Part shown: in pieces, positions 1 through 51,161 of the stretch
Position numbering within the stretch: position 1 is the first letter of the stretch
How the letters are laid out: every line of letters begins with the position of its first letter
DNA from: Gammaproteobacteria bacterium
GTDB taxonomy: Bacteria > Pseudomonadota > Gammaproteobacteria > GCA-002705445 > GCA-002716945
DNA: 51,161 nucleotides
Reading direction: 5' to 3'
Assembly: GCA_030835925.1 (NCBI GenBank)
Contig: JAURQW010000024.1
Coordinates: forward strand, 1-51,161
Made by a program: the position numbers and the translations under genes
Notes under the pieces: generated by a model
Seen by the model: only the letters and a program-made list of their open reading frames with translations
The model's database searches: none
Told to the model about the DNA's origin: nothing

Positions 1-1
1 A

Positions 2-232
2 ATCGAAGGTAAATGGGCTATTCATCCATCACAAATTGAATATGCTAATGATGTTTTTTCTCCTCCTGCAAAAGAAGTTGAAAAAGCACATAGAATCATT
101 GAGGAACTAAAAAAAGCTGCGGCTGAAGGTAAAGGCGCCGCTCAACTAGATGGGAGAATGATAGATGCAGCTTCAGAGAAAATGGCTGAAAATATCATAA
201 ATATAAATAACTTAATAGAATCAAAAAAATAA
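2..232 (+). CDS. mcl: L-malyl-CoA lyase (CitE/HpcH family), 3' part only, truncated by window start
   Basis: Not in the ORF track. Manual translation gives [21 protein letters not shown]...[22 protein letters not shown]...KK*, matching the Mcl C-terminus. Its TAA (230-232) overlaps the next ATG. Confidence 0.85.
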
Positions 233-1407
233 TGAATATACACGAATATCAAGCAAAAGAAATACTAACTAAATATGGAGTAGCTACACCAAAAGGAGGC
301 ATTGCATATAGTCCAGAGAATGCTAAAGACATGGCAACAGAATTAGGTGGTGACATGTGGGTAGTTAAAGCTCAGATCCATTCTGGCGCTAGAGGTAAAG
401 CTGGTGGAATTATAGTATGCAAGAGTCATCAAGAGGTGTCTGATGCTGCTAACACGTTATTAGGAAAAACTTTGGTCACTAATCAAACAGGCCCCGATGG
501 CTTAACAGTTTCAAGAATTTATGTTGAGGAAGCGTCTGATATTAAAAAAGAATATTATTTAGGACTAGTCTTTGACAGAAGCACTGAGAGTATTATGGTT
601 GTCGCCTCATCCGAAGGTGGTATGAGTATAGAAGAAATAGCGAAAGAGAAGCCAGAATCAATCATAAGAGCAAAAGTTGAGGCTGCTGTCGGTATGCAAA
701 GTTTTCAAGCAAGAGAAATAGCATTTGCACTAGGTTTAGAGGCTAAAGCAATATCTAGATGCGCAAAAGCAATCATGGGTTGCTATGAGGCATTCAGTCG
801 TTCTGATGCAACGATGGTAGAAATTAATCCTCTAATTCTAACTGGGGATGATCATATTCTTGCGCTGGATTGTAAAATGTCATTTGATGATAATGCGTTA
901 TACAGAATTCCTGACATTGCTGAACTGCGAGACAAGACACAAGAGGACTCAAAAGAGACATATGCTCATGATAGAGGATTAAATTACATCGCCCTAGATG
1001 GTGATATTGGAAATATTATTAATGGTGCTGGATTAGCTATGGCGTCTATGGATATGATTCAATTAGCAGGCGGACAACCAGCTAACTTTTTAGATGTTGG
1101 TGGTGGTGCTACGCCTGAGAAGTTTGTTAAGGCATTCAAACTCATATCTGGCGACCCAAAAGTCAAAGTTATATTAATTAATATCTTTGCTGGAATAAAT
1201 AGATGTGATTGGGTAGCTCAAGGTATTGTTGATGCCTTAGATCAAATAACAATAGAGCAACCTTTGGTTATAAGACTAGCTGGAACTAATGTTGATGAAG
1301 GCATGAAAATCCTAAAGGATAGCAAGATAGATTATATTGAGGCTTCAACACTTGAAGAAGCAGCTAACAAAGCTGTTGAGGCGTTAAAAGACTTGGAGAA
1401 GAAATAA
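232..1407 (+). CDS. mtkA: Malate--CoA ligase (malate thiokinase) beta subunit, SucC paralog
   Basis: SucC fold ([41 protein letters not shown]) with the Mtk-type [13 protein letters not shown] instead of SucC NIFGGIVRCD. Coupled to mcl. Confidence 0.85.
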
Positions 1408-1409
1408 TA

Positions 1410-2297
1410 ATGGCTATATTAATTACTAAGGAATCAAAAATCATTGTTCAAGGTTTCACTGGAAAAATTGGAACATTTCATGCTGAAGAAATGATGGAAT
1501 ATGGAACTAATGTCGTAGGTGGTGTTACACCAGGTAAGGGCGGCCAAGAGCATTTAGGTAGACCAGTTTTTAATACTGTAAAAGAAGCTGTTAAAGAAAC
1601 TGGAGCTGATGCAAGTATTCTTTTTGTACCTCCTGCTTTTGCAGCAGATTCTGCTATGGAAGCAGCTGATGCAGGAATTAAAACTCTAGTTGCTATCACG
1701 GATGGTATACCTGCGCACGATATGATAAAAGTTAAGCGCTATATGAGACGTTATAAAAGTGATGATAGAATGACAATGGTTGGCCCAAATTGCGCAGGTG
1801 TTATTAGTCCTGGTAAATGTATGTTGGGTATTATGCCTGGTCATATATATAAAGAAGGCAATGTAGGAGTTATAGGTAGATCCGGAACATTAGGCTATGA
1901 AGCCGCACAACAAATGAAAAATTTAGGAATAGGAATTTCAACAAGTGTGGGTATTGGCGGAGATCCAATAAATGGAAGCTCATTCAAAGATCATCTTGCG
2001 AAATTTGAACAAGATGATGAGACCAAGGTTATTCTAATGATCGGTGAAATTGGCGGACCACAAGAAGCCGAAGCAGCTGAATATGCAAAAGAAAATGTGT
2101 CAAAACCAGTTATTGCTTATATCGCTGGTCTCACAGCACCTAAAGGCAAAAGGATGGGTCATGCTGGGGCGATAGTAAGCTCAAAAGGCGAGTCAGCAGC
2201 TGATAAAGTAGAAATACTTCAAGCAGCTGGTATAACTATTGCAAAAAATCCATCAGTGATTGGTGATACAGTAGAATCAGTATTAAAATCTTTATAA
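1410..2297 (+). CDS. mtkB: Malate--CoA ligase alpha subunit, SucD paralog
   Basis: QGFTGKIGTFH, GPNCAGVISPG, RSGTLGYEA and the phospho-His motif RMGHAGAI. Directly follows mtkA. Confidence 0.85.
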   Translation: MAILITKESKIIVQGFTGKIGTFHAEEMMEYGTNVVGGVTPGKGGQEHLGRPVFNTVKEAVKETGADASILFVPPAFAADSAMEAADAGIKTLVAITDGIPAHDMIKVKRYMRRYKSDDRMTMVGPNCAGVISPGKCMLGIMPGHIYKEGNVGVIGRSGTLGYEAAQQMKNLGIGISTSVGIGGDPINGSSFKDHLAKFEQDDETKVILMIGEIGGPQEAEAAEYAKENVSKPVIAYIAGLTAPKGKRMGHAGAIVSSKGESAADKVEILQAAGITIAKNPSVIGDTVESVLKSL

Positions 2298-2303
2298 TGA
2301 TCG

Positions 2304-3095
2304 ATGAATAATCAAGGTCTTATTGACATAGGAGCTAATCTCACGCACTCCGAACTATATGACCAACTTGATTTAGTTGTAGATAATATTGTTTCTTCTG
2401 ACACAGGATCTGTAATAATCACTTCCTCTAATCTAAATGATACTGTTATAGCATTAGATATAATTTCTAAGTATCCAGATATATTTTATACTACGGTAGG
2501 TTATCATCCTCATAATGCAAAAGATTTTAAATATGAAGATATGGATAAAATCAGTCAGTATTATAAAAATGATAGAGTCATTGCTATTGGTGAATGCGGT
2601 CTAGATTATTATAGGGAGTATTCTACAACTAAACAGCAAACTTTATGTTTTGAAAACCATTTGATATTAGCAAAAGAGAATAAAGCCCCAGTATTTCTAC
2701 ATGAACGAAAAGCTCACAAAGACTTTATTTCTATGTTAAAAAAATATAATGATGACATCGATAAAAAAGTTGTACATTGTTTCACGGGGGATAAGGCTGA
2801 ATTGATGGCTTATCTTGATATGGGTTGTTATATAGGAATTACTGGTTGGATAAGCGATTTAAGAAGAGGCAAGCATCTACATGATCTAATAAAATATATT
2901 CCTCAGAATAAATTAATGATTGAAACTGATTCTCCTTATTTAACTCCTAAAAATTTACCATTCAAACATAACGGCATCAATCAGCCTTCATATCTTAATT
3001 TTATTGCAGAAACGATTGCAGAGTGCTTAAATAAAGATATAGATTATGTTAAACAAATATCAATTAGGAATACCAAAGAATTCTTTTCAATATGA
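2304..3095 (+). CDS. tatD: TatD family metal-dependent nuclease
   Basis: IDIGANLTH, VGYHPH, AIGECGLDY, FLHER, VVHCFTG and ETDSPYL motifs. Confidence 0.92.
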   Translation: MNNQGLIDIGANLTHSELYDQLDLVVDNIVSSDTGSVIITSSNLNDTVIALDIISKYPDIFYTTVGYHPHNAKDFKYEDMDKISQYYKNDRVIAIGECGLDYYREYSTTKQQTLCFENHLILAKENKAPVFLHERKAHKDFISMLKKYNDDIDKKVVHCFTGDKAELMAYLDMGCYIGITGWISDLRRGKHLHDLIKYIPQNKLMIETDSPYLTPKNLPFKHNGINQPSYLNFIAETIAECLNKDIDYVKQISIRNTKEFFSI

Positions 3096-3763
3096 ATGAT
3101 AAAAAAATATCAAAACTAGTTCTACCTGATAATAAGTCAAAATTATTATTGCATTCTTGCTGCGCCCCTTGTTCAGGAGATATTATGAAAAGGCTATTAG
3201 ATTCTGATATCGATTATACTGTTTTTTTTTATAATCCAAATATTCATCCACATGAAGAGTATATGCTGAGAAAAGAAGAGAATATGTCTTTTGCAAAAAA
3301 ATATAAAATTCCATTTATTGATGCTGATTACAACCCTAGGGCTTGGTTTGAAATTACAAAAGGCATGGAGCATGAACCTGAAAGAGGCAAAAGATGTTCA
3401 ACATGCTTCGACATGAGATTTATAAAAACTTCAGAATACGCTTATAATAATGGATTTGATATTATTTCAAGTACACTAGGAATATCAAGATGGAAGGATA
3501 TGAATCAAATAAATATTTCAGGAAAATATGCTGCATCAAAGTTTAAAGGTTTGAGTTATTGGGATTTTAACTGGAGAAAGGAAAATGGATCTCATCGAAT
3601 GATTGAGGTTTCAAAAGATGAAGGGTTCTATATGCAAGAGTATTGCGGTTGTGTTTACTCACTAAGAGATACCAATAAATGGAGAACAATAAACTTGAAA
3701 CCAAAAATAAAAATTGGCTTAAGTTACTACTCTCATTCAGACAAAGACACCAGTAATAATTAG
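3092..3763 (+). CDS. queH: Epoxyqueuosine reductase QueH
   Basis: LLHSCCAPCS, FFYNPNIHP, ERGKRCSTCFDMR and QEYCGCVYS Fe-S motifs. Confidence 0.92.
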   Translation: MNDKKISKLVLPDNKSKLLLHSCCAPCSGDIMKRLLDSDIDYTVFFYNPNIHPHEEYMLRKEENMSFAKKYKIPFIDADYNPRAWFEITKGMEHEPERGKRCSTCFDMRFIKTSEYAYNNGFDIISSTLGISRWKDMNQINISGKYAASKFKGLSYWDFNWRKENGSHRMIEVSKDEGFYMQEYCGCVYSLRDTNKWRTINLKPKIKIGLSYYSHSDKDTSNN

Positions 3764-4600
3764 AAACCCAATTATACACAGCCATGCTAATAACGATCTT
3801 GATATCATTGATTGAGCATATATTATTTTACCTAGATTAATATCTTCATTTACATTTCCATCTTTAATTTTTTCAAAGGAAGCAAAACCAACTGAGTTAA
3901 TTAGGTTTATATTCATATTATGTATATCTTTTTCATTTTTTGTAACTTTCCATTGACTTAAACACTGTTCAAAGTTTGCAACTACAGCAAATGTAAAAGC
4001 GGAAACTCTGACTGGTATGTATTCAATGATTGATGTTAGAAGTCTTAAGACTTTTTTAGACTTTTGATCAACTTTTATATGTTCACTATATATAAAGTTG
4101 TCTATTATAATATATGCTAGAGCGCCTGCTGGACCAAGAAGTAAAAAAGTAAAAATTACTGAAAATATATTTCTCATTGAATTATAAAATATATTATTGA
4201 TTATAGAATCTAGCTGATCATTTTTACCTGCATGCAGTATATATTTAAATCTATTAGAGCTATCCAGGTCGACCTTTGATTCTATTGCAAACTTTAAATG
4301 TTCTAATTTAAGATTAAACTCATTTGGTTTTAAGCAATATACTAAAAGAGCAAGACCTAGAAGAAAAGAAAAAAGAGGATGTATTAAATTATATAATAGA
4401 TAATCTAAAACGCTAAAAATTAAAAATACAACTATTGGAAAGGATAAATATACATAAGATTTTTCTAATTCATAGTCTTTTAGATAATTTTTAAATTTTA
4501 AGAAACTTGTATCAATAACAGCAGTATCTTTCATGTTTGAAATAGGGTCATAAACATATTCAAGTACTAGTGCAAAAAATATTAAGAATGCAGTTACCAT
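3737..4600 (-). CDS. ampE: AmpE-like inner-membrane protein (CobD/CbiB-like)
   Basis: Multi-pass hydrophobic protein with FSVIFTFLLLGPAGALAY and YIPVR...FAVVANFE. Immediately downstream of ampD. Confidence 0.75.
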   Translation of the reverse strand: MVTAFLIFFALVLEYVYDPISNMKDTAVIDTSFLKFKNYLKDYELEKSYVYLSFPIVVFLIFSVLDYLLYNLIHPLFSFLLGLALLVYCLKPNEFNLKLEHLKFAIESKVDLDSSNRFKYILHAGKNDQLDSIINNIFYNSMRNIFSVIFTFLLLGPAGALAYIIIDNFIYSEHIKVDQKSKKVLRLLTSIIEYIPVRVSAFTFAVVANFEQCLSQWKVTKNEKDIHNMNINLINSVGFASFEKIKDGNVNEDINLGKIIYAQSMISRSLLAWLCIIGFLIITGVFV

Positions 4601-4603
4601 AGT

Positions 4604-5146
4604 CTATACCTTTATCCTATTCCATTCAAAGAATGGGCCAGGGTCATTTTTTCTATCCGGTGAAACTTCATTATGACCTATTATGTTCTCATCTACAATT
4701 TTAGGATAGTAATCTTTTAATGATTTGATAATCTCATTTAATCTTTCGTATTGAGTGTCTGTAAAATTACTTTTATCAGTACCTTCTAGTTCTATGCCAA
4801 TCGAATAATCATTACAATTCTCTTTCTCTTTATGTTTAGAGACGCCTGCATGCCAAGCACGTAGATTAAAAGGAACAAATTGTATAATTTCCCCATCTCT
4901 TTTAATCAATAAATGTGATGACACCTTGACATCCTTTAATGATTCGAATGATGGATCCTGATTTATATCAAGATTATTCATAAATAAGTCAACAATATTT
5001 TGATTGTCATATGAGCCCGCAGGCAGACTAATACAATGTATAATAATAGTATCAATTATGGTATTATTTGGTCTATTATTACAATTCTCTGAATTATAAT
5101 GTGTAATATCATCAAATAAACCCGAATTATTATTAATTTTAAGCAT
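4604..5146 (-). CDS. ampD: 1,6-anhydro-N-acetylmuramyl-L-alanine amidase
   Basis: IIHCISLP, VSSHLLI, RAWHAGVS, NDYSIGIELEG, GHNEVSPDRKNDPGPFFEW. Confidence 0.95.
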   Translation of the reverse strand: MLKINNNSGLFDDITHYNSENCNNRPNNTIIDTIIIHCISLPAGSYDNQNIVDLFMNNLDINQDPSFESLKDVKVSSHLLIKRDGEIIQFVPFNLRAWHAGVSKHKEKENCNDYSIGIELEGTDKSNFTDTQYERLNEIIKSLKDYYPKIVDENIIGHNEVSPDRKNDPGPFFEWNRIKV

Positions 5147-5198
5147 TTTTTATGTAAGAACTTATCATTCGCTGATATTATGTTAACTAATTCTAATT

Positions 5199-6263
5199 AT
5201 GCCAAATTTTTTAATTAATACAGACATAAAATTACAAAATATTATTGATGAGCTGGAAAAATCATCTATTATTGGTTTAGATACTGAGTTCATCAGAGAA
5301 TCAACCTATTTCCCACAATTGGCTCTTTTGCAGCTAAGTGATAGTGATAATACCTATTGTATAGATATATTAGCTATCAATAATAAAATACCCATTTCAA
5401 ATTTGTTACTCAACAATAGCATTAAAAAAATAATACATGCATCTAAACAAGATCTTGAAGTCCTGAACCACTATTATAACTGTTACCCTCGAAATATTTT
5501 TGACACACAAATTGCATATAATTTGTTAACGTCTGATGTAAGTATAAGTTATTCCAATTTAGTAAAAAAATATTTAGGTGTAGAGTTAAAAGAAGGATCA
5601 TGGAGAACAGATTGGTTAAAGAGACCTATCTCTGATGCAAAAATAGAATACGCTGCTAATGATGTTAAGTATCTAATAGATTTATATGAAATATTATACA
5701 AAAAATTATTAGAAGCTGATCGATATGATTGGTTCAATGAAGAACAGGAATTAGAACTTAAAAAATCTAATATAGTTACTGAGCCAAGATTTTCTTGGGA
5801 AAAAATTAACTTACCATCAAATCTTACAATCACACAGTTAAATTATTTACAAAAACTATCATACTGGAGAGAGGATAAAGCAATTACCAATGATATCCCC
5901 AAAAGATGGATATTTAGTGATAGTGAATTGATAAAAATAGTCACAGCTCGCCCTAATAGATTATCTTATGTATTGGATAATCTGAAACATACATTAAATG
6001 ATGAAGATTTGGGGCTTATTAAGTCGATGCTAAGTGAAAAATATATAAAACCTCAGAGTGTTAATAAAGATATTGATGGAAGTTTATATAATGCAAGAAT
6101 TGTCAAGTGTCATAAAGTTCTCGAGGAAGTTTCCGAAAAATATAATATTGCTCCTACATTGATAGCCAACAAGCGAGATATTGATGCTTTCGCAAGAAAA
6201 AAAGATTATGTGAAGTTTTTGCATGGTTGGAGATTTAAAATTTTTGGTAAGTTGGTACAATAG
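5199..6263 (+). CDS. rnd: Ribonuclease D
   Basis: DEDDy motifs LDTEFIRESTYFPQLALLQ, HASKQDLE, FDTQIA and YAANDV, an HRDC-like region and a C-terminal GWR. Confidence 0.92.
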   Translation: MPNFLINTDIKLQNIIDELEKSSIIGLDTEFIRESTYFPQLALLQLSDSDNTYCIDILAINNKIPISNLLLNNSIKKIIHASKQDLEVLNHYYNCYPRNIFDTQIAYNLLTSDVSISYSNLVKKYLGVELKEGSWRTDWLKRPISDAKIEYAANDVKYLIDLYEILYKKLLEADRYDWFNEEQELELKKSNIVTEPRFSWEKINLPSNLTITQLNYLQKLSYWREDKAITNDIPKRWIFSDSELIKIVTARPNRLSYVLDNLKHTLNDEDLGLIKSMLSEKYIKPQSVNKDIDGSLYNARIVKCHKVLEEVSEKYNIAPTLIANKRDIDAFARKKDYVKFLHGWRFKIFGKLVQ

Positions 6264-6266
6264 GTG

Positions 6267-7934
6267 ATGCGTAAATACTCTTCACAAATAGTAGATGGTA
6301 AAGATAGATCACCTAGCAGATCAATGCTTCGTGCTGTAGGGTTTAAAGACAAAGATTTTAAGCTGCCTCAAATTGGAGTTGCATCTACCTGGAGTATGGT
6401 CACTCCATGTAATATGCATATAGATGAGCTGGCTAAAATATCTGCTGGATCAGTTGATAAAAATGGCGGGAAATCAATCATTTTTAACACAATAACGATT
6501 TCTGATGGAATATCAATGGGAACCGAAGGAATGAAGTATTCTTTGGTATCTCGTGAAGTAATAGCTGATTCTATAGAGACAGTTGTAGGTTGTGAAGGCT
6601 TGGATGGATTGATTGCAATAGGTGGATGCGATAAAAATATGCCGGCTTGTATTATGGCTATGGCAAGACTCAATAGACCTTCAATTTTTATATATGGGGG
6701 GACTATTTTACCAGGTATTCACAAATCTAAAAAAATAGATATTGTCTCGGTGTTTGAAGCAGTTGGTAAAAATGCCAATAAAGAAATTTCTAACAATGAG
6801 TTGTTAGAAATCGAAAAAAAAGCAATACCTGGGCCTGGGTCCTGTGGTGGAATGTATACTGCAAATACAATGGCTTGGGCGATTGAAGCATTAGGAATGA
6901 GTTTGACAAATAGTTCAGCTCAAGTAGCGATATCTTCTTCGAAGAAAATTGACTGTAAAGATTCTGCTAGAGCATTAATGAAATGCGTAAAAAGAAATAT
7001 TGTGCCTAGAGATATAATAACAAAAAAATCAATCGAGAATGCTATAACTGTTGTTATGGCGTTAGGTGGTTCTACTAATGCAGTTTTACACATACTTGCT
7101 ATAGCTAGTTCTGCTGGTCTGAAACTTACTCTCAAAGATTTTGATAGAATAGGTAGCAGAACGCCTGTTTTAGCTGATCTAAAACCTAGTGGAAAATATT
7201 CAATGTCAGAATTAGTGAAAATTGGTGGAGTTGCTCCACTCATGAAGTTGCTTCTAGAAAAAAAATTATTACATGGTGATTGTATGACGGTAACAGGTAA
7301 AACAATTAGCAAGAATCTGAAGTCGATCAAACATTATGATAAACGACAGAAAATAATCATGCCTTATGATGAGCCAATTAAAAAAAATGGTCATTTAATT
7401 ATACTAAAAGGTAATCTCGCGCCACAGGGATCTGTGGCAAAAATATCTGGCAAAGAAGGAAATAAATTCATTGGTTCTGCAAAAGTATATGATTCTGAGG
7501 AGAGAGCTTTAAAAGATATTTTGAATGATAAAATTAAAAAGGGCACAGTAATTGTTATTAGATATGAAGGACCAGTTGGTGGCCCTGGTATGCGAGAAAT
7601 GCTTTCACCAACATCAGCTGTCATGGGTAAGGGTCTAGGAAAAGATGTTGCACTCATAACAGATGGAAGATTTTCAGGTGGTAGCCATGGTTTTGTAGTT
7701 GGTCATATTTCACCCGAGGCATATATTGGTGGACCTCTGGCAATAGTCAAAAATGGAGATAAGATAGAAATAAATTCAATAACAAAGAAGTTAATACTTA
7801 ATATATCACCAGCTGAATATAAGAAAAGGATGTCTGTCTGGAAACAACCAAAACTTAAAAGAAAATCTGGGGTTTTATCTAAGTATGCCAAATTAGTCAG
7901 TCAAGCTGATCAAGGAGCTATAACAGTAGACTAG
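6267..7934 (+). CDS. ilvD: Dihydroxy-acid dehydratase
   Basis: TPCNMH, ISDGISMGTEGMKYSL, GGCDKNMP, CGGMYTANTM, GPGMREML, TDGRFSGG. ATG at 6267 preferred over GTG at 6264. Confidence 0.96.
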   Translation: MRKYSSQIVDGKDRSPSRSMLRAVGFKDKDFKLPQIGVASTWSMVTPCNMHIDELAKISAGSVDKNGGKSIIFNTITISDGISMGTEGMKYSLVSREVIADSIETVVGCEGLDGLIAIGGCDKNMPACIMAMARLNRPSIFIYGGTILPGIHKSKKIDIVSVFEAVGKNANKEISNNELLEIEKKAIPGPGSCGGMYTANTMAWAIEALGMSLTNSSAQVAISSSKKIDCKDSARALMKCVKRNIVPRDIITKKSIENAITVVMALGGSTNAVLHILAIASSAGLKLTLKDFDRIGSRTPVLADLKPSGKYSMSELVKIGGVAPLMKLLLEKKLLHGDCMTVTGKTISKNLKSIKHYDKRQKIIMPYDEPIKKNGHLIILKGNLAPQGSVAKISGKEGNKFIGSAKVYDSEERALKDILNDKIKKGTVIVIRYEGPVGGPGMREMLSPTSAVMGKGLGKDVALITDGRFSGGSHGFVVGHISPEAYIGGPLAIVKNGDKIEINSITKKLILNISPAEYKKRMSVWKQPKLKRKSGVLSKYAKLVSQADQGAITVD

Positions 7935-7935
7935 A

Positions 7936-8541
7936 TTATTTTAATTCTTCAATTTCGGATTTAAAAAGCCTGTTAACAATTTCATTTAATTTTTCTAGTC
8001 TTTCGATTGCATTGCTAGTAGCTATTAATATATTTTTAGTATGTGAGTCTAACGGCAAGCACTCTGTCAATCTAAATCCAACCCAAGACGCATCAGAATA
8101 TCTCTCAGTTTTAAAACTAATGAAGTTTTTTATTCCAGGGTAAATCTTTTTATAAAATCTAGATAAAATAATGTATTTTTGAGGTATCATATATTCTTTT
8201 TCATTAGCACTATGTTCTATGTCTCCGCATAATAAATTTTCACTATTAAGTTGTGAATTTATAACATGAACTTTATTTGAGCCTTCAACAGTTATTCCAA
8301 GAATCCCATCTTCTAGTTGATTCCAGTCAGTAATTTTTACATAACAACCATAATTGTAAATATCATCAATATATTTATCAGGACAATTATTTCTTACAAG
8401 AACAATACAAAAACCTGTGTCATTTTTAATGCAGTTTTTTACCATATCAATATATCTTCTCTCAAAAATCCTTAGAGGAAAGATGCCTCCCGGCAATACT
8501 ATGCTTTTCAATGGGAACAGTGGTATATTTGTATTATTCAT
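7936..8541 (-). CDS. Stand-alone LON peptidase substrate-binding domain protein
   Basis: IPLFPL..VLPGG..PLRIFERRYIDMV N-terminal signature. No ATPase or protease domain (201 aa). Confidence 0.88.
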   Translation of the reverse strand: MNNTNIPLFPLKSIVLPGGIFPLRIFERRYIDMVKNCIKNDTGFCIVLVRNNCPDKYIDDIYNYGCYVKITDWNQLEDGILGITVEGSNKVHVINSQLNSENLLCGDIEHSANEKEYMIPQKYIILSRFYKKIYPGIKNFISFKTERYSDASWVGFRLTECLPLDSHTKNILIATSNAIERLEKLNEIVNRLFKSEIEELK

Positions 8542-8935
8542 TAATGCCTTTTTTGAACTGTAATGATACTGAATTTATGCAGTACCTCTTACCTGTTGGT
8601 CTAGGGCCATCATCAAATACATGTCCTAAATGCGCTTCGCATTTAGCACATAAAACTTCAAATCTAATCATTGAATGAGATAGATCTTTTATGACTTTAA
8701 TTGCGTCGTCAGATATTATCTCAAAAAAACTAGGCCATCCTGTCCCAGAATCAAATTTAGCAGATGATTTGAATAATTGATTATCACAACATTTACATAC
8801 GTAAATGCCTTTTTCATCATTATAATATAAGTCACCACTAAAAGGTGCCTCAGTCCCTTTTTCTCTCATGACTTTATACTCAGCATCAGTAAGTGCTTTT
8901 TTCCACTCTGAGGATGATTTGATTATTTTTTTCAT
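8534..8935 (-). CDS. msrB: Peptide-methionine (R)-S-oxide reductase
   Basis: GTEAPF, CKCC, KFDSGTGWPSF, HLGHVFDDGP, RYCINS. Confidence 0.96.
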   Translation of the reverse strand: MKKIIKSSSEWKKALTDAEYKVMREKGTEAPFSGDLYYNDEKGIYVCKCCDNQLFKSSAKFDSGTGWPSFFEIISDDAIKVIKDLSHSMIRFEVLCAKCEAHLGHVFDDGPRPTGKRYCINSVSLQFKKGINE

Positions 8936-10257
8936 ATATTGATTGAATCTCTAAGTAACTTAGTGCTCTTGTTACTCATTATTAAAATTATATCAATTTT
9001 GCTTTTATTGTCATTAATATATTTTAAAACCATTTCATAATTGTCATAAACTTTTATTTTCTTACTAGATAATGTCCATTTTGAGAGCTTCGATTTTATT
9101 AGTATTGCATGATTTGAGATCTCAAGTGCTCTTGGGAGATTTTCCCTATGTGCACCAGATATCATTGAATTTGATTTTATTTCACATATGGATAGTATTT
9201 TTTTATTCTTATAACTATCCTTAAGAGATTTAATAGAGCTTTCAATTTCAGTGGGGTGATGAGCAAAATCATCATATATTAATATTTTATCTTTTTTTCC
9301 AACTAATTCCATACGTCTTTTTACACCATTAAAGTTTTTAATTGCATTTATGCACTTTGATAATGGTATTTTGATTTCAATAGCTGCAAGAATTGCTAAA
9401 GAAATATTCTTGTAATTATGAAGTCCAATCAGGTTTGTTTGAATTAATGCTTTCTTATTATCTTTTATAAGCGCATACTTTTGATTATCTTTTTTAAGTA
9501 ACCAATCAGATTTTGTATTATTTCTTTTTACCGTCAAGGATTTTTGTTTAGACCAGATTCCTTTTTTAATGAGTTTATTGATATTTTTATCATCTTGATT
9601 GAAAATTATTGTTCCATTACTTGGGATGATTCTTATTAAATGATGAAAGTTTTTAATTATTGAGTCTATATCATCAAAGATATCAGCATGATCAAATTCA
9701 ATATTATTTATAATTAATATATTAGGTCGATAATGAATATATTTAGACCTCTTATCAAAGAATGATGTGTCATATTCATCTGCTTCTATGACAAAATATT
9801 TAGAGTTAGTTAGTTTTGCTGGAGCATTAAAATTTATTGGTTGACCGCCAATCAGGTAGCTCGGGTTTAGTTTGGCATATTTTAAAATCCACGCAACTAA
9901 TGATGATGTTGTTGTCTTGCCATGCGTTCCTGATACTGCTATTACAAATTTATTAAATAAAACATTTTCATATAACCATTGTGGCCCAGAGATATATTTT
10001 AATTTTGACCTAAGTAGTTTTTCTATGATAGGCATTCCTCTTGACATAATATTACCCACAATGATCAAGTCAAAGCTTTTATCTAAAACATTAGTCTTAT
10101 ATCCTTCTACATATTTAATTCCAGAATTTTCCAGAACTGTTTTCATTGGGTCATATAAATTTTTATCTGAGCCGCTAACCTCATGACCTAATTGTTTTGC
10201 AATTATTGCAATCCCAGCCATAAAAGTGCCGCCGATGCCTAGTATATGTATTTTCAT
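8932..10257 (-). CDS. mpl: Murein tripeptide ligase (peptidoglycan recycling)
   Basis: MKIHILGIGGTFMAG, SGTHGKTTTS, EADEYDTSFFDKRSK, DDFAHHPT. Start moved to the ATG at 10257, which overlaps the upstream stop. Confidence 0.93.
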   Translation of the reverse strand: MKIHILGIGGTFMAGIAIIAKQLGHEVSGSDKNLYDPMKTVLENSGIKYVEGYKTNVLDKSFDLIIVGNIMSRGMPIIEKLLRSKLKYISGPQWLYENVLFNKFVIAVSGTHGKTTTSSLVAWILKYAKLNPSYLIGGQPINFNAPAKLTNSKYFVIEADEYDTSFFDKRSKYIHYRPNILIINNIEFDHADIFDDIDSIIKNFHHLIRIIPSNGTIIFNQDDKNINKLIKKGIWSKQKSLTVKRNNTKSDWLLKKDNQKYALIKDNKKALIQTNLIGLHNYKNISLAILAAIEIKIPLSKCINAIKNFNGVKRRMELVGKKDKILIYDDFAHHPTEIESSIKSLKDSYKNKKILSICEIKSNSMISGAHRENLPRALEISNHAILIKSKLSKWTLSSKKIKVYDNYEMVLKYINDNKSKIDIILIMSNKSTKLLRDSINI

Positions 10258-10775
10258 CCTGTCAACACTTGTATAAATACCATCATAAATATTACGCACA
10301 CCATGCTATGAAGAAGAGAAAAACCAAGCCCTATCGTCATAGTTGTGTCAAATGCATTCTTGAAAATATGACCATTTACAAACCATGCATACAAAGAAAT
10401 AATTAAAAAAATTATTAGAAGTGATTCATTGGTTGAGCCAGTCATCAATGTAACGATATTTGTGAATAATGCTACTAAAGCATGAACACCTAAGGTCGCA
10501 TTACAAACTTGCAGATACCTAGATGAGTAGCTTGAAGTTTCATTATTTTTGTCTTTAATATTTAAGCAAACCTTTATAAATAACAATGTTACAAAAATAT
10601 ATATAAGCGCAAAGAAGATGTTTACCGTAATATCAATATTAGGGTCGACTGCCATCACCCCAATCAAGATATTCAGCAATATTATGATCTTCAATAGGTT
10701 GGAGCTCGCTGGTAAATCTTGCGGGCCATTCGAAAAATGAAGAATATTTAGAAATATCTTTAAATTAAATATCAT
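10254..10775 (-). CDS. Conserved hypothetical membrane protein (about 5 TM)
   Basis: Hydrophobic 173 aa protein with GPQDLPAS near the N-terminus. Its stop overlaps the mpl start. Confidence 0.7.
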   Translation of the reverse strand: MIFNLKIFLNILHFSNGPQDLPASSNLLKIIILLNILIGVMAVDPNIDITVNIFFALIYIFVTLLFIKVCLNIKDKNNETSSYSSRYLQVCNATLGVHALVALFTNIVTLMTGSTNESLLIIFLIISLYAWFVNGHIFKNAFDTTMTIGLGFSLLHSMVCVIFMMVFIQVLTG

Positions 10776-10780
10776 AATAG

Positions 10781-10789
10781 TGTTATAAT
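10781..10789 (+). promoter_or_regulatory. Extended -10 sigma70 element for pmtA
   Basis: TGTTATAAT (TGnTATAAT) 32 nt upstream of the TTG start, followed by SD-like AAGGA. The AT-rich background lowers specificity. Confidence 0.45.
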
Positions 10790-10821
10790 TACTTACTTCT
10801 TAACATATAAAGGATAACATA

Positions 10822-11445
10822 TTGGATCAAAACTCTATAATCAAATCTTACAAGAGAGTTTCTAGTTTCTACGATATGACCTTCGGTCAGGTTTTTAGAC
10901 CAGGACAGAAAGCGATCATAAAGAAAATGGATTGCATTGAGTCGGATAATGTTCTGGAGATTGGTATAGGAACTGGTTCGTCACTTCAATATTACCCAAA
11001 AGAGACCAAGGTTGTTGGGATTGATATTTCGCCTGATATGCTAGAAGTAGCAAAAAAAAGGATAGCCAAAGATAAAATCCATAATAAACATATTTTACTA
11101 ATGAATGGAGAGAGACTCTCTTTTCCTGATAACACATTCGATAAAGTTGTTGGCATGTATGTAGTTTCTGTTACCCAGAACCCTCAAGTTTTAGTAGAAG
11201 AGATGAAAAGAGTTTGTAAGAATGATGGTGATATATACATAGTAAATCATTTCAGCACCGAACAAGATAATCTATTTGTGAAAATGTTTGAAAAAGGTTT
11301 AATGCCTATTAGTAAAATCTTAGGTTGGAAGCCATATTTCCCTTTTGACGAATTTAATGCGTATGCTAATCTTGATGTGCTCGAGATGAGCAAAGTGAAC
11401 CTATTTAATTATTGGAATATTATTCACGCTTCCAATAATAAATAA
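10822..11445 (+). CDS. pmtA: Class I SAM methyltransferase, probable phosphatidylethanolamine N-methyltransferase (Rhodobacter-type)
   Basis: SYKRVSSFYDMTFGQVF, VLEIGIGTG, GIDISPDML, MYVVSV, EMKRVCK..G.IYIVNHF. TTG start with SD. Confidence 0.7.
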   Translation: MDQNSIIKSYKRVSSFYDMTFGQVFRPGQKAIIKKMDCIESDNVLEIGIGTGSSLQYYPKETKVVGIDISPDMLEVAKKRIAKDKIHNKHILLMNGERLSFPDNTFDKVVGMYVVSVTQNPQVLVEEMKRVCKNDGDIYIVNHFSTEQDNLFVKMFEKGLMPISKILGWKPYFPFDEFNAYANLDVLEMSKVNLFNYWNIIHASNNK

Positions 11446-11763
11446 CTACTTTGCAGTTGCATCATCAATCATTTTTTTTAATTCACCAGATTCAAATAAC
11501 TCTAGTGTAATATCACATCCACCAACTAATTCACCTTTAATATATAATTGTGGAAATGTGGGCCAATCTTTGAAGTTAGGTAAATCTTGCATGACTTCTT
11601 GATCTAAAATGACATTGCAGTATGCAAATTCTTTTTCACATTTCTTTAGAGCATCGACTGTCCTTGAAGAAAATCCACACATAGGCATATCTGGTGTGCC
11701 TTTCATATACAACATCACAGGGTTTTCTGAAACTTGTTTTTTTATTTTTTCAATAGCTGACAT
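11446..11763 (-). CDS. grxD: Monothiol glutaredoxin Grx4
   Basis: MKGTP..PMCGFS and WPTFPQLY..GELVGGCD, with a strong AGGAG RBS. Confidence 0.96.
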   Translation of the reverse strand: MSAIEKIKKQVSENPVMLYMKGTPDMPMCGFSSRTVDALKKCEKEFAYCNVILDQEVMQDLPNFKDWPTFPQLYIKGELVGGCDITLELFESGELKKMIDDATAK

Positions 11764-11794
11764 TTATTTCTCCTTAATTAATATATTTGTTAAA

Positions 11795-11825
11795 ATTTAG
11801 GCTAAAACTAATTATTAGCCTAAAT
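11795..11825. terminator. Stem-loop between the PuuD-like gene and grxD, possible terminator
   Basis: 11-bp inverted repeat ATTTAGGCTAA/TTAGCCTAAAT with a 9-nt loop, just after the minus-strand stop. The U tract is short. Confidence 0.5.
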
Positions 11826-11835
11826 AATAAATAAA

Positions 11836-12414
11836 TTACATTCCTAAGCCATTATGGCTGTAACCCATGAATAATAACATTGGTATACTCAGCAATGTAT
11901 TGGTTCTTGATGCAAGCAGAGCCACTTTTTTTGCTTTGGCAATTTCATCTGCAGTTGCATCAACCATACCAAGTATTTTTTGTTGATTTGGCCATATTAG
12001 CACCCATACATTAAATAACATAATTGTTCCTAACCATGCACCTATGCCTATTCCTGCTGCTCCAGCTTGAAGTGTAAAAGCTGCATGTAGCATTCCATAA
12101 TCCTGCAAGTACCATGCCCCTGTTACCCATGTAACAACTGCTCCCCATCGGAACCAGACTAACGCTAAAGGAGCCACATATTTACCTATAGCTGCAGGGC
12201 CGGGGTCTTTATCAGCTGTAGCTGCAGCCATTGCAGGAACCTGTACAAAATTAAAATAATATAGTAATCCTATCCACGTTATTCCTGAAAGATAGTGAAA
12301 CCACCTTAAATAATGTTCAAAATCAACTAGTTTCCCACCTATTGCCAAAACTAGCACTGCACTTAATACAAAGCCAGAAATTATAGTACCTTTTATTGAT
12401 AGTAACGGGTTCAT
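11836..12414 (-). CDS. Urate_ox_N/PuuD-like membrane protein lacking the cytochrome c domain
   Basis: RWFHYLSGITWIGLLYYFNFVQVP, WFRWGA, GAWLGTIMLFNVW.LIWPNQQK, SRTNTLLSIPML. No CXXCH. ATG at 12414 follows GAGGTG. Confidence 0.75.
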   Translation of the reverse strand: MNPLLSIKGTIISGFVLSAVLVLAIGGKLVDFEHYLRWFHYLSGITWIGLLYYFNFVQVPAMAAATADKDPGPAAIGKYVAPLALVWFRWGAVVTWVTGAWYLQDYGMLHAAFTLQAGAAGIGIGAWLGTIMLFNVWVLIWPNQQKILGMVDATADEIAKAKKVALLASRTNTLLSIPMLLFMGYSHNGLGM

Positions 12415-12520
12415 ATACACCTCAAAAATTTATTTTATATGGGTCTTATGATAAATGATGTAAAATATTTTATCTATCAGTAAGTTTAATAAATTATGTG
12501 CTTTTTAGGATAAATTATAT

Positions 12521-14287
12521 ATGTGTGGAATATGTGGAGAAATGCGGTTTGATGGCACTGAAATAAGTAATATTAGGTCAGATATCATGCTGGATGCAAT
12601 ATCTTCTCGAGGTCCTGATAATACTGGGTCGTATATAGATAAAAATATATTTCTTGGGCATAAACGGTTATCAGTTATAGATATTTCGTCAAATTCCGAT
12701 CAACCAATGGAAGATGATGATTTAATCATTGTTTTTAACGGTGTAATTTTTAATTATAAAAAACTGAGAGACATCTTATCTAGGGAGGGATATGAATTTT
12801 TTTCAGATGGTGATACTGAGGTGATCTTGAAATGTTATAAGCACTATGGCGAGGATATGCTGAATCACTTAGATGGTGTTTTCTCTTTTGTTATATATGA
12901 TAGAAATTCTAGAGAGTTTTTTTGTGCGAGGGATAGGCTTGGAATCAAACCCTTTTATTATACTTATACTAATGATGCTTTTGCATTTTCATCTAATACT
13001 ACTGCTTTCATTGATGATAAAAAAAACTTACCTATAAATAAAAAAAGCTTACATCATCAATTTACTTTGCATTCTGTAGTGCCAGCTCCAGACACAATTC
13101 TTTCAAATATATTCAAATTAGATCCTGGGTCATTTGCTAGAGTCAGTCCTGATGGAAAAATAACCAAGACAAAGTACTATTCATTTAATCATATAAAATT
13201 AAATACCAAAAACAATGATACAGAGATAGTTGAAGAGACAGATAGATTGCTGCTTAAAGCTATAGAAAAAAGATTTTATACTGCTGATGTTGATGTAGGC
13301 GTATTGCTATCGGGCGGCCTTGATTCTAGTTTAATTGTTGCCATGGCTTCAAAACATAATCTTTCTGACATCAATACATTTTCCATAGGTTTTCCAAGCA
13401 TTGGAAAAGAAGAGGGTAATGAATTTTATTATTCAGATAAGGTCTCGAAACAATTTAAAACAAACCATCATAAATATAATATTTCACAAGATGAGCTATT
13501 TGACTCCTTGGATGATGTAGTAAAAGCTATGCCAGAGCCTATGTTTAGCCAAGATTCCGCTGCCTTTTATTTATTAGCAAAAAAAGTATCTCTTAAGCAA
13601 AAAGTAGTCTTAAGTGGGCAAGGTGCGGATGAGCTTTTTGGCGGGTATTTTTGGTATAAAAAAATGGACCAGACGAAGGGCACTAGTGTAGAAAAATTCA
13701 CACAACACTACTTTGATAGAGGACATGATGATTATTGTAAAATGATTAATAAATCATTTATTAATACAGATTATTCACTTTCTTTGGTTGAAAAATTATA
13801 TGATGATCAACGTACTGATATTAGTTTTTTAGACAAAACACTTCGTATTGATTTATCTACATTGATAATTGATGATCCGGTTAAAAGAGTTGATAGTATG
13901 ACTATGTCTCATGGGTTAGAAACAAGAGTTCCATTTTTGGATCGTGATCTAGTTGAGTTCGTATTATCAATACCATCATTAACTAAACTAAAAAATGATG
14001 GAAAGTATTATCTTAAAAAAATTGCCGAAAAATATCTTGATGATGAACTCATTTATAGAGATAAATTCTACTTTCCTGTACCACCACTTAAAATAATTCA
14101 AGGACAGTTTTATACTTATATTAAATCAATTCTGTTATCTAATTCTTGCAAGAGGAGAGGTTTGTATAATTATGAGTATATTGAAAAAATTCTTAGTAGC
14201 CCAAATTCTTATTTCACTAAGCTTAATGGAAATACGTTATGGCATTTAGGTTTACTAGAAAGATGGTTTCAATTAAATCATGATTAA
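12521..14287 (+). CDS. Asparagine synthase-family glutamine amidotransferase, N-acetylglutaminylglutamine amidotransferase (AsnO) type
   Basis: N-terminal MCGICGE, RGPD, RDRLGIKPFY, LLSGGLDSS, SGQGADELFGGYFWY, DDPVKRVD.MTM..GLE.RVPFLD. Confidence 0.8.
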   Translation: MCGICGEMRFDGTEISNIRSDIMLDAISSRGPDNTGSYIDKNIFLGHKRLSVIDISSNSDQPMEDDDLIIVFNGVIFNYKKLRDILSREGYEFFSDGDTEVILKCYKHYGEDMLNHLDGVFSFVIYDRNSREFFCARDRLGIKPFYYTYTNDAFAFSSNTTAFIDDKKNLPINKKSLHHQFTLHSVVPAPDTILSNIFKLDPGSFARVSPDGKITKTKYYSFNHIKLNTKNNDTEIVEETDRLLLKAIEKRFYTADVDVGVLLSGGLDSSLIVAMASKHNLSDINTFSIGFPSIGKEEGNEFYYSDKVSKQFKTNHHKYNISQDELFDSLDDVVKAMPEPMFSQDSAAFYLLAKKVSLKQKVVLSGQGADELFGGYFWYKKMDQTKGTSVEKFTQHYFDRGHDDYCKMINKSFINTDYSLSLVEKLYDDQRTDISFLDKTLRIDLSTLIIDDPVKRVDSMTMSHGLETRVPFLDRDLVEFVLSIPSLTKLKNDGKYYLKKIAEKYLDDELIYRDKFYFPVPPLKIIQGQFYTYIKSILLSNSCKRRGLYNYEYIEKILSSPNSYFTKLNGNTLWHLGLLERWFQLNHD

Positions 14288-14288
14288 T

Positions 14289-14319
14289 AAAAAAACCCAT
14301 CTCAATTGAGATGGGTTTT
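14289..14319. terminator. Bidirectional rho-independent terminator
   Basis: Perfect palindrome AAAACCCATCTCAATTGAGATGGGTTTT between the convergent amidotransferase and porin genes, with U runs on both strands. Confidence 0.9.
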
Positions 14320-14339
14320 AGCTTCACATAAAATTAAAG

Positions 14340-15401
14340 TTAGAACTTATGAGTTATGCCAAGTCCATATGAACGAACAGCATTACCTGATCCTTCAATC
14401 CCTTTTCTTGTATAACCTATTGTAACGTCAGTAGACTTACTTAAGTTCATTTGATTAGAAATACTAACTACATCATAATCAGTTGTAGCAGCATCCATGT
14501 TACCTTCAGCAACAGCTATTTGAATCATGTTATGACCCATTGTGTAATGAAGACCCATAGTTGTAATGTCGCCTGCAGCATGATTTGAACCAGCTATTTC
14601 AACTTCTTCATCTGTATAGAAAACACCAAGGCCTGGCATTACTTTGTAAGAAGCAAATACTTTATCGTTACTTAGACCGCGGTTTGAGTCACCACTTTTA
14701 TCGTGATTTCTAGCAAACCCAACTTCTAAACCAGGAAGCACCATATCAGCAACCCTTAAACCAACAGCATAGTCACTTTTTTGTACATTTGCATTGTTAG
14801 TTTGTTCACTCATACCTCTTAAGTATGCTACTTCTATTGGACCTACCATAGTGTGTATGCTTAGAGACGAATCCCATGTTCCAGCTTGACCAAAATCACC
14901 ATCAGATGTTCCACCATGATTATTCAGTGCAATTGCAGTATCCACGTTCACGTCATAAAAACCCATAGTTCTATATGGTGATTCAAAAGAACCCATACCA
15001 ATATAACCTAGAGCAGTTTGGAAACCTAAGTTACCAACATGTAAGTTAAAAGTTCTACAATCTTGTGCGTTAGAACAGTTTGTTCCATCACCTGTTGCAG
15101 TACCATCTGCTATATCAAATTTCCATTCTGCAACACCAACTAGTGACATTGAGCCTAAATTTTCTTTGAATTTGATACCTAATCTACTTTTTTGACCATT
15201 ATCTCTTACAGAATCAACTGAATTAGCTGCCCCAGTAGCTGAATGATCATAACCGACATACAGACGCCCATAAAAGTGCACGCCGCTGCCTGATTTAGCT
15301 GCTGATGCAGAATTTGAAGAATTATCCATTCCCCCATGTCCGCCTGCTACAGCCATTGATGATGCAGCCATAAACATAGCTGCTGTATATAATTTATTCA
15401 T
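14340..15401 (-). CDS. Gram-negative general porin, probable major outer-membrane protein
   Basis: Signal peptide ending AVA, FYGRL first strand, SRLGIKFKENLG, C-terminal GLGITHKF beta-signal, strong GGGAG RBS and its own terminator. Confidence 0.88.
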   Translation of the reverse strand: MNKLYTAAMFMAASSMAVAGGHGGMDNSSNSASAAKSGSGVHFYGRLYVGYDHSATGAANSVDSVRDNGQKSRLGIKFKENLGSMSLVGVAEWKFDIADGTATGDGTNCSNAQDCRTFNLHVGNLGFQTALGYIGMGSFESPYRTMGFYDVNVDTAIALNNHGGTSDGDFGQAGTWDSSLSIHTMVGPIEVAYLRGMSEQTNNANVQKSDYAVGLRVADMVLPGLEVGFARNHDKSGDSNRGLSNDKVFASYKVMPGLGVFYTDEEVEIAGSNHAAGDITTMGLHYTMGHNMIQIAVAEGNMDAATTDYDVVSISNQMNLSKSTDVTIGYTRKGIEGSGNAVRSYGLGITHKF

Positions 15402-15579
15402 TAAATCTCCCCGTTAATTATTATGTGTATGGGGGTATTTTGACATATTAGGCACTAAATTCAAGGTATTTGAACTAGAATAATGCAGATATTTGCTAAA
15501 AAAGTGCACAAATTGCACGAATAATTATAGATATCACAAACAGTATATTAGAATACTCTTTTATTCTATAATTGATCAC

Positions 15580-16755
15580 ATGAAAAGTTTTTTAATGAAT
15601 ACATATAACAGGAAGAAAGTCTCTTTTGTAAAAGGTGACGGTGTATATTTATGGGATGATCAAAATAATAAATATTTAGATGCATTATGTGGTCTGGCAG
15701 TTACTAGTTTAGGACATTCGCATCCAGATATTTCTGCTAAAATTCAGGAGCAGTCTCAAACATTAATTCATACCTCAAATGCTTTTATAATTAAGCAACA
15801 AGAAAAACTAGGGGAAAGACTTTGCAAGTTAACTGGTTTAGCAAATGCCTTCTTTTGTAATTCTGGTGCAGAAGCTGTAGAGGCAGCAATTAAGATTGCC
15901 AGAAAATATGGAAATGACCAGCATATAGAAAATCCTAAAATAATTGTTATGGAAAATAGTTTTCATGGCAGAACTTTAGCAGCACTCTCTGCAACAGATG
16001 GTGACAAGGCACATAAAGGTTTTTATCCTCTCATAGATGGCCTATTGAGAGTTCCGTATAATAATATCCACGAAATTGAAAAAATTTCCAAACAAAATAA
16101 TGACATTGTCGCTGTATTGCTTGAACCAATACAGGGAGAAGGAGGCATAAAAATTCCAGATGATGATTACCTGCCTAAGTTGAGATCACTTTGCGATGCG
16201 AATAGCTGGTTACTCATGATTGATGAAGTTCAGTCTGGGTTTTGTAGAACAGGAAAGTGGTTTGGTTATCAGCATAGTGAAATTATGCCAGATGTAGTGA
16301 CAGTTGCTAAAGCTCTTGGCAATGGTATTCCCATTGGCGCATGCCTAACTAACAAAGAATCTTCAACTGTGCTAACGCCAGGCAGCCATGGTTCTACATT
16401 TGGTGGAAACTTTTTATCTACTTCAGTGGGACTTCAGGTGCTTGATATAATGAGAGAGAAGAACTTATCTAGAAATGCTAGATTAATGGGTTTATATATT
16501 GAAAAAGAATTAAAAGAAAAGCTTGCTAAATATAGTATAGTTAAAGATATTAGATGTAGAGGACTCATGATTGGAATTGAGCTTAAATTAAAATGTTTAG
16601 GGCTCGTAGAAGAAGCGTTAAAGAATAGGTTAGTCATAAATGTCACAAAAGAAAATACCATAAGGATGCTACCGCCTCTAATAATCAATAAACCAGAAGT
16701 AGATATAATCGTAAATGTCATATGTAAAATAATAAGTGAGATTAAATATGAATAA
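15580..16755 (+). CDS. argD: Acetylornithine aminotransferase
   Basis: LMNTYNR, FFCNSGAEAVEAAIK, SFHGRT, EPIQGEGG, DEVQSG, AKALGNG, HGSTFGGN. Start reassigned to the ATG at 15580. Confidence 0.93.
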   Translation: MKSFLMNTYNRKKVSFVKGDGVYLWDDQNNKYLDALCGLAVTSLGHSHPDISAKIQEQSQTLIHTSNAFIIKQQEKLGERLCKLTGLANAFFCNSGAEAVEAAIKIARKYGNDQHIENPKIIVMENSFHGRTLAALSATDGDKAHKGFYPLIDGLLRVPYNNIHEIEKISKQNNDIVAVLLEPIQGEGGIKIPDDDYLPKLRSLCDANSWLLMIDEVQSGFCRTGKWFGYQHSEIMPDVVTVAKALGNGIPIGACLTNKESSTVLTPGSHGSTFGGNFLSTSVGLQVLDIMREKNLSRNARLMGLYIEKELKEKLAKYSIVKDIRCRGLMIGIELKLKCLGLVEEALKNRLVINVTKENTIRMLPPLIINKPEVDIIVNVICKIISEIKYE

Positions 16756-17665
16756 AGTAAGACACTTTAGGTCGTTATTAGATATCAATAAAAAAGAATT
16801 TATAAGAATAATCGAGAGATCTATTGAGTTAAAAAAAGAGACTGCTAAGGGTGTTATTAATAATTCATTATCTGGTAAAACCATGGCAATGATTTTCAAA
16901 AAAAATTCCACTAGAACTAGGGTTGCTTTCGAGACTGCTATGACAACAATGGGTGGGCATGCCATATTCTTATCATCTGACTCCACTCAACTAAGTCGCG
17001 GAGAAGAGCTTTCTGATACTGCAAAAGTTCTCTCAGGAATGGTGGATATAATTATGGTTAGAACTCATGATCACAATGAAGTTGAAGAGCTTGCTTCAAA
17101 CTCAACAGTTCCTGTAATAAATGGATTAACTGAAAAATTCCATCCATGCCAGCTTTTAGCAGATATGCAAACTTACTATGAGGAGAAAGGTTCTATCGAG
17201 GGCAAGAAAGTTGCTTGGATTGGTGATGGTTGTAATATGTGTAACTCATATATTAATGCAGCCAAAATATTAGACTTCAATTTAAACATCGCTACTCCTT
17301 CTGGCTTTGAGCCAGATCAGTCAACATTGAATTTAGCCAACGACAATGTTGAGCTTTGTGATTTGCCTGGTAAGGCGGTAGAGGATTGTGACCTAGTAAC
17401 AACAGATGTTTGGTCGAGTATGGGTGACGAGGGAGATGCAGAAAAAAGAAAAGCATTATTCAAAGGATATCAAATAAATAAACACTTGTTTGAAAAAAGT
17501 AAAAATGACTCTATATTTTTGCACTGTCTACCTGCACATAGAGGTGAAGAAGTTGAGTCAGATGTTATTGATGGGCTAAGAAGCAAGGTCTGGCAACAAG
17601 CACACAATAGGTTATATACTAGTAAGGCTTTAATAGAATTTTTACTCAAAGAATCAAAAGACTAA
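16748..17665 (+). CDS. argF: Ornithine carbamoyltransferase
   Basis: STRTR, HPCQLLAD, TDVWSSMG, FLHCLPAHRGEEV. The ATG at 16748 overlaps the argD end. Confidence 0.96.
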   Translation: MNKVRHFRSLLDINKKEFIRIIERSIELKKETAKGVINNSLSGKTMAMIFKKNSTRTRVAFETAMTTMGGHAIFLSSDSTQLSRGEELSDTAKVLSGMVDIIMVRTHDHNEVEELASNSTVPVINGLTEKFHPCQLLADMQTYYEEKGSIEGKKVAWIGDGCNMCNSYINAAKILDFNLNIATPSGFEPDQSTLNLANDNVELCDLPGKAVEDCDLVTTDVWSSMGDEGDAEKRKALFKGYQINKHLFEKSKNDSIFLHCLPAHRGEEVESDVIDGLRSKVWQQAHNRLYTSKALIEFLLKESKD

Positions 17666-19410
17666 ATACAATTTAATTTTTCTATTAGTTTCATTTTCTC
17701 CTTATTCGAGTCACAATTTATAATCTTCTTGCTAATTTTTGTTAGCATAGTTATATCTGAATTAATAATAATGTTTTTAATTTCCGGTATAGCGCTCGGA
17801 TGCATGCTAAACGATCTTAAGCCCAAACCAAGTAATAGTTTTGTGTAATTTGGATCACCAGCCATTTCACCACACAATGAAACTGGTATTTTATTTTTAG
17901 TACCTGCATTAATAATATTTTTTAAGAGTGATAAAACTGCAGAGTTAATTGGGTCATATAAATAATTTACTTCATCATCAACTCTATCTATGGCTAAAGT
18001 ATACTGAACTAAGTCATTAGTGCCTATTGAAAAAAAGTCTACATGTTTTGCGAACTTATTTGCTAGAACTGCGCATGATGGTATTTCAACCATTATCCCT
18101 ACATGAATATCTTCATCAAATTTTTTCCTCTCTTTAACCAACGATCTTTTAGCAGCAAGTATTAATTCTTTAGCCTTATGAATTTCTGATATTGTAGTTA
18201 TCATAGGTAACATAATTTTAACATTTCCTAAATTGCTAACTCTTAAAATAGCCTTGATTTGATTAATAAAGATATTATTATAATTTAGGCTATATCTTAT
18301 ACCTCTTAACCCTAAAGCAGGGTTTCTAACTATAGATCCAGTTTTAATATTTTCTGGCACTTCTTTATCAGCACCAATATCAAGTGTTCTAAAATAGACT
18401 GGAAGCTTACCCATATTTTTTACAATTTTCTTGTATGCTTCATATTGTTCTGTCTCTGATGGGAAATCATGTCGATCAACATATAGATATTCTGTTCTAA
18501 ATAATCCAATACCATCAGCTTTTTTATCTTTTATGATCTTCAATTCTTGGGGTAACTCTAAATTTGCCATTATTTCAACTCTTGTCTTATCGAGAGTTAC
18601 ATTACTTCTATTTAATATAGTTGAGAGATCTTTTTTGTTTTTTTCTTGCTTTTTTTTAAGCTGCATATAATGAGCTTTTATCTTGTCATCTGCATTGATT
18701 ATTACTATACCTTCTTCTCCATCCAGTATTATGTCATCACCATTCTTAATTATACTCAGAACATTTTTGACCCCAACAGTAGACGGCAATTCAAGACTTC
18801 TTGTTAATATAGAACTATGTGATGACCTGCCTCCAAATTCTGAGATGATCCCTAAGCTATTTGAGTCATAGGCTAATACTACATCAGAAGGACTTAAATC
18901 ATCTGTTACGATAATTAAATCTGTTAGACTTTTTTTTGAACTAGCGGCTGTTTCTTGTTTTAATTTAAGATTCTTTATTATCATTTTTACAACATGATTT
19001 ACATCATCTATCCTTTGTTTGATATAAGTATCATCTATATCATTAAAAGATTGTTTGATTGAAAGATACTCATTATGTATTGCCCATTCAGGGGAATTGA
19101 GTTTTTCGCTTATTCTGCTTTTGATATTATTAATAAAACTTTCATCTTTAACTAACATGATGTGTGTATCTAAAAATAGGTCTACATTATTTTTAATTGA
19201 AGGATTGATTTTTTCTTTGATAACTTCTATTTCTTTTATTGTTAAATCTATAGATTTATCTAGCATCTTTAGTTCTCTGGATACATGCTCTTTCTTTATA
19301 TATTTTTCTTTTATTATATTTTTTCCATGTTCTATTAAATAGCTTCTACCAATAGCGATACCTTTTGATACTGGCAAACCTTTTAATAGTATTGGAGTTT
19401 TACTCTTCAT
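17662..19410 (-). CDS. ptsI: PTS enzyme I (PEP-protein phosphotransferase, no GAF domain)
   Basis: GGRSSHSSIL (phospho-His), GIGLFRTEYL, NPALGLRGIR, SIGTNDLVQY, CGEMAGDP. Confidence 0.93.
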   Translation of the reverse strand: MKSKTPILLKGLPVSKGIAIGRSYLIEHGKNIIKEKYIKKEHVSRELKMLDKSIDLTIKEIEVIKEKINPSIKNNVDLFLDTHIMLVKDESFINNIKSRISEKLNSPEWAIHNEYLSIKQSFNDIDDTYIKQRIDDVNHVVKMIIKNLKLKQETAASSKKSLTDLIIVTDDLSPSDVVLAYDSNSLGIISEFGGRSSHSSILTRSLELPSTVGVKNVLSIIKNGDDIILDGEEGIVIINADDKIKAHYMQLKKKQEKNKKDLSTILNRSNVTLDKTRVEIMANLELPQELKIIKDKKADGIGLFRTEYLYVDRHDFPSETEQYEAYKKIVKNMGKLPVYFRTLDIGADKEVPENIKTGSIVRNPALGLRGIRYSLNYNNIFINQIKAILRVSNLGNVKIMLPMITTISEIHKAKELILAAKRSLVKERKKFDEDIHVGIMVEIPSCAVLANKFAKHVDFFSIGTNDLVQYTLAIDRVDDEVNYLYDPINSAVLSLLKNIINAGTKNKIPVSLCGEMAGDPNYTKLLLGLGLRSFSMHPSAIPEIKNIIINSDITMLTKISKKIINCDSNKEKMKLIEKLNCI

Positions 19411-19666
19411 AGAATTTATCCTTTATAAGAGATTCTAAATTTTTAATTGCTAAGTTTTCATCTTTGCCTGATGCAGTTATTTTAACTTCAGTTCCCTTTG
19501 GCGCAGATAACATTAATATTTTCATAATACTTTTTGCATCAGCACACTTATCACCTTTGTTAATCTCTATGATAGATTCATATTTATTTGTCAGAGTTAC
19601 AATTTTTGCAGCAGCTCTGGCATGCAGACCCAACTTGTTATTAATTACTATTTTCTTTACTTTCAT
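19400..19666 (-). CDS. ptsH: HPr/NPr phosphocarrier
   Basis: GLHARAAAK (His15) and DAKSIM (Ser46) motifs, 88 aa. Confidence 0.9.
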   Translation of the reverse strand: MKVKKIVINNKLGLHARAAAKIVTLTNKYESIIEINKGDKCADAKSIMKILMLSAPKGTEVKITASGKDENLAIKNLESLIKDKFYEE

Positions 19667-20051
19667 ATTCTATCTGCATTACTCCATCTTTACCGCCTTC
19701 AAGGGCTTTTTTTGTTATTTCTTTTAGGTTGAGTGAGGGATAATTAAATATATTTAATAACATGGATAAATTTACTCCTGAAATTACATTGACATTTTTC
19801 TTCTGTGAGAATTTTTTAGCAATGTTACTTGGAGTAGAGCCAAACATATCTGTTAAAATTAACACACCATCACCACTATCTAAAACTTTCACATATTGTT
19901 GGGCTAAGTTGATCAAATCTGTAGGTTGATCATAATGATCAATTGATAATAACTCTGTTCTGTAAGGAACAGATCCATATGTAGACTTTGCTGCCAGTAA
20001 TAGTTGAGCGCCTATATCATTATGAGTTAAAAGCAGTAACCCTATATTCAT
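19641..20051 (-). CDS. PTS EIIA, mannose/fructose family
   Basis: LLTHNDIG, VLILTDMFGSTPSN, SGVNLSML. Confidence 0.88.
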   Translation of the reverse strand: MNIGLLLLTHNDIGAQLLLAAKSTYGSVPYRTELLSIDHYDQPTDLINLAQQYVKVLDSGDGVLILTDMFGSTPSNIAKKFSQKKNVNVISGVNLSMLLNIFNYPSLNLKEITKKALEGGKDGVMQIEYESKENSN

Positions 20052-20929
20052 TTTATATCTCTATGCTTCACTAGAATAGTATATTTCTTTCTTAACTCTT
20101 TGGATACATTTTCTGTAATATATACTGATCTATGCTGTCCTCCAGTGCATCCTATAGATATAGTTAGGTAGTTACGGTCACTTTTAAGAAATTTTGGGAT
20201 CCATTTGTTTAAGAATTTCACAATATTAGTTATCAATTCTAGTGATGCAGGGTCTTTTTTGATAAATGACTTTACCTGATTGTCTTTGCCAGACAGAGCT
20301 CTCAAACTTTTGTCCCAAAATGGGTTTGCAAGACATCTCACATCAAATACAAAATCGCTGTCATTAGGAATATTATTCTTATATCCAAAAGATTGAAGTT
20401 GAATGAGCATATCTTCTTTTTTTTGCGAATGCGAGAATCTCATATTTATTTGTCTTTTTAGATCTAGTGGTAGCAGATCATCGGTATCTATGATTAGGTT
20501 AGAATTCTCTTTTAACACTTGCATAATTTCCATCTCTTTAGAAATTGCTTCTTTAAGACTGATTTTATTTTTCGCGAGAGGATGGAGTCGTCTTGTTGCA
20601 TTAAACCTTGATAATAGTATCTTGATTGAGGAATGTAAAAAAATTGTATTTGTTTTAATATTTAAATCAGCTATTTTGTTGTATAAATTATCAACAGACT
20701 TTTTGAAACTCTTGTCTAATTTGATAGATCTTATATCGATACTTATAGCAACTTTATGATAAGACTTTTCTGTTGGATCATTCATTCTTTCAAGAATAGT
20801 TATAATCATTTTTGGAGATAAATTGTCAATACAAAAATATCCTTGATCTTCAAGAGCATGAAGAGCTATTGTTTTGCCTGATCCAGATAAACCAGTAATG
20901 ATTATTAGTTTAGATTGAGGCCTGTTCAT
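20048..20929 (-). CDS. rapZ: RNase adapter RapZ
   Basis: TGLSGSGKT, CIDNL, TRRLHPL, FDVRCLANP, IGCTGGQHRSV, C-terminal HRD. Confidence 0.95.
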   Translation of the reverse strand: MNRPQSKLIIITGLSGSGKTIALHALEDQGYFCIDNLSPKMIITILERMNDPTEKSYHKVAISIDIRSIKLDKSFKKSVDNLYNKIADLNIKTNTIFLHSSIKILLSRFNATRRLHPLAKNKISLKEAISKEMEIMQVLKENSNLIIDTDDLLPLDLKRQINMRFSHSQKKEDMLIQLQSFGYKNNIPNDSDFVFDVRCLANPFWDKSLRALSGKDNQVKSFIKKDPASLELITNIVKFLNKWIPKFLKSDRNYLTISIGCTGGQHRSVYITENVSKELRKKYTILVKHRDIK

Positions 20930-20942
20930 AAATTTATTTTAA

Positions 20943-21392
20943 TTAGTGACTATTAATAATCATCATAACATCGCTTGCAGTATTTGCTGTGCGTATTTTT
21001 TCTCGTAATACTTGATTATCTAATAGAGATGCTATATTCGATAACAACTCTACATGCATTTTATTATTATCATTTGGAACAAATAACGATATTATAATAT
21101 CAACTTTATTGCCATCTATTGAATTGAAGTCTATAGCTTCCGTTAATTTCAATATTATAATCTTGGCATTTTGGATACCCTCAATCCTAGCATGGGGTAT
21201 TGCAATGCCATTTCCAAATGCCGTTGTACCTAACTTTTCTCTCTCATATAACTTTTGAAATATCTCGTCTTTATTTGTTGATGTTAGTTCAGCCATTTTA
21301 TTACTTATAACTTCTAGGGTGTTTTTTTGACTCTTTGAATCACAATCCATTATTATAGACTCTTCAGTTAAAAAATTTGTTATTTCGCTCAT
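20943..21392 (-). CDS. ptsN: PTS EIIA-Ntr
   Basis: REKLGTTAFGNGIAIPHAR. Directly downstream of rpoN. Confidence 0.9.
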   Translation of the reverse strand: MSEITNFLTEESIIMDCDSKSQKNTLEVISNKMAELTSTNKDEIFQKLYEREKLGTTAFGNGIAIPHARIEGIQNAKIIILKLTEAIDFNSIDGNKVDIIISLFVPNDNNKMHVELLSNIASLLDNQVLREKIRTANTASDVMMIINSH

Positions 21393-21394
21393 GT

Positions 21395-22744
21395 TTATTT
21401 TATCTTCCTGTTTTTTGATGTTGGTATTAATAATGTTTCTCTATACTTTGCTACTGTACGTCTTGCAACTTTAATTCCATTTTCATTAAAGTTTTTTGAT
21501 ATATCTGAGTCACTCAAAGGCTTATTTTTATCCTCATTTGCAATAATTTTTGTTATCATTGATTTGATTGCTGTTGAGGATATCATTTTTCCATGATCTG
21601 TACTAATTTCTGATGAAAAAAAGTATTTCATTTCATAAACACCTCTATGTGTTTGAACATATTTATTATTTGTACATCTAGAAACTGTTGATTCATGCAT
21701 ATTGATTTCTACTGCTATGTCTTTTAACGATAATGGCTTCATTGCAATTTCACCTTGATTAAGAAAATCTTTCTGTTTATGAAATATTGCTCTTGCCACC
21801 TTAAGGATAGTGATATTTCTATTATTTAGTGCTTTTAAAAAGAAATTTGCATCTTGCAAATTATTTTTTACATATTCTTGATCAGATTTACTCTTAATTT
21901 TTTCCATCAATTCTTTGTATGCTTTATTGATTCTTATTTTAGGGTTTATTGAGGGATTTAATTCTACCACCCATTTAGAATCTCTTTTCACTATAATAAT
22001 ATCTGGTGTTATGTGTTCATGATGCAATATATCAGAAATAATATTTCCTGGTCTTGGATTAAGTGATTTTATGATATCTTGAGCATTATTCTCTCTCTCA
22101 AATTCTGAAATAAAAGCATCAAAATTTAGCATGGTCGGTTTAATATCATCTTCTAGTTTTTCAATCATATGTTTAGCAGAATCGAAGTTTTTGTGATCTT
22201 GATGATAATATTCAAGTTGTATTAATAGGCAGTCTTTTAACGAGGTCGCGCCAACACCTATTGGGTCAAGATGTTGAATTTTATGAAGAACCGCAAATAT
22301 CTCTTGAAAGGTAGTTTCTAAATTTCGTTTCAACAGTATAAATAGATCTTCAATAGTTTCTGTCAAGAACCCATCATCATTGATATAATCTATAATATTA
22401 TATGCAATGAACTGATCTTGTTGTGACATAGATGATAAATTTATTTGCCACATTAAATATTCCTGAAGCGATTGATGTGATGCAGGAAGTTGTTCATAGG
22501 CATCTTGAGCTACATCTCCAGTAGAAGTAGGGTAACTTAAAGACAATATTGGGCCTTCAGATGAGACCTCAACATGCTCAGATGAATTTTCATTCTCAAG
22601 AAATGGATTTTCAAGGATCTTATCTTCTATTTCTTTTTGTAAATCAATTGAATTTAGCTGTAACAATTTTATCGCAAGTTGAATTTGTTGCGTCATTGCT
22701 AATTTATTATTAATTGATAAGCTTTGCTTTGTCTTAAGACTCAT
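21395..22744 (-). CDS. rpoN: RNA polymerase sigma-54 factor
   Basis: Q/L-rich region I, ENPFLE, HESTVSR helix-turn-helix, RpoN box ARRTVAKYRE. Confidence 0.96.
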   Translation of the reverse strand: MSLKTKQSLSINNKLAMTQQIQLAIKLLQLNSIDLQKEIEDKILENPFLENENSSEHVEVSSEGPILSLSYPTSTGDVAQDAYEQLPASHQSLQEYLMWQINLSSMSQQDQFIAYNIIDYINDDGFLTETIEDLFILLKRNLETTFQEIFAVLHKIQHLDPIGVGATSLKDCLLIQLEYYHQDHKNFDSAKHMIEKLEDDIKPTMLNFDAFISEFERENNAQDIIKSLNPRPGNIISDILHHEHITPDIIIVKRDSKWVVELNPSINPKIRINKAYKELMEKIKSKSDQEYVKNNLQDANFFLKALNNRNITILKVARAIFHKQKDFLNQGEIAMKPLSLKDIAVEINMHESTVSRCTNNKYVQTHRGVYEMKYFFSSEISTDHGKMISSTAIKSMITKIIANEDKNKPLSDSDISKNFNENGIKVARRTVAKYRETLLIPTSKNRKIK

Positions 22745-23463
22745 AATTTGAAGCTATCGCCCAAGTATACGCTTTGAACAATTTTATCTTTGACAATTTC
22801 AGATGGTTTCCCATGTGCTATGACTTTTCCATCACTAATGATATATGATTCATCGCATACTTTTAATGTCTCTCTAACATTATGATCTGTAATTAGCACG
22901 CCTATGTCTACATTTATTAAATCTTTTATGATCTTTTGTATTTCAATAATTGAAATTGGATCTATTCCAGCAAATGGCTCATCTAGTAGTAGGAACTTTG
23001 GCTCAATAGCTAAAGCCCTTGCTATTTCTACCCGCCTTCTTTCTCCTCCTGATAAGCTAGCTCCATTACTATCGAGTATATTTTCTATCTGCAATGTTGA
23101 TACTAGTGAATCTAGTTTTATTTGTCTTTGTTTTAAAGAGAGATGTTTCCTGGTTTCAAGGATTGCCATAATATTATCTCTAACATTTAAGTTTCTAAAT
23201 ATAGAAGGTTCTTGCGGCAAATAACTTATACCCAGGTTAGATCTCAAGTGCATTGGAAGGTTTGTAATATCAGTATCATTTATCTTAATTAGACCGCTAT
23301 TACATTTTATTAGACCCACGAGCATATAAAACGTTGTTGTCTTTCCAGCCCCATTTGGACCCAACAGACCAACGACCTTTTTAGCATGAAGATTTATGCT
23401 TACTTTATCAACAACTTTTTTGTCATTATATTTTTTAACAAGATCCGTACAGTTCAGGTGCAT
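22741..23463 (-). CDS. lptB: LPS export ABC ATPase
   Basis: GPNGAGKTTTF, YLPQEPSIF, LSGGERRRVEIAR, DEPFAGIDP, TDHNVRETL. Confidence 0.96.
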   Translation of the reverse strand: MHLNCTDLVKKYNDKKVVDKVSINLHAKKVVGLLGPNGAGKTTTFYMLVGLIKCNSGLIKINDTDITNLPMHLRSNLGISYLPQEPSIFRNLNVRDNIMAILETRKHLSLKQRQIKLDSLVSTLQIENILDSNGASLSGGERRRVEIARALAIEPKFLLLDEPFAGIDPISIIEIQKIIKDLINVDIGVLITDHNVRETLKVCDESYIISDGKVIAHGKPSEIVKDKIVQSVYLGDSFKL

Positions 23464-24203
23464 TATTTAACCTTTTTAGTTTTTAAGATAGTCTTAACTC
23501 TATTTTGTATTTGTATCTTATCATTTTGGCCTTCTTTTTTAAGCAAAACCCATGTTTTTTTATTAAGATCATACAGCATCGTTTCGCCCTCTAATTCTTC
23601 AGCACGATCATCAGTATTTGATATCCTCTTTGCATTAGAGAGTATTCTAATTTTCCCCGTCTTCATATTCGCTATTACTCCATTACCAGAGGTTTTAGAA
23701 TTCGGAGTAGTTATTGTTGCAAATTCGCTTGTTTCTATAATTTCTTGATTAGGGTATATGATAGCTTTTGACGTTATTATATTAACTTCATTGACTTTAT
23801 TGTTATCATATTTATTAAATATTACATTATCTTTTAAGTATATTGTTTTAAAAAGAGAGTCAGGATCAAGCGCATGGTCTGCTTGGATTATCCAAAAAGA
23901 TTTTTCAGATGATCTTATATTCATAAATGGCATTATGACCTCTGATCTTAAACTATTTGGAAACTTTTCAAGCTTATCTCCAGAAAGTGTCCATGCTAAT
24001 TGTCCATTAACATCTGTTTCAGACATTTCAAAATCATTTAAGAAATGATTAGAAACACTAGAGTCTTTATTAAGCGAATTATAATTTAATGCTTCTGATA
24101 AAATATTATTAATCAACAAAAAGAACGATAACACTATTATAGTTATTAGAATAGTTTTCCTAGAAAATTTTAAAAGGAAATTATTTATTAGATTTTTTAT
24201 CAT
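23463..24203 (-). CDS. lptC: LptC with a C-terminal LptA-like extension
   Basis: One N-terminal TM helix and an LptC beta-jellyroll pattern (NGQLAWTLSGDKL, WIIQADHA, IYLKDNV, GNGVIANMKTGKIRIL), plus about 55 extra residues. Lies between kdsC and lptB. ATG at 24203 preferred. Confidence 0.8.
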   Translation of the reverse strand: MIKNLINNFLLKFSRKTILITIIVLSFFLLINNILSEALNYNSLNKDSSVSNHFLNDFEMSETDVNGQLAWTLSGDKLEKFPNSLRSEVIMPFMNIRSSEKSFWIIQADHALDPDSLFKTIYLKDNVIFNKYDNNKVNEVNIITSKAIIYPNQEIIETSEFATITTPNSKTSGNGVIANMKTGKIRILSNAKRISNTDDRAEELEGETMLYDLNKKTWVLLKKEGQNDKIQIQNRVKTILKTKKVK

Positions 24204-24729
24204 TTTTTGCGAGTACAATCAAATCACAAACATCTCTAACAGCACCAAAACCACCATATCTTGGTGTAATCCAATCTGAGTAATCAGTCAATTTATTATA
24301 GTTTGCATTAGGCACTGTAATTGATAATCCAGCCTTTTCCATTAATTCAATATCCACTATATCATCTCCAACAAAGCAGACTTGATCTAGATTATACTTC
24401 TTTGAAAATCTTTCCTTAAAATCTCCTAATTTATCCCTTGAACCTTGTATAACTTCTGTAAACTTAAGATCTTTAGCTCTGTATTCTACTGCTTTTGAAT
24501 ATCTGCCACTTATTATTGCTAATTCAACATCTAGGTTTCTAACTAACATCAGACCATGGCCATCTTGCGCAAAAAACCTTTTGGATTCAGCGCCATTTTC
24601 ATCTAGTATAATGCCACCATCAGTTAATACCCCGTCTACATCTAGTACAAGTAATTGAATATTTTTAGCTTTTTCAATTATTTTTTGATCAATAGAGTTC
24701 ATTTGTTCATAATATTTAGTATAGTTCAT
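24181..24729 (-). CDS. kdsC: KDO 8-phosphate phosphatase
   Basis: HAD motif LDVDGVLTDG, ISGR, VGDDIVD, GGFGAVRDVCD. Confidence 0.93.
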   Translation of the reverse strand: MNYTKYYEQMNSIDQKIIEKAKNIQLLVLDVDGVLTDGGIILDENGAESKRFFAQDGHGLMLVRNLDVELAIISGRYSKAVEYRAKDLKFTEVIQGSRDKLGDFKERFSKKYNLDQVCFVGDDIVDIELMEKAGLSITVPNANYNKLTDYSDWITPRYGGFGAVRDVCDLIVLAKNDKKSNK

Positions 24730-25697
24730 TATTCAATTCCATTTCTAAGAAGTTCATTAAGAGTTAGCAAGCCAACTACAGTTTTATCATGATTAATAAC
24801 TACTAAAGAAGTTATTTCATTTTTTTCCATTATACTTAATGCTTCAACTGCCATGGTATCTATTGACACCACCAAGGGTTTCTTGGTCATTACTTTATAT
24901 AAGCTTAATGCTGAAATATTTTTATGCTTTTTTAGTACTCTTCTTAGATCGCCATCAGTAAATATTCCTTTGAGTTGTTTTGAAGAATTCAATATTATGA
25001 CAATACCATAATTATATCTCGTAACTACATCAATGGCTTTCATCAAAGGTAGATCCTTATAAACATAAGGTAATTTCTTAGTAAACATTATATCTTCCGA
25101 CTTACGAAGGAGTCTTTTACCTAAACTTCCTTGAGGATGTGATTTCGCAAAGTCTTTAGACGTGAAACCTCTACACTCTAAAAGAGTAATTGCGAGTGCA
25201 TCTGACATCGCTATAGCAGATATAACGCTAGATGTAGGAGCTAAATCTAGAGGACATGCCTCAGATTTGACACCAGAATCTATTATCACATTCGTGTTTT
25301 TAGAAAGCGTCGATCTTTTATTTCCCGTTATGGTAATTAGCGGAATTTTTAGAATCTTGAATAAGGGCAACAAAAGCAACAGTTCTTTTGTTTCACCAGA
25401 ATTTGAGTAAAATATAACAACATCAGATTTCTCAACCAAACCCATATCACCATGCAAAGCTTCTGCCGCATGTAGAAATATCGAAGGACTGCCTGTGCTT
25501 GAAAAAGTTGCAGATGCTTTTTTAGCAACATGGCCAGATTTTCCGAGACCAATTGTAATTATTTTACCTTTACAGGCCAACAAAAGATCACATGCTTTTT
25601 CAAAGTTGCGATCAATCTTTTTTGTTAGTTGATTTAATGCCTGAGCCTCTTTTTTAATTGTTTTTTTGGCAATAGATGCTTTGTCGATATTTCTCAT
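24729..25697 (-). CDS. kdsD: Arabinose 5-phosphate isomerase (KpsF/GutQ)
   Basis: GLGKSGHVA, EALHGDMG, EACPLDLAPTSS, HPQGSLG and two CBS domains. Confidence 0.93.
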   Translation of the reverse strand: MRNIDKASIAKKTIKKEAQALNQLTKKIDRNFEKACDLLLACKGKIITIGLGKSGHVAKKASATFSSTGSPSIFLHAAEALHGDMGLVEKSDVVIFYSNSGETKELLLLLPLFKILKIPLITITGNKRSTLSKNTNVIIDSGVKSEACPLDLAPTSSVISAIAMSDALAITLLECRGFTSKDFAKSHPQGSLGKRLLRKSEDIMFTKKLPYVYKDLPLMKAIDVVTRYNYGIVIILNSSKQLKGIFTDGDLRRVLKKHKNISALSLYKVMTKKPLVVSIDTMAVEALSIMEKNEITSLVVINHDKTVVGLLTLNELLRNGIE

Positions 25698-26667
25698 AAA
25701 CTTATGCCATACAAACTAATTTGATACATTGTGAATAATCCAAGTAATAGTGTACATAAAATCTTACTAAATAAATAATTATGGTTTTTTATTATAATAT
25801 AAAAGCACACCATTGTAATTAGGATCATAATTATATCTCGTAATAAATCTGTAATATATAGTGGTTTAGGGAGCTCTAATGCAAATAAACCAGCTAGACT
25901 TATCACTATAGCAAAATTAAATATATTAGATCCAAGGATATTACCAATTATAAAATCAACATTTTTCTTTCTAGCAGACTCAATGCTTGATGCTAATTCA
26001 GGAATACTTGAACCTATCGCAGTAATTGAAAGCCCTATTACATAATTTGATATGCCATAATGTTTAGCAACTATAATACTACTATTTAATAATAACTCAG
26101 TCCCAACCAAAAGAGTCAGTAATCCAAATATCAGGTTTGCGAATACCCTCGCATTACTTTTTAAGTCTTCTGAGTTTACTTTCTTATAATTTTTTGAATC
26201 TTGATAGACGAATTTCTTATATAAAAATACAAGGATAAAAAAAGAAATTATTAAAAGTATAGAATCATTAACTGAGATCGTGCCATCTTTAAGTATTAAA
26301 AATACTAGTATAGAAATTATTATCAGAATAAACATGAAACCATATGTTTCTCGATCAATAAATCTGTTAACAGGTAATATATCTTTTTTAAGAAACAAAT
26401 AACTAATAGCAAATACAAACGCGATATTTGAATATTTGATCCTAATGCATTACCAATAGCTATATTAGATTCACCATCGAGACTGGATATGATTGAGATG
26501 AATATTTCAGGAGAAGATGTAGCTAAGCCAATAAAAATAAAACTAGATAAAAAATAAGAGATATTATATTTTTTTGAGATATTCTCGGTAGATGCAACAA
26601 GCACATTCGCTCCATAGCTGACCAATGCGAGACCTAAGACAAATAATAAAAAAACTGTGATTGTCAT
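25694..26667 (-). pseudogene. yrbG: Calcium/sodium antiporter YrbG split by a 1-bp frameshift (pseudogene or sequence error)
   Basis: The 5' ORF has alpha-1 motifs ATSSPE and GNALGSNI. The 3' ORF has alpha-2 motifs GSSIPEL and GNILGSNIFN. Adding one base near 26431 restores GSNISNIAFVFAISYLFLKKD and joins the two. Confidence 0.85.
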
Positions 26668-26687
26668 AAGGAAACTTATGTTAAAGC

Positions 26688-27431
26688 TTAATAATCTACA
26701 CCTATCACATCGATTTCAAAATCTTCTTCCGATTCCCCATCATTAACCATGGATTCACGCTTTTGTAGATAAGATTCTCTGATAAAGATATATTTATCTT
26801 TAGCAGCAGTATCAAGTATTTTTGTTGCTCTGAGTAGTCTTGCGCGTATATCAATTACACTCAAAGTATCTAATGCAAGCTCTTCTTTATTATGAAGCTG
26901 TTGAACAGGCGATATTTGTCTATCTGCATATAAACCTGGAGCATCTCTAAATGAGCTTGATCCAAAAAAAGGTAATACCAAATAAGGTCCTTGTGGCACA
27001 CCCCAGTAACCTAAAGTTTGTCCAAAATCTTCCTTATTTTTAGTCAATCCTATAGGCGTAGCAACATCGAAAATACCAAGAATTCCTACAGTGGTATTTA
27101 TAGAGAATCTAAGAAAATCATAACCAGCTTGTTGAAATTTAAATTGAAATACATCATTTGCTATCGTGCTCACTTCTCCAAGATTACTAAAAAAATTTGA
27201 TACTCCAGTTTCAATGGGGTCAGGAGTTACATATTTATACGTTTTTGCAACAGGTTCTAAGACATTATCATCGACAACTTCATTAAACCCAAACATTGCT
27301 CTATTAAAAGGCTCTAAAGGATCATTTTTAGAATTGCCTGTTGTACTGCAACTAGATAATAAAAATACTAAAATAATAGAGGATAAAATTGAGTACCTTG
27401 GTGAAAATTGATAAATTTTTGAATATTTCAT
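26688..27431 (-). CDS. mlaA: VacJ/MlaA outer-membrane lipoprotein
   Basis: Lipobox LSSC, DPLEPFNR, EDFGQTLGYWG, GPYLVLPFFG. Confidence 0.94.
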   Translation of the reverse strand: MKYSKIYQFSPRYSILSSIILVFLLSSCSTTGNSKNDPLEPFNRAMFGFNEVVDDNVLEPVAKTYKYVTPDPIETGVSNFFSNLGEVSTIANDVFQFKFQQAGYDFLRFSINTTVGILGIFDVATPIGLTKNKEDFGQTLGYWGVPQGPYLVLPFFGSSSFRDAPGLYADRQISPVQQLHNKEELALDTLSVIDIRARLLRATKILDTAAKDKYIFIRESYLQKRESMVNDGESEEDFEIDVIGVDY

Positions 27432-27490
27432 AATTATTGCTTAAATATGTTTAATTTATTTCCTATAATATTGATATTATACCTTTAACT

Positions 27491-28081
27491 ATGAAAATAC
27501 TTAAATACATAATTGCTATTTTTATTCTTTTTTCTTCATATTCATTTGCTAGTGATGGTCCAGATGTGTTTCTGAAAAATAGCGTAGAAGAAATATCAGA
27601 ATTTATATCAGAAAACAAAGATAGCCTAGATACTGATGAAAATTATCTAAGAGCAAAAGTTGATGAATTAGTTATACCAAAACTTGACATCAAGCTCATG
27701 TCAAAAATTGTATTAGGCAAAAAGAACTGGACATCTATGAACCCAAACCTACGTACGAAATTTCAACAAGCTTTTAGAACCCTCATGGTTAAAACATATA
27801 TGAAATCGCTAACAAGTTTTGATGGTGAAAAAATAAAGTTTTTACCTTATAAAAAAGGTGAACGCCCAGATGTAGCTAGAGTAAAGTCAGTTTATCTTCT
27901 CAATGAAGGAGAATTGAGTGTAAACTATAGTCTAAAACTTAATAAATCTGCAGAATGGAAAGTTTACGACATTAATATCGATGGAATAAGCCTCATTAAA
28001 AATTATAGGTCAGATTTTAAAAGTCATATTGAAAGAGATGGTATTGATTCTTTAATAGAAGAATTAGAAGCCAAACAATAA
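27491..28081 (+). CDS. mlaC: MlaC/Ttg2D periplasmic phospholipid shuttle
   Basis: Signal peptide ending SFA, MSKIVLGK..W, WKVYDINIDGISLIKNYRSDF...GIDSLI. Confidence 0.9.
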   Translation: MKILKYIIAIFILFSSYSFASDGPDVFLKNSVEEISEFISENKDSLDTDENYLRAKVDELVIPKLDIKLMSKIVLGKKNWTSMNPNLRTKFQQAFRTLMVKTYMKSLTSFDGEKIKFLPYKKGERPDVARVKSVYLLNEGELSVNYSLKLNKSAEWKVYDINIDGISLIKNYRSDFKSHIERDGIDSLIEELEAKQ

Positions 28082-28097
28082 TATTAAATTAATAAAT

Positions 28098-30560
28098 TTA
28101 AAAAGGTTTAAAAGAAATTAGTAGTTTAGGTAATAGCGTTAATACCGCTACTAATGCAATGAACATTGCAAGTCCAGTTAGCAAGCCAAAGATAATGGTT
28201 GGAATAAAATTTGATAGAACAAGTATTGAAAAACCAAAAATTATGGTTATACCAGTGAAGAATATTGCCCTGCCAATGCTGTCATGTGATCGATATACTG
28301 ATTCGCTATAGTTTTTTGTCTTATTATATTCCTCTCTAAACCTATAGATATAATGTATGCTGTTATCAACTGCTATACCTACTGCAATAGCAGCAATTGT
28401 TATTGTCATCATATCTAGAGGAAGTTTAATCAGACCCATTAGCCCTAAAACAAAACCAGCAGCTAGCAGGTTTGGTATAATCCCTATTACCGCCAATGAT
28501 AGAGATTTAAAAAGTATCAAAAACATGGTGGTTATGCCAATCATCACAAAACCCATAGACAAAATTTGTGAATTAAATAAGCTTTGAAGCATATTATTGT
28601 ATAACACCAATACCCCTGTTAAATAAAACGAATCTTTATTGAATCCTAGTTTATTTAACATATCATTTTCAATTTTCCGGATGAGATTATCTCTCCTCAA
28701 ATCTGGATTAGAGTCTAATATTCTGACATTTATTCTCGCTTGATTCCTCTCTAGTGATACATAGGGGCTAATCGCAACATCTTTAACCTTTTTTGGAACT
28801 CTTTTATATAATAAAGCTAGTTCTAGACTATCTAATTCTTTACCTTCATTTAATTTTTCCGCAACCCTTACTGTTGATGCCAAAGACAAAACTTTACCAG
28901 TCTCTGATAATGAGTCTAAATAGTCATGAACTTTTTTTATTTTGTTAATTTTATTCTTGGTAAACCATTGTTGACTTACATCAGCCTCCTCTTCATCTAA
29001 TAAATCTAAATCATAATCATCTGATACATCATTAGATATATCATCTTCCTGAAATTGAATTATTATGTCTAGTGGAGTTGTCCCACCCAGTTTATCATCT
29101 ATCTTTTTCATACCTTTGTAGATTTCTGTATTAGCTTTAAAATAATTAATAAAACTGTTTTCAACTTTTAATTGAGATATGCCATATATTGTTAAAATTA
29201 ATATAAAAAAACTAATTGTTGTAATAGAAGAACCTTTCTTGACTGTAATATCTGCTAAAAACTTCGTAAATGCAAAAGCAGTAGTTTTTGATGTATTTTT
29301 ATTATTTTTTTTAAGCAAACATAAGATGCTTGGAAATAAAAAAAATGTCGTTACAAAGGTTACAATTAATCCTAGAGTCATCATGTAACCAAAATCTATT
29401 ACAGGTTTAATGTCACTTAGAACCAAGGAAGCAAATGCAACTATAGTTGTCAAGGCTGTATAAAGGCACGGCCAAACCATCTGTTTTGTTGTTTCATAGA
29501 CAGCTTCAACTTGTTTCGATGCTTCTGAACTAATCTGTCTATAGCGAACAATCAAATGGATATTCATAGAAAGAGTAAGAATAAGCATCAATGAAATAAA
29601 ATTAGATGAGATTACTGTTACTTCCCAATTTAATAGGCCCAATAAACCTATCATAAATATAACGGCATAGATGCAGCTTAATACTGGAAGTACAACCCAT
29701 TTTATTGATCTAAAGATAACTATCAGAGTTAGCACAATAAATATGAATACACCTAAACCAAAATTTATCAAATCATTTTTGACATACAATATCATGTCAT
29801 CTGCAATCATTGGAATTCCACCCATGCGTAATTCAATGTCATGTATTTCCATGAACTCCTTCTGAACATCTCTGGCCTGCTTAAGAAGATTATGAATTTG
29901 TTTATCATATAAACTTTTTATAGTTTTATATTCAGATTTGATTGTTTCAAGTCTCAATACTTCTAAAGATGTAATATTGCCACTAATTTTCTTGGATACT
30001 AGAGAAGCTTTAATTTTATTTAGTTCTAGTAGCTCAGGATTTGAACTTAAGATAATTTGTAGTGCAGTTGTAGTTCCGTCCTCAGATATTATTAAGTTCT
30101 TATAAATTGGACTATTTAAAATTTCTTTTTTAGCTTTAATTTTATCTGTGTTATTCGATAATAATGTAGGCACATTATTAATCATTTCTATGAGAGGAGT
30201 ATCAGAGCTTTCTACCAATGGAATATCAATTAATGAAACTACAGATTCAACATTATCAATGGATAATATCCTCTTTTTGAGTCTTTTAATGATACTTATA
30301 TTTTCTTCATCAAAGATATCTCCATTATTTGGGGAAAGCGTCATTACAATGAAGTCATTAGCGCCATAATCTTGGATTATATTTCTATATTTTGCTAAGT
30401 CCTTATCATTCTCCAATATTAGAGAATCAGCAGATGCATCCAATTTAAAATTTGGAATATTTACTATCATTATTCCAAGCATAAGTAGCATTATTACAAT
30501 TACATGTTTAGGATAATTTAGGATGTATTGTAAATATATGTGTGAAAAATTTTTAATCAT
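28098..30560 (-). CDS. MMPL-family RND transporter
   Basis: 820 aa with two repeats of TM, large periplasmic loop and 5 TM. KLDASADSL, TALTTIVAFASL, LGGTTPLDII, GIAVDNSIHYIYRFREE. Confidence 0.9.
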   Translation of the reverse strand: MIKNFSHIYLQYILNYPKHVIVIMLLMLGIMIVNIPNFKLDASADSLILENDKDLAKYRNIIQDYGANDFIVMTLSPNNGDIFDEENISIIKRLKKRILSIDNVESVVSLIDIPLVESSDTPLIEMINNVPTLLSNNTDKIKAKKEILNSPIYKNLIISEDGTTTALQIILSSNPELLELNKIKASLVSKKISGNITSLEVLRLETIKSEYKTIKSLYDKQIHNLLKQARDVQKEFMEIHDIELRMGGIPMIADDMILYVKNDLINFGLGVFIFIVLTLIVIFRSIKWVVLPVLSCIYAVIFMIGLLGLLNWEVTVISSNFISLMLILTLSMNIHLIVRYRQISSEASKQVEAVYETTKQMVWPCLYTALTTIVAFASLVLSDIKPVIDFGYMMTLGLIVTFVTTFFLFPSILCLLKKNNKNTSKTTAFAFTKFLADITVKKGSSITTISFFILILTIYGISQLKVENSFINYFKANTEIYKGMKKIDDKLGGTTPLDIIIQFQEDDISNDVSDDYDLDLLDEEEADVSQQWFTKNKINKIKKVHDYLDSLSETGKVLSLASTVRVAEKLNEGKELDSLELALLYKRVPKKVKDVAISPYVSLERNQARINVRILDSNPDLRRDNLIRKIENDMLNKLGFNKDSFYLTGVLVLYNNMLQSLFNSQILSMGFVMIGITTMFLILFKSLSLAVIGIIPNLLAAGFVLGLMGLIKLPLDMMTITIAAIAVGIAVDNSIHYIYRFREEYNKTKNYSESVYRSHDSIGRAIFFTGITIIFGFSILVLSNFIPTIIFGLLTGLAMFIALVAVLTLLPKLLISFKPF

Positions 30561-30619
30561 GGCATTATTCTGTATAAGATTTTAGAATATCTAATCAAAG
30601 AACCTTTTAAAAGATAAAT

Positions 30620-31882
30620 ATGGATAAATTAATAATAAATGGTATGGTGCCTTTAAATGGTGAAGTAGCAATTTCGGGTGCTAAAAATGCTGTTCTGCCT
30701 ATGTTATGTGCATCAGTCTTGGTCGACAGCGGAAGTGTCGTATTAAAAAATATCCCACATCTTCATGATGTAACGACAACAGTCAGGTTATTAAGATCAA
30801 TGGGAGTGAGTGTAACCCTCGATGATAATATGAATATCGAGCTTGATCCCTCAACAATTAAAAATTTTTATGCTCCGTACGATCTCGTTAAAACCATGAG
30901 ATCATCAATATTAGTCTTAGGTCCGCTATTATCAAAATTTGGACAAGCAAAAGTGTCTTTACCAGGAGGTTGCGCTATCGGCACAAGACCCGTAGAAATG
31001 CATTTGGATGCTTTGACTAGGATGGGTGCTTCTATAAAAATAGAAAATGGTTATATAACTGCAACAACAACAAAACTAGTTGGTACGAATATCAACTTTC
31101 CAAAATCAACAGTTACTGGCACTGAGAATATATTAATGGCTTCAACTTTAGCTGAGGGAAATACGATTATTTATAATGCTGCACGAGAACCTGAGGTTGT
31201 TGACTTGGGTAATTTTTTAAATGAAATGGGAGCATCAATAACAGGTCATGGCACAGATACTATCAAAATCAAAGGTGTCTCAGAACTCAAAGGAATCTCT
31301 TATAGCGCTTTGCCAGATAGAATTGAAACAGGGACTTTTCTTGTAGCAGCTGCAATTACGGGTGGCAAAATTACTGTAAAGAATACAATACCTGAGCATG
31401 TCGAGACCATAATTCAAAAACTAAAAGAATCTGGAGCAAAAATTTCATCATCCAAAACTTCAATTACATTAGACATGAAAGGTGTAAAACCAAAACCCGT
31501 GAATATTGAAACAGGTGCATATCCATTATTTCCAACAGATATGCAAGCCCAAATCACAGCATTAAATACGATAGCTGATGGAATAAGCATAATAAAAGAA
31601 AATATATTTGAAAACCGCTTTATGCATGTACAAGAAATGACTAGAATGGGAGCAGAAATTAGGTTGGAGAAGAACTGTGCGATAATATCAGGTGTTGATA
31701 ACCTGGTAGGTGCTCCGGTAATGGCAACAGATTTGAGGGCTTCTGCTAGTTTAATTTTAGTTGGCTTAGCCGCCAAAGGAACTACCGAAATTGAAAGAAT
31801 ATATCATATTGACAGAGGATATGATTGTATAGAAGAAAAATTAAGGCAACTTGGCGCTGATATCAGTAGAGAGCCAATGTAA
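30620..31882 (+). CDS. murA: UDP-N-acetylglucosamine 1-carboxyvinyltransferase
   Basis: [50 protein letters not shown]. Confidence 0.97.
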
Positions 31883-31888
31883 AAAAAT

Positions 31889-32506
31889 ATGAAGAAATTA
31901 TTATTAGCAATATCAAAAGGAAGAATTCTTGAAGAAGCGCTTGAAATATTGAGTGCCTCAGGCATAGAATGCCTTGAATCCCCATTCACATCTCGTAAGT
32001 TAATATTTCAAACTAATTATAAAAATTTAGAGATAATAATAGTAAGAGCCAGTGATGTTCCTATTTATATTGAGTCAGGTAAAGTTGACTTTGGTATTGT
32101 TGGTAAAGATACTCTATTTGAGTCTAACTTAAATAATCATATACGCATAGCAGATCTAAATATTGCTGCATGTAGATTAGTTGTTGCGGGAAAGAGTGGA
32201 GTTACTTTACAAAATAATATGAAAGTTGCAACCAAATATCCTACAATCACAAAAAAATTCTTTCAGAGTAAGGGCTTGCCATGTTCCGTGCTCAAACTCT
32301 ATGGATCTATTGAATTAGCAGCAGTTCTTGGATTATCCGACGTTGTAGTTGATCTTGTAGAGTCTGGACAAACTTTAAAACAAAATGGTCTTGTAGAGAT
32401 AGAACTAATTGATAAAATTACATCGATGCTCATAGTGAACAAAACATCATATAAGCTTAATAGGAAAGAAATAACAAAACTTTTAGAAAAAATGAAATTG
32501 GATTAA
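31889..32506 (+). CDS. hisG: ATP phosphoribosyltransferase, short form (needs HisZ)
   Basis: AISKGRI, SRKL, VATKYP, LYGSIELA, DLVESGQTLKQNGL. 205 aa, with no C-terminal regulatory domain. Confidence 0.94.
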   Translation: MKKLLLAISKGRILEEALEILSASGIECLESPFTSRKLIFQTNYKNLEIIIVRASDVPIYIESGKVDFGIVGKDTLFESNLNNHIRIADLNIAACRLVVAGKSGVTLQNNMKVATKYPTITKKFFQSKGLPCSVLKLYGSIELAAVLGLSDVVVDLVESGQTLKQNGLVEIELIDKITSMLIVNKTSYKLNRKEITKLLEKMKLD

Positions 32507-32508
32507 TT

Positions 32509-33564
32509 ATGACAATAAGCAAATTAACAGATGACCTAAAAATATCATCATTGAAGGAAATGATATCGCCAAGTGATTTAATCACAGAACTACCTCTATC
32601 AGAATCAGCAATTAAAACTGTTATAGATTGTAGATCGGAAATTATAAAGATACTAAATGGAGAAGACAAAAGATTAATGCTCATAGTTGGTCCATGTTCA
32701 ATTCATGATGTTGATGCGGCAATAGAGTATGCTGAGAAACTCCTTAAGGTTAAAGAAAGAGTAAAAAATAATATCTTGATTATTATGAGGGTATATTTTG
32801 AAAAACCGAGAACTGTCATTGGGTGGAAGGGATTAATAAATGATCCAGACCTAGATAATAGCTTTAATATTAACAAAGGTATCAAGATTGCAAGAAAACT
32901 ATTAATAGATCTTGCTGAAATGGGTATTCCTGCGGGTCATGAATATTTGGATCTTATAAGTCCGCAATATATATCTGATGTAATATGTTGGGGTGCAATA
33001 GGCGCTAGAACAACAGAAAGTCAAAGTCACAGAGAACTTGCTTCAGGATTATCATGCCCGGTAGGTTTCAAAAATGGAACAGATGGAGGTATTCAGATTG
33101 CAGTCGATGCAATTAAAGCTGCTAGTAAAGCACATAACTTCCTTTCTGTTACTAAAGAAGGCAAGTCAGCTATTTTCTCGACAACAGGTAATAAAGATTG
33201 TCATATAATACTAAGAGGTGGTAAAAATACAAACTATCAGTCTAAAGATGTTTCTAGTGTATCAGATGTATTAATTGATAATTCATTGCCAAATAATATT
33301 ATGATTGATGCAAGTCATGCTAACAGTCAAAAAGATCATACAAAACAGAGGTTAGTAGTAGACGACATCGTCAGTCAGATTACCAACGGTAATCAATCTA
33401 TATGCGGAGTGATGTTAGAGAGCAACCTTGTGTCGGGGCGCCAAGATATATCTAGTCCCGAGAGTCTAGTATATGGGCAAAGTATAACAGATGCGTGCAT
33501 AGGGTGGGATGAAACAGAAGAATTGATAGATTCTCTAGACAAGGCAATTGAAAGTAATAAATGA
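32509..33564 (+). CDS. aroG: DAHP synthase, class I-alpha (AroG/F/H isoform not resolved)
   Basis: GPCSIHD, RVYFEKPRT..GWKG, IGARTTESQ.HRELASGLS, DASHANS, YGQSITDACIGW. Confidence 0.92.
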   Translation: MTISKLTDDLKISSLKEMISPSDLITELPLSESAIKTVIDCRSEIIKILNGEDKRLMLIVGPCSIHDVDAAIEYAEKLLKVKERVKNNILIIMRVYFEKPRTVIGWKGLINDPDLDNSFNINKGIKIARKLLIDLAEMGIPAGHEYLDLISPQYISDVICWGAIGARTTESQSHRELASGLSCPVGFKNGTDGGIQIAVDAIKAASKAHNFLSVTKEGKSAIFSTTGNKDCHIILRGGKNTNYQSKDVSSVSDVLIDNSLPNNIMIDASHANSQKDHTKQRLVVDDIVSQITNGNQSICGVMLESNLVSGRQDISSPESLVYGQSITDACIGWDETEELIDSLDKAIESNK

Positions 33565-34859
33565 AAATAAAATATTTTACACTCGATACTTCAAAAAAAG
33601 ATTTTGAAAAAAAATTTAAAAATCGTATTAGGATTAATGCAAGTACAAATAAAAAGGTTCAAGAATTAGTTGATACGATTATATCTAATATCAGAAGCAA
33701 AGGAGATTCCTCACTAGTCAACTATGTCAATAAGTTTGATGGATATAAAATCAAAAATATCAAAGATATACTTATCACAAGTAAACAGATTAAAGAGGCA
33801 TACTCATACATAGATAAATCTCAAATAACGAATCTAAAAAAATCTATATCTAGAATTCGTAAGTTTGCTAAACAACAGAAAACTATTAGTTGGTCGGATA
33901 AACATGAAGGTACTATCCTAGGAGAAAAAGTTACTCCGATAAACTCAGTTGGTGTTTATGTTCCTGCGGGTAAAGCATCATACCCGTCAACAGTTTTGAT
34001 GAATGTAGTCCCTGCAAAAGTTGCTGGTGTGAAAAATATTAGCATGAGTTGTCCAATTAATTCTGTTGAAGAACATGCTCTCGCAATTATAGCTGCAGAT
34101 TTATGTGGGGTAGATAAAATTTATAGAATGGGAGGTGCTCATGCTGTGTCAGCATTAGCCTATGGCACGAAAACCATAGAGCCTGTCGATAAAATCGTTG
34201 GACCTGGAAATATTTATGTAACTTTAGCTAAAAAAACTGTGTTTGGTGATGTTGGAATTGATAATATAGCCGGTCCCTCTGAAGTTGTTGTTGTTGCTGA
34301 TAAAACTAATAATCCTGATTGGGTGGCTATGGATTTATTTTCTCAAGCTGAGCATGATGAATTAGCGCAACCTATACTTATCAGTTCAAGTATACAAGTT
34401 CTTAAAAATGTACAAGATTCAATCGAGAAACTACTACCATCAATGTTGAGAAAAAATATTATCACTAAATCTTTCAATAACAGAGGAATGTTTATTAAAA
34501 CAAAAAACGATAAAGAAATCTCTAGTTTAATAAATTCTATCGCTCCAGAGCATTTAGAAATTATGTCTAAGAATCATAATTTATTGTTAAAGGATATAAA
34601 TAATGCCGGGGCAATATTTTTAGGTGAGTACAGCCCCGAAGTATTTGGTGATTATTGTGCTGGACCAAATCATGTGTTACCAACTTCTGGATCTGCAAAA
34701 TTCTCTTCGCCTCTTGGAGTAGAAGATTTTCAGAAACGCTCGAGTATAATTAATATATCAAAAAAGACAGCCATACATCTTAGTAAGATATCAATATCAA
34801 TAGCTTTAGCTGAGGGACTCCAGGCTCATGCATTGTCTGCGAAATTTAGAGGTAAATAG
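33561..34859 (+). CDS. hisD: Histidinol dehydrogenase
   Basis: GVYVPAG, GPGNIYV, IAGPSE, SQAEHD, APEHLE, GDYCAGPNHVLPT, AEGLQAHA. Confidence 0.96.
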   Translation: MKIKYFTLDTSKKDFEKKFKNRIRINASTNKKVQELVDTIISNIRSKGDSSLVNYVNKFDGYKIKNIKDILITSKQIKEAYSYIDKSQITNLKKSISRIRKFAKQQKTISWSDKHEGTILGEKVTPINSVGVYVPAGKASYPSTVLMNVVPAKVAGVKNISMSCPINSVEEHALAIIAADLCGVDKIYRMGGAHAVSALAYGTKTIEPVDKIVGPGNIYVTLAKKTVFGDVGIDNIAGPSEVVVVADKTNNPDWVAMDLFSQAEHDELAQPILISSSIQVLKNVQDSIEKLLPSMLRKNIITKSFNNRGMFIKTKNDKEISSLINSIAPEHLEIMSKNHNLLLKDINNAGAIFLGEYSPEVFGDYCAGPNHVLPTSGSAKFSSPLGVEDFQKRSSIINISKKTAIHLSKISISIALAEGLQAHALSAKFRGK

Positions 34860-34863
34860 GTGT

Positions 34864-35928
34864 CTAGTAATAATCCATTTTAGAAACTAAAATATTCACA
34901 TTAGTTAATCTACTATCTCGCTCTATTTGCATTTCAATAACTTGACCAGGTTTTGAATTACCAATTATTTTTTGAATATTTTTAATTTCTGTAACAGATT
35001 TTCCATCAATTTTTTTGATTATATCATTTGTTTTAATCCCGCTGATGTCTGCAGGACTACCTGGTATGACACCATTAACCAATACTCCCAAGCCTCTATA
35101 ATTAATTTCTGCAGAAATTCCTACATATCCACGTATTACTTCTCCATTTTGAATGATCTCTCGAAAAACATATTTAACTATATCAATTGGGATTGCAAAA
35201 CCAATGCCATCAGCACCTCCAGAAACTGAAATTATTGAGGTGTTAATTCCAATTAACTCGCCATTGTAGTTAACAAGAGCTCCTCCTGAGTTTCCTGGAT
35301 TGATTGCTGCATCAGTCTGAACATACCTTTGATATGAATAAGCATTTGGTGAAATTTCTTTGTCAGTTGCTGATATTATACCTAAAGTAATAGTTTGCCC
35401 AACCCCTAAAGGATTACCTATAGCTAAAGCTATGTCACCAATATTGATATTCTTAATATTTCCAAGAGTAATGCCTGATGAGTACTTATCAATTTTTAAT
35501 ACTGCAAGGTCTGTTAATGGATCAATACCAACAATTACCGTACCATATTCTTTTCCATCATAATCCTTAACTAAAATCTCTTCTGATCCAGCTATGACAT
35601 GGAAATTTGTTATAATATGTCCCTGTGAACTAATTATTACTCCAGAACCTTGACCTGTTGGAGAATATTTTTTTTTCACTAATGCTCTTTCTCTTGGGTC
35701 TATAAAATATATATTTTTTCTGGCTGTAGATTTTCTTGTATAGATAGACACAACTGACTTATTAACCTTTTTGAATACATCTGAATAACTATTAGAGTTA
35801 TCATAGTTTTTAGGATGATGGATAGATTCAACCACTTCTATGCGATTGCCAAATATATTAGGTGCAAGAAAATAGATAATAATAGCTGTAATAGCTCCAA
35901 CTATGGCATATCCTTTAATTTCTTTCAT
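34864..35928 (-). CDS. degS: HtrA-family serine protease with one PDZ domain (DegS/AlgW)
   Basis: N-terminal TM anchor, GSGVII...TNFHVI, DLAVL, QTDAAINPGNSGGAL. Convergent with hisD. Confidence 0.82.
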   Translation of the reverse strand: MKEIKGYAIVGAITAIIIYFLAPNIFGNRIEVVESIHHPKNYDNSNSYSDVFKKVNKSVVSIYTRKSTARKNIYFIDPRERALVKKKYSPTGQGSGVIISSQGHIITNFHVIAGSEEILVKDYDGKEYGTVIVGIDPLTDLAVLKIDKYSSGITLGNIKNINIGDIALAIGNPLGVGQTITLGIISATDKEISPNAYSYQRYVQTDAAINPGNSGGALVNYNGELIGINTSIISVSGGADGIGFAIPIDIVKYVFREIIQNGEVIRGYVGISAEINYRGLGVLVNGVIPGSPADISGIKTNDIIKKIDGKSVTEIKNIQKIIGNSKPGQVIEMQIERDSRLTNVNILVSKMDYY

Positions 35929-36052
35929 AATATATCACCTCTATGAAGTAAGGTTATAATTATTAGAATTATATTACATATTACTATAAGACACTCAATA
36001 AAATTTATGTTAGTATAAACGCGATTAAGAATAGCAACTTATTTGAAAATAC

Positions 36053-36646
36053 ATGAGCAACTCAAATAAACCATCAAACAGAAGGAAATTTCTAACAAAT
36101 CTAACTCAGATTATGGGTGGAGTAGGCGGAGTTTTTGCTGTAATCCCATTTCTGTCTACGATGTCACCTAGCGAAAAAGCTAAGGCTGCAGGAGCACCTG
36201 TCGAAATAGATGTATCCGCATTAAGACCAGGGTCTTATAAGATTGTTGAATGGAGAGGGAAGCCTGTATGGGTTGTAAGAAGAACTGAAGAAATGATCAG
36301 AAATACTCTTGAAGATGACAAAGTTTTGAGTGATCCGAAATCCCTTGGAGAACATCAGCCAATTTATACGAAAAATAAATATAGATCTATTAACCCAGAA
36401 TTTTTAGTTTTAGTGGGTGTGTGTACTCACCTTGGTTGTTCTCCTTTGTATAAACCAAATGCTAAATCTGCGGAATTAGGGTTGGATTGGAACGGAGGTT
36501 TCTTTTGCCCATGTCATGGTTCAAAATTTGATTTGTCCGGTAGAGTTCACAAGGCCATGCCAGCACCTTCGAATCTAGAAGTTCCTCCATATTATTTTGC
36601 ATCAGATAATAAAATAATTGTGGGTGAAGATGGAGAAAAAAGCTAA
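36053..36646 (+). CDS. petA: Ubiquinol-cytochrome c reductase Rieske Fe-S subunit
   Basis: Tat motif NRRKFL, CTHLGC and CPCHGS. Confidence 0.97.
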   Translation: MSNSNKPSNRRKFLTNLTQIMGGVGGVFAVIPFLSTMSPSEKAKAAGAPVEIDVSALRPGSYKIVEWRGKPVWVVRRTEEMIRNTLEDDKVLSDPKSLGEHQPIYTKNKYRSINPEFLVLVGVCTHLGCSPLYKPNAKSAELGLDWNGGFFCPCHGSKFDLSGRVHKAMPAPSNLEVPPYYFASDNKIIVGEDGEKS

Positions 36647-37863
36647 TGGATAAGTTTATAACTTGGATTGATGAAAGACTTCCGGTTAGTAATTTTGTTA
36701 AAAATCACTTATCTCAGTATTATGCGCCTAAAAACTTTAATTTCTTTTACTATTTTGGCGCTTTAGCTATTTTTATTTTTATACTTCAGATTGTTACTGG
36801 AATCTTTTTAACAATTAACTATAAGCCAGATGCGGCATCAGCATTTGCCTCTGTAGAATATATAATGAGAGATGTGGAATGGGGTTGGCTGATTAGATAC
36901 TTACACTCAACTGGCGCATCTTTCTTTTTTGTTGTTATCTATCTTCATATGTTTAGAGCCATGTTATATGGTTCTTATAAAAATCCAAGAGAACTTCTGT
37001 GGTTGTTTGGAATGCTCATATTTGTCTTATTAATGGCAGAAGCCTTTATGGGTTATTTATTGCCATGGGGTCAAATGTCTTATTGGGGAGCTCAAGTAAT
37101 CATATCTTTATTTGGTGCAATTCCATACATTGGAGAATCCCTAGCGTTATGGATTAGAGGAGACTATGTAATTTCAGATGCTACCCTAAATAGATTTTTC
37201 GCGTTCCATGTAATTGCTCTTCCATTATTATTATTTGCTCTGATTTACTTACATTTAGCAGCTCTTCATACAAATGGATCTAATAACCCAGATGGAATAG
37301 AAATTAAAAAGAATAAAGATGCAAATGGAGTTCCATTAGATGGAATCCCTTTCCATCCATATTATACGGTTAAAGATATATTTGGTTTATCTGTGTTTTT
37401 ACTTATTTTTACATTCGTAGTATTTTTTATGCCAGAGCTAGGAGGATATTTCTTAGAAAAAGATAATTTTGTGCCAGCTGATCCTTTGAAAACTCCTGAA
37501 CATATAGTGCCTGTTTGGTATTTTACACCTTTTTATGCAATTCTTAGAGCTATTCCAGATAAAGTTGGCGGAGTACTTGCAATGGGCGCTGCAATATTCG
37601 TCTTATTTGTCTTACCTTGGATTGATAGATGTTCAGTAAAATCTATAAGATACAGAGGTATGTCATACAAAGTACTTTTAACACTTTTTGTGATTAGTTT
37701 CTTTGGATTAGGATATATTGGAATGAATCCTGCTACACCTGTATTAACTTGGATTGGCAGATTATTCACATTAATTTATTTTGGATTTTTTGTAGCTTTA
37801 TATTTTACAAGCGCAAATGAAAAAACCAAAGAACCACCTGATAGAGTTACAATGCATGATTAG
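36646..37863 (+). CDS. petB: Cytochrome b
   Basis: GWLIRYLHSTGAS, LPWGQMSYWGA, TLNRFFAFH, PEHIVPVWYF. Confidence 0.97.
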   Translation: MDKFITWIDERLPVSNFVKNHLSQYYAPKNFNFFYYFGALAIFIFILQIVTGIFLTINYKPDAASAFASVEYIMRDVEWGWLIRYLHSTGASFFFVVIYLHMFRAMLYGSYKNPRELLWLFGMLIFVLLMAEAFMGYLLPWGQMSYWGAQVIISLFGAIPYIGESLALWIRGDYVISDATLNRFFAFHVIALPLLLFALIYLHLAALHTNGSNNPDGIEIKKNKDANGVPLDGIPFHPYYTVKDIFGLSVFLLIFTFVVFFMPELGGYFLEKDNFVPADPLKTPEHIVPVWYFTPFYAILRAIPDKVGGVLAMGAAIFVLFVLPWIDRCSVKSIRYRGMSYKVLLTLFVISFFGLGYIGMNPATPVLTWIGRLFTLIYFGFFVALYFTSANEKTKEPPDRVTMHD

Positions 37864-38578
37864 GATACTATTAATCACAGCCATTATGATCTTACCAGTT
37901 CATGCGTATGCTGCTTCACAATCCATGCCTTTAAAAAGCGTACTTATTGATTTGAATAACAAGTCTTCGCTTCAGAGAGGCGCCCAAATTTATGTGAATA
38001 ACTGCTTGGGATGTCATACATTAAAATATCAGCGTTATGTAAAATTTGTAGATCATTTACAATTACCTGCAGAAACTATTGAGAATAATTTAATTTTCAC
38101 GACAAATAAAGATGGTGAGGCCACGAAAATTGGATCATTGATTTTGAATTCTGTGAATCCTGATCATGCTACAGAAGCTTTCGGAGTTATGCCGCCAGAT
38201 CTAACGTTAATTGCTAGATCTAGAGGAGCAGACTGGCTTTATACTTTTTTGACTTCGTTTTACAAAGATGAAACTAGACCTTTAGGAGTTAATAATTCTC
38301 TCTATTCTAATGTAGGCATGCCACATGTACTAGTTTGGATGGAAGGCTTGAAGAAACAATCTTCAGAAACTGGTGGATATGAGTATATTAACAAAGGAAC
38401 TATGACTTCAGCAGAATATGATAATGCTATGACAGATCTTGTTAATTTTTTAGTTTATGTTGCTGAGCCAGCTCAATTAGACAGATATAGGATAGGTTTT
38501 TGGGTTATACTCTTCTTAGGGGTTTTTTCCTTCATAGCATTTTTATTAAAAAGTGAATACTGGAAGGATGTAAAATAA
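37856..38578 (+). CDS. petC: Cytochrome c1
   Basis: SLQRGA, CLGCH heme motif, PPDLTLIARSRG, C-terminal TM and EYWKDVK. Start reassigned to the ATG at 37856. Confidence 0.95.
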   Translation: MIRILLITAIMILPVHAYAASQSMPLKSVLIDLNNKSSLQRGAQIYVNNCLGCHTLKYQRYVKFVDHLQLPAETIENNLIFTTNKDGEATKIGSLILNSVNPDHATEAFGVMPPDLTLIARSRGADWLYTFLTSFYKDETRPLGVNNSLYSNVGMPHVLVWMEGLKKQSSETGGYEYINKGTMTSAEYDNAMTDLVNFLVYVAEPAQLDRYRIGFWVILFLGVFSFIAFLLKSEYWKDVK

Positions 38579-38581
38579 TAT

Positions 38582-39196
38582 ATGACATCGTTAGCAAACA
38601 GAAGATCAGCAATATTACTTTTTTCTTTGCCTGACTGTTTACACAGCCATAGAACAAGATTAGTAATTAAAGAGAAAGAAATTTCAGCAGAACTACACGA
38701 AATAGATATATCTAATATTTCAGAAGAAATTAAGTCCATTAGCCCATATGATGACTTTCCCACTTTAGTTGATAGAGATCTAGTATTGCAGAACTCTAGA
38801 GTCATAATAGAGTACTTGGATGAGAGGTTTCCTCATCCTCCATTGTTACCAGTAGATCCTGTGGCTAGGGCAAAATTTAGATTAGCTCTCGATAGGATCG
38901 AACATCAATGGTATCCAGAATTCAACAATGCATATCAAAATGGTGCTTTAGACGATTCATTTAAAGAAAAGATCAAATCTTATTTTTTAGAAATCGTACC
39001 ACTTATATCAGATAGTTATTTTATGAGCGAAGATTTTGGTTTGGTGGATTGCAGTCTAGCCCCATTGCTTTGGAGAGCAAAGTGTCTTGGTTTAGAGATC
39101 ACAGAAAATAAAAAAATCATAGATGACTACTGTGAAAGAATATTTAATAGAGAATCGTTCCAAGCTAGTCTTACCGAAACAGAAAGAGATATGTGA
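38582..39196 (+). CDS. sspA: Stringent starvation protein A
   Basis: SHRTRLV..EK, PTLVDRDLVL, EYLDERFPHPPLLPVDPVARA, DCSLAPLLWR. Confidence 0.95.
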   Translation: MTSLANRRSAILLFSLPDCLHSHRTRLVIKEKEISAELHEIDISNISEEIKSISPYDDFPTLVDRDLVLQNSRVIIEYLDERFPHPPLLPVDPVARAKFRLALDRIEHQWYPEFNNAYQNGALDDSFKEKIKSYFLEIVPLISDSYFMSEDFGLVDCSLAPLLWRAKCLGLEITENKKIIDDYCERIFNRESFQASLTETERDM

Positions 39197-39213
39197 TTTT
39201 GAGAACTTCCAGT

Positions 39214-39315
39214 TCACCAACCCAACATTTGAATAATTTTAGCACAAATTCCTATGGTATATTCTAAGATATATGAATAAGGATTATTACCTATGAAAAT
39301 TATTAATTCTTCCAT
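39214..39315 (-). other. 33-codon small ORF or truncated gene fragment
   Basis: Manual translation MEELIIFIGNNPYSYILEYTIGICAKIIQMLGW*. Divergent from the decayed gene at 39356. No clear RBS. Confidence 0.3.
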
Positions 39316-39355
39316 AATAATAAATTACTGTTTATAATTTAATAGAGGAGCGTTT

Positions 39356-40116
39356 ATGATTAAAAACATATTAGTATTCATGTTTATATTTCTATCAATA
39401 AATTTATCTTACGCACAAGAATTCAACCCACCTACTTTTGAAGAAAGATTCCCCTAAGAACGTGTCAATGATACATTCTACCTTCTTAGTTTAAACCTCG
39501 AAATTTATGATAGAAAAGAACATGAACTAATGTACAACTCATTTATTAAAACAATGGGCAATTATATTAAATTCATGAAAAACAATAAACCAGAAGGTTT
39601 AATTGGAAAGAAACTTTTATGTTCTTATAACTATGGATCTTTTATAAATGATAGTGGGAAGCGAGAGAAAACTACAGAAGAACATGGATTCATCTTTATA
39701 CCCAAAAGCACGGTTCATGGAGATATACCATATGTTGAGGGAAATCTTGCTGCCTTAGCATTTTCTGCTCAAAAACCAGATGTTAATGTGTATAAACACC
39801 CAGATGCTGGGGGATATTTAAATAACGGTTTCTTTTTTGGAGTAAATGTAACACCCGCGGCAGTAAGACTTTCAGAAAAAAAATAGGTATAGAGTTTTCA
39901 GGATTAAGTAATGGTGGTGCTCAAATAGATAGAGAAACATTATCTTATACTGATATTTACTTTAATCCAAAAAATAAAATAACATATGGAAAATGTAAAC
40001 TATATGATGAAAATATGACTAAATATTTCTTTACAAAACAAAAAGATATTATGGATAGGAATATTGAACACTACCAGAAGAAAAAAGCAGAACAAGAAAA
40101 GAAAAACAAAATATAA
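39356..40116 (+). pseudogene. Disrupted gene for a secreted hypothetical protein (about 250 aa if repaired)
   Basis: AGAGGAG RBS and signal peptide MIKNILVFMFIFLSINLSYA. In-frame TAA at 39455-39457, after which the same frame runs into ORF 39530-39886. A frameshift in the A8 run near 39880 continues as IGIEFSG...IDRETL...YGKCK...EKKNKI* to 40116. Confidence 0.75.
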
Positions 40117-40141
40117 TTCACTGTACCAACATTAATGAAAA

Positions 40142-40188
40142 TAGCGATAGACAGACTCGAACTGTCACTGTTGCCAGAATCGGATTTA
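40142..40188 (-). tRNA. 3' half of a class II tRNA, probably tRNA-Leu (fragment, non-functional)
   Basis: Minus strand reads TAAATCCGATT-CTGGCAACAG-T-GACAG-TTCGAGT-CTGTC-TATCGCTA: the anticodon 3' side, a long variable arm with a GCAA loop, a perfect T-arm and the acceptor 3' strand. No 5' half and no CCA. Confidence 0.75.
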
Positions 40189-40770
40189 TTTCGCTAGATG
40201 TATGTCAATACACTCGCAAATTGAATGAATGATAACAAGATGCATCTCTTGTATCCTGCTAGTTCGAGTAGATGGCACAAGGATCTTAATATCATTTTGA
40301 TCTAATAAGGCACATGCCTTGCCACCATTGTCACCGCTTACTAGTATGATTGGTATATTCTTATCTTTGGCTGAAACTATAGCATCTAATATATTTACAG
40401 AATTCCCACTCGTGGTAAACACCATGAGAATATCATCAGGATTGCCAATAGCCTTAATTTGTTTAGAAAAAACATATTGATACCCATAATCATTTGCAAT
40501 TGAAGTAAGTGTTGCAGTATCAGAATTTAACGAAATAGCTGGCAGAGGTTTTCTTTCAGATTCAAATCTATTTATAAATTCAGATGCTATATGTTGCGCA
40601 TCTCCGGATGACCCACCATTACCACATGTAAGAAGCTTACCTGAGCTATCAATCATTGATAATATCTTAGACGTTGCCGTATCTATGGACTCTAGAATCT
40701 GACTAGACGAAATAGAGTTAATTTTCTGATTCTCTTGAAAATTACTCTTTATAATATCAATATTACTCAT
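40186..40770 (-). CDS. gmhA: SIS-domain phosphoheptose isomerase GmhA / DnaA-associating protein DiaA
   Basis: CGNGGSSGDAQH, NRFESERKPLPAISL, TSIANDYGY, TSGNS, RIQEMH. GmhA and DiaA cannot be told apart by eye. Confidence 0.8.
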   Translation of the reverse strand: MSNIDIIKSNFQENQKINSISSSQILESIDTATSKILSMIDSSGKLLTCGNGGSSGDAQHIASEFINRFESERKPLPAISLNSDTATLTSIANDYGYQYVFSKQIKAIGNPDDILMVFTTSGNSVNILDAIVSAKDKNIPIILVSGDNGGKACALLDQNDIKILVPSTRTSRIQEMHLVIIHSICECIDIHLAK

Positions 40771-40840
40771 AATTTATTTATTGGACTTTGATAATACTAC
40801 AATATAACCTAGCAAGAAGAAATAAGATAGTTTTAACAAT

Positions 40841-41668
40841 ATGCCAGGTACACTTTATATAGTCTCCACACCGATTGGAAATCTTCAAGATATTACCATC
40901 AGGGCAATTGAAGTCTTAAAATTATCAGACTATATATTAGCCGAAAGCTCAGTCCGCTCATCAAGACTACTAAATGAATATAATCTAAATAAACGAATAG
41001 TCACTTTCAATAAAGATAATGAAAAAAGAAAAATAAAAGCAGTGATGGAAGATTTATCTAATGGGCTAAATATATGTTTGATATCAGATGCTGGGACTCC
41101 ATCAATTTCTGATCCAGGATATGAATTAACGAGATGCATAGAACCATCAGTCAATATTGTGCCAATACCCGGGCCAAGTTCACTCACAACTGCTTTATCT
41201 GTCTCAAAAATCCCAATTAATAAATTCATGTTTTTAGGTTTTTTATCTAAAAAACAAAAAGAAAGGGAAAAGCAATTATTAATCATCAAGGACACATCAT
41301 TGCCTGCAGTTGTTTTTGAGAGCAAGCATCGGATAGTATCTCTATTAAGTGATATAACAGATACTCTAGGCCCAGACATCCAAATAGCAGTTATGAGAGA
41401 GTTAACAAAACTTCATGAAGAAATATATCATGACACAGCATCAAACCTCTTGGAGAAATTTTCAGAAAATATGTTGAATGGGGAAATTACAATGATTATA
41501 GGCGCTCCAATATCTCATGCTATCCAAATGAATATTTTTGATAAGCAAATTATAGAATTATCAAAAAAACATTCAGCAAGCGAAATTGTCAATATAATAC
41601 GTTTATTTAATGATGTTAATAAAAAAGAATTGTACAAATATGTATTAAAGATTAGACAGAGCGGCTAG
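40841..41668 (+). CDS. rsmI: 16S rRNA C1402 2'-O-methyltransferase
   Basis: LYIVSTPIGNLQDITIRA, ISDAGTPSISDPG, PIPGPS, RELTKLHEE. Confidence 0.95.
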   Translation: MPGTLYIVSTPIGNLQDITIRAIEVLKLSDYILAESSVRSSRLLNEYNLNKRIVTFNKDNEKRKIKAVMEDLSNGLNICLISDAGTPSISDPGYELTRCIEPSVNIVPIPGPSSLTTALSVSKIPINKFMFLGFLSKKQKEREKQLLIIKDTSLPAVVFESKHRIVSLLSDITDTLGPDIQIAVMRELTKLHEEIYHDTASNLLEKFSENMLNGEITMIIGAPISHAIQMNIFDKQIIELSKKHSASEIVNIIRLFNDVNKKELYKYVLKIRQSG

Positions 41669-41691
41669 TCTGTCGTATCATTTAGCTTTAG

Positions 41692-41772
41692 ATGCAAGCT
41701 AAAAAAAAACAATCAAAGATGACTCAAAACGAGCCATCTTTTTTTTTACAAACTAGATATAACCTTGAATAA
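41692..41772 (+). promoter_or_regulatory. Putative carA leader peptide (26 aa) of a transcription attenuator
   Basis: ATG at 41692 gives [26 protein letters not shown]. It reads through the terminator hairpin and overlaps the carA TTG start by 8 nt in another frame. Confidence 0.5.
41715..41747 (+). terminator. Rho-independent terminator or attenuator upstream of carA
   Basis: AAAGATGACTC-AAAAC-GAGCCATCTTT stem (one mismatch) running into T9, ending 17 nt before the carA start. Confidence 0.75.
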
Positions 41773-42898
41773 TACAAATGCAACACTATTGTTAGAAGAC
41801 GGTAGCACCTTTAGCGGCCGTTCTATTGGTGCAGACGGGATATCAGTTGGCGAAGTAGTATTTAATACATCTATGACGGGATATCAGGAGATAATCACTG
41901 ACCCCTCTTACAATAGACAAATTATAACTTTCACAAATCCACATATTGGCAATACAGGAGTCAATCCTGACGATATTGAATCAAGCAAGATATTTGCTTC
42001 TGGAGTTATCATCAGAGATGAGGAGATAATATCAAATAGTTGGAGAAAAACTGGCAAATTACAAGACTTTTTAAAAGATCAAGGAATTTTAGCAATTGCT
42101 GGCGTTGATACAAGAAAACTAACAAAAATCTTAAGAACAAAAGGTTCTCAGAATGGTTGTATTATCTCTGGTGAAAACGATCTTGAAGCAGCTAAGAAAA
42201 AACTTTTAGATTTCAAGGGTCTTGAGGGATTAGACCTCGCGATAAAAGTGACAACAAAAGAAGAATATGAATGGGACAGTACTTCGATAGACATATACAA
42301 CAGAACTTTCGACAAACCAAAGAGCAATTATAGTATTGTTGCTTATGATTTTGGTATAAAACATAATATTCTAAGATTGCTAGTAGACAGTGGTTGTAAA
42401 ATTAAAGTTGTTCCGGCAGATTATCCTGTAGATAAAGTTTTAGAATTAAAGCCAGATGGAGTTTTTCTATCAAATGGACCTGGCGACCCTAAAGCTTGTG
42501 ATTATGCCATACAGAATATAAGAGAGTTATTAAAGAACAAAATACCTATGTTTGGAATCTGTTTGGGTTTTCAGCTTTTAGCTCTAGCATCTGGCGCATC
42601 GACAGTTAAGATGAAATTTGGTCACCATGGTGCAAATCATCCTGTAATGAAGCTTGCTAATAAAAAAGTTTTTATTACAAGTCAGAACCATGGATTTATG
42701 GTTGATGATAACAGCCTGCCTAACAATATAGTTAAAACACATATTTCACTATTTGATAATTCATTACAAGGCTTTGAAATAAAGGATCATTTTGCTTTTG
42801 GATTCCAAGGACATCCCGAGGCCAGTCCAGGACCAAATGATATTAGAGAAATTTTTAAGCAATTTATACAAAAAATGGAAGATAAAATTAATGCCTAA
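41765..42898 (+). CDS. carA: Carbamoyl-phosphate synthase small subunit
   Basis: [49 protein letters not shown] start. Confidence 0.97.
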
Positions 42899-45800
42899 GG
42901 ATAACAAAATAAAAAGTGTTCTAATTATTGGAGCAGGCCCAATTGTTATTGGGCAAGCTTGCGAATTTGATTATTCTGGTGTTCAGGCTTGCAAAGCTTT
43001 GCGTGAAGAGGGTATTAGGGTAATTTTAGTTAATTCAAATCCTGCAACAATAATGACTGATCCAGAAATGGCAGATAAAGTATATATAGAACCTATTCAC
43101 TGGAGAAATGTAGAGAAAATAATTATTAAAGAAAAACCTGATGCTATTTTGCCTACAATGGGAGGGCAAACCGCTCTCAATACAACGCTAGACTTAAATC
43201 GTCATAAGATCCTAGAAAAATATAATGTTGAGATTATCGGTGCAAGCGTTGACTCAATAGATATGGCAGAGGATAGAGAACTGTTCAAAAATGCTATGGC
43301 AAGTATTGGATTAGAAACTGCAAGAGCATATATAGCTCATGATTACGAAGAAGCACAAGAACATCAAAAGAAAATAGGCTTCCCTGTATTAATCAGACCA
43401 TCTTTTACTCTTGGAGGATCCGGTGGAGGTATCGCGTATAATATCAAAGATTTTGAAAATATTGTGAATAGAGGATTAGATTTATCACCAACAAGCGAGG
43501 TTCTTATAGAAGAGTCTGTTATTGGATGGAAAGAGTTTGAAATGGAGGTAGTTAGAGACAAGAATGATAACTGCATAATAGTTTGTTCTATAGAAAATAT
43601 TGACCCTATGGGTGTACATACTGGAGATTCAATTACAGTAGCCCCCGCTCAAACATTAACAGATAAGGAGTATCAAGAGCTAAGAAATGCATCAATCAAA
43701 GTCCTCCGCAAGATTGGTGTTGATACCGGAGGTTCAAATGTTCAATTTGCTATTTGTCCTGTCACTGGAAGAATACTGGTAATTGAAATGAACCCTAGAG
43801 TTTCTAGATCATCAGCATTAGCCTCAAAAGCTACTGGTTTTCCTATTGCAAAAATTGCAGCTAAATTAGCAATTGGTTACACATTGGATGAACTCAGAAA
43901 TGAGATAACTGGAGGAGTAATTCCTGCCTCATTTGAACCGAGCATTGATTATGTAGTAACTAAAATACCCAGGTTTGCATTCGAAAAGTTTAAAGAAGCT
44001 GACAGTAAACTAACTACTCAAATGAAATCTGTCGGAGAGGTGATGGCAATTGGAAGAAATTTTCAAGAATCTTTTCAAAAAGCTCTACGTGGGTTAGAGA
44101 TAGGGATAGATGGCTTAGAAAATCCTGATCTACCGAATCAAGATAATAAGGATAATCTTATAAATCAATTGAGGACTCCCACACCAAATAGAATTCTATA
44201 CGTAGCAGCAGCTATAAGACAAGGTTTTAAACTTAATGAAATATTTAGCCTAACCCATATTGATTTATGGTTTTTGTCACAAATTGAAGATCTAATAAAA
44301 GAAGAGCTAAGACTATGTAAGATCGATAATAAAAAAATAAATATCGATGACCTTGCTAGATTAAAGAAAAAAGGCTTTTCAGATTCATTGCTATCTAGAC
44401 ATCTCAAATGCAATGAAGATTTCATAAGAGAGTTAAGAATTAAAAATAACATCTTGCCAATATTTAAAAGAGTTGATGCATGTGCTGCTGAATTTGAAGC
44501 AACAACTGCATATATGTATTCATCTTATGATGATGAGTGTGAGGCAAACCCATCTGATAATAAAAAGATTTTAATATTGGGAGGAGGACCAAATAGAATT
44601 GGACAAGGGATAGAATTTGATTATTGCTGTGTACATGCATCTTTAGCTTTAAGGAAAGAAGGCTTTGAAACAATTATGGTTAATTGTAACCCCGAGACTG
44701 TATCTACGGATTTTGATATATCTGATAGGCTTTATTTTGAACCTCTAACATTTGAGGATGTAATGTCGATAATTGATGTTGAAAAACCTCATGGAGTCAT
44801 TGTTCAGTATGGTGGACAAACTCCTTTAAAACTAGCTAATAAACTTAAACAAAATAAAGTTAACATAATAGGTACATCGCCAGAAGCAATTGATCTAGCA
44901 GAAGACAGAGAAAAATTTAAAGATTTAGTAGAAAAGCTTGGATTGAAACAACCTAATAATTCTATAGCAACAAATGTTGATGAGGCTTTAAATGTTGCAA
45001 ATGAAATTGGGTACCCCTTAGTTGTCAGACCATCATATGTTTTGGGTGGAAGAGCAATGGAAATAGTGACAACAGATGATGATTTGAAAAGATATATGGA
45101 TGAAGCTGTATCGGTTTCAAATGACTCTCCAGTCCTACTCGACAGATTTCTAAATGATGCTATAGAAGTTGATATAGATGTTATTGCTGATGGCAAAGAT
45201 GTTTTTATAGGAGCCATAATGGAGCATATTGAAGAAGCTGGTATTCACTCCGGTGATTCAGGCTGCTCCATACCTCCGTATACTCTATCAGATGAGATTA
45301 TGACCCAATTACGAAAACAAGTAACTAAATTAGCTTTGGAGTTAAATGTTATCGGTTTAATGAATACTCAATTCGCTATAAAAGATAATGAAATATTTTT
45401 ATTAGAAGTCAATCCTCGTGCTTCAAGAACTGCACCATTCGTTTCCAAAGCAATTGGGATTCAGTTGGCAAAAATGGGAGCGTTAGTTATGTCAGGAAAA
45501 TCATTAAAAGAGCTCAATCTTTCTCATGAGGTCAGCCCAACATACTTCTCAGTTAAAGAAGCTGTTTTACCTTTTGCAAAATTTCCTGAAGTTGATGTAC
45601 TTTTGGGGCCAGAAATGAAATCTACTGGAGAAGTAATGGGCATAGGACATAGTTTTGGAGAAGCTTACTTCAAAGCTCAAAGAGCAGCTGGAGTTATATT
45701 GCCTAAATCAGGAAATGTATTCTTGAGTGTGCGCGATAAAGACAAGCCTGCTGTCTGTGAAATTGCAAAAGATTTACAAAAAATTGGTTTTCAATTGTTT

Positions 45801-46109
45801 GCAACTAAAGGCACACAAAAATACTTAGATGATAATGGTATCGAATGTAATCAAATCAATAAAGTTAAAGAGGGTCAGCCACATATTGTAGATATGATTA
45901 AGAACGGTGATGTACACCTGATAATTAATACTACAGAAGGAGCTCGTTCTATAAATGATTCATTCTCTATTCGAAAAGAAGCAAACAACTATAATGTTTG
46001 TTTGACAACTACTATCTCTGGGGCAAAAGCGTTTTGTAAAGCAATTTTATTTATTGATAACTTTGATGCAACTGATATTCAATCTTTACATAAGACGATA
46101 GACTACTGA
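42891..46109 (+). CDS. carB: Carbamoyl-phosphate synthase large subunit
   Basis: [49 protein letters not shown] and an MGS domain. Start reassigned to the ATG at 42891 (MPKD). Confidence 0.97.
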
Positions 46110-47338
46110 TTAAATTTTTTAATATCAATTAAATTTTCACTATGGGCAACCACACATGATATGCATGTATCACCACTTACATTCACACTTGTTCTCATCA
46201 TATCAAGCAATCTATCAACACCTAACAAGAGTGTTATACCTTCGAGTGGAATGCCTAGTTCTGTTAAAATCAAAGACAACATTATGATTCCAGCGCTCGG
46301 TATGCCTGCTGTGCCAATAGAGGCAACAGTCGCAGTTAGTATTATTATTATAAAATCAATTAGTTCTAGTTCAATGCCATAGTAAGCAGCTAAAAAATAT
46401 GTTGCACATCCTTGCATGATTGCGGTGCCATCCATATTTATAGTAGCACCCAAAGGTACTGAGAACGATGCTAAAGATTTATTTACTCCATATTTGTTAG
46501 TTACAATATCTAAAGTAAAAGGTATTGATGCATTACTACTCGAGGTACTAAAAGTAAAAATAATCAGAGATTTTAACTTAGCATAGAATGTTCCAATATC
46601 TAGATTTGAGAAAACTTTAAGTAACAAAGAATACGTAAAAGTGAAATGCAATAATAAAACAAGGACAACTATGGAGAAATATTTCATTAAGGGAATAAAT
46701 ACATCTAATCCCTCCATAGAGAACGTTTTTGCAAGCAATGCAAAAACTGCTATAGGTGTAAATGATATTATAATTAAAACCATTTTATTAAAGATTTTGT
46801 TTAAGTTATCTATTAAATTTACAAACTCTGGAATTTCATTTTTGATATATGAGGCTGATATACCAATAAAAATAGCAAAACTTAGGACTTGTATTACATT
46901 GCCGTCTACCAATGCAGCAAAAAAATTCTGCGGGAAAAGGCTTAAGATGAAATTAGAACTTGGCTCCGCAGCTAGCACTTGTTTAGTATTATTCACGGCA
47001 TCTATTACTTCTATATTATAATTAACAAAACTAGATATAAATAAAGCTAAGGTGATAGCAATCATGGTTGTGAATATATATAGGGTTAAGGTTTTAATAC
47101 CCAGTCTCCCTAGTGTATTCACGTCATTAATAGATATTATGCCAGAAATAATAGATACAAATATAAGTGGCAATACAATCATTTTAAGTAATATTAAAAA
47201 AATAGATGAAATAGTATGAAAAACTTGGTTAATTAAAATGGATTCTATTAATTGATTTGGTATAAAAAAATTATTTATTAACAGACCAACGACAATTCCA
47301 GTCACCATTGAAAATAGTACTTTTTTTGTAAAGCTCAT
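46103..47338 (-). CDS. Dicarboxylate/amino acid:cation symporter (DAACS family)
   Basis: [55 protein letters not shown]. Confidence 0.93.
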
Positions 47339-47345
47339 CTAGAAT

Positions 47346-47843
47346 CTAAAGACTATTTAAAGCGGCATCATAATTTGGTTCATTAGCAATCTCTTGAACC
47401 AGTTCTGAGTGAATTATTTTTTTATTTTTATCAATCACAATTACAGCCCTAGCAGTGATACCAGATAAAGGGCCATCTACAAGGAGAACTCCATAGTCTT
47501 TAGCAAAATTCCTTGATCTCATCATAGATAATGGCTTTACAGAATCAATAGATTCGGTACTACAAAATCTTTTCATAGCAAATGGTAAATCAGCTGATAC
47601 TGCAAGTATAGCTACATCAGGTAGCATAGATGCTTTTTCATTAAAAATCTTTGTAGATTTCTGACAAACTGGTGTGTCTAAGCTCGGTATAATATTCAGA
47701 ATGATATTTTTTCCATCATAGCTGGATAGAGTAACATCATTTAAGTCCGAATCTACTAACACAAATTCAGGTGCAGACGACCCAACTTTTGGCACCTCGC
47801 CATTAGTATTGATTTTATTTCCTTGAAGTGTAATTTCTGCCAT
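47346..47843 (-). CDS. tpx: Thiol peroxidase (atypical 2-Cys peroxiredoxin)
   Basis: PSLDTPVC, SADLPFAMKRFC, EIANEPNY. Confidence 0.95.
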   Translation of the reverse strand: MAEITLQGNKINTNGEVPKVGSSAPEFVLVDSDLNDVTLSSYDGKNIILNIIPSLDTPVCQKSTKIFNEKASMLPDVAILAVSADLPFAMKRFCSTESIDSVKPLSMMRSRNFAKDYGVLLVDGPLSGITARAVIVIDKNKKIIHSELVQEIANEPNYDAALNSL

Positions 47844-47877
47844 ACAACATCATAACAATCTAAATTTATGAATTCAA

Positions 47878-47886
47878 TGTTATAAT
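47878..47886 (+). promoter_or_regulatory. Extended -10 promoter for rlmE, predicted near-leaderless transcript
   Basis: TGTTATAAT ends 8 nt before the ATG, and no SD is present. Confidence 0.5.
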
Positions 47887-47894
47887 CCTCGCAT

Positions 47895-48509
47895 ATGAGC
47901 AAAAGTAACAAAACAAACAATTGGGTCAAAAAACACTCCAAAGATCCTTTTGTCAAAAAATCTCAAAATGATAAGTATAGATCTCGAGCTGCATATAAAC
48001 TTAAATCTATTAATGAAAAATTTGATATTTTAAAGGATGTCAGGTGTGTTGTAGATCTAGGCTGCGCACCTGGTTCTTGGTTACAGGTTTTACAGGAATA
48101 CAAGAATATAAGAGAAATCATCGGAATCGATGTTTTAGATCTAGATTTAATCCCTGGAGTACATATATATAAGCAAGATATAAGAGATTATGAATCACTA
48201 GACAAGATCTTTATAGAACTAAATATTGTCGTAGACCTTGTATTATCAGATATTGCCCCCAACATAACAGGTATAAGCGATATAGATCAGAGCAATTTTT
48301 CTGAAATCGCTGTGACTATAAAGGATTTTTGTAAATCTAGGTTAAAGGTCGGAGGAACAATGGTAATGAAATATTTTCTTGGTAGCAGTTTTGATGAGAC
48401 TTTAAATAGTCTAGATAATAACTTTAATAAAATTAATGTTTTTAAGCCAACATCATCCAAGAAAAAGAGTAATGAAGTTTACCTTATTTGTATTGATTTC
48501 AAAGCCTGA
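47895..48509 (+). CDS. rlmE: 23S rRNA U2552 2'-O-methyltransferase
   Basis: DPFVKK...YRSRAAYKL, VVDLGCAPGSWLQ, LSDIAPNITG, SNEVY. Upstream of ftsH. Confidence 0.95.
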   Translation: MSKSNKTNNWVKKHSKDPFVKKSQNDKYRSRAAYKLKSINEKFDILKDVRCVVDLGCAPGSWLQVLQEYKNIREIIGIDVLDLDLIPGVHIYKQDIRDYESLDKIFIELNIVVDLVLSDIAPNITGISDIDQSNFSEIAVTIKDFCKSRLKVGGTMVMKYFLGSSFDETLNSLDNNFNKINVFKPTSSKKKSNEVYLICIDFKA

Positions 48510-48533
48510 TATAGTATTAGACGGTTTATTGAA

Positions 48534-48563
48534 TTGACAAGCATAGAAGTTAAAATATAGAAT
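48534..48563 (+). promoter_or_regulatory. Sigma70 promoter for ftsH
   Basis: TTGACA-N18-TAGAAT, ending 23 nt before the ATG. Confidence 0.6.
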
Positions 48564-48586
48564 GATTCTAAGAGAGTAATTAAATT

Positions 48587-50503
48587 ATGAGCGATATAAT
48601 AAAAAATTTAGTGATTTGGACAGTGATAGCAGTTGTTATCATGTCTCTGTTTAGTGGTATTAGTGGAAGGAATAATGCTGCAGATGAATATAATTATTCT
48701 GAATTTATGCAACAAGTCCAAACTAGCCAGGTTGAAGAAGTAACTATATCGGGCATAGAAATTGCCGGAACTCTAAAGTCAGGACAATCGTTCATTACAT
48801 ATAGCCCTGAAACAGATAATTCTGCCCTAGTAGGGGAATTGCTAAATAGTAAAGTAAAAATATCAGGACAAGCACCAGAAAAACAATCATTTCTCGCTCA
48901 AATATTTATACATTGGTTCCCATTCTTATTGTTGATAGGTGTATGGATATTCTTTATGAGACAAATGCAAGGCGGAGCTGGCGGAGGCCGTGGAGCGATG
49001 TCATTTGGTAAAAGTAAAGCCAAGCTTATGAATGAAGACCAAGTCAAAGTTACATTTAAAGATGTTGCTGGTGTTGAAGAAGCAAAAGAAGAGGTAAAAG
49101 AATTAGTTGATTTTCTAAAGGACCCAGGTAAATTTCAGAATTTAGGTGGTCAAATACCACGCGGTGTTCTTATGAATGGTTCTCCAGGCACAGGTAAAAC
49201 ACTTCTGGCTCGTGCTATAGCTGGTGAAGCTAAAGTGCCTTTCTTTACTATATCAGGATCAGATTTTGTAGAAATGTTTGTAGGTGTTGGTGCATCAAGA
49301 GTGAGAGACATGTTTGAGCAAGCTAAAAAGCATGCTCCATGTATCATATTCATTGATGAGATTGATGCTGTCGGTAGACATAGAGGTGCTGGCGTTGGAG
49401 GCGGACATGATGAAAGAGAGCAAACTTTAAACCAGTTATTAGTTGAGATGGATGGTTTTGAAGGAAATGAGGGCGTTATAGTTATAGCGGCAACAAATAG
49501 ACCAGATGTACTTGACCCTGCATTATTAAGACCAGGAAGGTTTGATAGACAGGTAACTGTCCCATTGCCTGACATAAGAGGAAGAGAGCAAATATTAAAA
49601 GTTCATATGAAGAAGACGCCTATTTCTAATGACGTCAAGCCCAAACTACTTGCTAGGGGAACACCAGGTTTTTCTGGTGCAGATCTAGCAAACTTAGTCA
49701 ATGAAGCAGCTTTGTTTGCTGCTCGAGCTAGCAAAAAAATTGTTGATATGAGTGATTTTGAAAAAGCTAAAGATAAAATACTAATGGGCGGTGAACGAAA
49801 ATCTATGGTCATGAACGATGATGAAAGAAAGTTAACCGCTTACCATGAAGCTGGTCATGCCATAGTGGGCAGACTAGTTCCAGATCATGATCCTGTTTAT
49901 AAAGTTAGTATAATACCTAGAGGAAGAGCTCTTGGGGTCACTATGTTTCTACCAGAAGAAGATAGGTACAGTAACAGCAGACAACGAATTAATAGTATGA
50001 TTGCTGCATTATTTGGTGGAAGAGTTGCTGAAGAAGAAATCTTTGGAGATGAGGCTGTTACCACTGGTGCATCTAATGATATCGAGAGAGCTACTGCACT
50101 TGCAAGAAGCATGGTTACCAAGTGGGGTCTATCCAATAAAATGGGACCACTAGCATATGCTGAAGAGGAGAATGAAGTGTTTCTTGGAAAATCATCTGGT
50201 CAACAACAGAAAAGTGTATCAGATGAAACAGCTAGAACAATTGATACAGAGATTAGAAAGATTATTGATACTCAATATTCTCGTGCTACAAAATTAATCA
50301 AAGATAACATGGATAAAATGCATCTTATGGCCGACGCATTGATGAAATATGAAACTATTGATAGTAGTCAGATTGATGAGATAATGGATGGCAAAACCCC
50401 ATCCGCTCCTGAAAGTTGGTCTGATGATGATGACAGCTCTAATACTAGTGGTGGAGTTACTTCTGGATCTAAAGAAAGTCCTGCTACAACCCCAGCATCT
50501 TAA
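48587..50503 (+). CDS. ftsH: ATP-dependent zinc metalloprotease FtsH
   Basis: Two TMs, [41 protein letters not shown]. Confidence 0.98.
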
Positions 50504-50524
50504 ATTTAAAAAACATCTAAATAC

Positions 50525-50564
50525 AAAGAAAGCATAAGAATAAACTTATGCTTTCTTTTTATTT
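50525..50564 (+). terminator. Rho-independent terminator of ftsH
   Basis: 14-bp stem AAAGAAAGCATAAG/CTTATGCTTTCTTT with a 6-nt loop and a T-rich tail. Confidence 0.88.
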
Positions 50565-50589
50565 AATAACAATTAAACTATTTAGTAAT

Positions 50590-51161
50590 ATGCATTGGAA
50601 TAAAAAGTTTAATTATCCGAACAGTAATCGCGTCATAGTAGATGGATCTAGATATTATAATATTAATGATATAAAACTACCTTCAGTAACAGAGATACTC
50701 AAAGCAACAGAGTCTGAAGAAAAAAAGAGCTCATTATTAAAATGGAGACAAAGAGTAGGAAATGAAGAAGCTGATAGAATAATGAAAACATCATCTTCTA
50801 GAGGTACTAAAATGCATAAGTACATAGAAGAGTATTTGATTGGACAATCTAATATAGATTTATCTTATGAGACAAATGACGCGCAACTTATGTCTACTAA
50901 AATAATCAATGAGGGACTTTGTAATTTAGATGAATTATGGGGTGCTGAAGTAACACTATCTTTCCCTGGATTATATGCTGGCACAGCAGATGCATGTGGC
51001 CTATATAATGGAAAAGAAAGTATATTAGATTTTAAACAATCAAATAAACCAAAAAAAAGAGAGTGGATAGAAGATTATTTTTTGCAAATTGCTGCATATG
51101 GTCTAGCCCATAATAAAGTATATTCCACGAATGTATCTCAAGGAGTTATTTTAGTTTGCAC
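50590..51161 (+). CDS. Phage-type PD-(D/E)XK exonuclease (Cas4/MGME1-like), truncated by window end
   Basis: Not in the ORF track. Open for 190 codons: KLPSVTEIL...LLKWRQRVGNEEADRI...RGTKMHKYIE...E...YAGTAD...ILDFKQSNKPKKREWIEDYFLQIAAY. Confidence 0.88.
   Translation, partial: MHWNKKFNYPNSNRVIVDGSRYYNINDIKLPSVTEILKATESEEKKSSLLKWRQRVGNEEADRIMKTSSSRGTKMHKYIEEYLIGQSNIDLSYETNDAQLMSTKIINEGLCNLDELWGAEVTLSFPGLYAGTADACGLYNGKESILDFKQSNKPKKREWIEDYFLQIAAYGLAHNKVYSTNVSQGVILVC

Follow-up and report, generated by a model that had tools for sequence, protein, structure and literature searches.

One whole order of tiny marine Gammaproteobacteria probably moves LPS across the periplasm with a machine of six proteins and not with the textbook seven, which form a bridge regarded as conserved across Gammaproteobacteria; the number falls to six because free LptA is absent. 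The explanation we favor, with a probability of roughly 0.6, is that LptC of this order has been lengthened by a module derived from LptA, that there is no free LptA and that the lengthened LptC docks on LptD in a six-protein machine. This is a known Lpt system in a variant form which is new. The window, i.e. the whole stretch of 51,161 nucleotides analyzed, carries an lptC-like gene directly between kdsC and lptB, and the encoded protein is a complete LptC followed by a conserved C-terminal tail with predicted extra strands, while no LptA was detectable in the genomes of the order that were searched.

On the minus strand the genes follow each other as kdsD, kdsC, lptC-like, lptB and rpoN (Table 1), and this position in a kdsD-kdsC-lptC-(lptA)-lptB cluster is as expected of a member of the LptC family. 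The assignment of lptB also fits its relatives, as length and position agree with those of their lptB. The ATG at 24203, residue 6 of the TTG-started frame, is a plausible start of the lptC-like gene because most database homologues, among the matches listed, measure 245-247 aa. The preliminary description of this DNA had read the order as kdsC-lptC-lptB, with the lptC stop overlapping the lptB ATG and no room left for lptA, which is borne out by the TAATG at the junction, and the fusion, when checked in related genomes as it had proposed, turned out to be common to all 30 loci. These loci come from other assemblies and six genera; in every one kdsC, the tail-bearing lptC and lptB are contiguous, with kdsC as the upstream neighbor, a spacing of -8 to +7 nt between lptC and lptB and no separate lptA in the locus.

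Table 1. Position of genes around lptC in the window and of the segments of the lptC-like product.
Feature	Position	Strand	Remarks
rpoN	21395..22744	-	beyond lptB in the cluster
lptB, ABC ATPase	22741..23463	-	Pfam ABC_tran (E 1.7e-32) and BCA_ABC_TP_C
TAATG, overlap of lptC stop and lptB start	23461..23465	-	one base common to both
lptC-like gene	23463..24218	-	251 codons from TTG; 246 from ATG at 24203
Conserved C-terminal tail, residues 198-251 (54)	23466..23627	-	resembles LptA C-terminus
Basic amphipathic C-terminal segment, residues 232-246	23481..23525	-	predicted helix; sequence aligns with last strand of LptA
Three extra beta-strands, residues 206-211, 213-217 and 222-226	23541..23603	-	AlphaFold2; continue the jellyroll
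Complete LptC beta-jellyroll, residues 24-197	23628..24149	-	Pfam LptC E 3.7e-24, TIGR04409 E 1.9e-27
Putative N-terminal membrane anchor, residues 20-45	24084..24161	-	AlphaFold2 helix; hydrophobic stretch KTILITIIVLSFFLL
kdsC-like HAD phosphatase	24181..24729	-	Pfam Hydrolase_3 and HAD; overlaps lptC start
kdsD	24729..25697	-	beyond kdsC in the cluster

The first part of the protein is an entire LptC. Both Pfam LptC and TIGR04409 span residues 23/24-197 and end at ...ILSNAK, where the LptC fold had been expected to stop before extra residues follow, and 54 residues do remain beyond it. PF06835 scored 85.7 bits (cut-off 21) and was covered through model positions 2-171 of 175; TIGR04409 scored 95.9 bits (cut-off 38). 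The solved folds nearest to the AlphaFold2 model of the protein (pLDDT 83.5) are LptC structures, 6mit_C with Z 19.0, rmsd 2.4 and 148 aligned residues (model residues 56-209) and 3my2 with Z 16.3, rmsd 2.5 and 124 aligned residues. The modelled N-terminal helix, with pLDDT of about 85-88 across residues 21-40, would serve as a membrane anchor. Members of the genus g5 have a short N-terminus which resembles a signal peptide. LptC of 11 relatives from the class stops with a C-terminus of the ...VRG.YE type, whereas LptC of the order runs on past that point.

What follows this point is, judging by its conservation, a functional part of the protein, because the tail is kept at full length, down to its very end, in 35 of the order's 37 genomes, has four residues invariant among 29 sequences (G211, Y216, W223 and T243) and is conserved as well as the core, with a mean column identity of 54% compared to 51% for the whole protein. 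A further 167 homologues are metagenome-derived, and most among the best 120 of these 167 are 240-266 aa long. In AlphaFold2 models of the protein and of a distant member (pLDDT 88.3) the tail does not make a separate domain but prolongs the LPS-carrying jellyroll with the same three strands, predicted in the former with pLDDT of 82-92 at residues 201-220 and 81 at residues 221-230. It is in accordance with this that structures of LptA and of the LptD N-domain align with the model out to residues 228-234, while solved LptC aligns only to about residue 209. The segment NRVKTIL had been taken for the last strand of LptA, which the two models do not support, as both predict a helix there, the second of them confidently, with pLDDT of about 75-55 for residues 232-246 here and about 93-87 for residues 205-219 of the distant member.

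The likeness of the tail to LptA is low in score, and it could be attributed either to descent from LptA, as we favor, or to another origin. Residues 180-251 match TIGR03002 at E 0.015 (15.2 bits) through model positions 90-140 of 142, and the whole protein reaches 12.5 bits, so that both stay far below the family cut-off of 71.7; PF03968 gave no match to the protein. The TIGR03002 match recurs in 13 of 29 tails of the family (best E 4.7e-4), while the LptC model was matched by none and any other NCBIfam model by never more than one of the 29. With hhalign, against about 129 LptA sequences, tail positions 9-52 were aligned to LptA positions 129-165 of 177 with P 3.5e-4; the likeness runs colinearly over the ~37 residues at the end of LptA and includes the G-x4-Y and RV..I motifs, RVKTIL of the tail being paired with RV..vI of LptA and the invariant Y216 with the sole invariant LptA residue of that region. 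The real tail scored 25.2, the reversed tail 13.6 and 80 column shuffles 14.9 at most; against a set of 12 LptA sequences P was only 0.008. A broad LptA HMM placed our ORF first of 5728 six-frame ORFs at E 0.0043 (the next at 1.9), with the tail as the second matched stretch, and the HMM of the 12 LptA sequences also placed it first in its own genome, but at E 0.14, while HMMs made from only the C-termini of these 12 did not rank the tail first there. LptA relatives were gathered with one AT-rich LptA query, which brought 4 proteins, and with an alignment query, which brought 693.

In none of the searches did a direct match of the tail to LptA reach significance. The tail profile found no LptA among 177,635 PDB sequences, where its best matches (E 0.098-1.7) were to a hyaluronate lyase, a ligase and a kelch-like repeat protein of designed origin. 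Among 1.84 billion representatives it gave 27 matches at E<=0.001, with no LptA and no free tail-bearing protein; all either belonged to the lineage itself, as members or fragments, or were repeat proteins that carry a YD..tW motif. TFIIE_beta, the Pfam match to the tail alone (E 0.03), was taken as chance. The resemblance to the LptA C-terminus, which the preliminary description had seen by eye, is nevertheless reproducible, specific and colinear, if weak, and separate profile checks of the two parts, which it had suggested, identify the core as LptC and the tail as weakly LptA-like, not LptC- or LptD_N-like.

An unlikely, though not negligible, explanation is that the tail does lengthen LptC for docking on LptD but consists of duplicated LptC strands or of read-through sequence, and that it looks like LptA through homology or through constraint on the ends of Lpt jellyrolls. 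Such a route by self-duplication exists. In G170, a genome of another family with no LptA detected, LptC is lengthened because its last ~64 residues are repeated in tandem (44% identity, E 4e-19). The direct similarity of the tail to LptA, as mentioned, falls below family thresholds, and nothing like the terminal helix is described for the last strand of LptA in the excerpted text of PMC5575297. On the other side, hhalign fits the tail better to LptA than to LptC (P 0.063), to the LptC core of the order itself (P 0.017) or to LptD_N (P 0.12), and the tail occupies the place which the 3' end of lptA has in relatives, abutting lptB. The route through an LptA remnant also has a precedent, with the same breakpoint, in G242. 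Residues 7-188 of its LptC match the whole LptC of a congener (E 1e-66), residues 188-226 match the last 43 residues of the congener's LptA (40% identity, E 5e-5), and no LptA was found elsewhere in this genome. To judge by these alignments, a whole LptC fused to the end of LptA does arise naturally. Both G242 and G170 are, like the order, LptA-negative Gammaproteobacteria in which LptC is C-terminally longer by 40-85 jellyroll residues; they differ from it in being independent events in unrelated families, each known from one genome, and the extension in G170 copies the end of LptC and not of LptA.

It was also claimed that lptA is missing not only beside lptC but from the genome, and no LptA was detectable by profile searches in the genome itself (83% complete, a draft of 27 contigs) or in the order's 37 genomes. 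None of these 37, 17 of which have a completeness of 90% or more with contamination of 5% or less, reached the TIGR03002 cut-off, and the weak TIGR03002 matches in the order are to LptD and the LptC tail only. We searched five genomes (four of them 98-100% complete) with TIGR03002, PF03968, an alignment of 12 LptA sequences and the order's own LptD_N alignment, and found no further jellyroll protein beyond LptC and LptD. The rest of the machine (LptF, LptG, LptE and LptD, in addition to LptB) is encoded in the genome. In relatives from other families, LptA is over the cut-off in 15 of 16 and is found at E 5.4e-11 in the sixteenth. The 12 outgroup loci that were read are all lptC-lptA, with lptB next in 10 (L013 ends at lptA and L011 is not clear). 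In the class, 367 of 401 sampled genomes have LptA (E<=1e-6). Elsewhere in the class, lptC adjoins lptB in at least 10 genomes that are LptA-negative, and eight of these have LptC of normal length. The tail is therefore not obviously required where LptA is not recognizable, because the LptA-negative genomes mostly have a normal-length LptC which lacks it. In those genomes either LptA is dispensable even with no tail or a divergent LptA escapes the models, and the latter would apply to the order too.

Evidence for contact between LptC and LptD comes from structure prediction. It is known that Lpt jellyrolls join edge to edge, in a brick-like way, and that the C-terminal sheet of LptA is the contact with the LptD N-domain, as stated in the excerpted text of PMC5575297. 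The predicted complex of the periplasmic part of LptC with its own LptD N-domain scored 0.44, with 0.02 for the best control, and at least 91% of contacts are common to the three runs, with partner pLDDT of at least 79. This is a weak pass: among solved complexes 58 of 80 attain the mark, and among mismatched pairs two of 110, but it is attained at 0.60 or less by just seven of the 80 solved complexes and by both passing mismatches, counts which hold roughly here as the run used its own alignments. The pass may also reflect memory of the predictor, because similar Lpt jellyroll complexes are solved, and being weak, with no interface reported, it does not establish that the contact runs through the tail. 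LptD itself has a BamE domain fused to it here.

These results leave a smaller share of probability, somewhat below that of a self-duplicated tail, for a bridge protein which persists, encoded elsewhere, as a strongly diverged LptA or as an unrelated factor; the tail would then have another role, such as stabilizing LptC, binding the BamE-like domain of LptD or, by way of its basic helix, attaching to the outer membrane or cell wall. Profile sensitivity in this AT-rich lineage is indeed low, LptD_N itself scoring only 17-21 bits; several other families of the class have neither detectable LptA nor a tail, so an undetected substitute could be common; and the prediction of the LptC-LptD complex is weak. 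Against this stand the four kinds of profile, which found nothing beyond LptC and LptD, the 37 genomes with no match over the cut-off, the ability of TIGR03002 to find LptA in other reduced genomes (a 0.9-Mb genome of the class retains it at E 5.8e-11) and the tail extending the LPS-carrying jellyroll instead of making a domain of its own. That the fusion is an artefact of assembly or gene calling, or a decaying pseudogene, could be suspected in a 27-contig draft but is ruled out by the same open frame and layout in 30 of 30 independent loci and by the 167 homologues, with invariant residues in the tail.

Returning to descent from LptA, the tail would most likely represent the 3' end of lptA. 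A deletion in the ancestor of the order would have taken the lptC stop together with roughly the first 125 lptA codons and left the end of lptA, with its tight lptB junction, in frame on lptC, so that the whole LptC jellyroll would be extended by a module of about 50 residues made up of three strands with a basic helix after them. The preliminary description had proposed an LptC-LptA chimera made by deletion between equivalent strands. The chimera is supported by the conserved LptA-like tail, the lack of detectable LptA and the precedent in G242, but a join between equivalent strands is ruled out, as the LptC domain is complete and the tail adds three strands, which gives a jellyroll longer than either parent. 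In the working machine LptB2FG would load LPS onto LptC, whose extended C-terminal edge, formed by the strands with which LptA docks on LptD, would pair directly with the N-terminal jellyroll of LptD, and LptC would pass LPS straight to LptDE over a bridge that is presumably shorter. With somewhat less than even confidence we extend this to a wider proposal: that an entire order of Gammaproteobacteria, marine, free-living and with ~1-Mb genomes, exports LPS without LptA, through an LptC with the docking end of LptA and an LptD fused to the only BamE domain of the cell, that lengthening of LptC upon loss of LptA arose at least three times (in the order, by fusion in G242 and by self-duplication in G170), and that recognizable LptA has been lost widely in small-genome Gammaproteobacteria.

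Antibiotics, thanatin among them, target LptA and the contacts that it makes with LptC and LptD. If a natural, order-wide machine without LptA is real, it would reveal the small number of jellyroll units that suffices to bridge a periplasm, it would mean that the indispensable part of LptA is the end which docks on LptD, and the bridge would evolve through cutting and joining of jellyroll strands. It also offers a ready-made design, a whole LptC with the last ~40 residues of LptA, testable in E. coli. Searches of open-access papers and preprints brought up neither such a fusion nor LptA-less Gammaproteobacteria nor a BamE-LptD fusion. One of the closest known cases, from the excerpted texts of PMC9972910 and PMC4986956, is E. 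coli without LptC, rescued by suppressor mutations in LptF, in which a six-protein bridge also spans the envelope and carries LPS with one jellyroll protein fewer; there LptC is missing, LptA is kept and the suppressor is of laboratory origin, while in the order the missing part is LptA, LptC is kept in lengthened form and the arrangement occurs in nature and is fixed order-wide. LptAm, which is E. coli LptA with residues 160-185 deleted, indicates, again within the excerpted text of PMC5575297, that Lpt jellyroll ends are modular and that an altered C-terminal end of LptA is partly tolerated, but as an engineered truncation of free LptA it is the converse of the order, where the C-terminal end of LptA alone would be retained.

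Compared with known LptA (E. coli YhbN type; TIGR03002, PF03968), the likeness is confined to the colinear ~37 C-terminal residues. Known LptA is free and soluble with a signal peptide, whereas here the LptA-like part forms the last 54 residues of a 251-residue LptC; nothing in LptC of the order corresponds to the first ~125 residues of LptA, and the last segment is predicted to be helical. With known LptC (E. coli YrbK type; PF06835, TIGR04409) the protein shares the whole jellyroll, the kdsC/lptB neighborhood and, as predicted from its hydrophobic helix, probably the N-terminal anchor, and differs in having 54 more conserved residues, predicted as three strands and a helix. In database annotation the proteins of the order are plain LptC.

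The best reading of our results is that the lptC-like gene of the window encodes a natural LptC::LptA' fusion, found throughout the order to which the window genome belongs, as part of a six-protein Lpt machine which has no free LptA and in which LptC likely contacts LptD; no description of such an LptC-LptA' protein was found in the literature searched. The minus strand carries, in this order, kdsD, kdsC, lptC-like, lptB, rpoN, ptsN and rapZ, and the stop codon of lptC shares one base with the start codon of lptB (TAATG). The product matches Pfam LptC (E 3.7e-24, model positions 2-171 of 175) and TIGR04409 of NCBIfam (E 1.9e-27), which span residues 23/24-197, and past the LptC domain there is a tail of 54 residues (198-251, window 23466-23627). 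Gene order, TAATG and profile extents all agree with the preliminary description of the gene and its tail. Upstream of kdsD, a yrbG-like Na+/Ca2+ exchanger (25697-26667, minus strand) is divided by a frameshift into ORFs 26326-26667 and 25697-26398, which overlap, lie in different frames and have one Na_Ca_ex repeat apiece; the frameshift is either genuine or due to a sequencing error. In 20943-22744 (minus strand) ptsN and then rapZ come directly after rpoN, with no hpf-like ORF in between; in E. coli that place is occupied by hpf.

Genes of the cluster in the window (nucleotide positions) and parts of the LptD protein encoded elsewhere in the same genome (residues)
Feature	Position	Strand	Remark
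kdsD	24729-25697	-	
kdsC	24181-24729	-	
lptC-like ORF	23463-24218	-	251 codons from TTG, 246 from ATG at 24203
lptB	22741-23463	-	
rpoN	21395-22744	-	
ptsN	20943-21392	-	
rapZ	20048-20929	-	
LptD N-terminus			signal-like
LptD BamE domain	61-126		E 4.6e-18; linker after it
LptD_N jellyroll	212-335		weak match
LptD barrel	484-822		

The claim that the genome has no lptA gene held when the LptA profiles PF03968 and TIGR03002 were searched against it, both of which match LptD only, and it holds for the order as well, as TIGR03002 exceeded its cut-off in none of the 37 genomes, 17 of which have a completeness of 90% or more and a contamination of 5% or less. Weak TIGR03002 matches in the order fall on the LptD N-domain and, repeatedly, on the LptC-like tail (model positions ~89-140), and profiles of the order's LptD N-domain and of 12 LptA sequences detected nothing further in the window's own genome and in four others of 98-100% completeness. 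The other Lpt components, LptF, LptG, LptE, LptD and LptB, are present in the own genome. Among 16 relatives from other families LptA is over the TIGR03002 cut-off in 15 and at E 5.4e-11 in the 16th; lptC and lptA are adjacent in all 12 of the relatives' loci that were read, with lptB directly after in 10 (L013 stops at lptA and L011 has a long open frame downstream of it). In an even sampling of the class, restricted to genomes at least 90% complete, a TIGR03002 match at E<=1e-6 is present in 367 of 401, a count which includes four unpublished genomes (G307, G153, G297 and G075) and a genome of 0.9 Mb, and is missing in 34. Of these 34 we looked at 17 more closely: LptC is present in 12, and 10 of the 12 have lptB at most 220 nt downstream of lptC with no lptA between (loci L097, L099, L100 and L102-L108). 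In eight of those ten, LptC is of ordinary length (183-213 aa) and lacks the tail, which weakens the claim that the tail enables the loss of LptA. For many small-genome Gammaproteobacteria this could be attributed either to a recognisable LptA being dispensable or to a divergent substitute that escapes the profiles. A hidden bridge protein of the latter kind could also exist in the order of the window, and the tail-less genomes with lptC-lptB keep that explanation alive.

The fusion of LptC with its tail is real and old. The window, with a GC content of ~30-35%, is contig C22 of a draft genome that has 918,761 bases in 27 contigs and a completeness of 83%, and the order is represented in the genome collection by one family of 37 species-level genomes (~0.6-1.2 Mb, six genera). 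The full-length protein including the tail is present in 35 of the 37, the other two genomes being 81% and 87% complete; one of the hits is a fragment at a contig end. In all 30 loci read, kdsC, lptC with its tail and lptB are contiguous, and the gap from lptC stop to lptB start ranges from -8 to +7 nt. The alignment of 29 sequences, down to 29% identity, has G211, Y216, W223 and T243 invariant in the tail, where mean column identity is 54% compared with 51% for the whole protein. Metagenomes supplied 167 further homologues, the 120 listed being mostly 240-266 aa long; homologues are labelled in the databases as LptC of uncultured Gammaproteobacteria, many from marine metagenomes. Taken together, the loci, genomes, tail conservation and metagenome homologues exclude both an assembly artefact and a pseudogene. 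Members from genus g5 (L037-L044) have 218-222 aa and a short hydrophobic, signal peptide-like N-terminus, shorter than the anchor seen in the window; its cleavage, if it occurs, would make the fusion soluble in this genus.

The likeness of the tail to the LptA C-terminus, first noticed by eye, was upheld by some methods and missed by others. TIGR03002 aligns to residues 180-251 with E 0.015 (model positions 90-140 of 142), and when 29 tails were scanned singly against 18,950 NCBIfam models, 13 matched TIGR03002 (best E 4.7e-4), every other family being matched by at most one tail. With hhalign, the tail alignment and ~129 LptA sequences gave P 3.5e-4 and a probability of 37%, pairing tail positions 9-52 end to end with LptA 129-165 of 177, while the end of the LptC core, an accepted LptA homologue, gave P 9.4e-5 in the same test. 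The real tail reached 25.2, the reversed tail 13.6 and 80 column shuffles at most 14.9; P was 0.063 for the tail with LptC, 0.12 with LptD_N and 0.017 with the order's own core. The invariant G211 and Y216 align with the G-x4-Y motif of LptA, whose Y is the sole invariant LptA column in the aligned region. A broad LptA HMM ranked the lptC-like ORF top among 5728 six-frame ORFs of the genome (E 0.0043, runner-up 1.9), with a second matched stretch at residues 205-249. On the other side, a HMMER profile of the tail did not find LptA among PDB sequences or, at E<=0.001, among 1.84 billion representatives, and small LptA C-terminal HMMs failed to pick out the tail. Descent of the tail from LptA is probable (about 0.7), though not proven on sequence.

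AlphaFold2 with the family alignment (pLDDT 83.5) predicts a helix at 20-45 and a jellyroll at 59-226, of which the tail forms the last three strands (206-211, 213-217 and 222-226), followed by a C-terminal helix (232-246) along which confidence falls. For a distant member (31-35% identical) a second model, with pLDDT 88.3, likewise shows the three tail strands and predicts the C-terminal helix with confidence. Solved LptC (6mit_C) matches model residues 56-209 (Z 19.0, rmsd 2.4, 148 aligned), and alignments with LptD N-domains and truncated LptA reach residues 228-234. The match to solved LptC and the strands of the tail argue that in the predicted fold LptC is complete and lengthened by three strands, which contradicts the proposal that a deletion had joined equivalent strands of the two proteins. 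According to a passage in PMC5575297, residues 160-185 of E. coli LptA contain its last C-terminal strand, and LptA touches the LptD N-domain via its C-terminal sheet. The segment paired by sequence with that strand is helical in the monomer prediction, and this helix may be either real or turn into a strand on docking.

A complex predicted from residues 50-251 of the lptC-like protein and the alignment of the LptD N-domain scored 0.44 (runs 0.40, 0.50 and 0.44), compared with 0.02 for the best of three controls, and is graded as weak support. Of 80 solved complexes 58 attained the benchmark mark, as did 2 of 110 mismatched pairs, and at scores of at most 0.60 this was true of only 7 of the 80 and of both passing mismatches; these counts are only approximate here because self-made alignments were used. 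At least 91% of contacts agree between runs, with partner pLDDT of at least 79. The pass may reflect likeness, because Lpt jellyroll complexes are already solved, and the output is a score without an interface, in which the tail is not singled out as a contact. We infer that the lengthened LptC would most likely contact LptD directly. The order's LptD (L060:1522-4254, plus strand, contig C5 of the own genome) keeps its N-terminal part in 34 of the 37 genomes. This ~900-residue ORF holds the sole BamE match of the own genome and of 22 out of 24 further genomes of the family that were searched, and the domain is placed just ahead of the edge of the jellyroll that would receive LptA. In 15 other families, a small ORF (114-388 aa) encodes BamE. 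No paper on a BamE-LptD fusion was found in the literature searched.

Among class genomes without a TIGR03002 match, G242, from another family, has an LptC of 232 residues (L102:1354-2049, minus strand). Its residues 7-188 correspond to the entire LptC of the congener G056, final residue included (50% identity, E 1e-66), and 188-226 to the last 43 residues (123-165) of G056 LptA (40% identity, E 5e-5 as a single-comparison value); no further LptA match was found in G242 at E<=10. Like the order's protein, it joins a whole LptC to the last ~40 residues of LptA, and the LptA breakpoint is about the same as in the hhalign mapping. By sequence comparison this is an LptC::LptA' fusion independent of the order's, known from one draft genome in a family of only two. 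In G170, of another family of the class, LptC has 299 residues (L106:1222-2118, minus strand), the extension duplicating its final ~64 residues in tandem (44% identity, E 4e-19); lptB follows 18 nt downstream and no LptA match was detected. Because of the order's fusion, G242 and G170, lengthening of LptC in LptA-negative genomes amounts to at least three events by two routes. The ~200-nt spacer between the G242 fusion and lptB carries a long inverted repeat at both ends (arms of ~20 nt); a small mobile element is one possible explanation, a terminator another.

Follow-up and report, generated by a model that had tools for sequence, protein, structure and literature searches.

What powers the periplasmic lipid carrier MlaC when the genes for its ATP-driven partner, MlaFEDB, are missing from the interval in which mlaC itself still lies? 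For intermembrane phospholipid movement in Gram-negative bacteria, the direction and the power source of each step are still disputed. The locus described here can be regarded as a natural experiment, in which MlaC and MlaA appear to have been retained whilst the ABC/MCE engine was exchanged for an RND engine. It thus addresses what MlaC requires of a partner in the inner membrane, whether the pathway depends on ATP, and whether RND proteins can move lipid towards the cytoplasmic membrane. An earlier note on this DNA had proposed that an MMPL-type protein took over from the ABC/MCE complex as the partner of MlaC, and we consider here how far that proposal holds.

Results

Gene content and borders of the locus

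The window, meaning the whole stretch of DNA analysed (51,161 nucleotides), comes from a marine bacterium. The list of open reading frames places exactly three genes between yrbG/kdsD and murA, namely mlaA, mlaC and an MMPL/RND gene encoding 820 residues (Table 1). The intergenic gaps from yrbG to murA are 20, 59, 16 and 59 bp, and there is therefore no space for extra genes in the interval. The three genes alternate in strand (-, +, -), which makes a single transcript impossible, and mlaC has the orientation of murA, like E. coli mlaC. The left border gene consists of two overlapping ORFs (25694-26398 and 26323-26667), each of which matches PF01699 (Na_Ca_ex) in Pfam; its frameshift reflects a 1-nt deletion, relative to the related locus L001, between positions 26430 and 26431. 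MurA scores 567.9 bits with NCBIfam model TIGR01072 (cut-off 392.7). By Pfam and NCBIfam, the left flank comprises yrbG, kdsD, kdsC, lptC, lptB and rpoN, and the right flank murA, hisG, aroG and hisD.

Table 1. Features of the yrbG-murA interval in the window.
Feature	Position	Strand	Description
yrbG (Na+/Ca2+ exchanger family)	25694-26667	-	frameshifted; left border in common with E. coli
mlaA	26688-27431	-	247 aa; outer-membrane lipoprotein MlaA/VacJ
mlaC	27491-28081	+	196 aa; periplasmic lipid-binding carrier, probable N-terminal signal peptide (read from sequence)
MMPL-type RND gene	28098-30560	-	820 aa; inner-membrane transporter, candidate MlaC partner
murA	30620-31882	+	right border in common with E. 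coli

The E. coli K-12 record gives the order murA-ibaG-mlaB-C-D-E-F / yrbG-kdsD-kdsC-lptC-lptA-lptB-rpoN, so that the statement that mlaFEDCB normally occupies this interval holds for E. coli. The window retains the order rpoN-lptB-lptC-kdsC-kdsD-yrbG ... murA, minus mlaFED, mlaB and ibaG. A Pfam scan of the 52 ORFs of the 51 kb window (15 + 37) found no match to MlaD/MCE, MlaE, STAS/MlaB or BolA/IbaG, and the sole ABC ATPase of the window is LptB (TIGR04406, 359.9 bits, cut-off 240). The components that define an MlaFEDB-dependent Mla system (MlaD, MlaE, MlaF and MlaB) are thus all without a counterpart within 51 kb. The earlier note had described the locus in these terms, from the three genes of unlike orientation to the missing mlaF, E, D, B and bolA/ibaG, and the description stands.

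The MlaA and MlaC proteins

MlaA matches PF04333 (2.5e-77; 259.4 bits, gathering cut-off 25) as well as MlaA chains in the PDB (8i8r_D, 2.2e-34; 5nuo_D, 6.8e-34), and its translation opens with a hydrophobic stretch followed by a lipobox-like LSSC. It scores 151.7 bits with the NCBIfam MlaA equivalog PRK15091, under the cut-off of 375, and so belongs to the family without being the enterobacterial equivalog. MlaC matches PF05494 (2e-44; 151.8 bits, gathering cut-off 26) and PDB chains of MlaC/Ttg2D (8.4e-20 to 8e-10), and its N-terminus, read by eye, is hydrophobic and signal-like. Two NCBIfam equivalogs were scored, both under cut-off: HpnM (TIGR03481) at 70.8 bits (cut-off 160.1) and MlaC (PRK15117) at 61.5 bits (cut-off 195).

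The RND protein

The third protein belongs to the MMPL family of the RND superfamily, with two matched stretches to PF03176 (8.1e-33; 114.2 bits, gathering cut-off 20.5) and two transmembrane-bundle repeats with periplasmic domains; the Pfam Sterol-sensing domain (PF12349) is also matched, at 6.4e-08. The top NCBIfam model is HAE3 (TIGR00921, 195.2 bits), yet this lies under its cut-off of 351.9. Two HpnN models, TIGR03480 and NF052374, give 131.1 bits (cut-off 751.85) and 89.7 bits (cut-off 1100), and the MmpL3 model NF052608 gives 22.1 bits (cut-off 1400). An AF2 model (pLDDT 86.5, pTM 0.83) comprises two bundles of helices and, outside the membrane, two domains of mixed alpha/beta structure. 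Foldseek places it nearest to MmpL4/5/3 (TMq 0.66-0.69, 11-14% identity), followed by an NPC1-related protein, HpnN and PTCH1, with NPC1L1, NPC1 and Dispatched also matched. Sequence matches in the PDB are to Dispatched and the NPC1-related protein, and to HpnN at 34.9 bits over one TM bundle. The predicted fold is that of the lipid-handling RND proteins MmpL3/4/5, HpnN, NPC1 and PTCH1.

MmpL3, the trehalose monomycolate exporter, has Asp-Tyr pairs in TM4 and TM10 alike. In the window protein the corresponding motifs read TLSMNIH in the first repeat and GIAVDNSIH in the second. Across the family TM4 is without Asp in 80/80 sequences, whilst D732 is kept in 79/79; the single-Asp pattern is thus a trait common to all of a large family, of which 3962 cluster representatives match at E<1e-30. 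The motifs are as the earlier note had read them, although the unusual coupling network at which it took them to hint is not specific to this gene. An identity with MmpL3 was rejected on two grounds, the score under cut-off and the invariable lack of the TM4 Asp.

Linkage and displacement in related loci

We compared 80 related loci carrying the RND gene, scanned up to 10 kb on each side. In 33 of them no more than 1.5 kb separates mlaC from the RND gene, with the two co-oriented in 31, and in 7/80 they overlap by 4 nt. Linked loci are found in Gammaproteobacteria, Desulfobacteria, Planctomycetota, Nitrospirota and SAR324-type MAGs, and two different arrangements recur. Eight loci have the order RND-mlaC-(ibaG)-murA, all co-oriented, with the RND gene directly upstream of mlaC in the mlaFED slot. 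Six of these carry the label Gammaproteobacteria, a Ca. Thioglobus/SUP05 locus among them, and two only Pseudomonadota. One reads lptB-lptA-lptC-kdsC-kdsD-yrbG / RND-mlaC-murA (L020), whilst a Ca. Thioglobus locus (L025) and an Acidiferrobacteraceae locus (L006) read lptB-lptA-lptC-kdsD / RND-mlaC-bolA-murA. STAS/MlaB was not found in any of the five of these eight loci that were Pfam-scanned. The second arrangement, mlaC-RND-mlaA or mlaA-mlaC-RND, occurs in 20/80 loci, from Desulfobacteria, Planctomycetota, Nitrospirota and SAR324-type MAGs; 19 are fully co-oriented, and the remaining one (L018) has mlaA on the opposite strand. MlaD and MlaE had no match within the flanks of up to 10 kb in 80/80 loci, in a search whose sensitivity is limited by the use of E. 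coli seeds only.

In the other 47 loci the RND gene has neither mlaC nor mlaA nearby. They include 32 from Alphaproteobacteria (27 titled Pelagibacter-type) and six from Marinobacter; in the three Pfam-scanned Pelagibacteraceae loci (L002, L009, L031) its neighbours are dnaB and, on the other side, cvpA-purF. Proximity to mlaC is therefore common for the RND gene without being required, and the RND family need not act with MlaC. The expectation of conserved linkage in relatives is thus borne out in 33/80 loci and fails in 47/80. Even so, the comparative data support the view that the RND protein and MlaC are functionally coupled, as judged from gene neighbourhoods. As to the proposed replacement of the ABC/MCE complex, the recurrent linkage and the eight mlaFED-slot loci speak for it, whereas the loci without mlaC or mlaA do not.

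In a tree of MlaC sequences, those of murA loci (the eight, the window and L001) group together with E. coli MlaC, and a branch labelled 98* separates this group from 24 MlaCs of non-murA loci, in 23 of which mlaC and the RND gene have the same orientation. E. coli MlaC is the sole representative of MlaFEDB-associated carriers there and has a very long branch (3.03). The tree agrees with the ancestral carrier having been kept at the murA locus.

Presence and absence of Mla components in published genomes

Supplementary Dataset 1 of a published survey (PMC10665443) lists MlaA and MlaC as present, with MlaD/E/F = 0, in Ca. Ruthia magnifica (a SUP05 relative), an Acidiferrobacterales MAG, Kangiella koreensis, Ca. 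Pelagibacter ubique HTCC1062 and Ca. Fonsibacter. The pattern of MlaA and MlaC alone therefore already sits in a published presence/absence table, in a paper whose main text does not contain the word RND. The RND family is carried by genomes of Pelagibacteraceae, the family of Ca. Pelagibacter ubique, by a Ca. Thioglobus MAG and by an Acidiferrobacteraceae MAG. Coexistence of the two systems is also possible, since Desulfococcus oleovorans has MlaA/MlaC plus MlaD/E elsewhere (PMC10665443), and C. jejuni has MlaA/MlaC plus MlaEFD in another operon (bioRxiv 10.64898/2026.08.28.747810).

Discussion

The presence of an RND gene at the site of the ATP-driven transporter, together with MlaC and MlaA, suggests that intermembrane lipid traffic is powered differently in this organism. 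The explanation that we favour, at a probability of roughly 55%, is that the three genes specify one intermembrane lipid route in which an ion- or proton-driven MMPL-type RND protein replaces the ATP-driven MlaFEDB. MlaA would be the outer-membrane lipoprotein, MlaC the soluble periplasmic carrier and the RND protein the inner-membrane station at which MlaC is loaded or unloaded. Conformational changes of the RND protein may be driven through the invariant Asp-His pair of TM10 (D732, H736) and the TM4 His (H335). We infer a physical partnership between the RND protein and MlaC, ion coupling, phospholipid as the substrate and an inward direction. The function of the pathway would then be unchanged, mislocalised phospholipid being removed from the outer membrane and returned to the inner. 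In eukaryotic-type NPC2-NPC1 transport a soluble carrier hands lipid to an RND-fold membrane protein; by analogy, the energy of the RND protein may serve to strip lipid from the high-affinity MlaC, much as NPC1 takes sterol from NPC2.

The same trio might instead work in the opposite direction or on another cargo, the RND protein extracting inner-membrane lipid at the expense of an ion gradient and loading MlaC, which would deliver it to MlaA. Candidate cargoes are phospholipid, lysophospholipid, a non-phosphorus lipid and other envelope lipids. We regard this as a serious alternative, if on balance an improbable one. To our knowledge, all characterised bacterial RND lipid transporters export. 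The outward direction is therefore favoured on that count, as the C. jejuni preprint proposes for the mlaA-mlaC-RND operon Cj1371-Cj1373 (bioRxiv 10.64898/2026.08.28.747810), and outward routes have likewise been proposed for HpnN-HpnM-HpnS (PMC12324291) and for the RND/carrier/lipoprotein system BstA-BstB-BstC (PMC11713862). Outward transport explains all of the RND-mlaC linkage data equally well, and among solved structures the closest folds found by Foldseek are those of the exporters MmpL3/4/5 and HpnN. Against this, the structure of MlaA gives access to outer-leaflet phospholipid, which suits removal, not delivery. The in-place displacement of mlaFED with the carrier retained suggests that the function of the pathway did not change, Pfam finds no lipid-biosynthesis genes for a special cargo in the window (no squalene-hopene cyclase or hopanoid gene among them), and the HpnN models score far under cut-off.

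It is less likely that the genes are neighbours only, MlaA and MlaC using an MlaFEDB encoded elsewhere and the RND protein being an independent transporter of lipids or amphiphiles that lies here by chance. The alternating strands in the window, the 47 loci with a lone RND gene and the genomes known to have both systems (C. jejuni and Desulfococcus oleovorans) would all agree with such an arrangement. However, the adjacency recurs in two arrangements and several phyla, with 31 co-oriented pairs and seven start/stop overlaps; the murA-locus type drops mlaFED and mlaB and retains mlaC; and related lineages are tabulated without any MlaD/E/F (PMC10665443). A hopanoid module of the HpnN-HpnM-HpnS kind is very improbable, since the architecture proposed for hopanoids (PMC12324291), HpnM as the best NCBIfam match of the MlaC-like protein and the matches of the RND protein to HpnN models are outweighed by scores far under the cut-offs (70.8 against 160, 131.1 against 751.85, 89.7 against 1100), a PDB match to HpnN of just 34.9 bits over one bundle, an LPS/murA housekeeping location and, as the earlier note had also stated, no hopanoid biosynthesis gene in Pfam scans of the window.

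A wider proposal is that MlaFEDB has been lost altogether in several gammaproteobacterial lineages (among them this uncultured one and SUP05/Thioglobus, both abundant in the sea) and in the alphaproteobacterial SAR11, that an uncharacterised RND family driven by an ion gradient powers MlaA-MlaC in all of them, and that in the gammaproteobacteria the swap took place at the mlaFED site. We put this forward tentatively, as a possibility and not an expectation. The lineages include some of the ocean's most abundant bacteria (SAR11 and SUP05 relatives), and for that reason the answer also matters for how economically organisms with streamlined genomes maintain their envelopes.

Comparison with known systems

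With the E. coli Mla pathway (MlaA-OmpC/F, MlaC, MlaFEDB) the window shares homologues of MlaA and MlaC, the yrbG-kdsD-kdsC-lptC-lptB-rpoN block and murA as opposite flanks, and the orientation of mlaC relative to murA. It differs in having an RND gene in place of those for MlaD/E/F/B, in the absence of ibaG from the interval and the 51 kb window, and in the adjacency of mlaA to mlaC; the E. coli mlaFEDCB region has no mlaA, which is described as separate in PMC10665443 and in the C. jejuni preprint (bioRxiv 10.64898/2026.08.28.747810). The E. coli pathway is powered by ATP, whereas the window system would use an ion gradient.

A three-component, ion-driven lipid pathway is an already published hypothesis, and the Campylobacter and hopanoid clusters that the earlier note had mentioned have been described in preprints. 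The 2026 preprint on C. jejuni (bioRxiv 10.64898/2026.08.28.747810) describes the same three kinds of protein encoded together and proposes an RND/H+ antiporter acting with MlaC and MlaA. There the genes are co-transcribed, mlaC and the RND gene overlap, and MlaEFD is retained elsewhere, whereas the window genes occupy the canonical mlaFEDCB site, have no MlaEFD within 51 kb and alternate in strand, which leaves no co-transcription or mlaC/RND translational coupling of that type. Such coupling is seen in relatives, in the 31/80 co-oriented and 7/80 overlapping loci. The 2025 preprint on the HpnN-HpnM-HpnS hopanoid route (PMC12324291) likewise describes an RND protein, an MlaC-like carrier and an MlaA-like lipoprotein encoded jointly, but the window proteins are far under the HpnN and HpnM cut-offs and Pfam finds no hopanoid genes nearby in the window. 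The element that appears to be new is that an RND family distinct from both HpnN and MmpL3 has displaced the usual genes in place, at the canonical locus itself.

BstA-BstB-BstC of Methylococcus capsulatus, for which a tripartite sterol route is proposed (PMC11713862), likewise combines an RND protein of the MmpL type with a carrier in the periplasm and a lipoprotein of the outer membrane. Its carrier and lipoprotein have folds unrelated to those of the window (PhnD-like and TatT-like), and the window RND protein scores 32.9 bits with the BstA model (cut-off 1400). Finally, NPC2-NPC1 and Dispatched/Patched resemble the window system in a related fold (Foldseek), the sterol-sensing Pfam match and PDB sequence matches; identity is 12-14%, the extramembrane domains and the carrier differ, and the analogy is one of mechanism only. 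Under the wider proposal above, the RND protein would take over lipid delivered by a soluble carrier and pass it back to the cytoplasmic membrane, as a bacterial counterpart of NPC2-NPC1.

An RND gene occupies the interval between yrbG and murA

The interval between yrbG and murA holds three genes, mlaA, mlaC and a gene for an 820-residue MMPL-type RND protein, lying exactly where the earlier note had placed them and, as it cautioned, on alternating strands. The gaps around these genes and their neighbours are only 20, 59, 16 and 59 bp, so no further gene fits in the interval. Among 52 ORFs of the window scanned with Pfam (15 plus 37), none matched MCE/MlaD, MlaE, STAS/MlaB or BolA/IbaG, which bears out the reported absence of mlaF, E, D and B and of bolA/ibaG between yrbG/kdsD and murA, and LptB was the sole ABC ATPase of the window by NCBIfam. 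The view that mlaFEDCB is the usual occupant holds in the E. coli K-12 record, where the order is murA-ibaG-mlaB-mlaC-mlaD-mlaE-mlaF / yrbG-kdsD-kdsC-lptC-lptA-lptB-rpoN; since K-12 has the same neighbourhood with the mla genes in it, the original observation is confirmed throughout. As in the E. coli operon, mlaC of the window shares the orientation of murA.

Features of the window and of related loci
Feature	Positions	Strand	Basis
Window: ptsP, EIIA-Man, rapZ, ptsN, rpoN, lptB, LptC-like, kdsC, kdsD, yrbG		-	ORF list, Pfam/NCBIfam
Window: mlaA	26688-27431	-	ORF list, Pfam/NCBIfam
Window: mlaC	27491-28081	+	ORF list, Pfam/NCBIfam
Window: MMPL-type RND gene, 820 aa	28098-30560	-	ORF list, Pfam/NCBIfam
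Window: murA, hisG, aroG, hisD (right of the RND gene)		+	ORF list, Pfam/NCBIfam
Window: ORF of 353 aa	14340-15401	-	
Window: rpoN then ptsN	20943-22744	-	
Window: region with the LptC-like gene between kdsC and lptB	22741-24729	-	
Window: yrbG, two overlapping ORFs	25694-26667	-	
Window: 1-nt deletion in yrbG	26430/26431		
Window: ORF of 118 aa	39530-39886	+	
L001: region with the LptC-like gene	15845-17847		
L002, L009, L031: RND locus of Pelagibacteraceae	~10001-12480		
L006: LptA-type gene	6502-7623	-	
L025: LptA-type gene	6722-7771	-	
L030: reverse-transcriptase (RVT_1) ORF	3103-4434	+	

MlaA clearly belongs to its family, scoring 259 bits against PF04333 and matching solved MlaA chains at 2e-34, and a lipobox-like LSSC can be read after its hydrophobic N terminus. 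MlaC belongs to PF05494 and matches solved MlaC/Ttg2D chains, scoring below both of the relevant NCBIfam equivalog cut-offs, those for enterobacterial MlaC and for HpnM. An Rfam scan of the window gave no match and no rRNA. Scans for promoter-like sites (23 found against 28.4 expected) and for terminators (none found) are uninformative in DNA as AT-rich as this (27–38% G+C in 2-kb steps).

The RND protein and its intramembrane residues

The RND protein matches Pfam MMPL (PF03176), with a weak match to the sterol-sensing domain. Its top NCBIfam model is HAE3 (195 bits, under the cut-off of 352), the HpnN, BstA and MmpL3 models fall far under their cut-offs, and solved HpnN and MmpL3 are matched in sequence over one TM bundle only, at 27–35 bits. 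In sequence the protein stands apart in a family of its own, a large one with 3962 cluster representatives at E<1e-30. A confident AlphaFold2 model built from a 32-row alignment (pLDDT 86.5, pTM 0.83) has MmpL4, MmpL5 and MmpL3 as its nearest solved folds (TMq 0.66–0.69 at 11–14% identity), followed by an NPC1-related protein, HpnN, PTCH1, NPC1L1, NPC1 and Dispatched, and the model thus places the protein structurally among the lipid-handling RND proteins.

Both motifs named in the earlier note occur in the translation, TLSMNIH within the first of the two TM repeats and GIAVDNSIH within the other. Across 80 family members (the window protein and 79 from related loci, taken from the best 80 of 595 relatives), the Asp and His of TM10 and the His of TM4 are invariant: H335 is kept in 80/80, and D732 and H736 in 79/79 with one gap. 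None of the 80 has an Asp at the first-repeat motif, where position 331 is A or S, with the exception of one Glu, and position 333 is N, T, V or S. The asymmetry from which an unusual coupling network had been suspected is therefore real, but it is common to the whole family rather than specific to this gene. In AcrB, likewise, the essential Asp pair is confined to one repeat, so one-sided acidic residues are not by themselves odd in RND proteins.

Linkage of the RND family with mlaC and mlaA

A species-level genome collection scanned with the RND family alignment yielded 595 confirmed relatives, of which the best 80, rich in SAR11, were kept with up to 10 kb of flank per side. ORFs in these loci were called mechanically and searched with the window MlaA, MlaC and RND proteins and with E. 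coli MlaB–F, IbaG, MurA, YrbG and KdsD; some calls were confirmed with Pfam, and taxon labels are those of the record titles. Within these best 80 of 595, mlaC lies no more than 1.5 kb from the RND gene in 33 loci, is co-oriented with it in 31 of them (opposite in L001 and L059) and overlaps with it by 4 nt in seven, whilst mlaA lies within 3 kb in 21 loci and nine loci are located beside murA. Linkage between the RND family and mlaC is recurrent and often translationally coupled, and mlaA frequently joins it. The linkage is common rather than obligatory: 47 of the 80 loci have neither mlaC nor mlaA (six of the 47 with less than 1.5 kb of flank on one side).

In eight of the best 80 loci the order is RND-mlaC-(ibaG/bolA)-murA on a single strand; six carry the label Gammaproteobacteria, the other two no more than Pseudomonadota, and they include L025 (Ca. 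Thioglobus), L006 (Acidiferrobacteraceae) and L008 (Thiotrichaceae). Upstream lie lptB-lptA-lptC-kdsC-kdsD-yrbG in L020 and lptB-lptA-lptC-kdsD in L006 and L025. In these loci the slot of mlaFED is occupied by the RND gene, and no STAS domain was found in the five of the eight that were scanned with Pfam. A further 20 of the best 80 loci read mlaC-RND-mlaA or mlaA-mlaC-RND, with all three genes co-oriented in 19; the exception is L018, where mlaA is inverted. These 20 loci belong to Desulfobacteria, Planctomycetota (Scalindua, Brocadiaceae, Pirellulales), Nitrospirota, and SAR324-type and other MAGs. A lone RND gene is found in 32 alphaproteobacterial loci of the best 80 (27 titled Pelagibacter-type), in six from Marinobacter and in a few others. 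In three Pelagibacteraceae loci scanned with Pfam (L002, L009 and L031) the order is rpsF-rpsR-rplI-dnaB-RND-cvpA-purF, a housekeeping context apart from the mlaA-mlaC pair of Ca. Pelagibacter ubique listed in the parts of the Mla survey covered here (PMC10665443).

The closest relative among the best 80, at 70% identity, is L001 (CAJWVG01), from an uncultured gammaproteobacterial MAG; because its genes alternate in strand just as those of the window do, this arrangement belongs to the lineage and did not arise through misassembly. The best 80 loci, with flanks of up to 10 kb, gave no match to MlaD or MlaE, although divergent MCE proteins may escape a search seeded only from E. coli.

The flanking genes of the window have several features of their own. 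Compared with its intact counterpart in L001, yrbG lacks 1 nt, which splits it into a pair of overlapping ORFs. The missing base lies outside any homopolymer run, and in the two-sequence alignment of window and L001 the stretch at the break resembles G-S-N-I-x-N-I, presumably a conserved exchanger motif; the break means either that yrbG is a true pseudogene or that the assembly is wrong here. A lone LptC-like gene (251 aa, LptC domain at residues 24–197) lies between kdsC and lptB, with no LptA/OstA gene found there or elsewhere in the 51-kb window, and L001 likewise has one LptC-like gene (247 aa) and no lptA. lptA is present at this position in L020, L006 and L025, and the LptA-type proteins of the last two (349–373 aa) carry one or two bacterial SH3 domains C-terminal to the LptA/LptD_N domain. 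rpoN and ptsN are 2 bp apart, hpf, which separates them in E. coli K-12, being missing at this site. Two window ORFs (353 and 118 aa) match no Pfam family even when E values up to 5 are allowed.

Lineages tabulated without MlaD, MlaE and MlaF

Supplementary Dataset 1 of Grasekamp et al. (2023; PMC10665443) tabulates Pfam-based presence of MlaA–F in 1083 genomes, with MlaB and MlaF scored only if syntenic with other Mla genes. In the parts of this table covered here, MlaA and MlaC are present and MlaD/E/F are zero in Ca. Ruthia magnifica, an Acidiferrobacterales MAG, Kangiella koreensis, Ca. Pelagibacter ubique HTCC1062 and Ca. Fonsibacter ubiquis. For the last two genomes, the accessions of MlaA and of MlaC are consecutive. 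In the same parts Saccharophagus degradans and Oceanicoccus sagamiensis have MlaA, MlaC and MCE proteins and no MlaE, Desulfococcus oleovorans has MlaA and MlaC adjacent and MlaD and MlaE elsewhere, and the full set is found in Sulfuricaulis limicola (Acidiferrobacterales) and most other gammaproteobacteria (PMC10665443). The main text of that paper has no occurrence of 'RND'. Two of the lineages tabulated with MlaA and MlaC only are also among our RND loci: Acidiferrobacteraceae, and Pelagibacteraceae, to which Ca. Pelagibacter ubique belongs. The SUP05 group is represented among the RND loci by Ca. Thioglobus and among the genomes scored without MlaD/E/F by Ca. Ruthia, a relative of Thioglobus. 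The anti-correlation of the RND gene with mlaFED that had been suggested is thus seen in a handful of lineages, as a descriptive match of lineages rather than of the same genomes.

Descent of the carrier and the pump

In the MlaC tree a branch with a support value of 98 parts the murA-locus MlaCs from those of loci away from murA. On one side stand ten murA-locus MlaCs (those of the eight RND-mlaC-murA loci, of the window and of L001) and E. coli MlaC, the sole MlaFEDB-associated sequence in the tree and one on a very long branch (3.03); on the other are 24 MlaCs whose genes lie away from murA, and for 23 of these the gene points the same way as the RND gene. This split fits a scenario in which a resident gammaproteobacterial MlaC would have been retained while its partner was exchanged.

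The RND trees, in which many rows deviate in amino-acid composition, place the window and L001 proteins as sister to a SAR11 clade (99 with FastTree; 97 by SH-aLRT in a quick IQ-TREE run with a mixture model), and an AU test did not reject their grouping with the gammaproteobacterial murA-locus clade (p = 0.128). The SAR11 grouping may reflect either transfer or artefact and, given the AU result and the deviant composition, we draw no transfer scenario for the inverted RND gene of the window. L030, whose RND protein falls in the murA-locus clade although the gene no longer has mlaC and murA around it, carries a reverse-transcriptase ORF directly upstream of that gene.

Discussion

We infer that MlaC has the RND protein as its partner at the inner membrane, and this protein would be driven by an ion gradient via the Asp and His of TM10 and the His of TM4. 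Most likely, the job of the pathway did not change when the RND gene took the place of mlaFED: phospholipid would leave the outer membrane via MlaA and then MlaC, and the RND protein would reinsert the MlaC-borne phospholipid into the inner membrane. We favour this reading because the exchange appears to have taken place in situ with carrier and lipoprotein kept, because MlaA is built for access to outer-leaflet lipid, and because tight lipid binding by MlaC makes unloading the energy-requiring step.

The main rival is that RND, MlaC and MlaA carry lipid outward, a direction that, to our knowledge, fits all characterised bacterial RND lipid transporters. In the available parts of the respective reports, outward transport is proposed for mlaA-mlaC-RND of C. 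jejuni (bioRxiv 10.64898/2026.08.28.747810), for hopanoid HpnN-HpnM-HpnS (PMC12324291) and for BstABC (PMC11713862). The linkage data fit inward and outward transport alike and cannot tell them apart. It is also possible that the genes are mere neighbours and that a normal MlaFEDB is encoded elsewhere in this genome, of which the window is one entire 51-kb contig. A co-fold of the full-length RND protein with mature MlaC (residues 22–196) scored 0.10 and 0.21 where the mark was 0.32, which speaks neither for nor against contact. A Rosetta-stone search for MlaC-RND fusions, with the MlaC profile against longer proteins, gave one match that has no MMPL domain, the lack of a fusion being weak evidence. 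That match (P0393, 1479 aa) combines, by precomputed Pfam, an MlaC domain with PQQ-like beta-propeller repeats and methyltransferase domains. A hopanoid transport module is unlikely, as the Pfam/NCBIfam scans of the window ORFs speak against it.

The Campylobacter and hopanoid clusters named in the earlier note are in print (a C. jejuni preprint of August 2026 and a hopanoid preprint of July 2025), and in their available parts both already hypothesise the three-part architecture (bioRxiv 10.64898/2026.08.28.747810; PMC12324291). The full-text literature, mostly from non-subscription journals, yielded no account of mlaFED(B) giving way in place to an RND gene between kdsD/yrbG and murA in several lineages of gammaproteobacteria, nor of such an exchange being paired with genomes lacking MlaD/E/F. 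Built on comparative evidence only, these observations should interest specialists in envelope lipid transport. The 20 loci with mlaC-RND-mlaA or mlaA-mlaC-RND have the arrangement described for C. jejuni. For an RND-fold protein served by a soluble carrier, as we propose for the RND protein and MlaC, there is a precedent in the handover from NPC2 to NPC1, in which the RND-fold protein takes lipid from its soluble partner.
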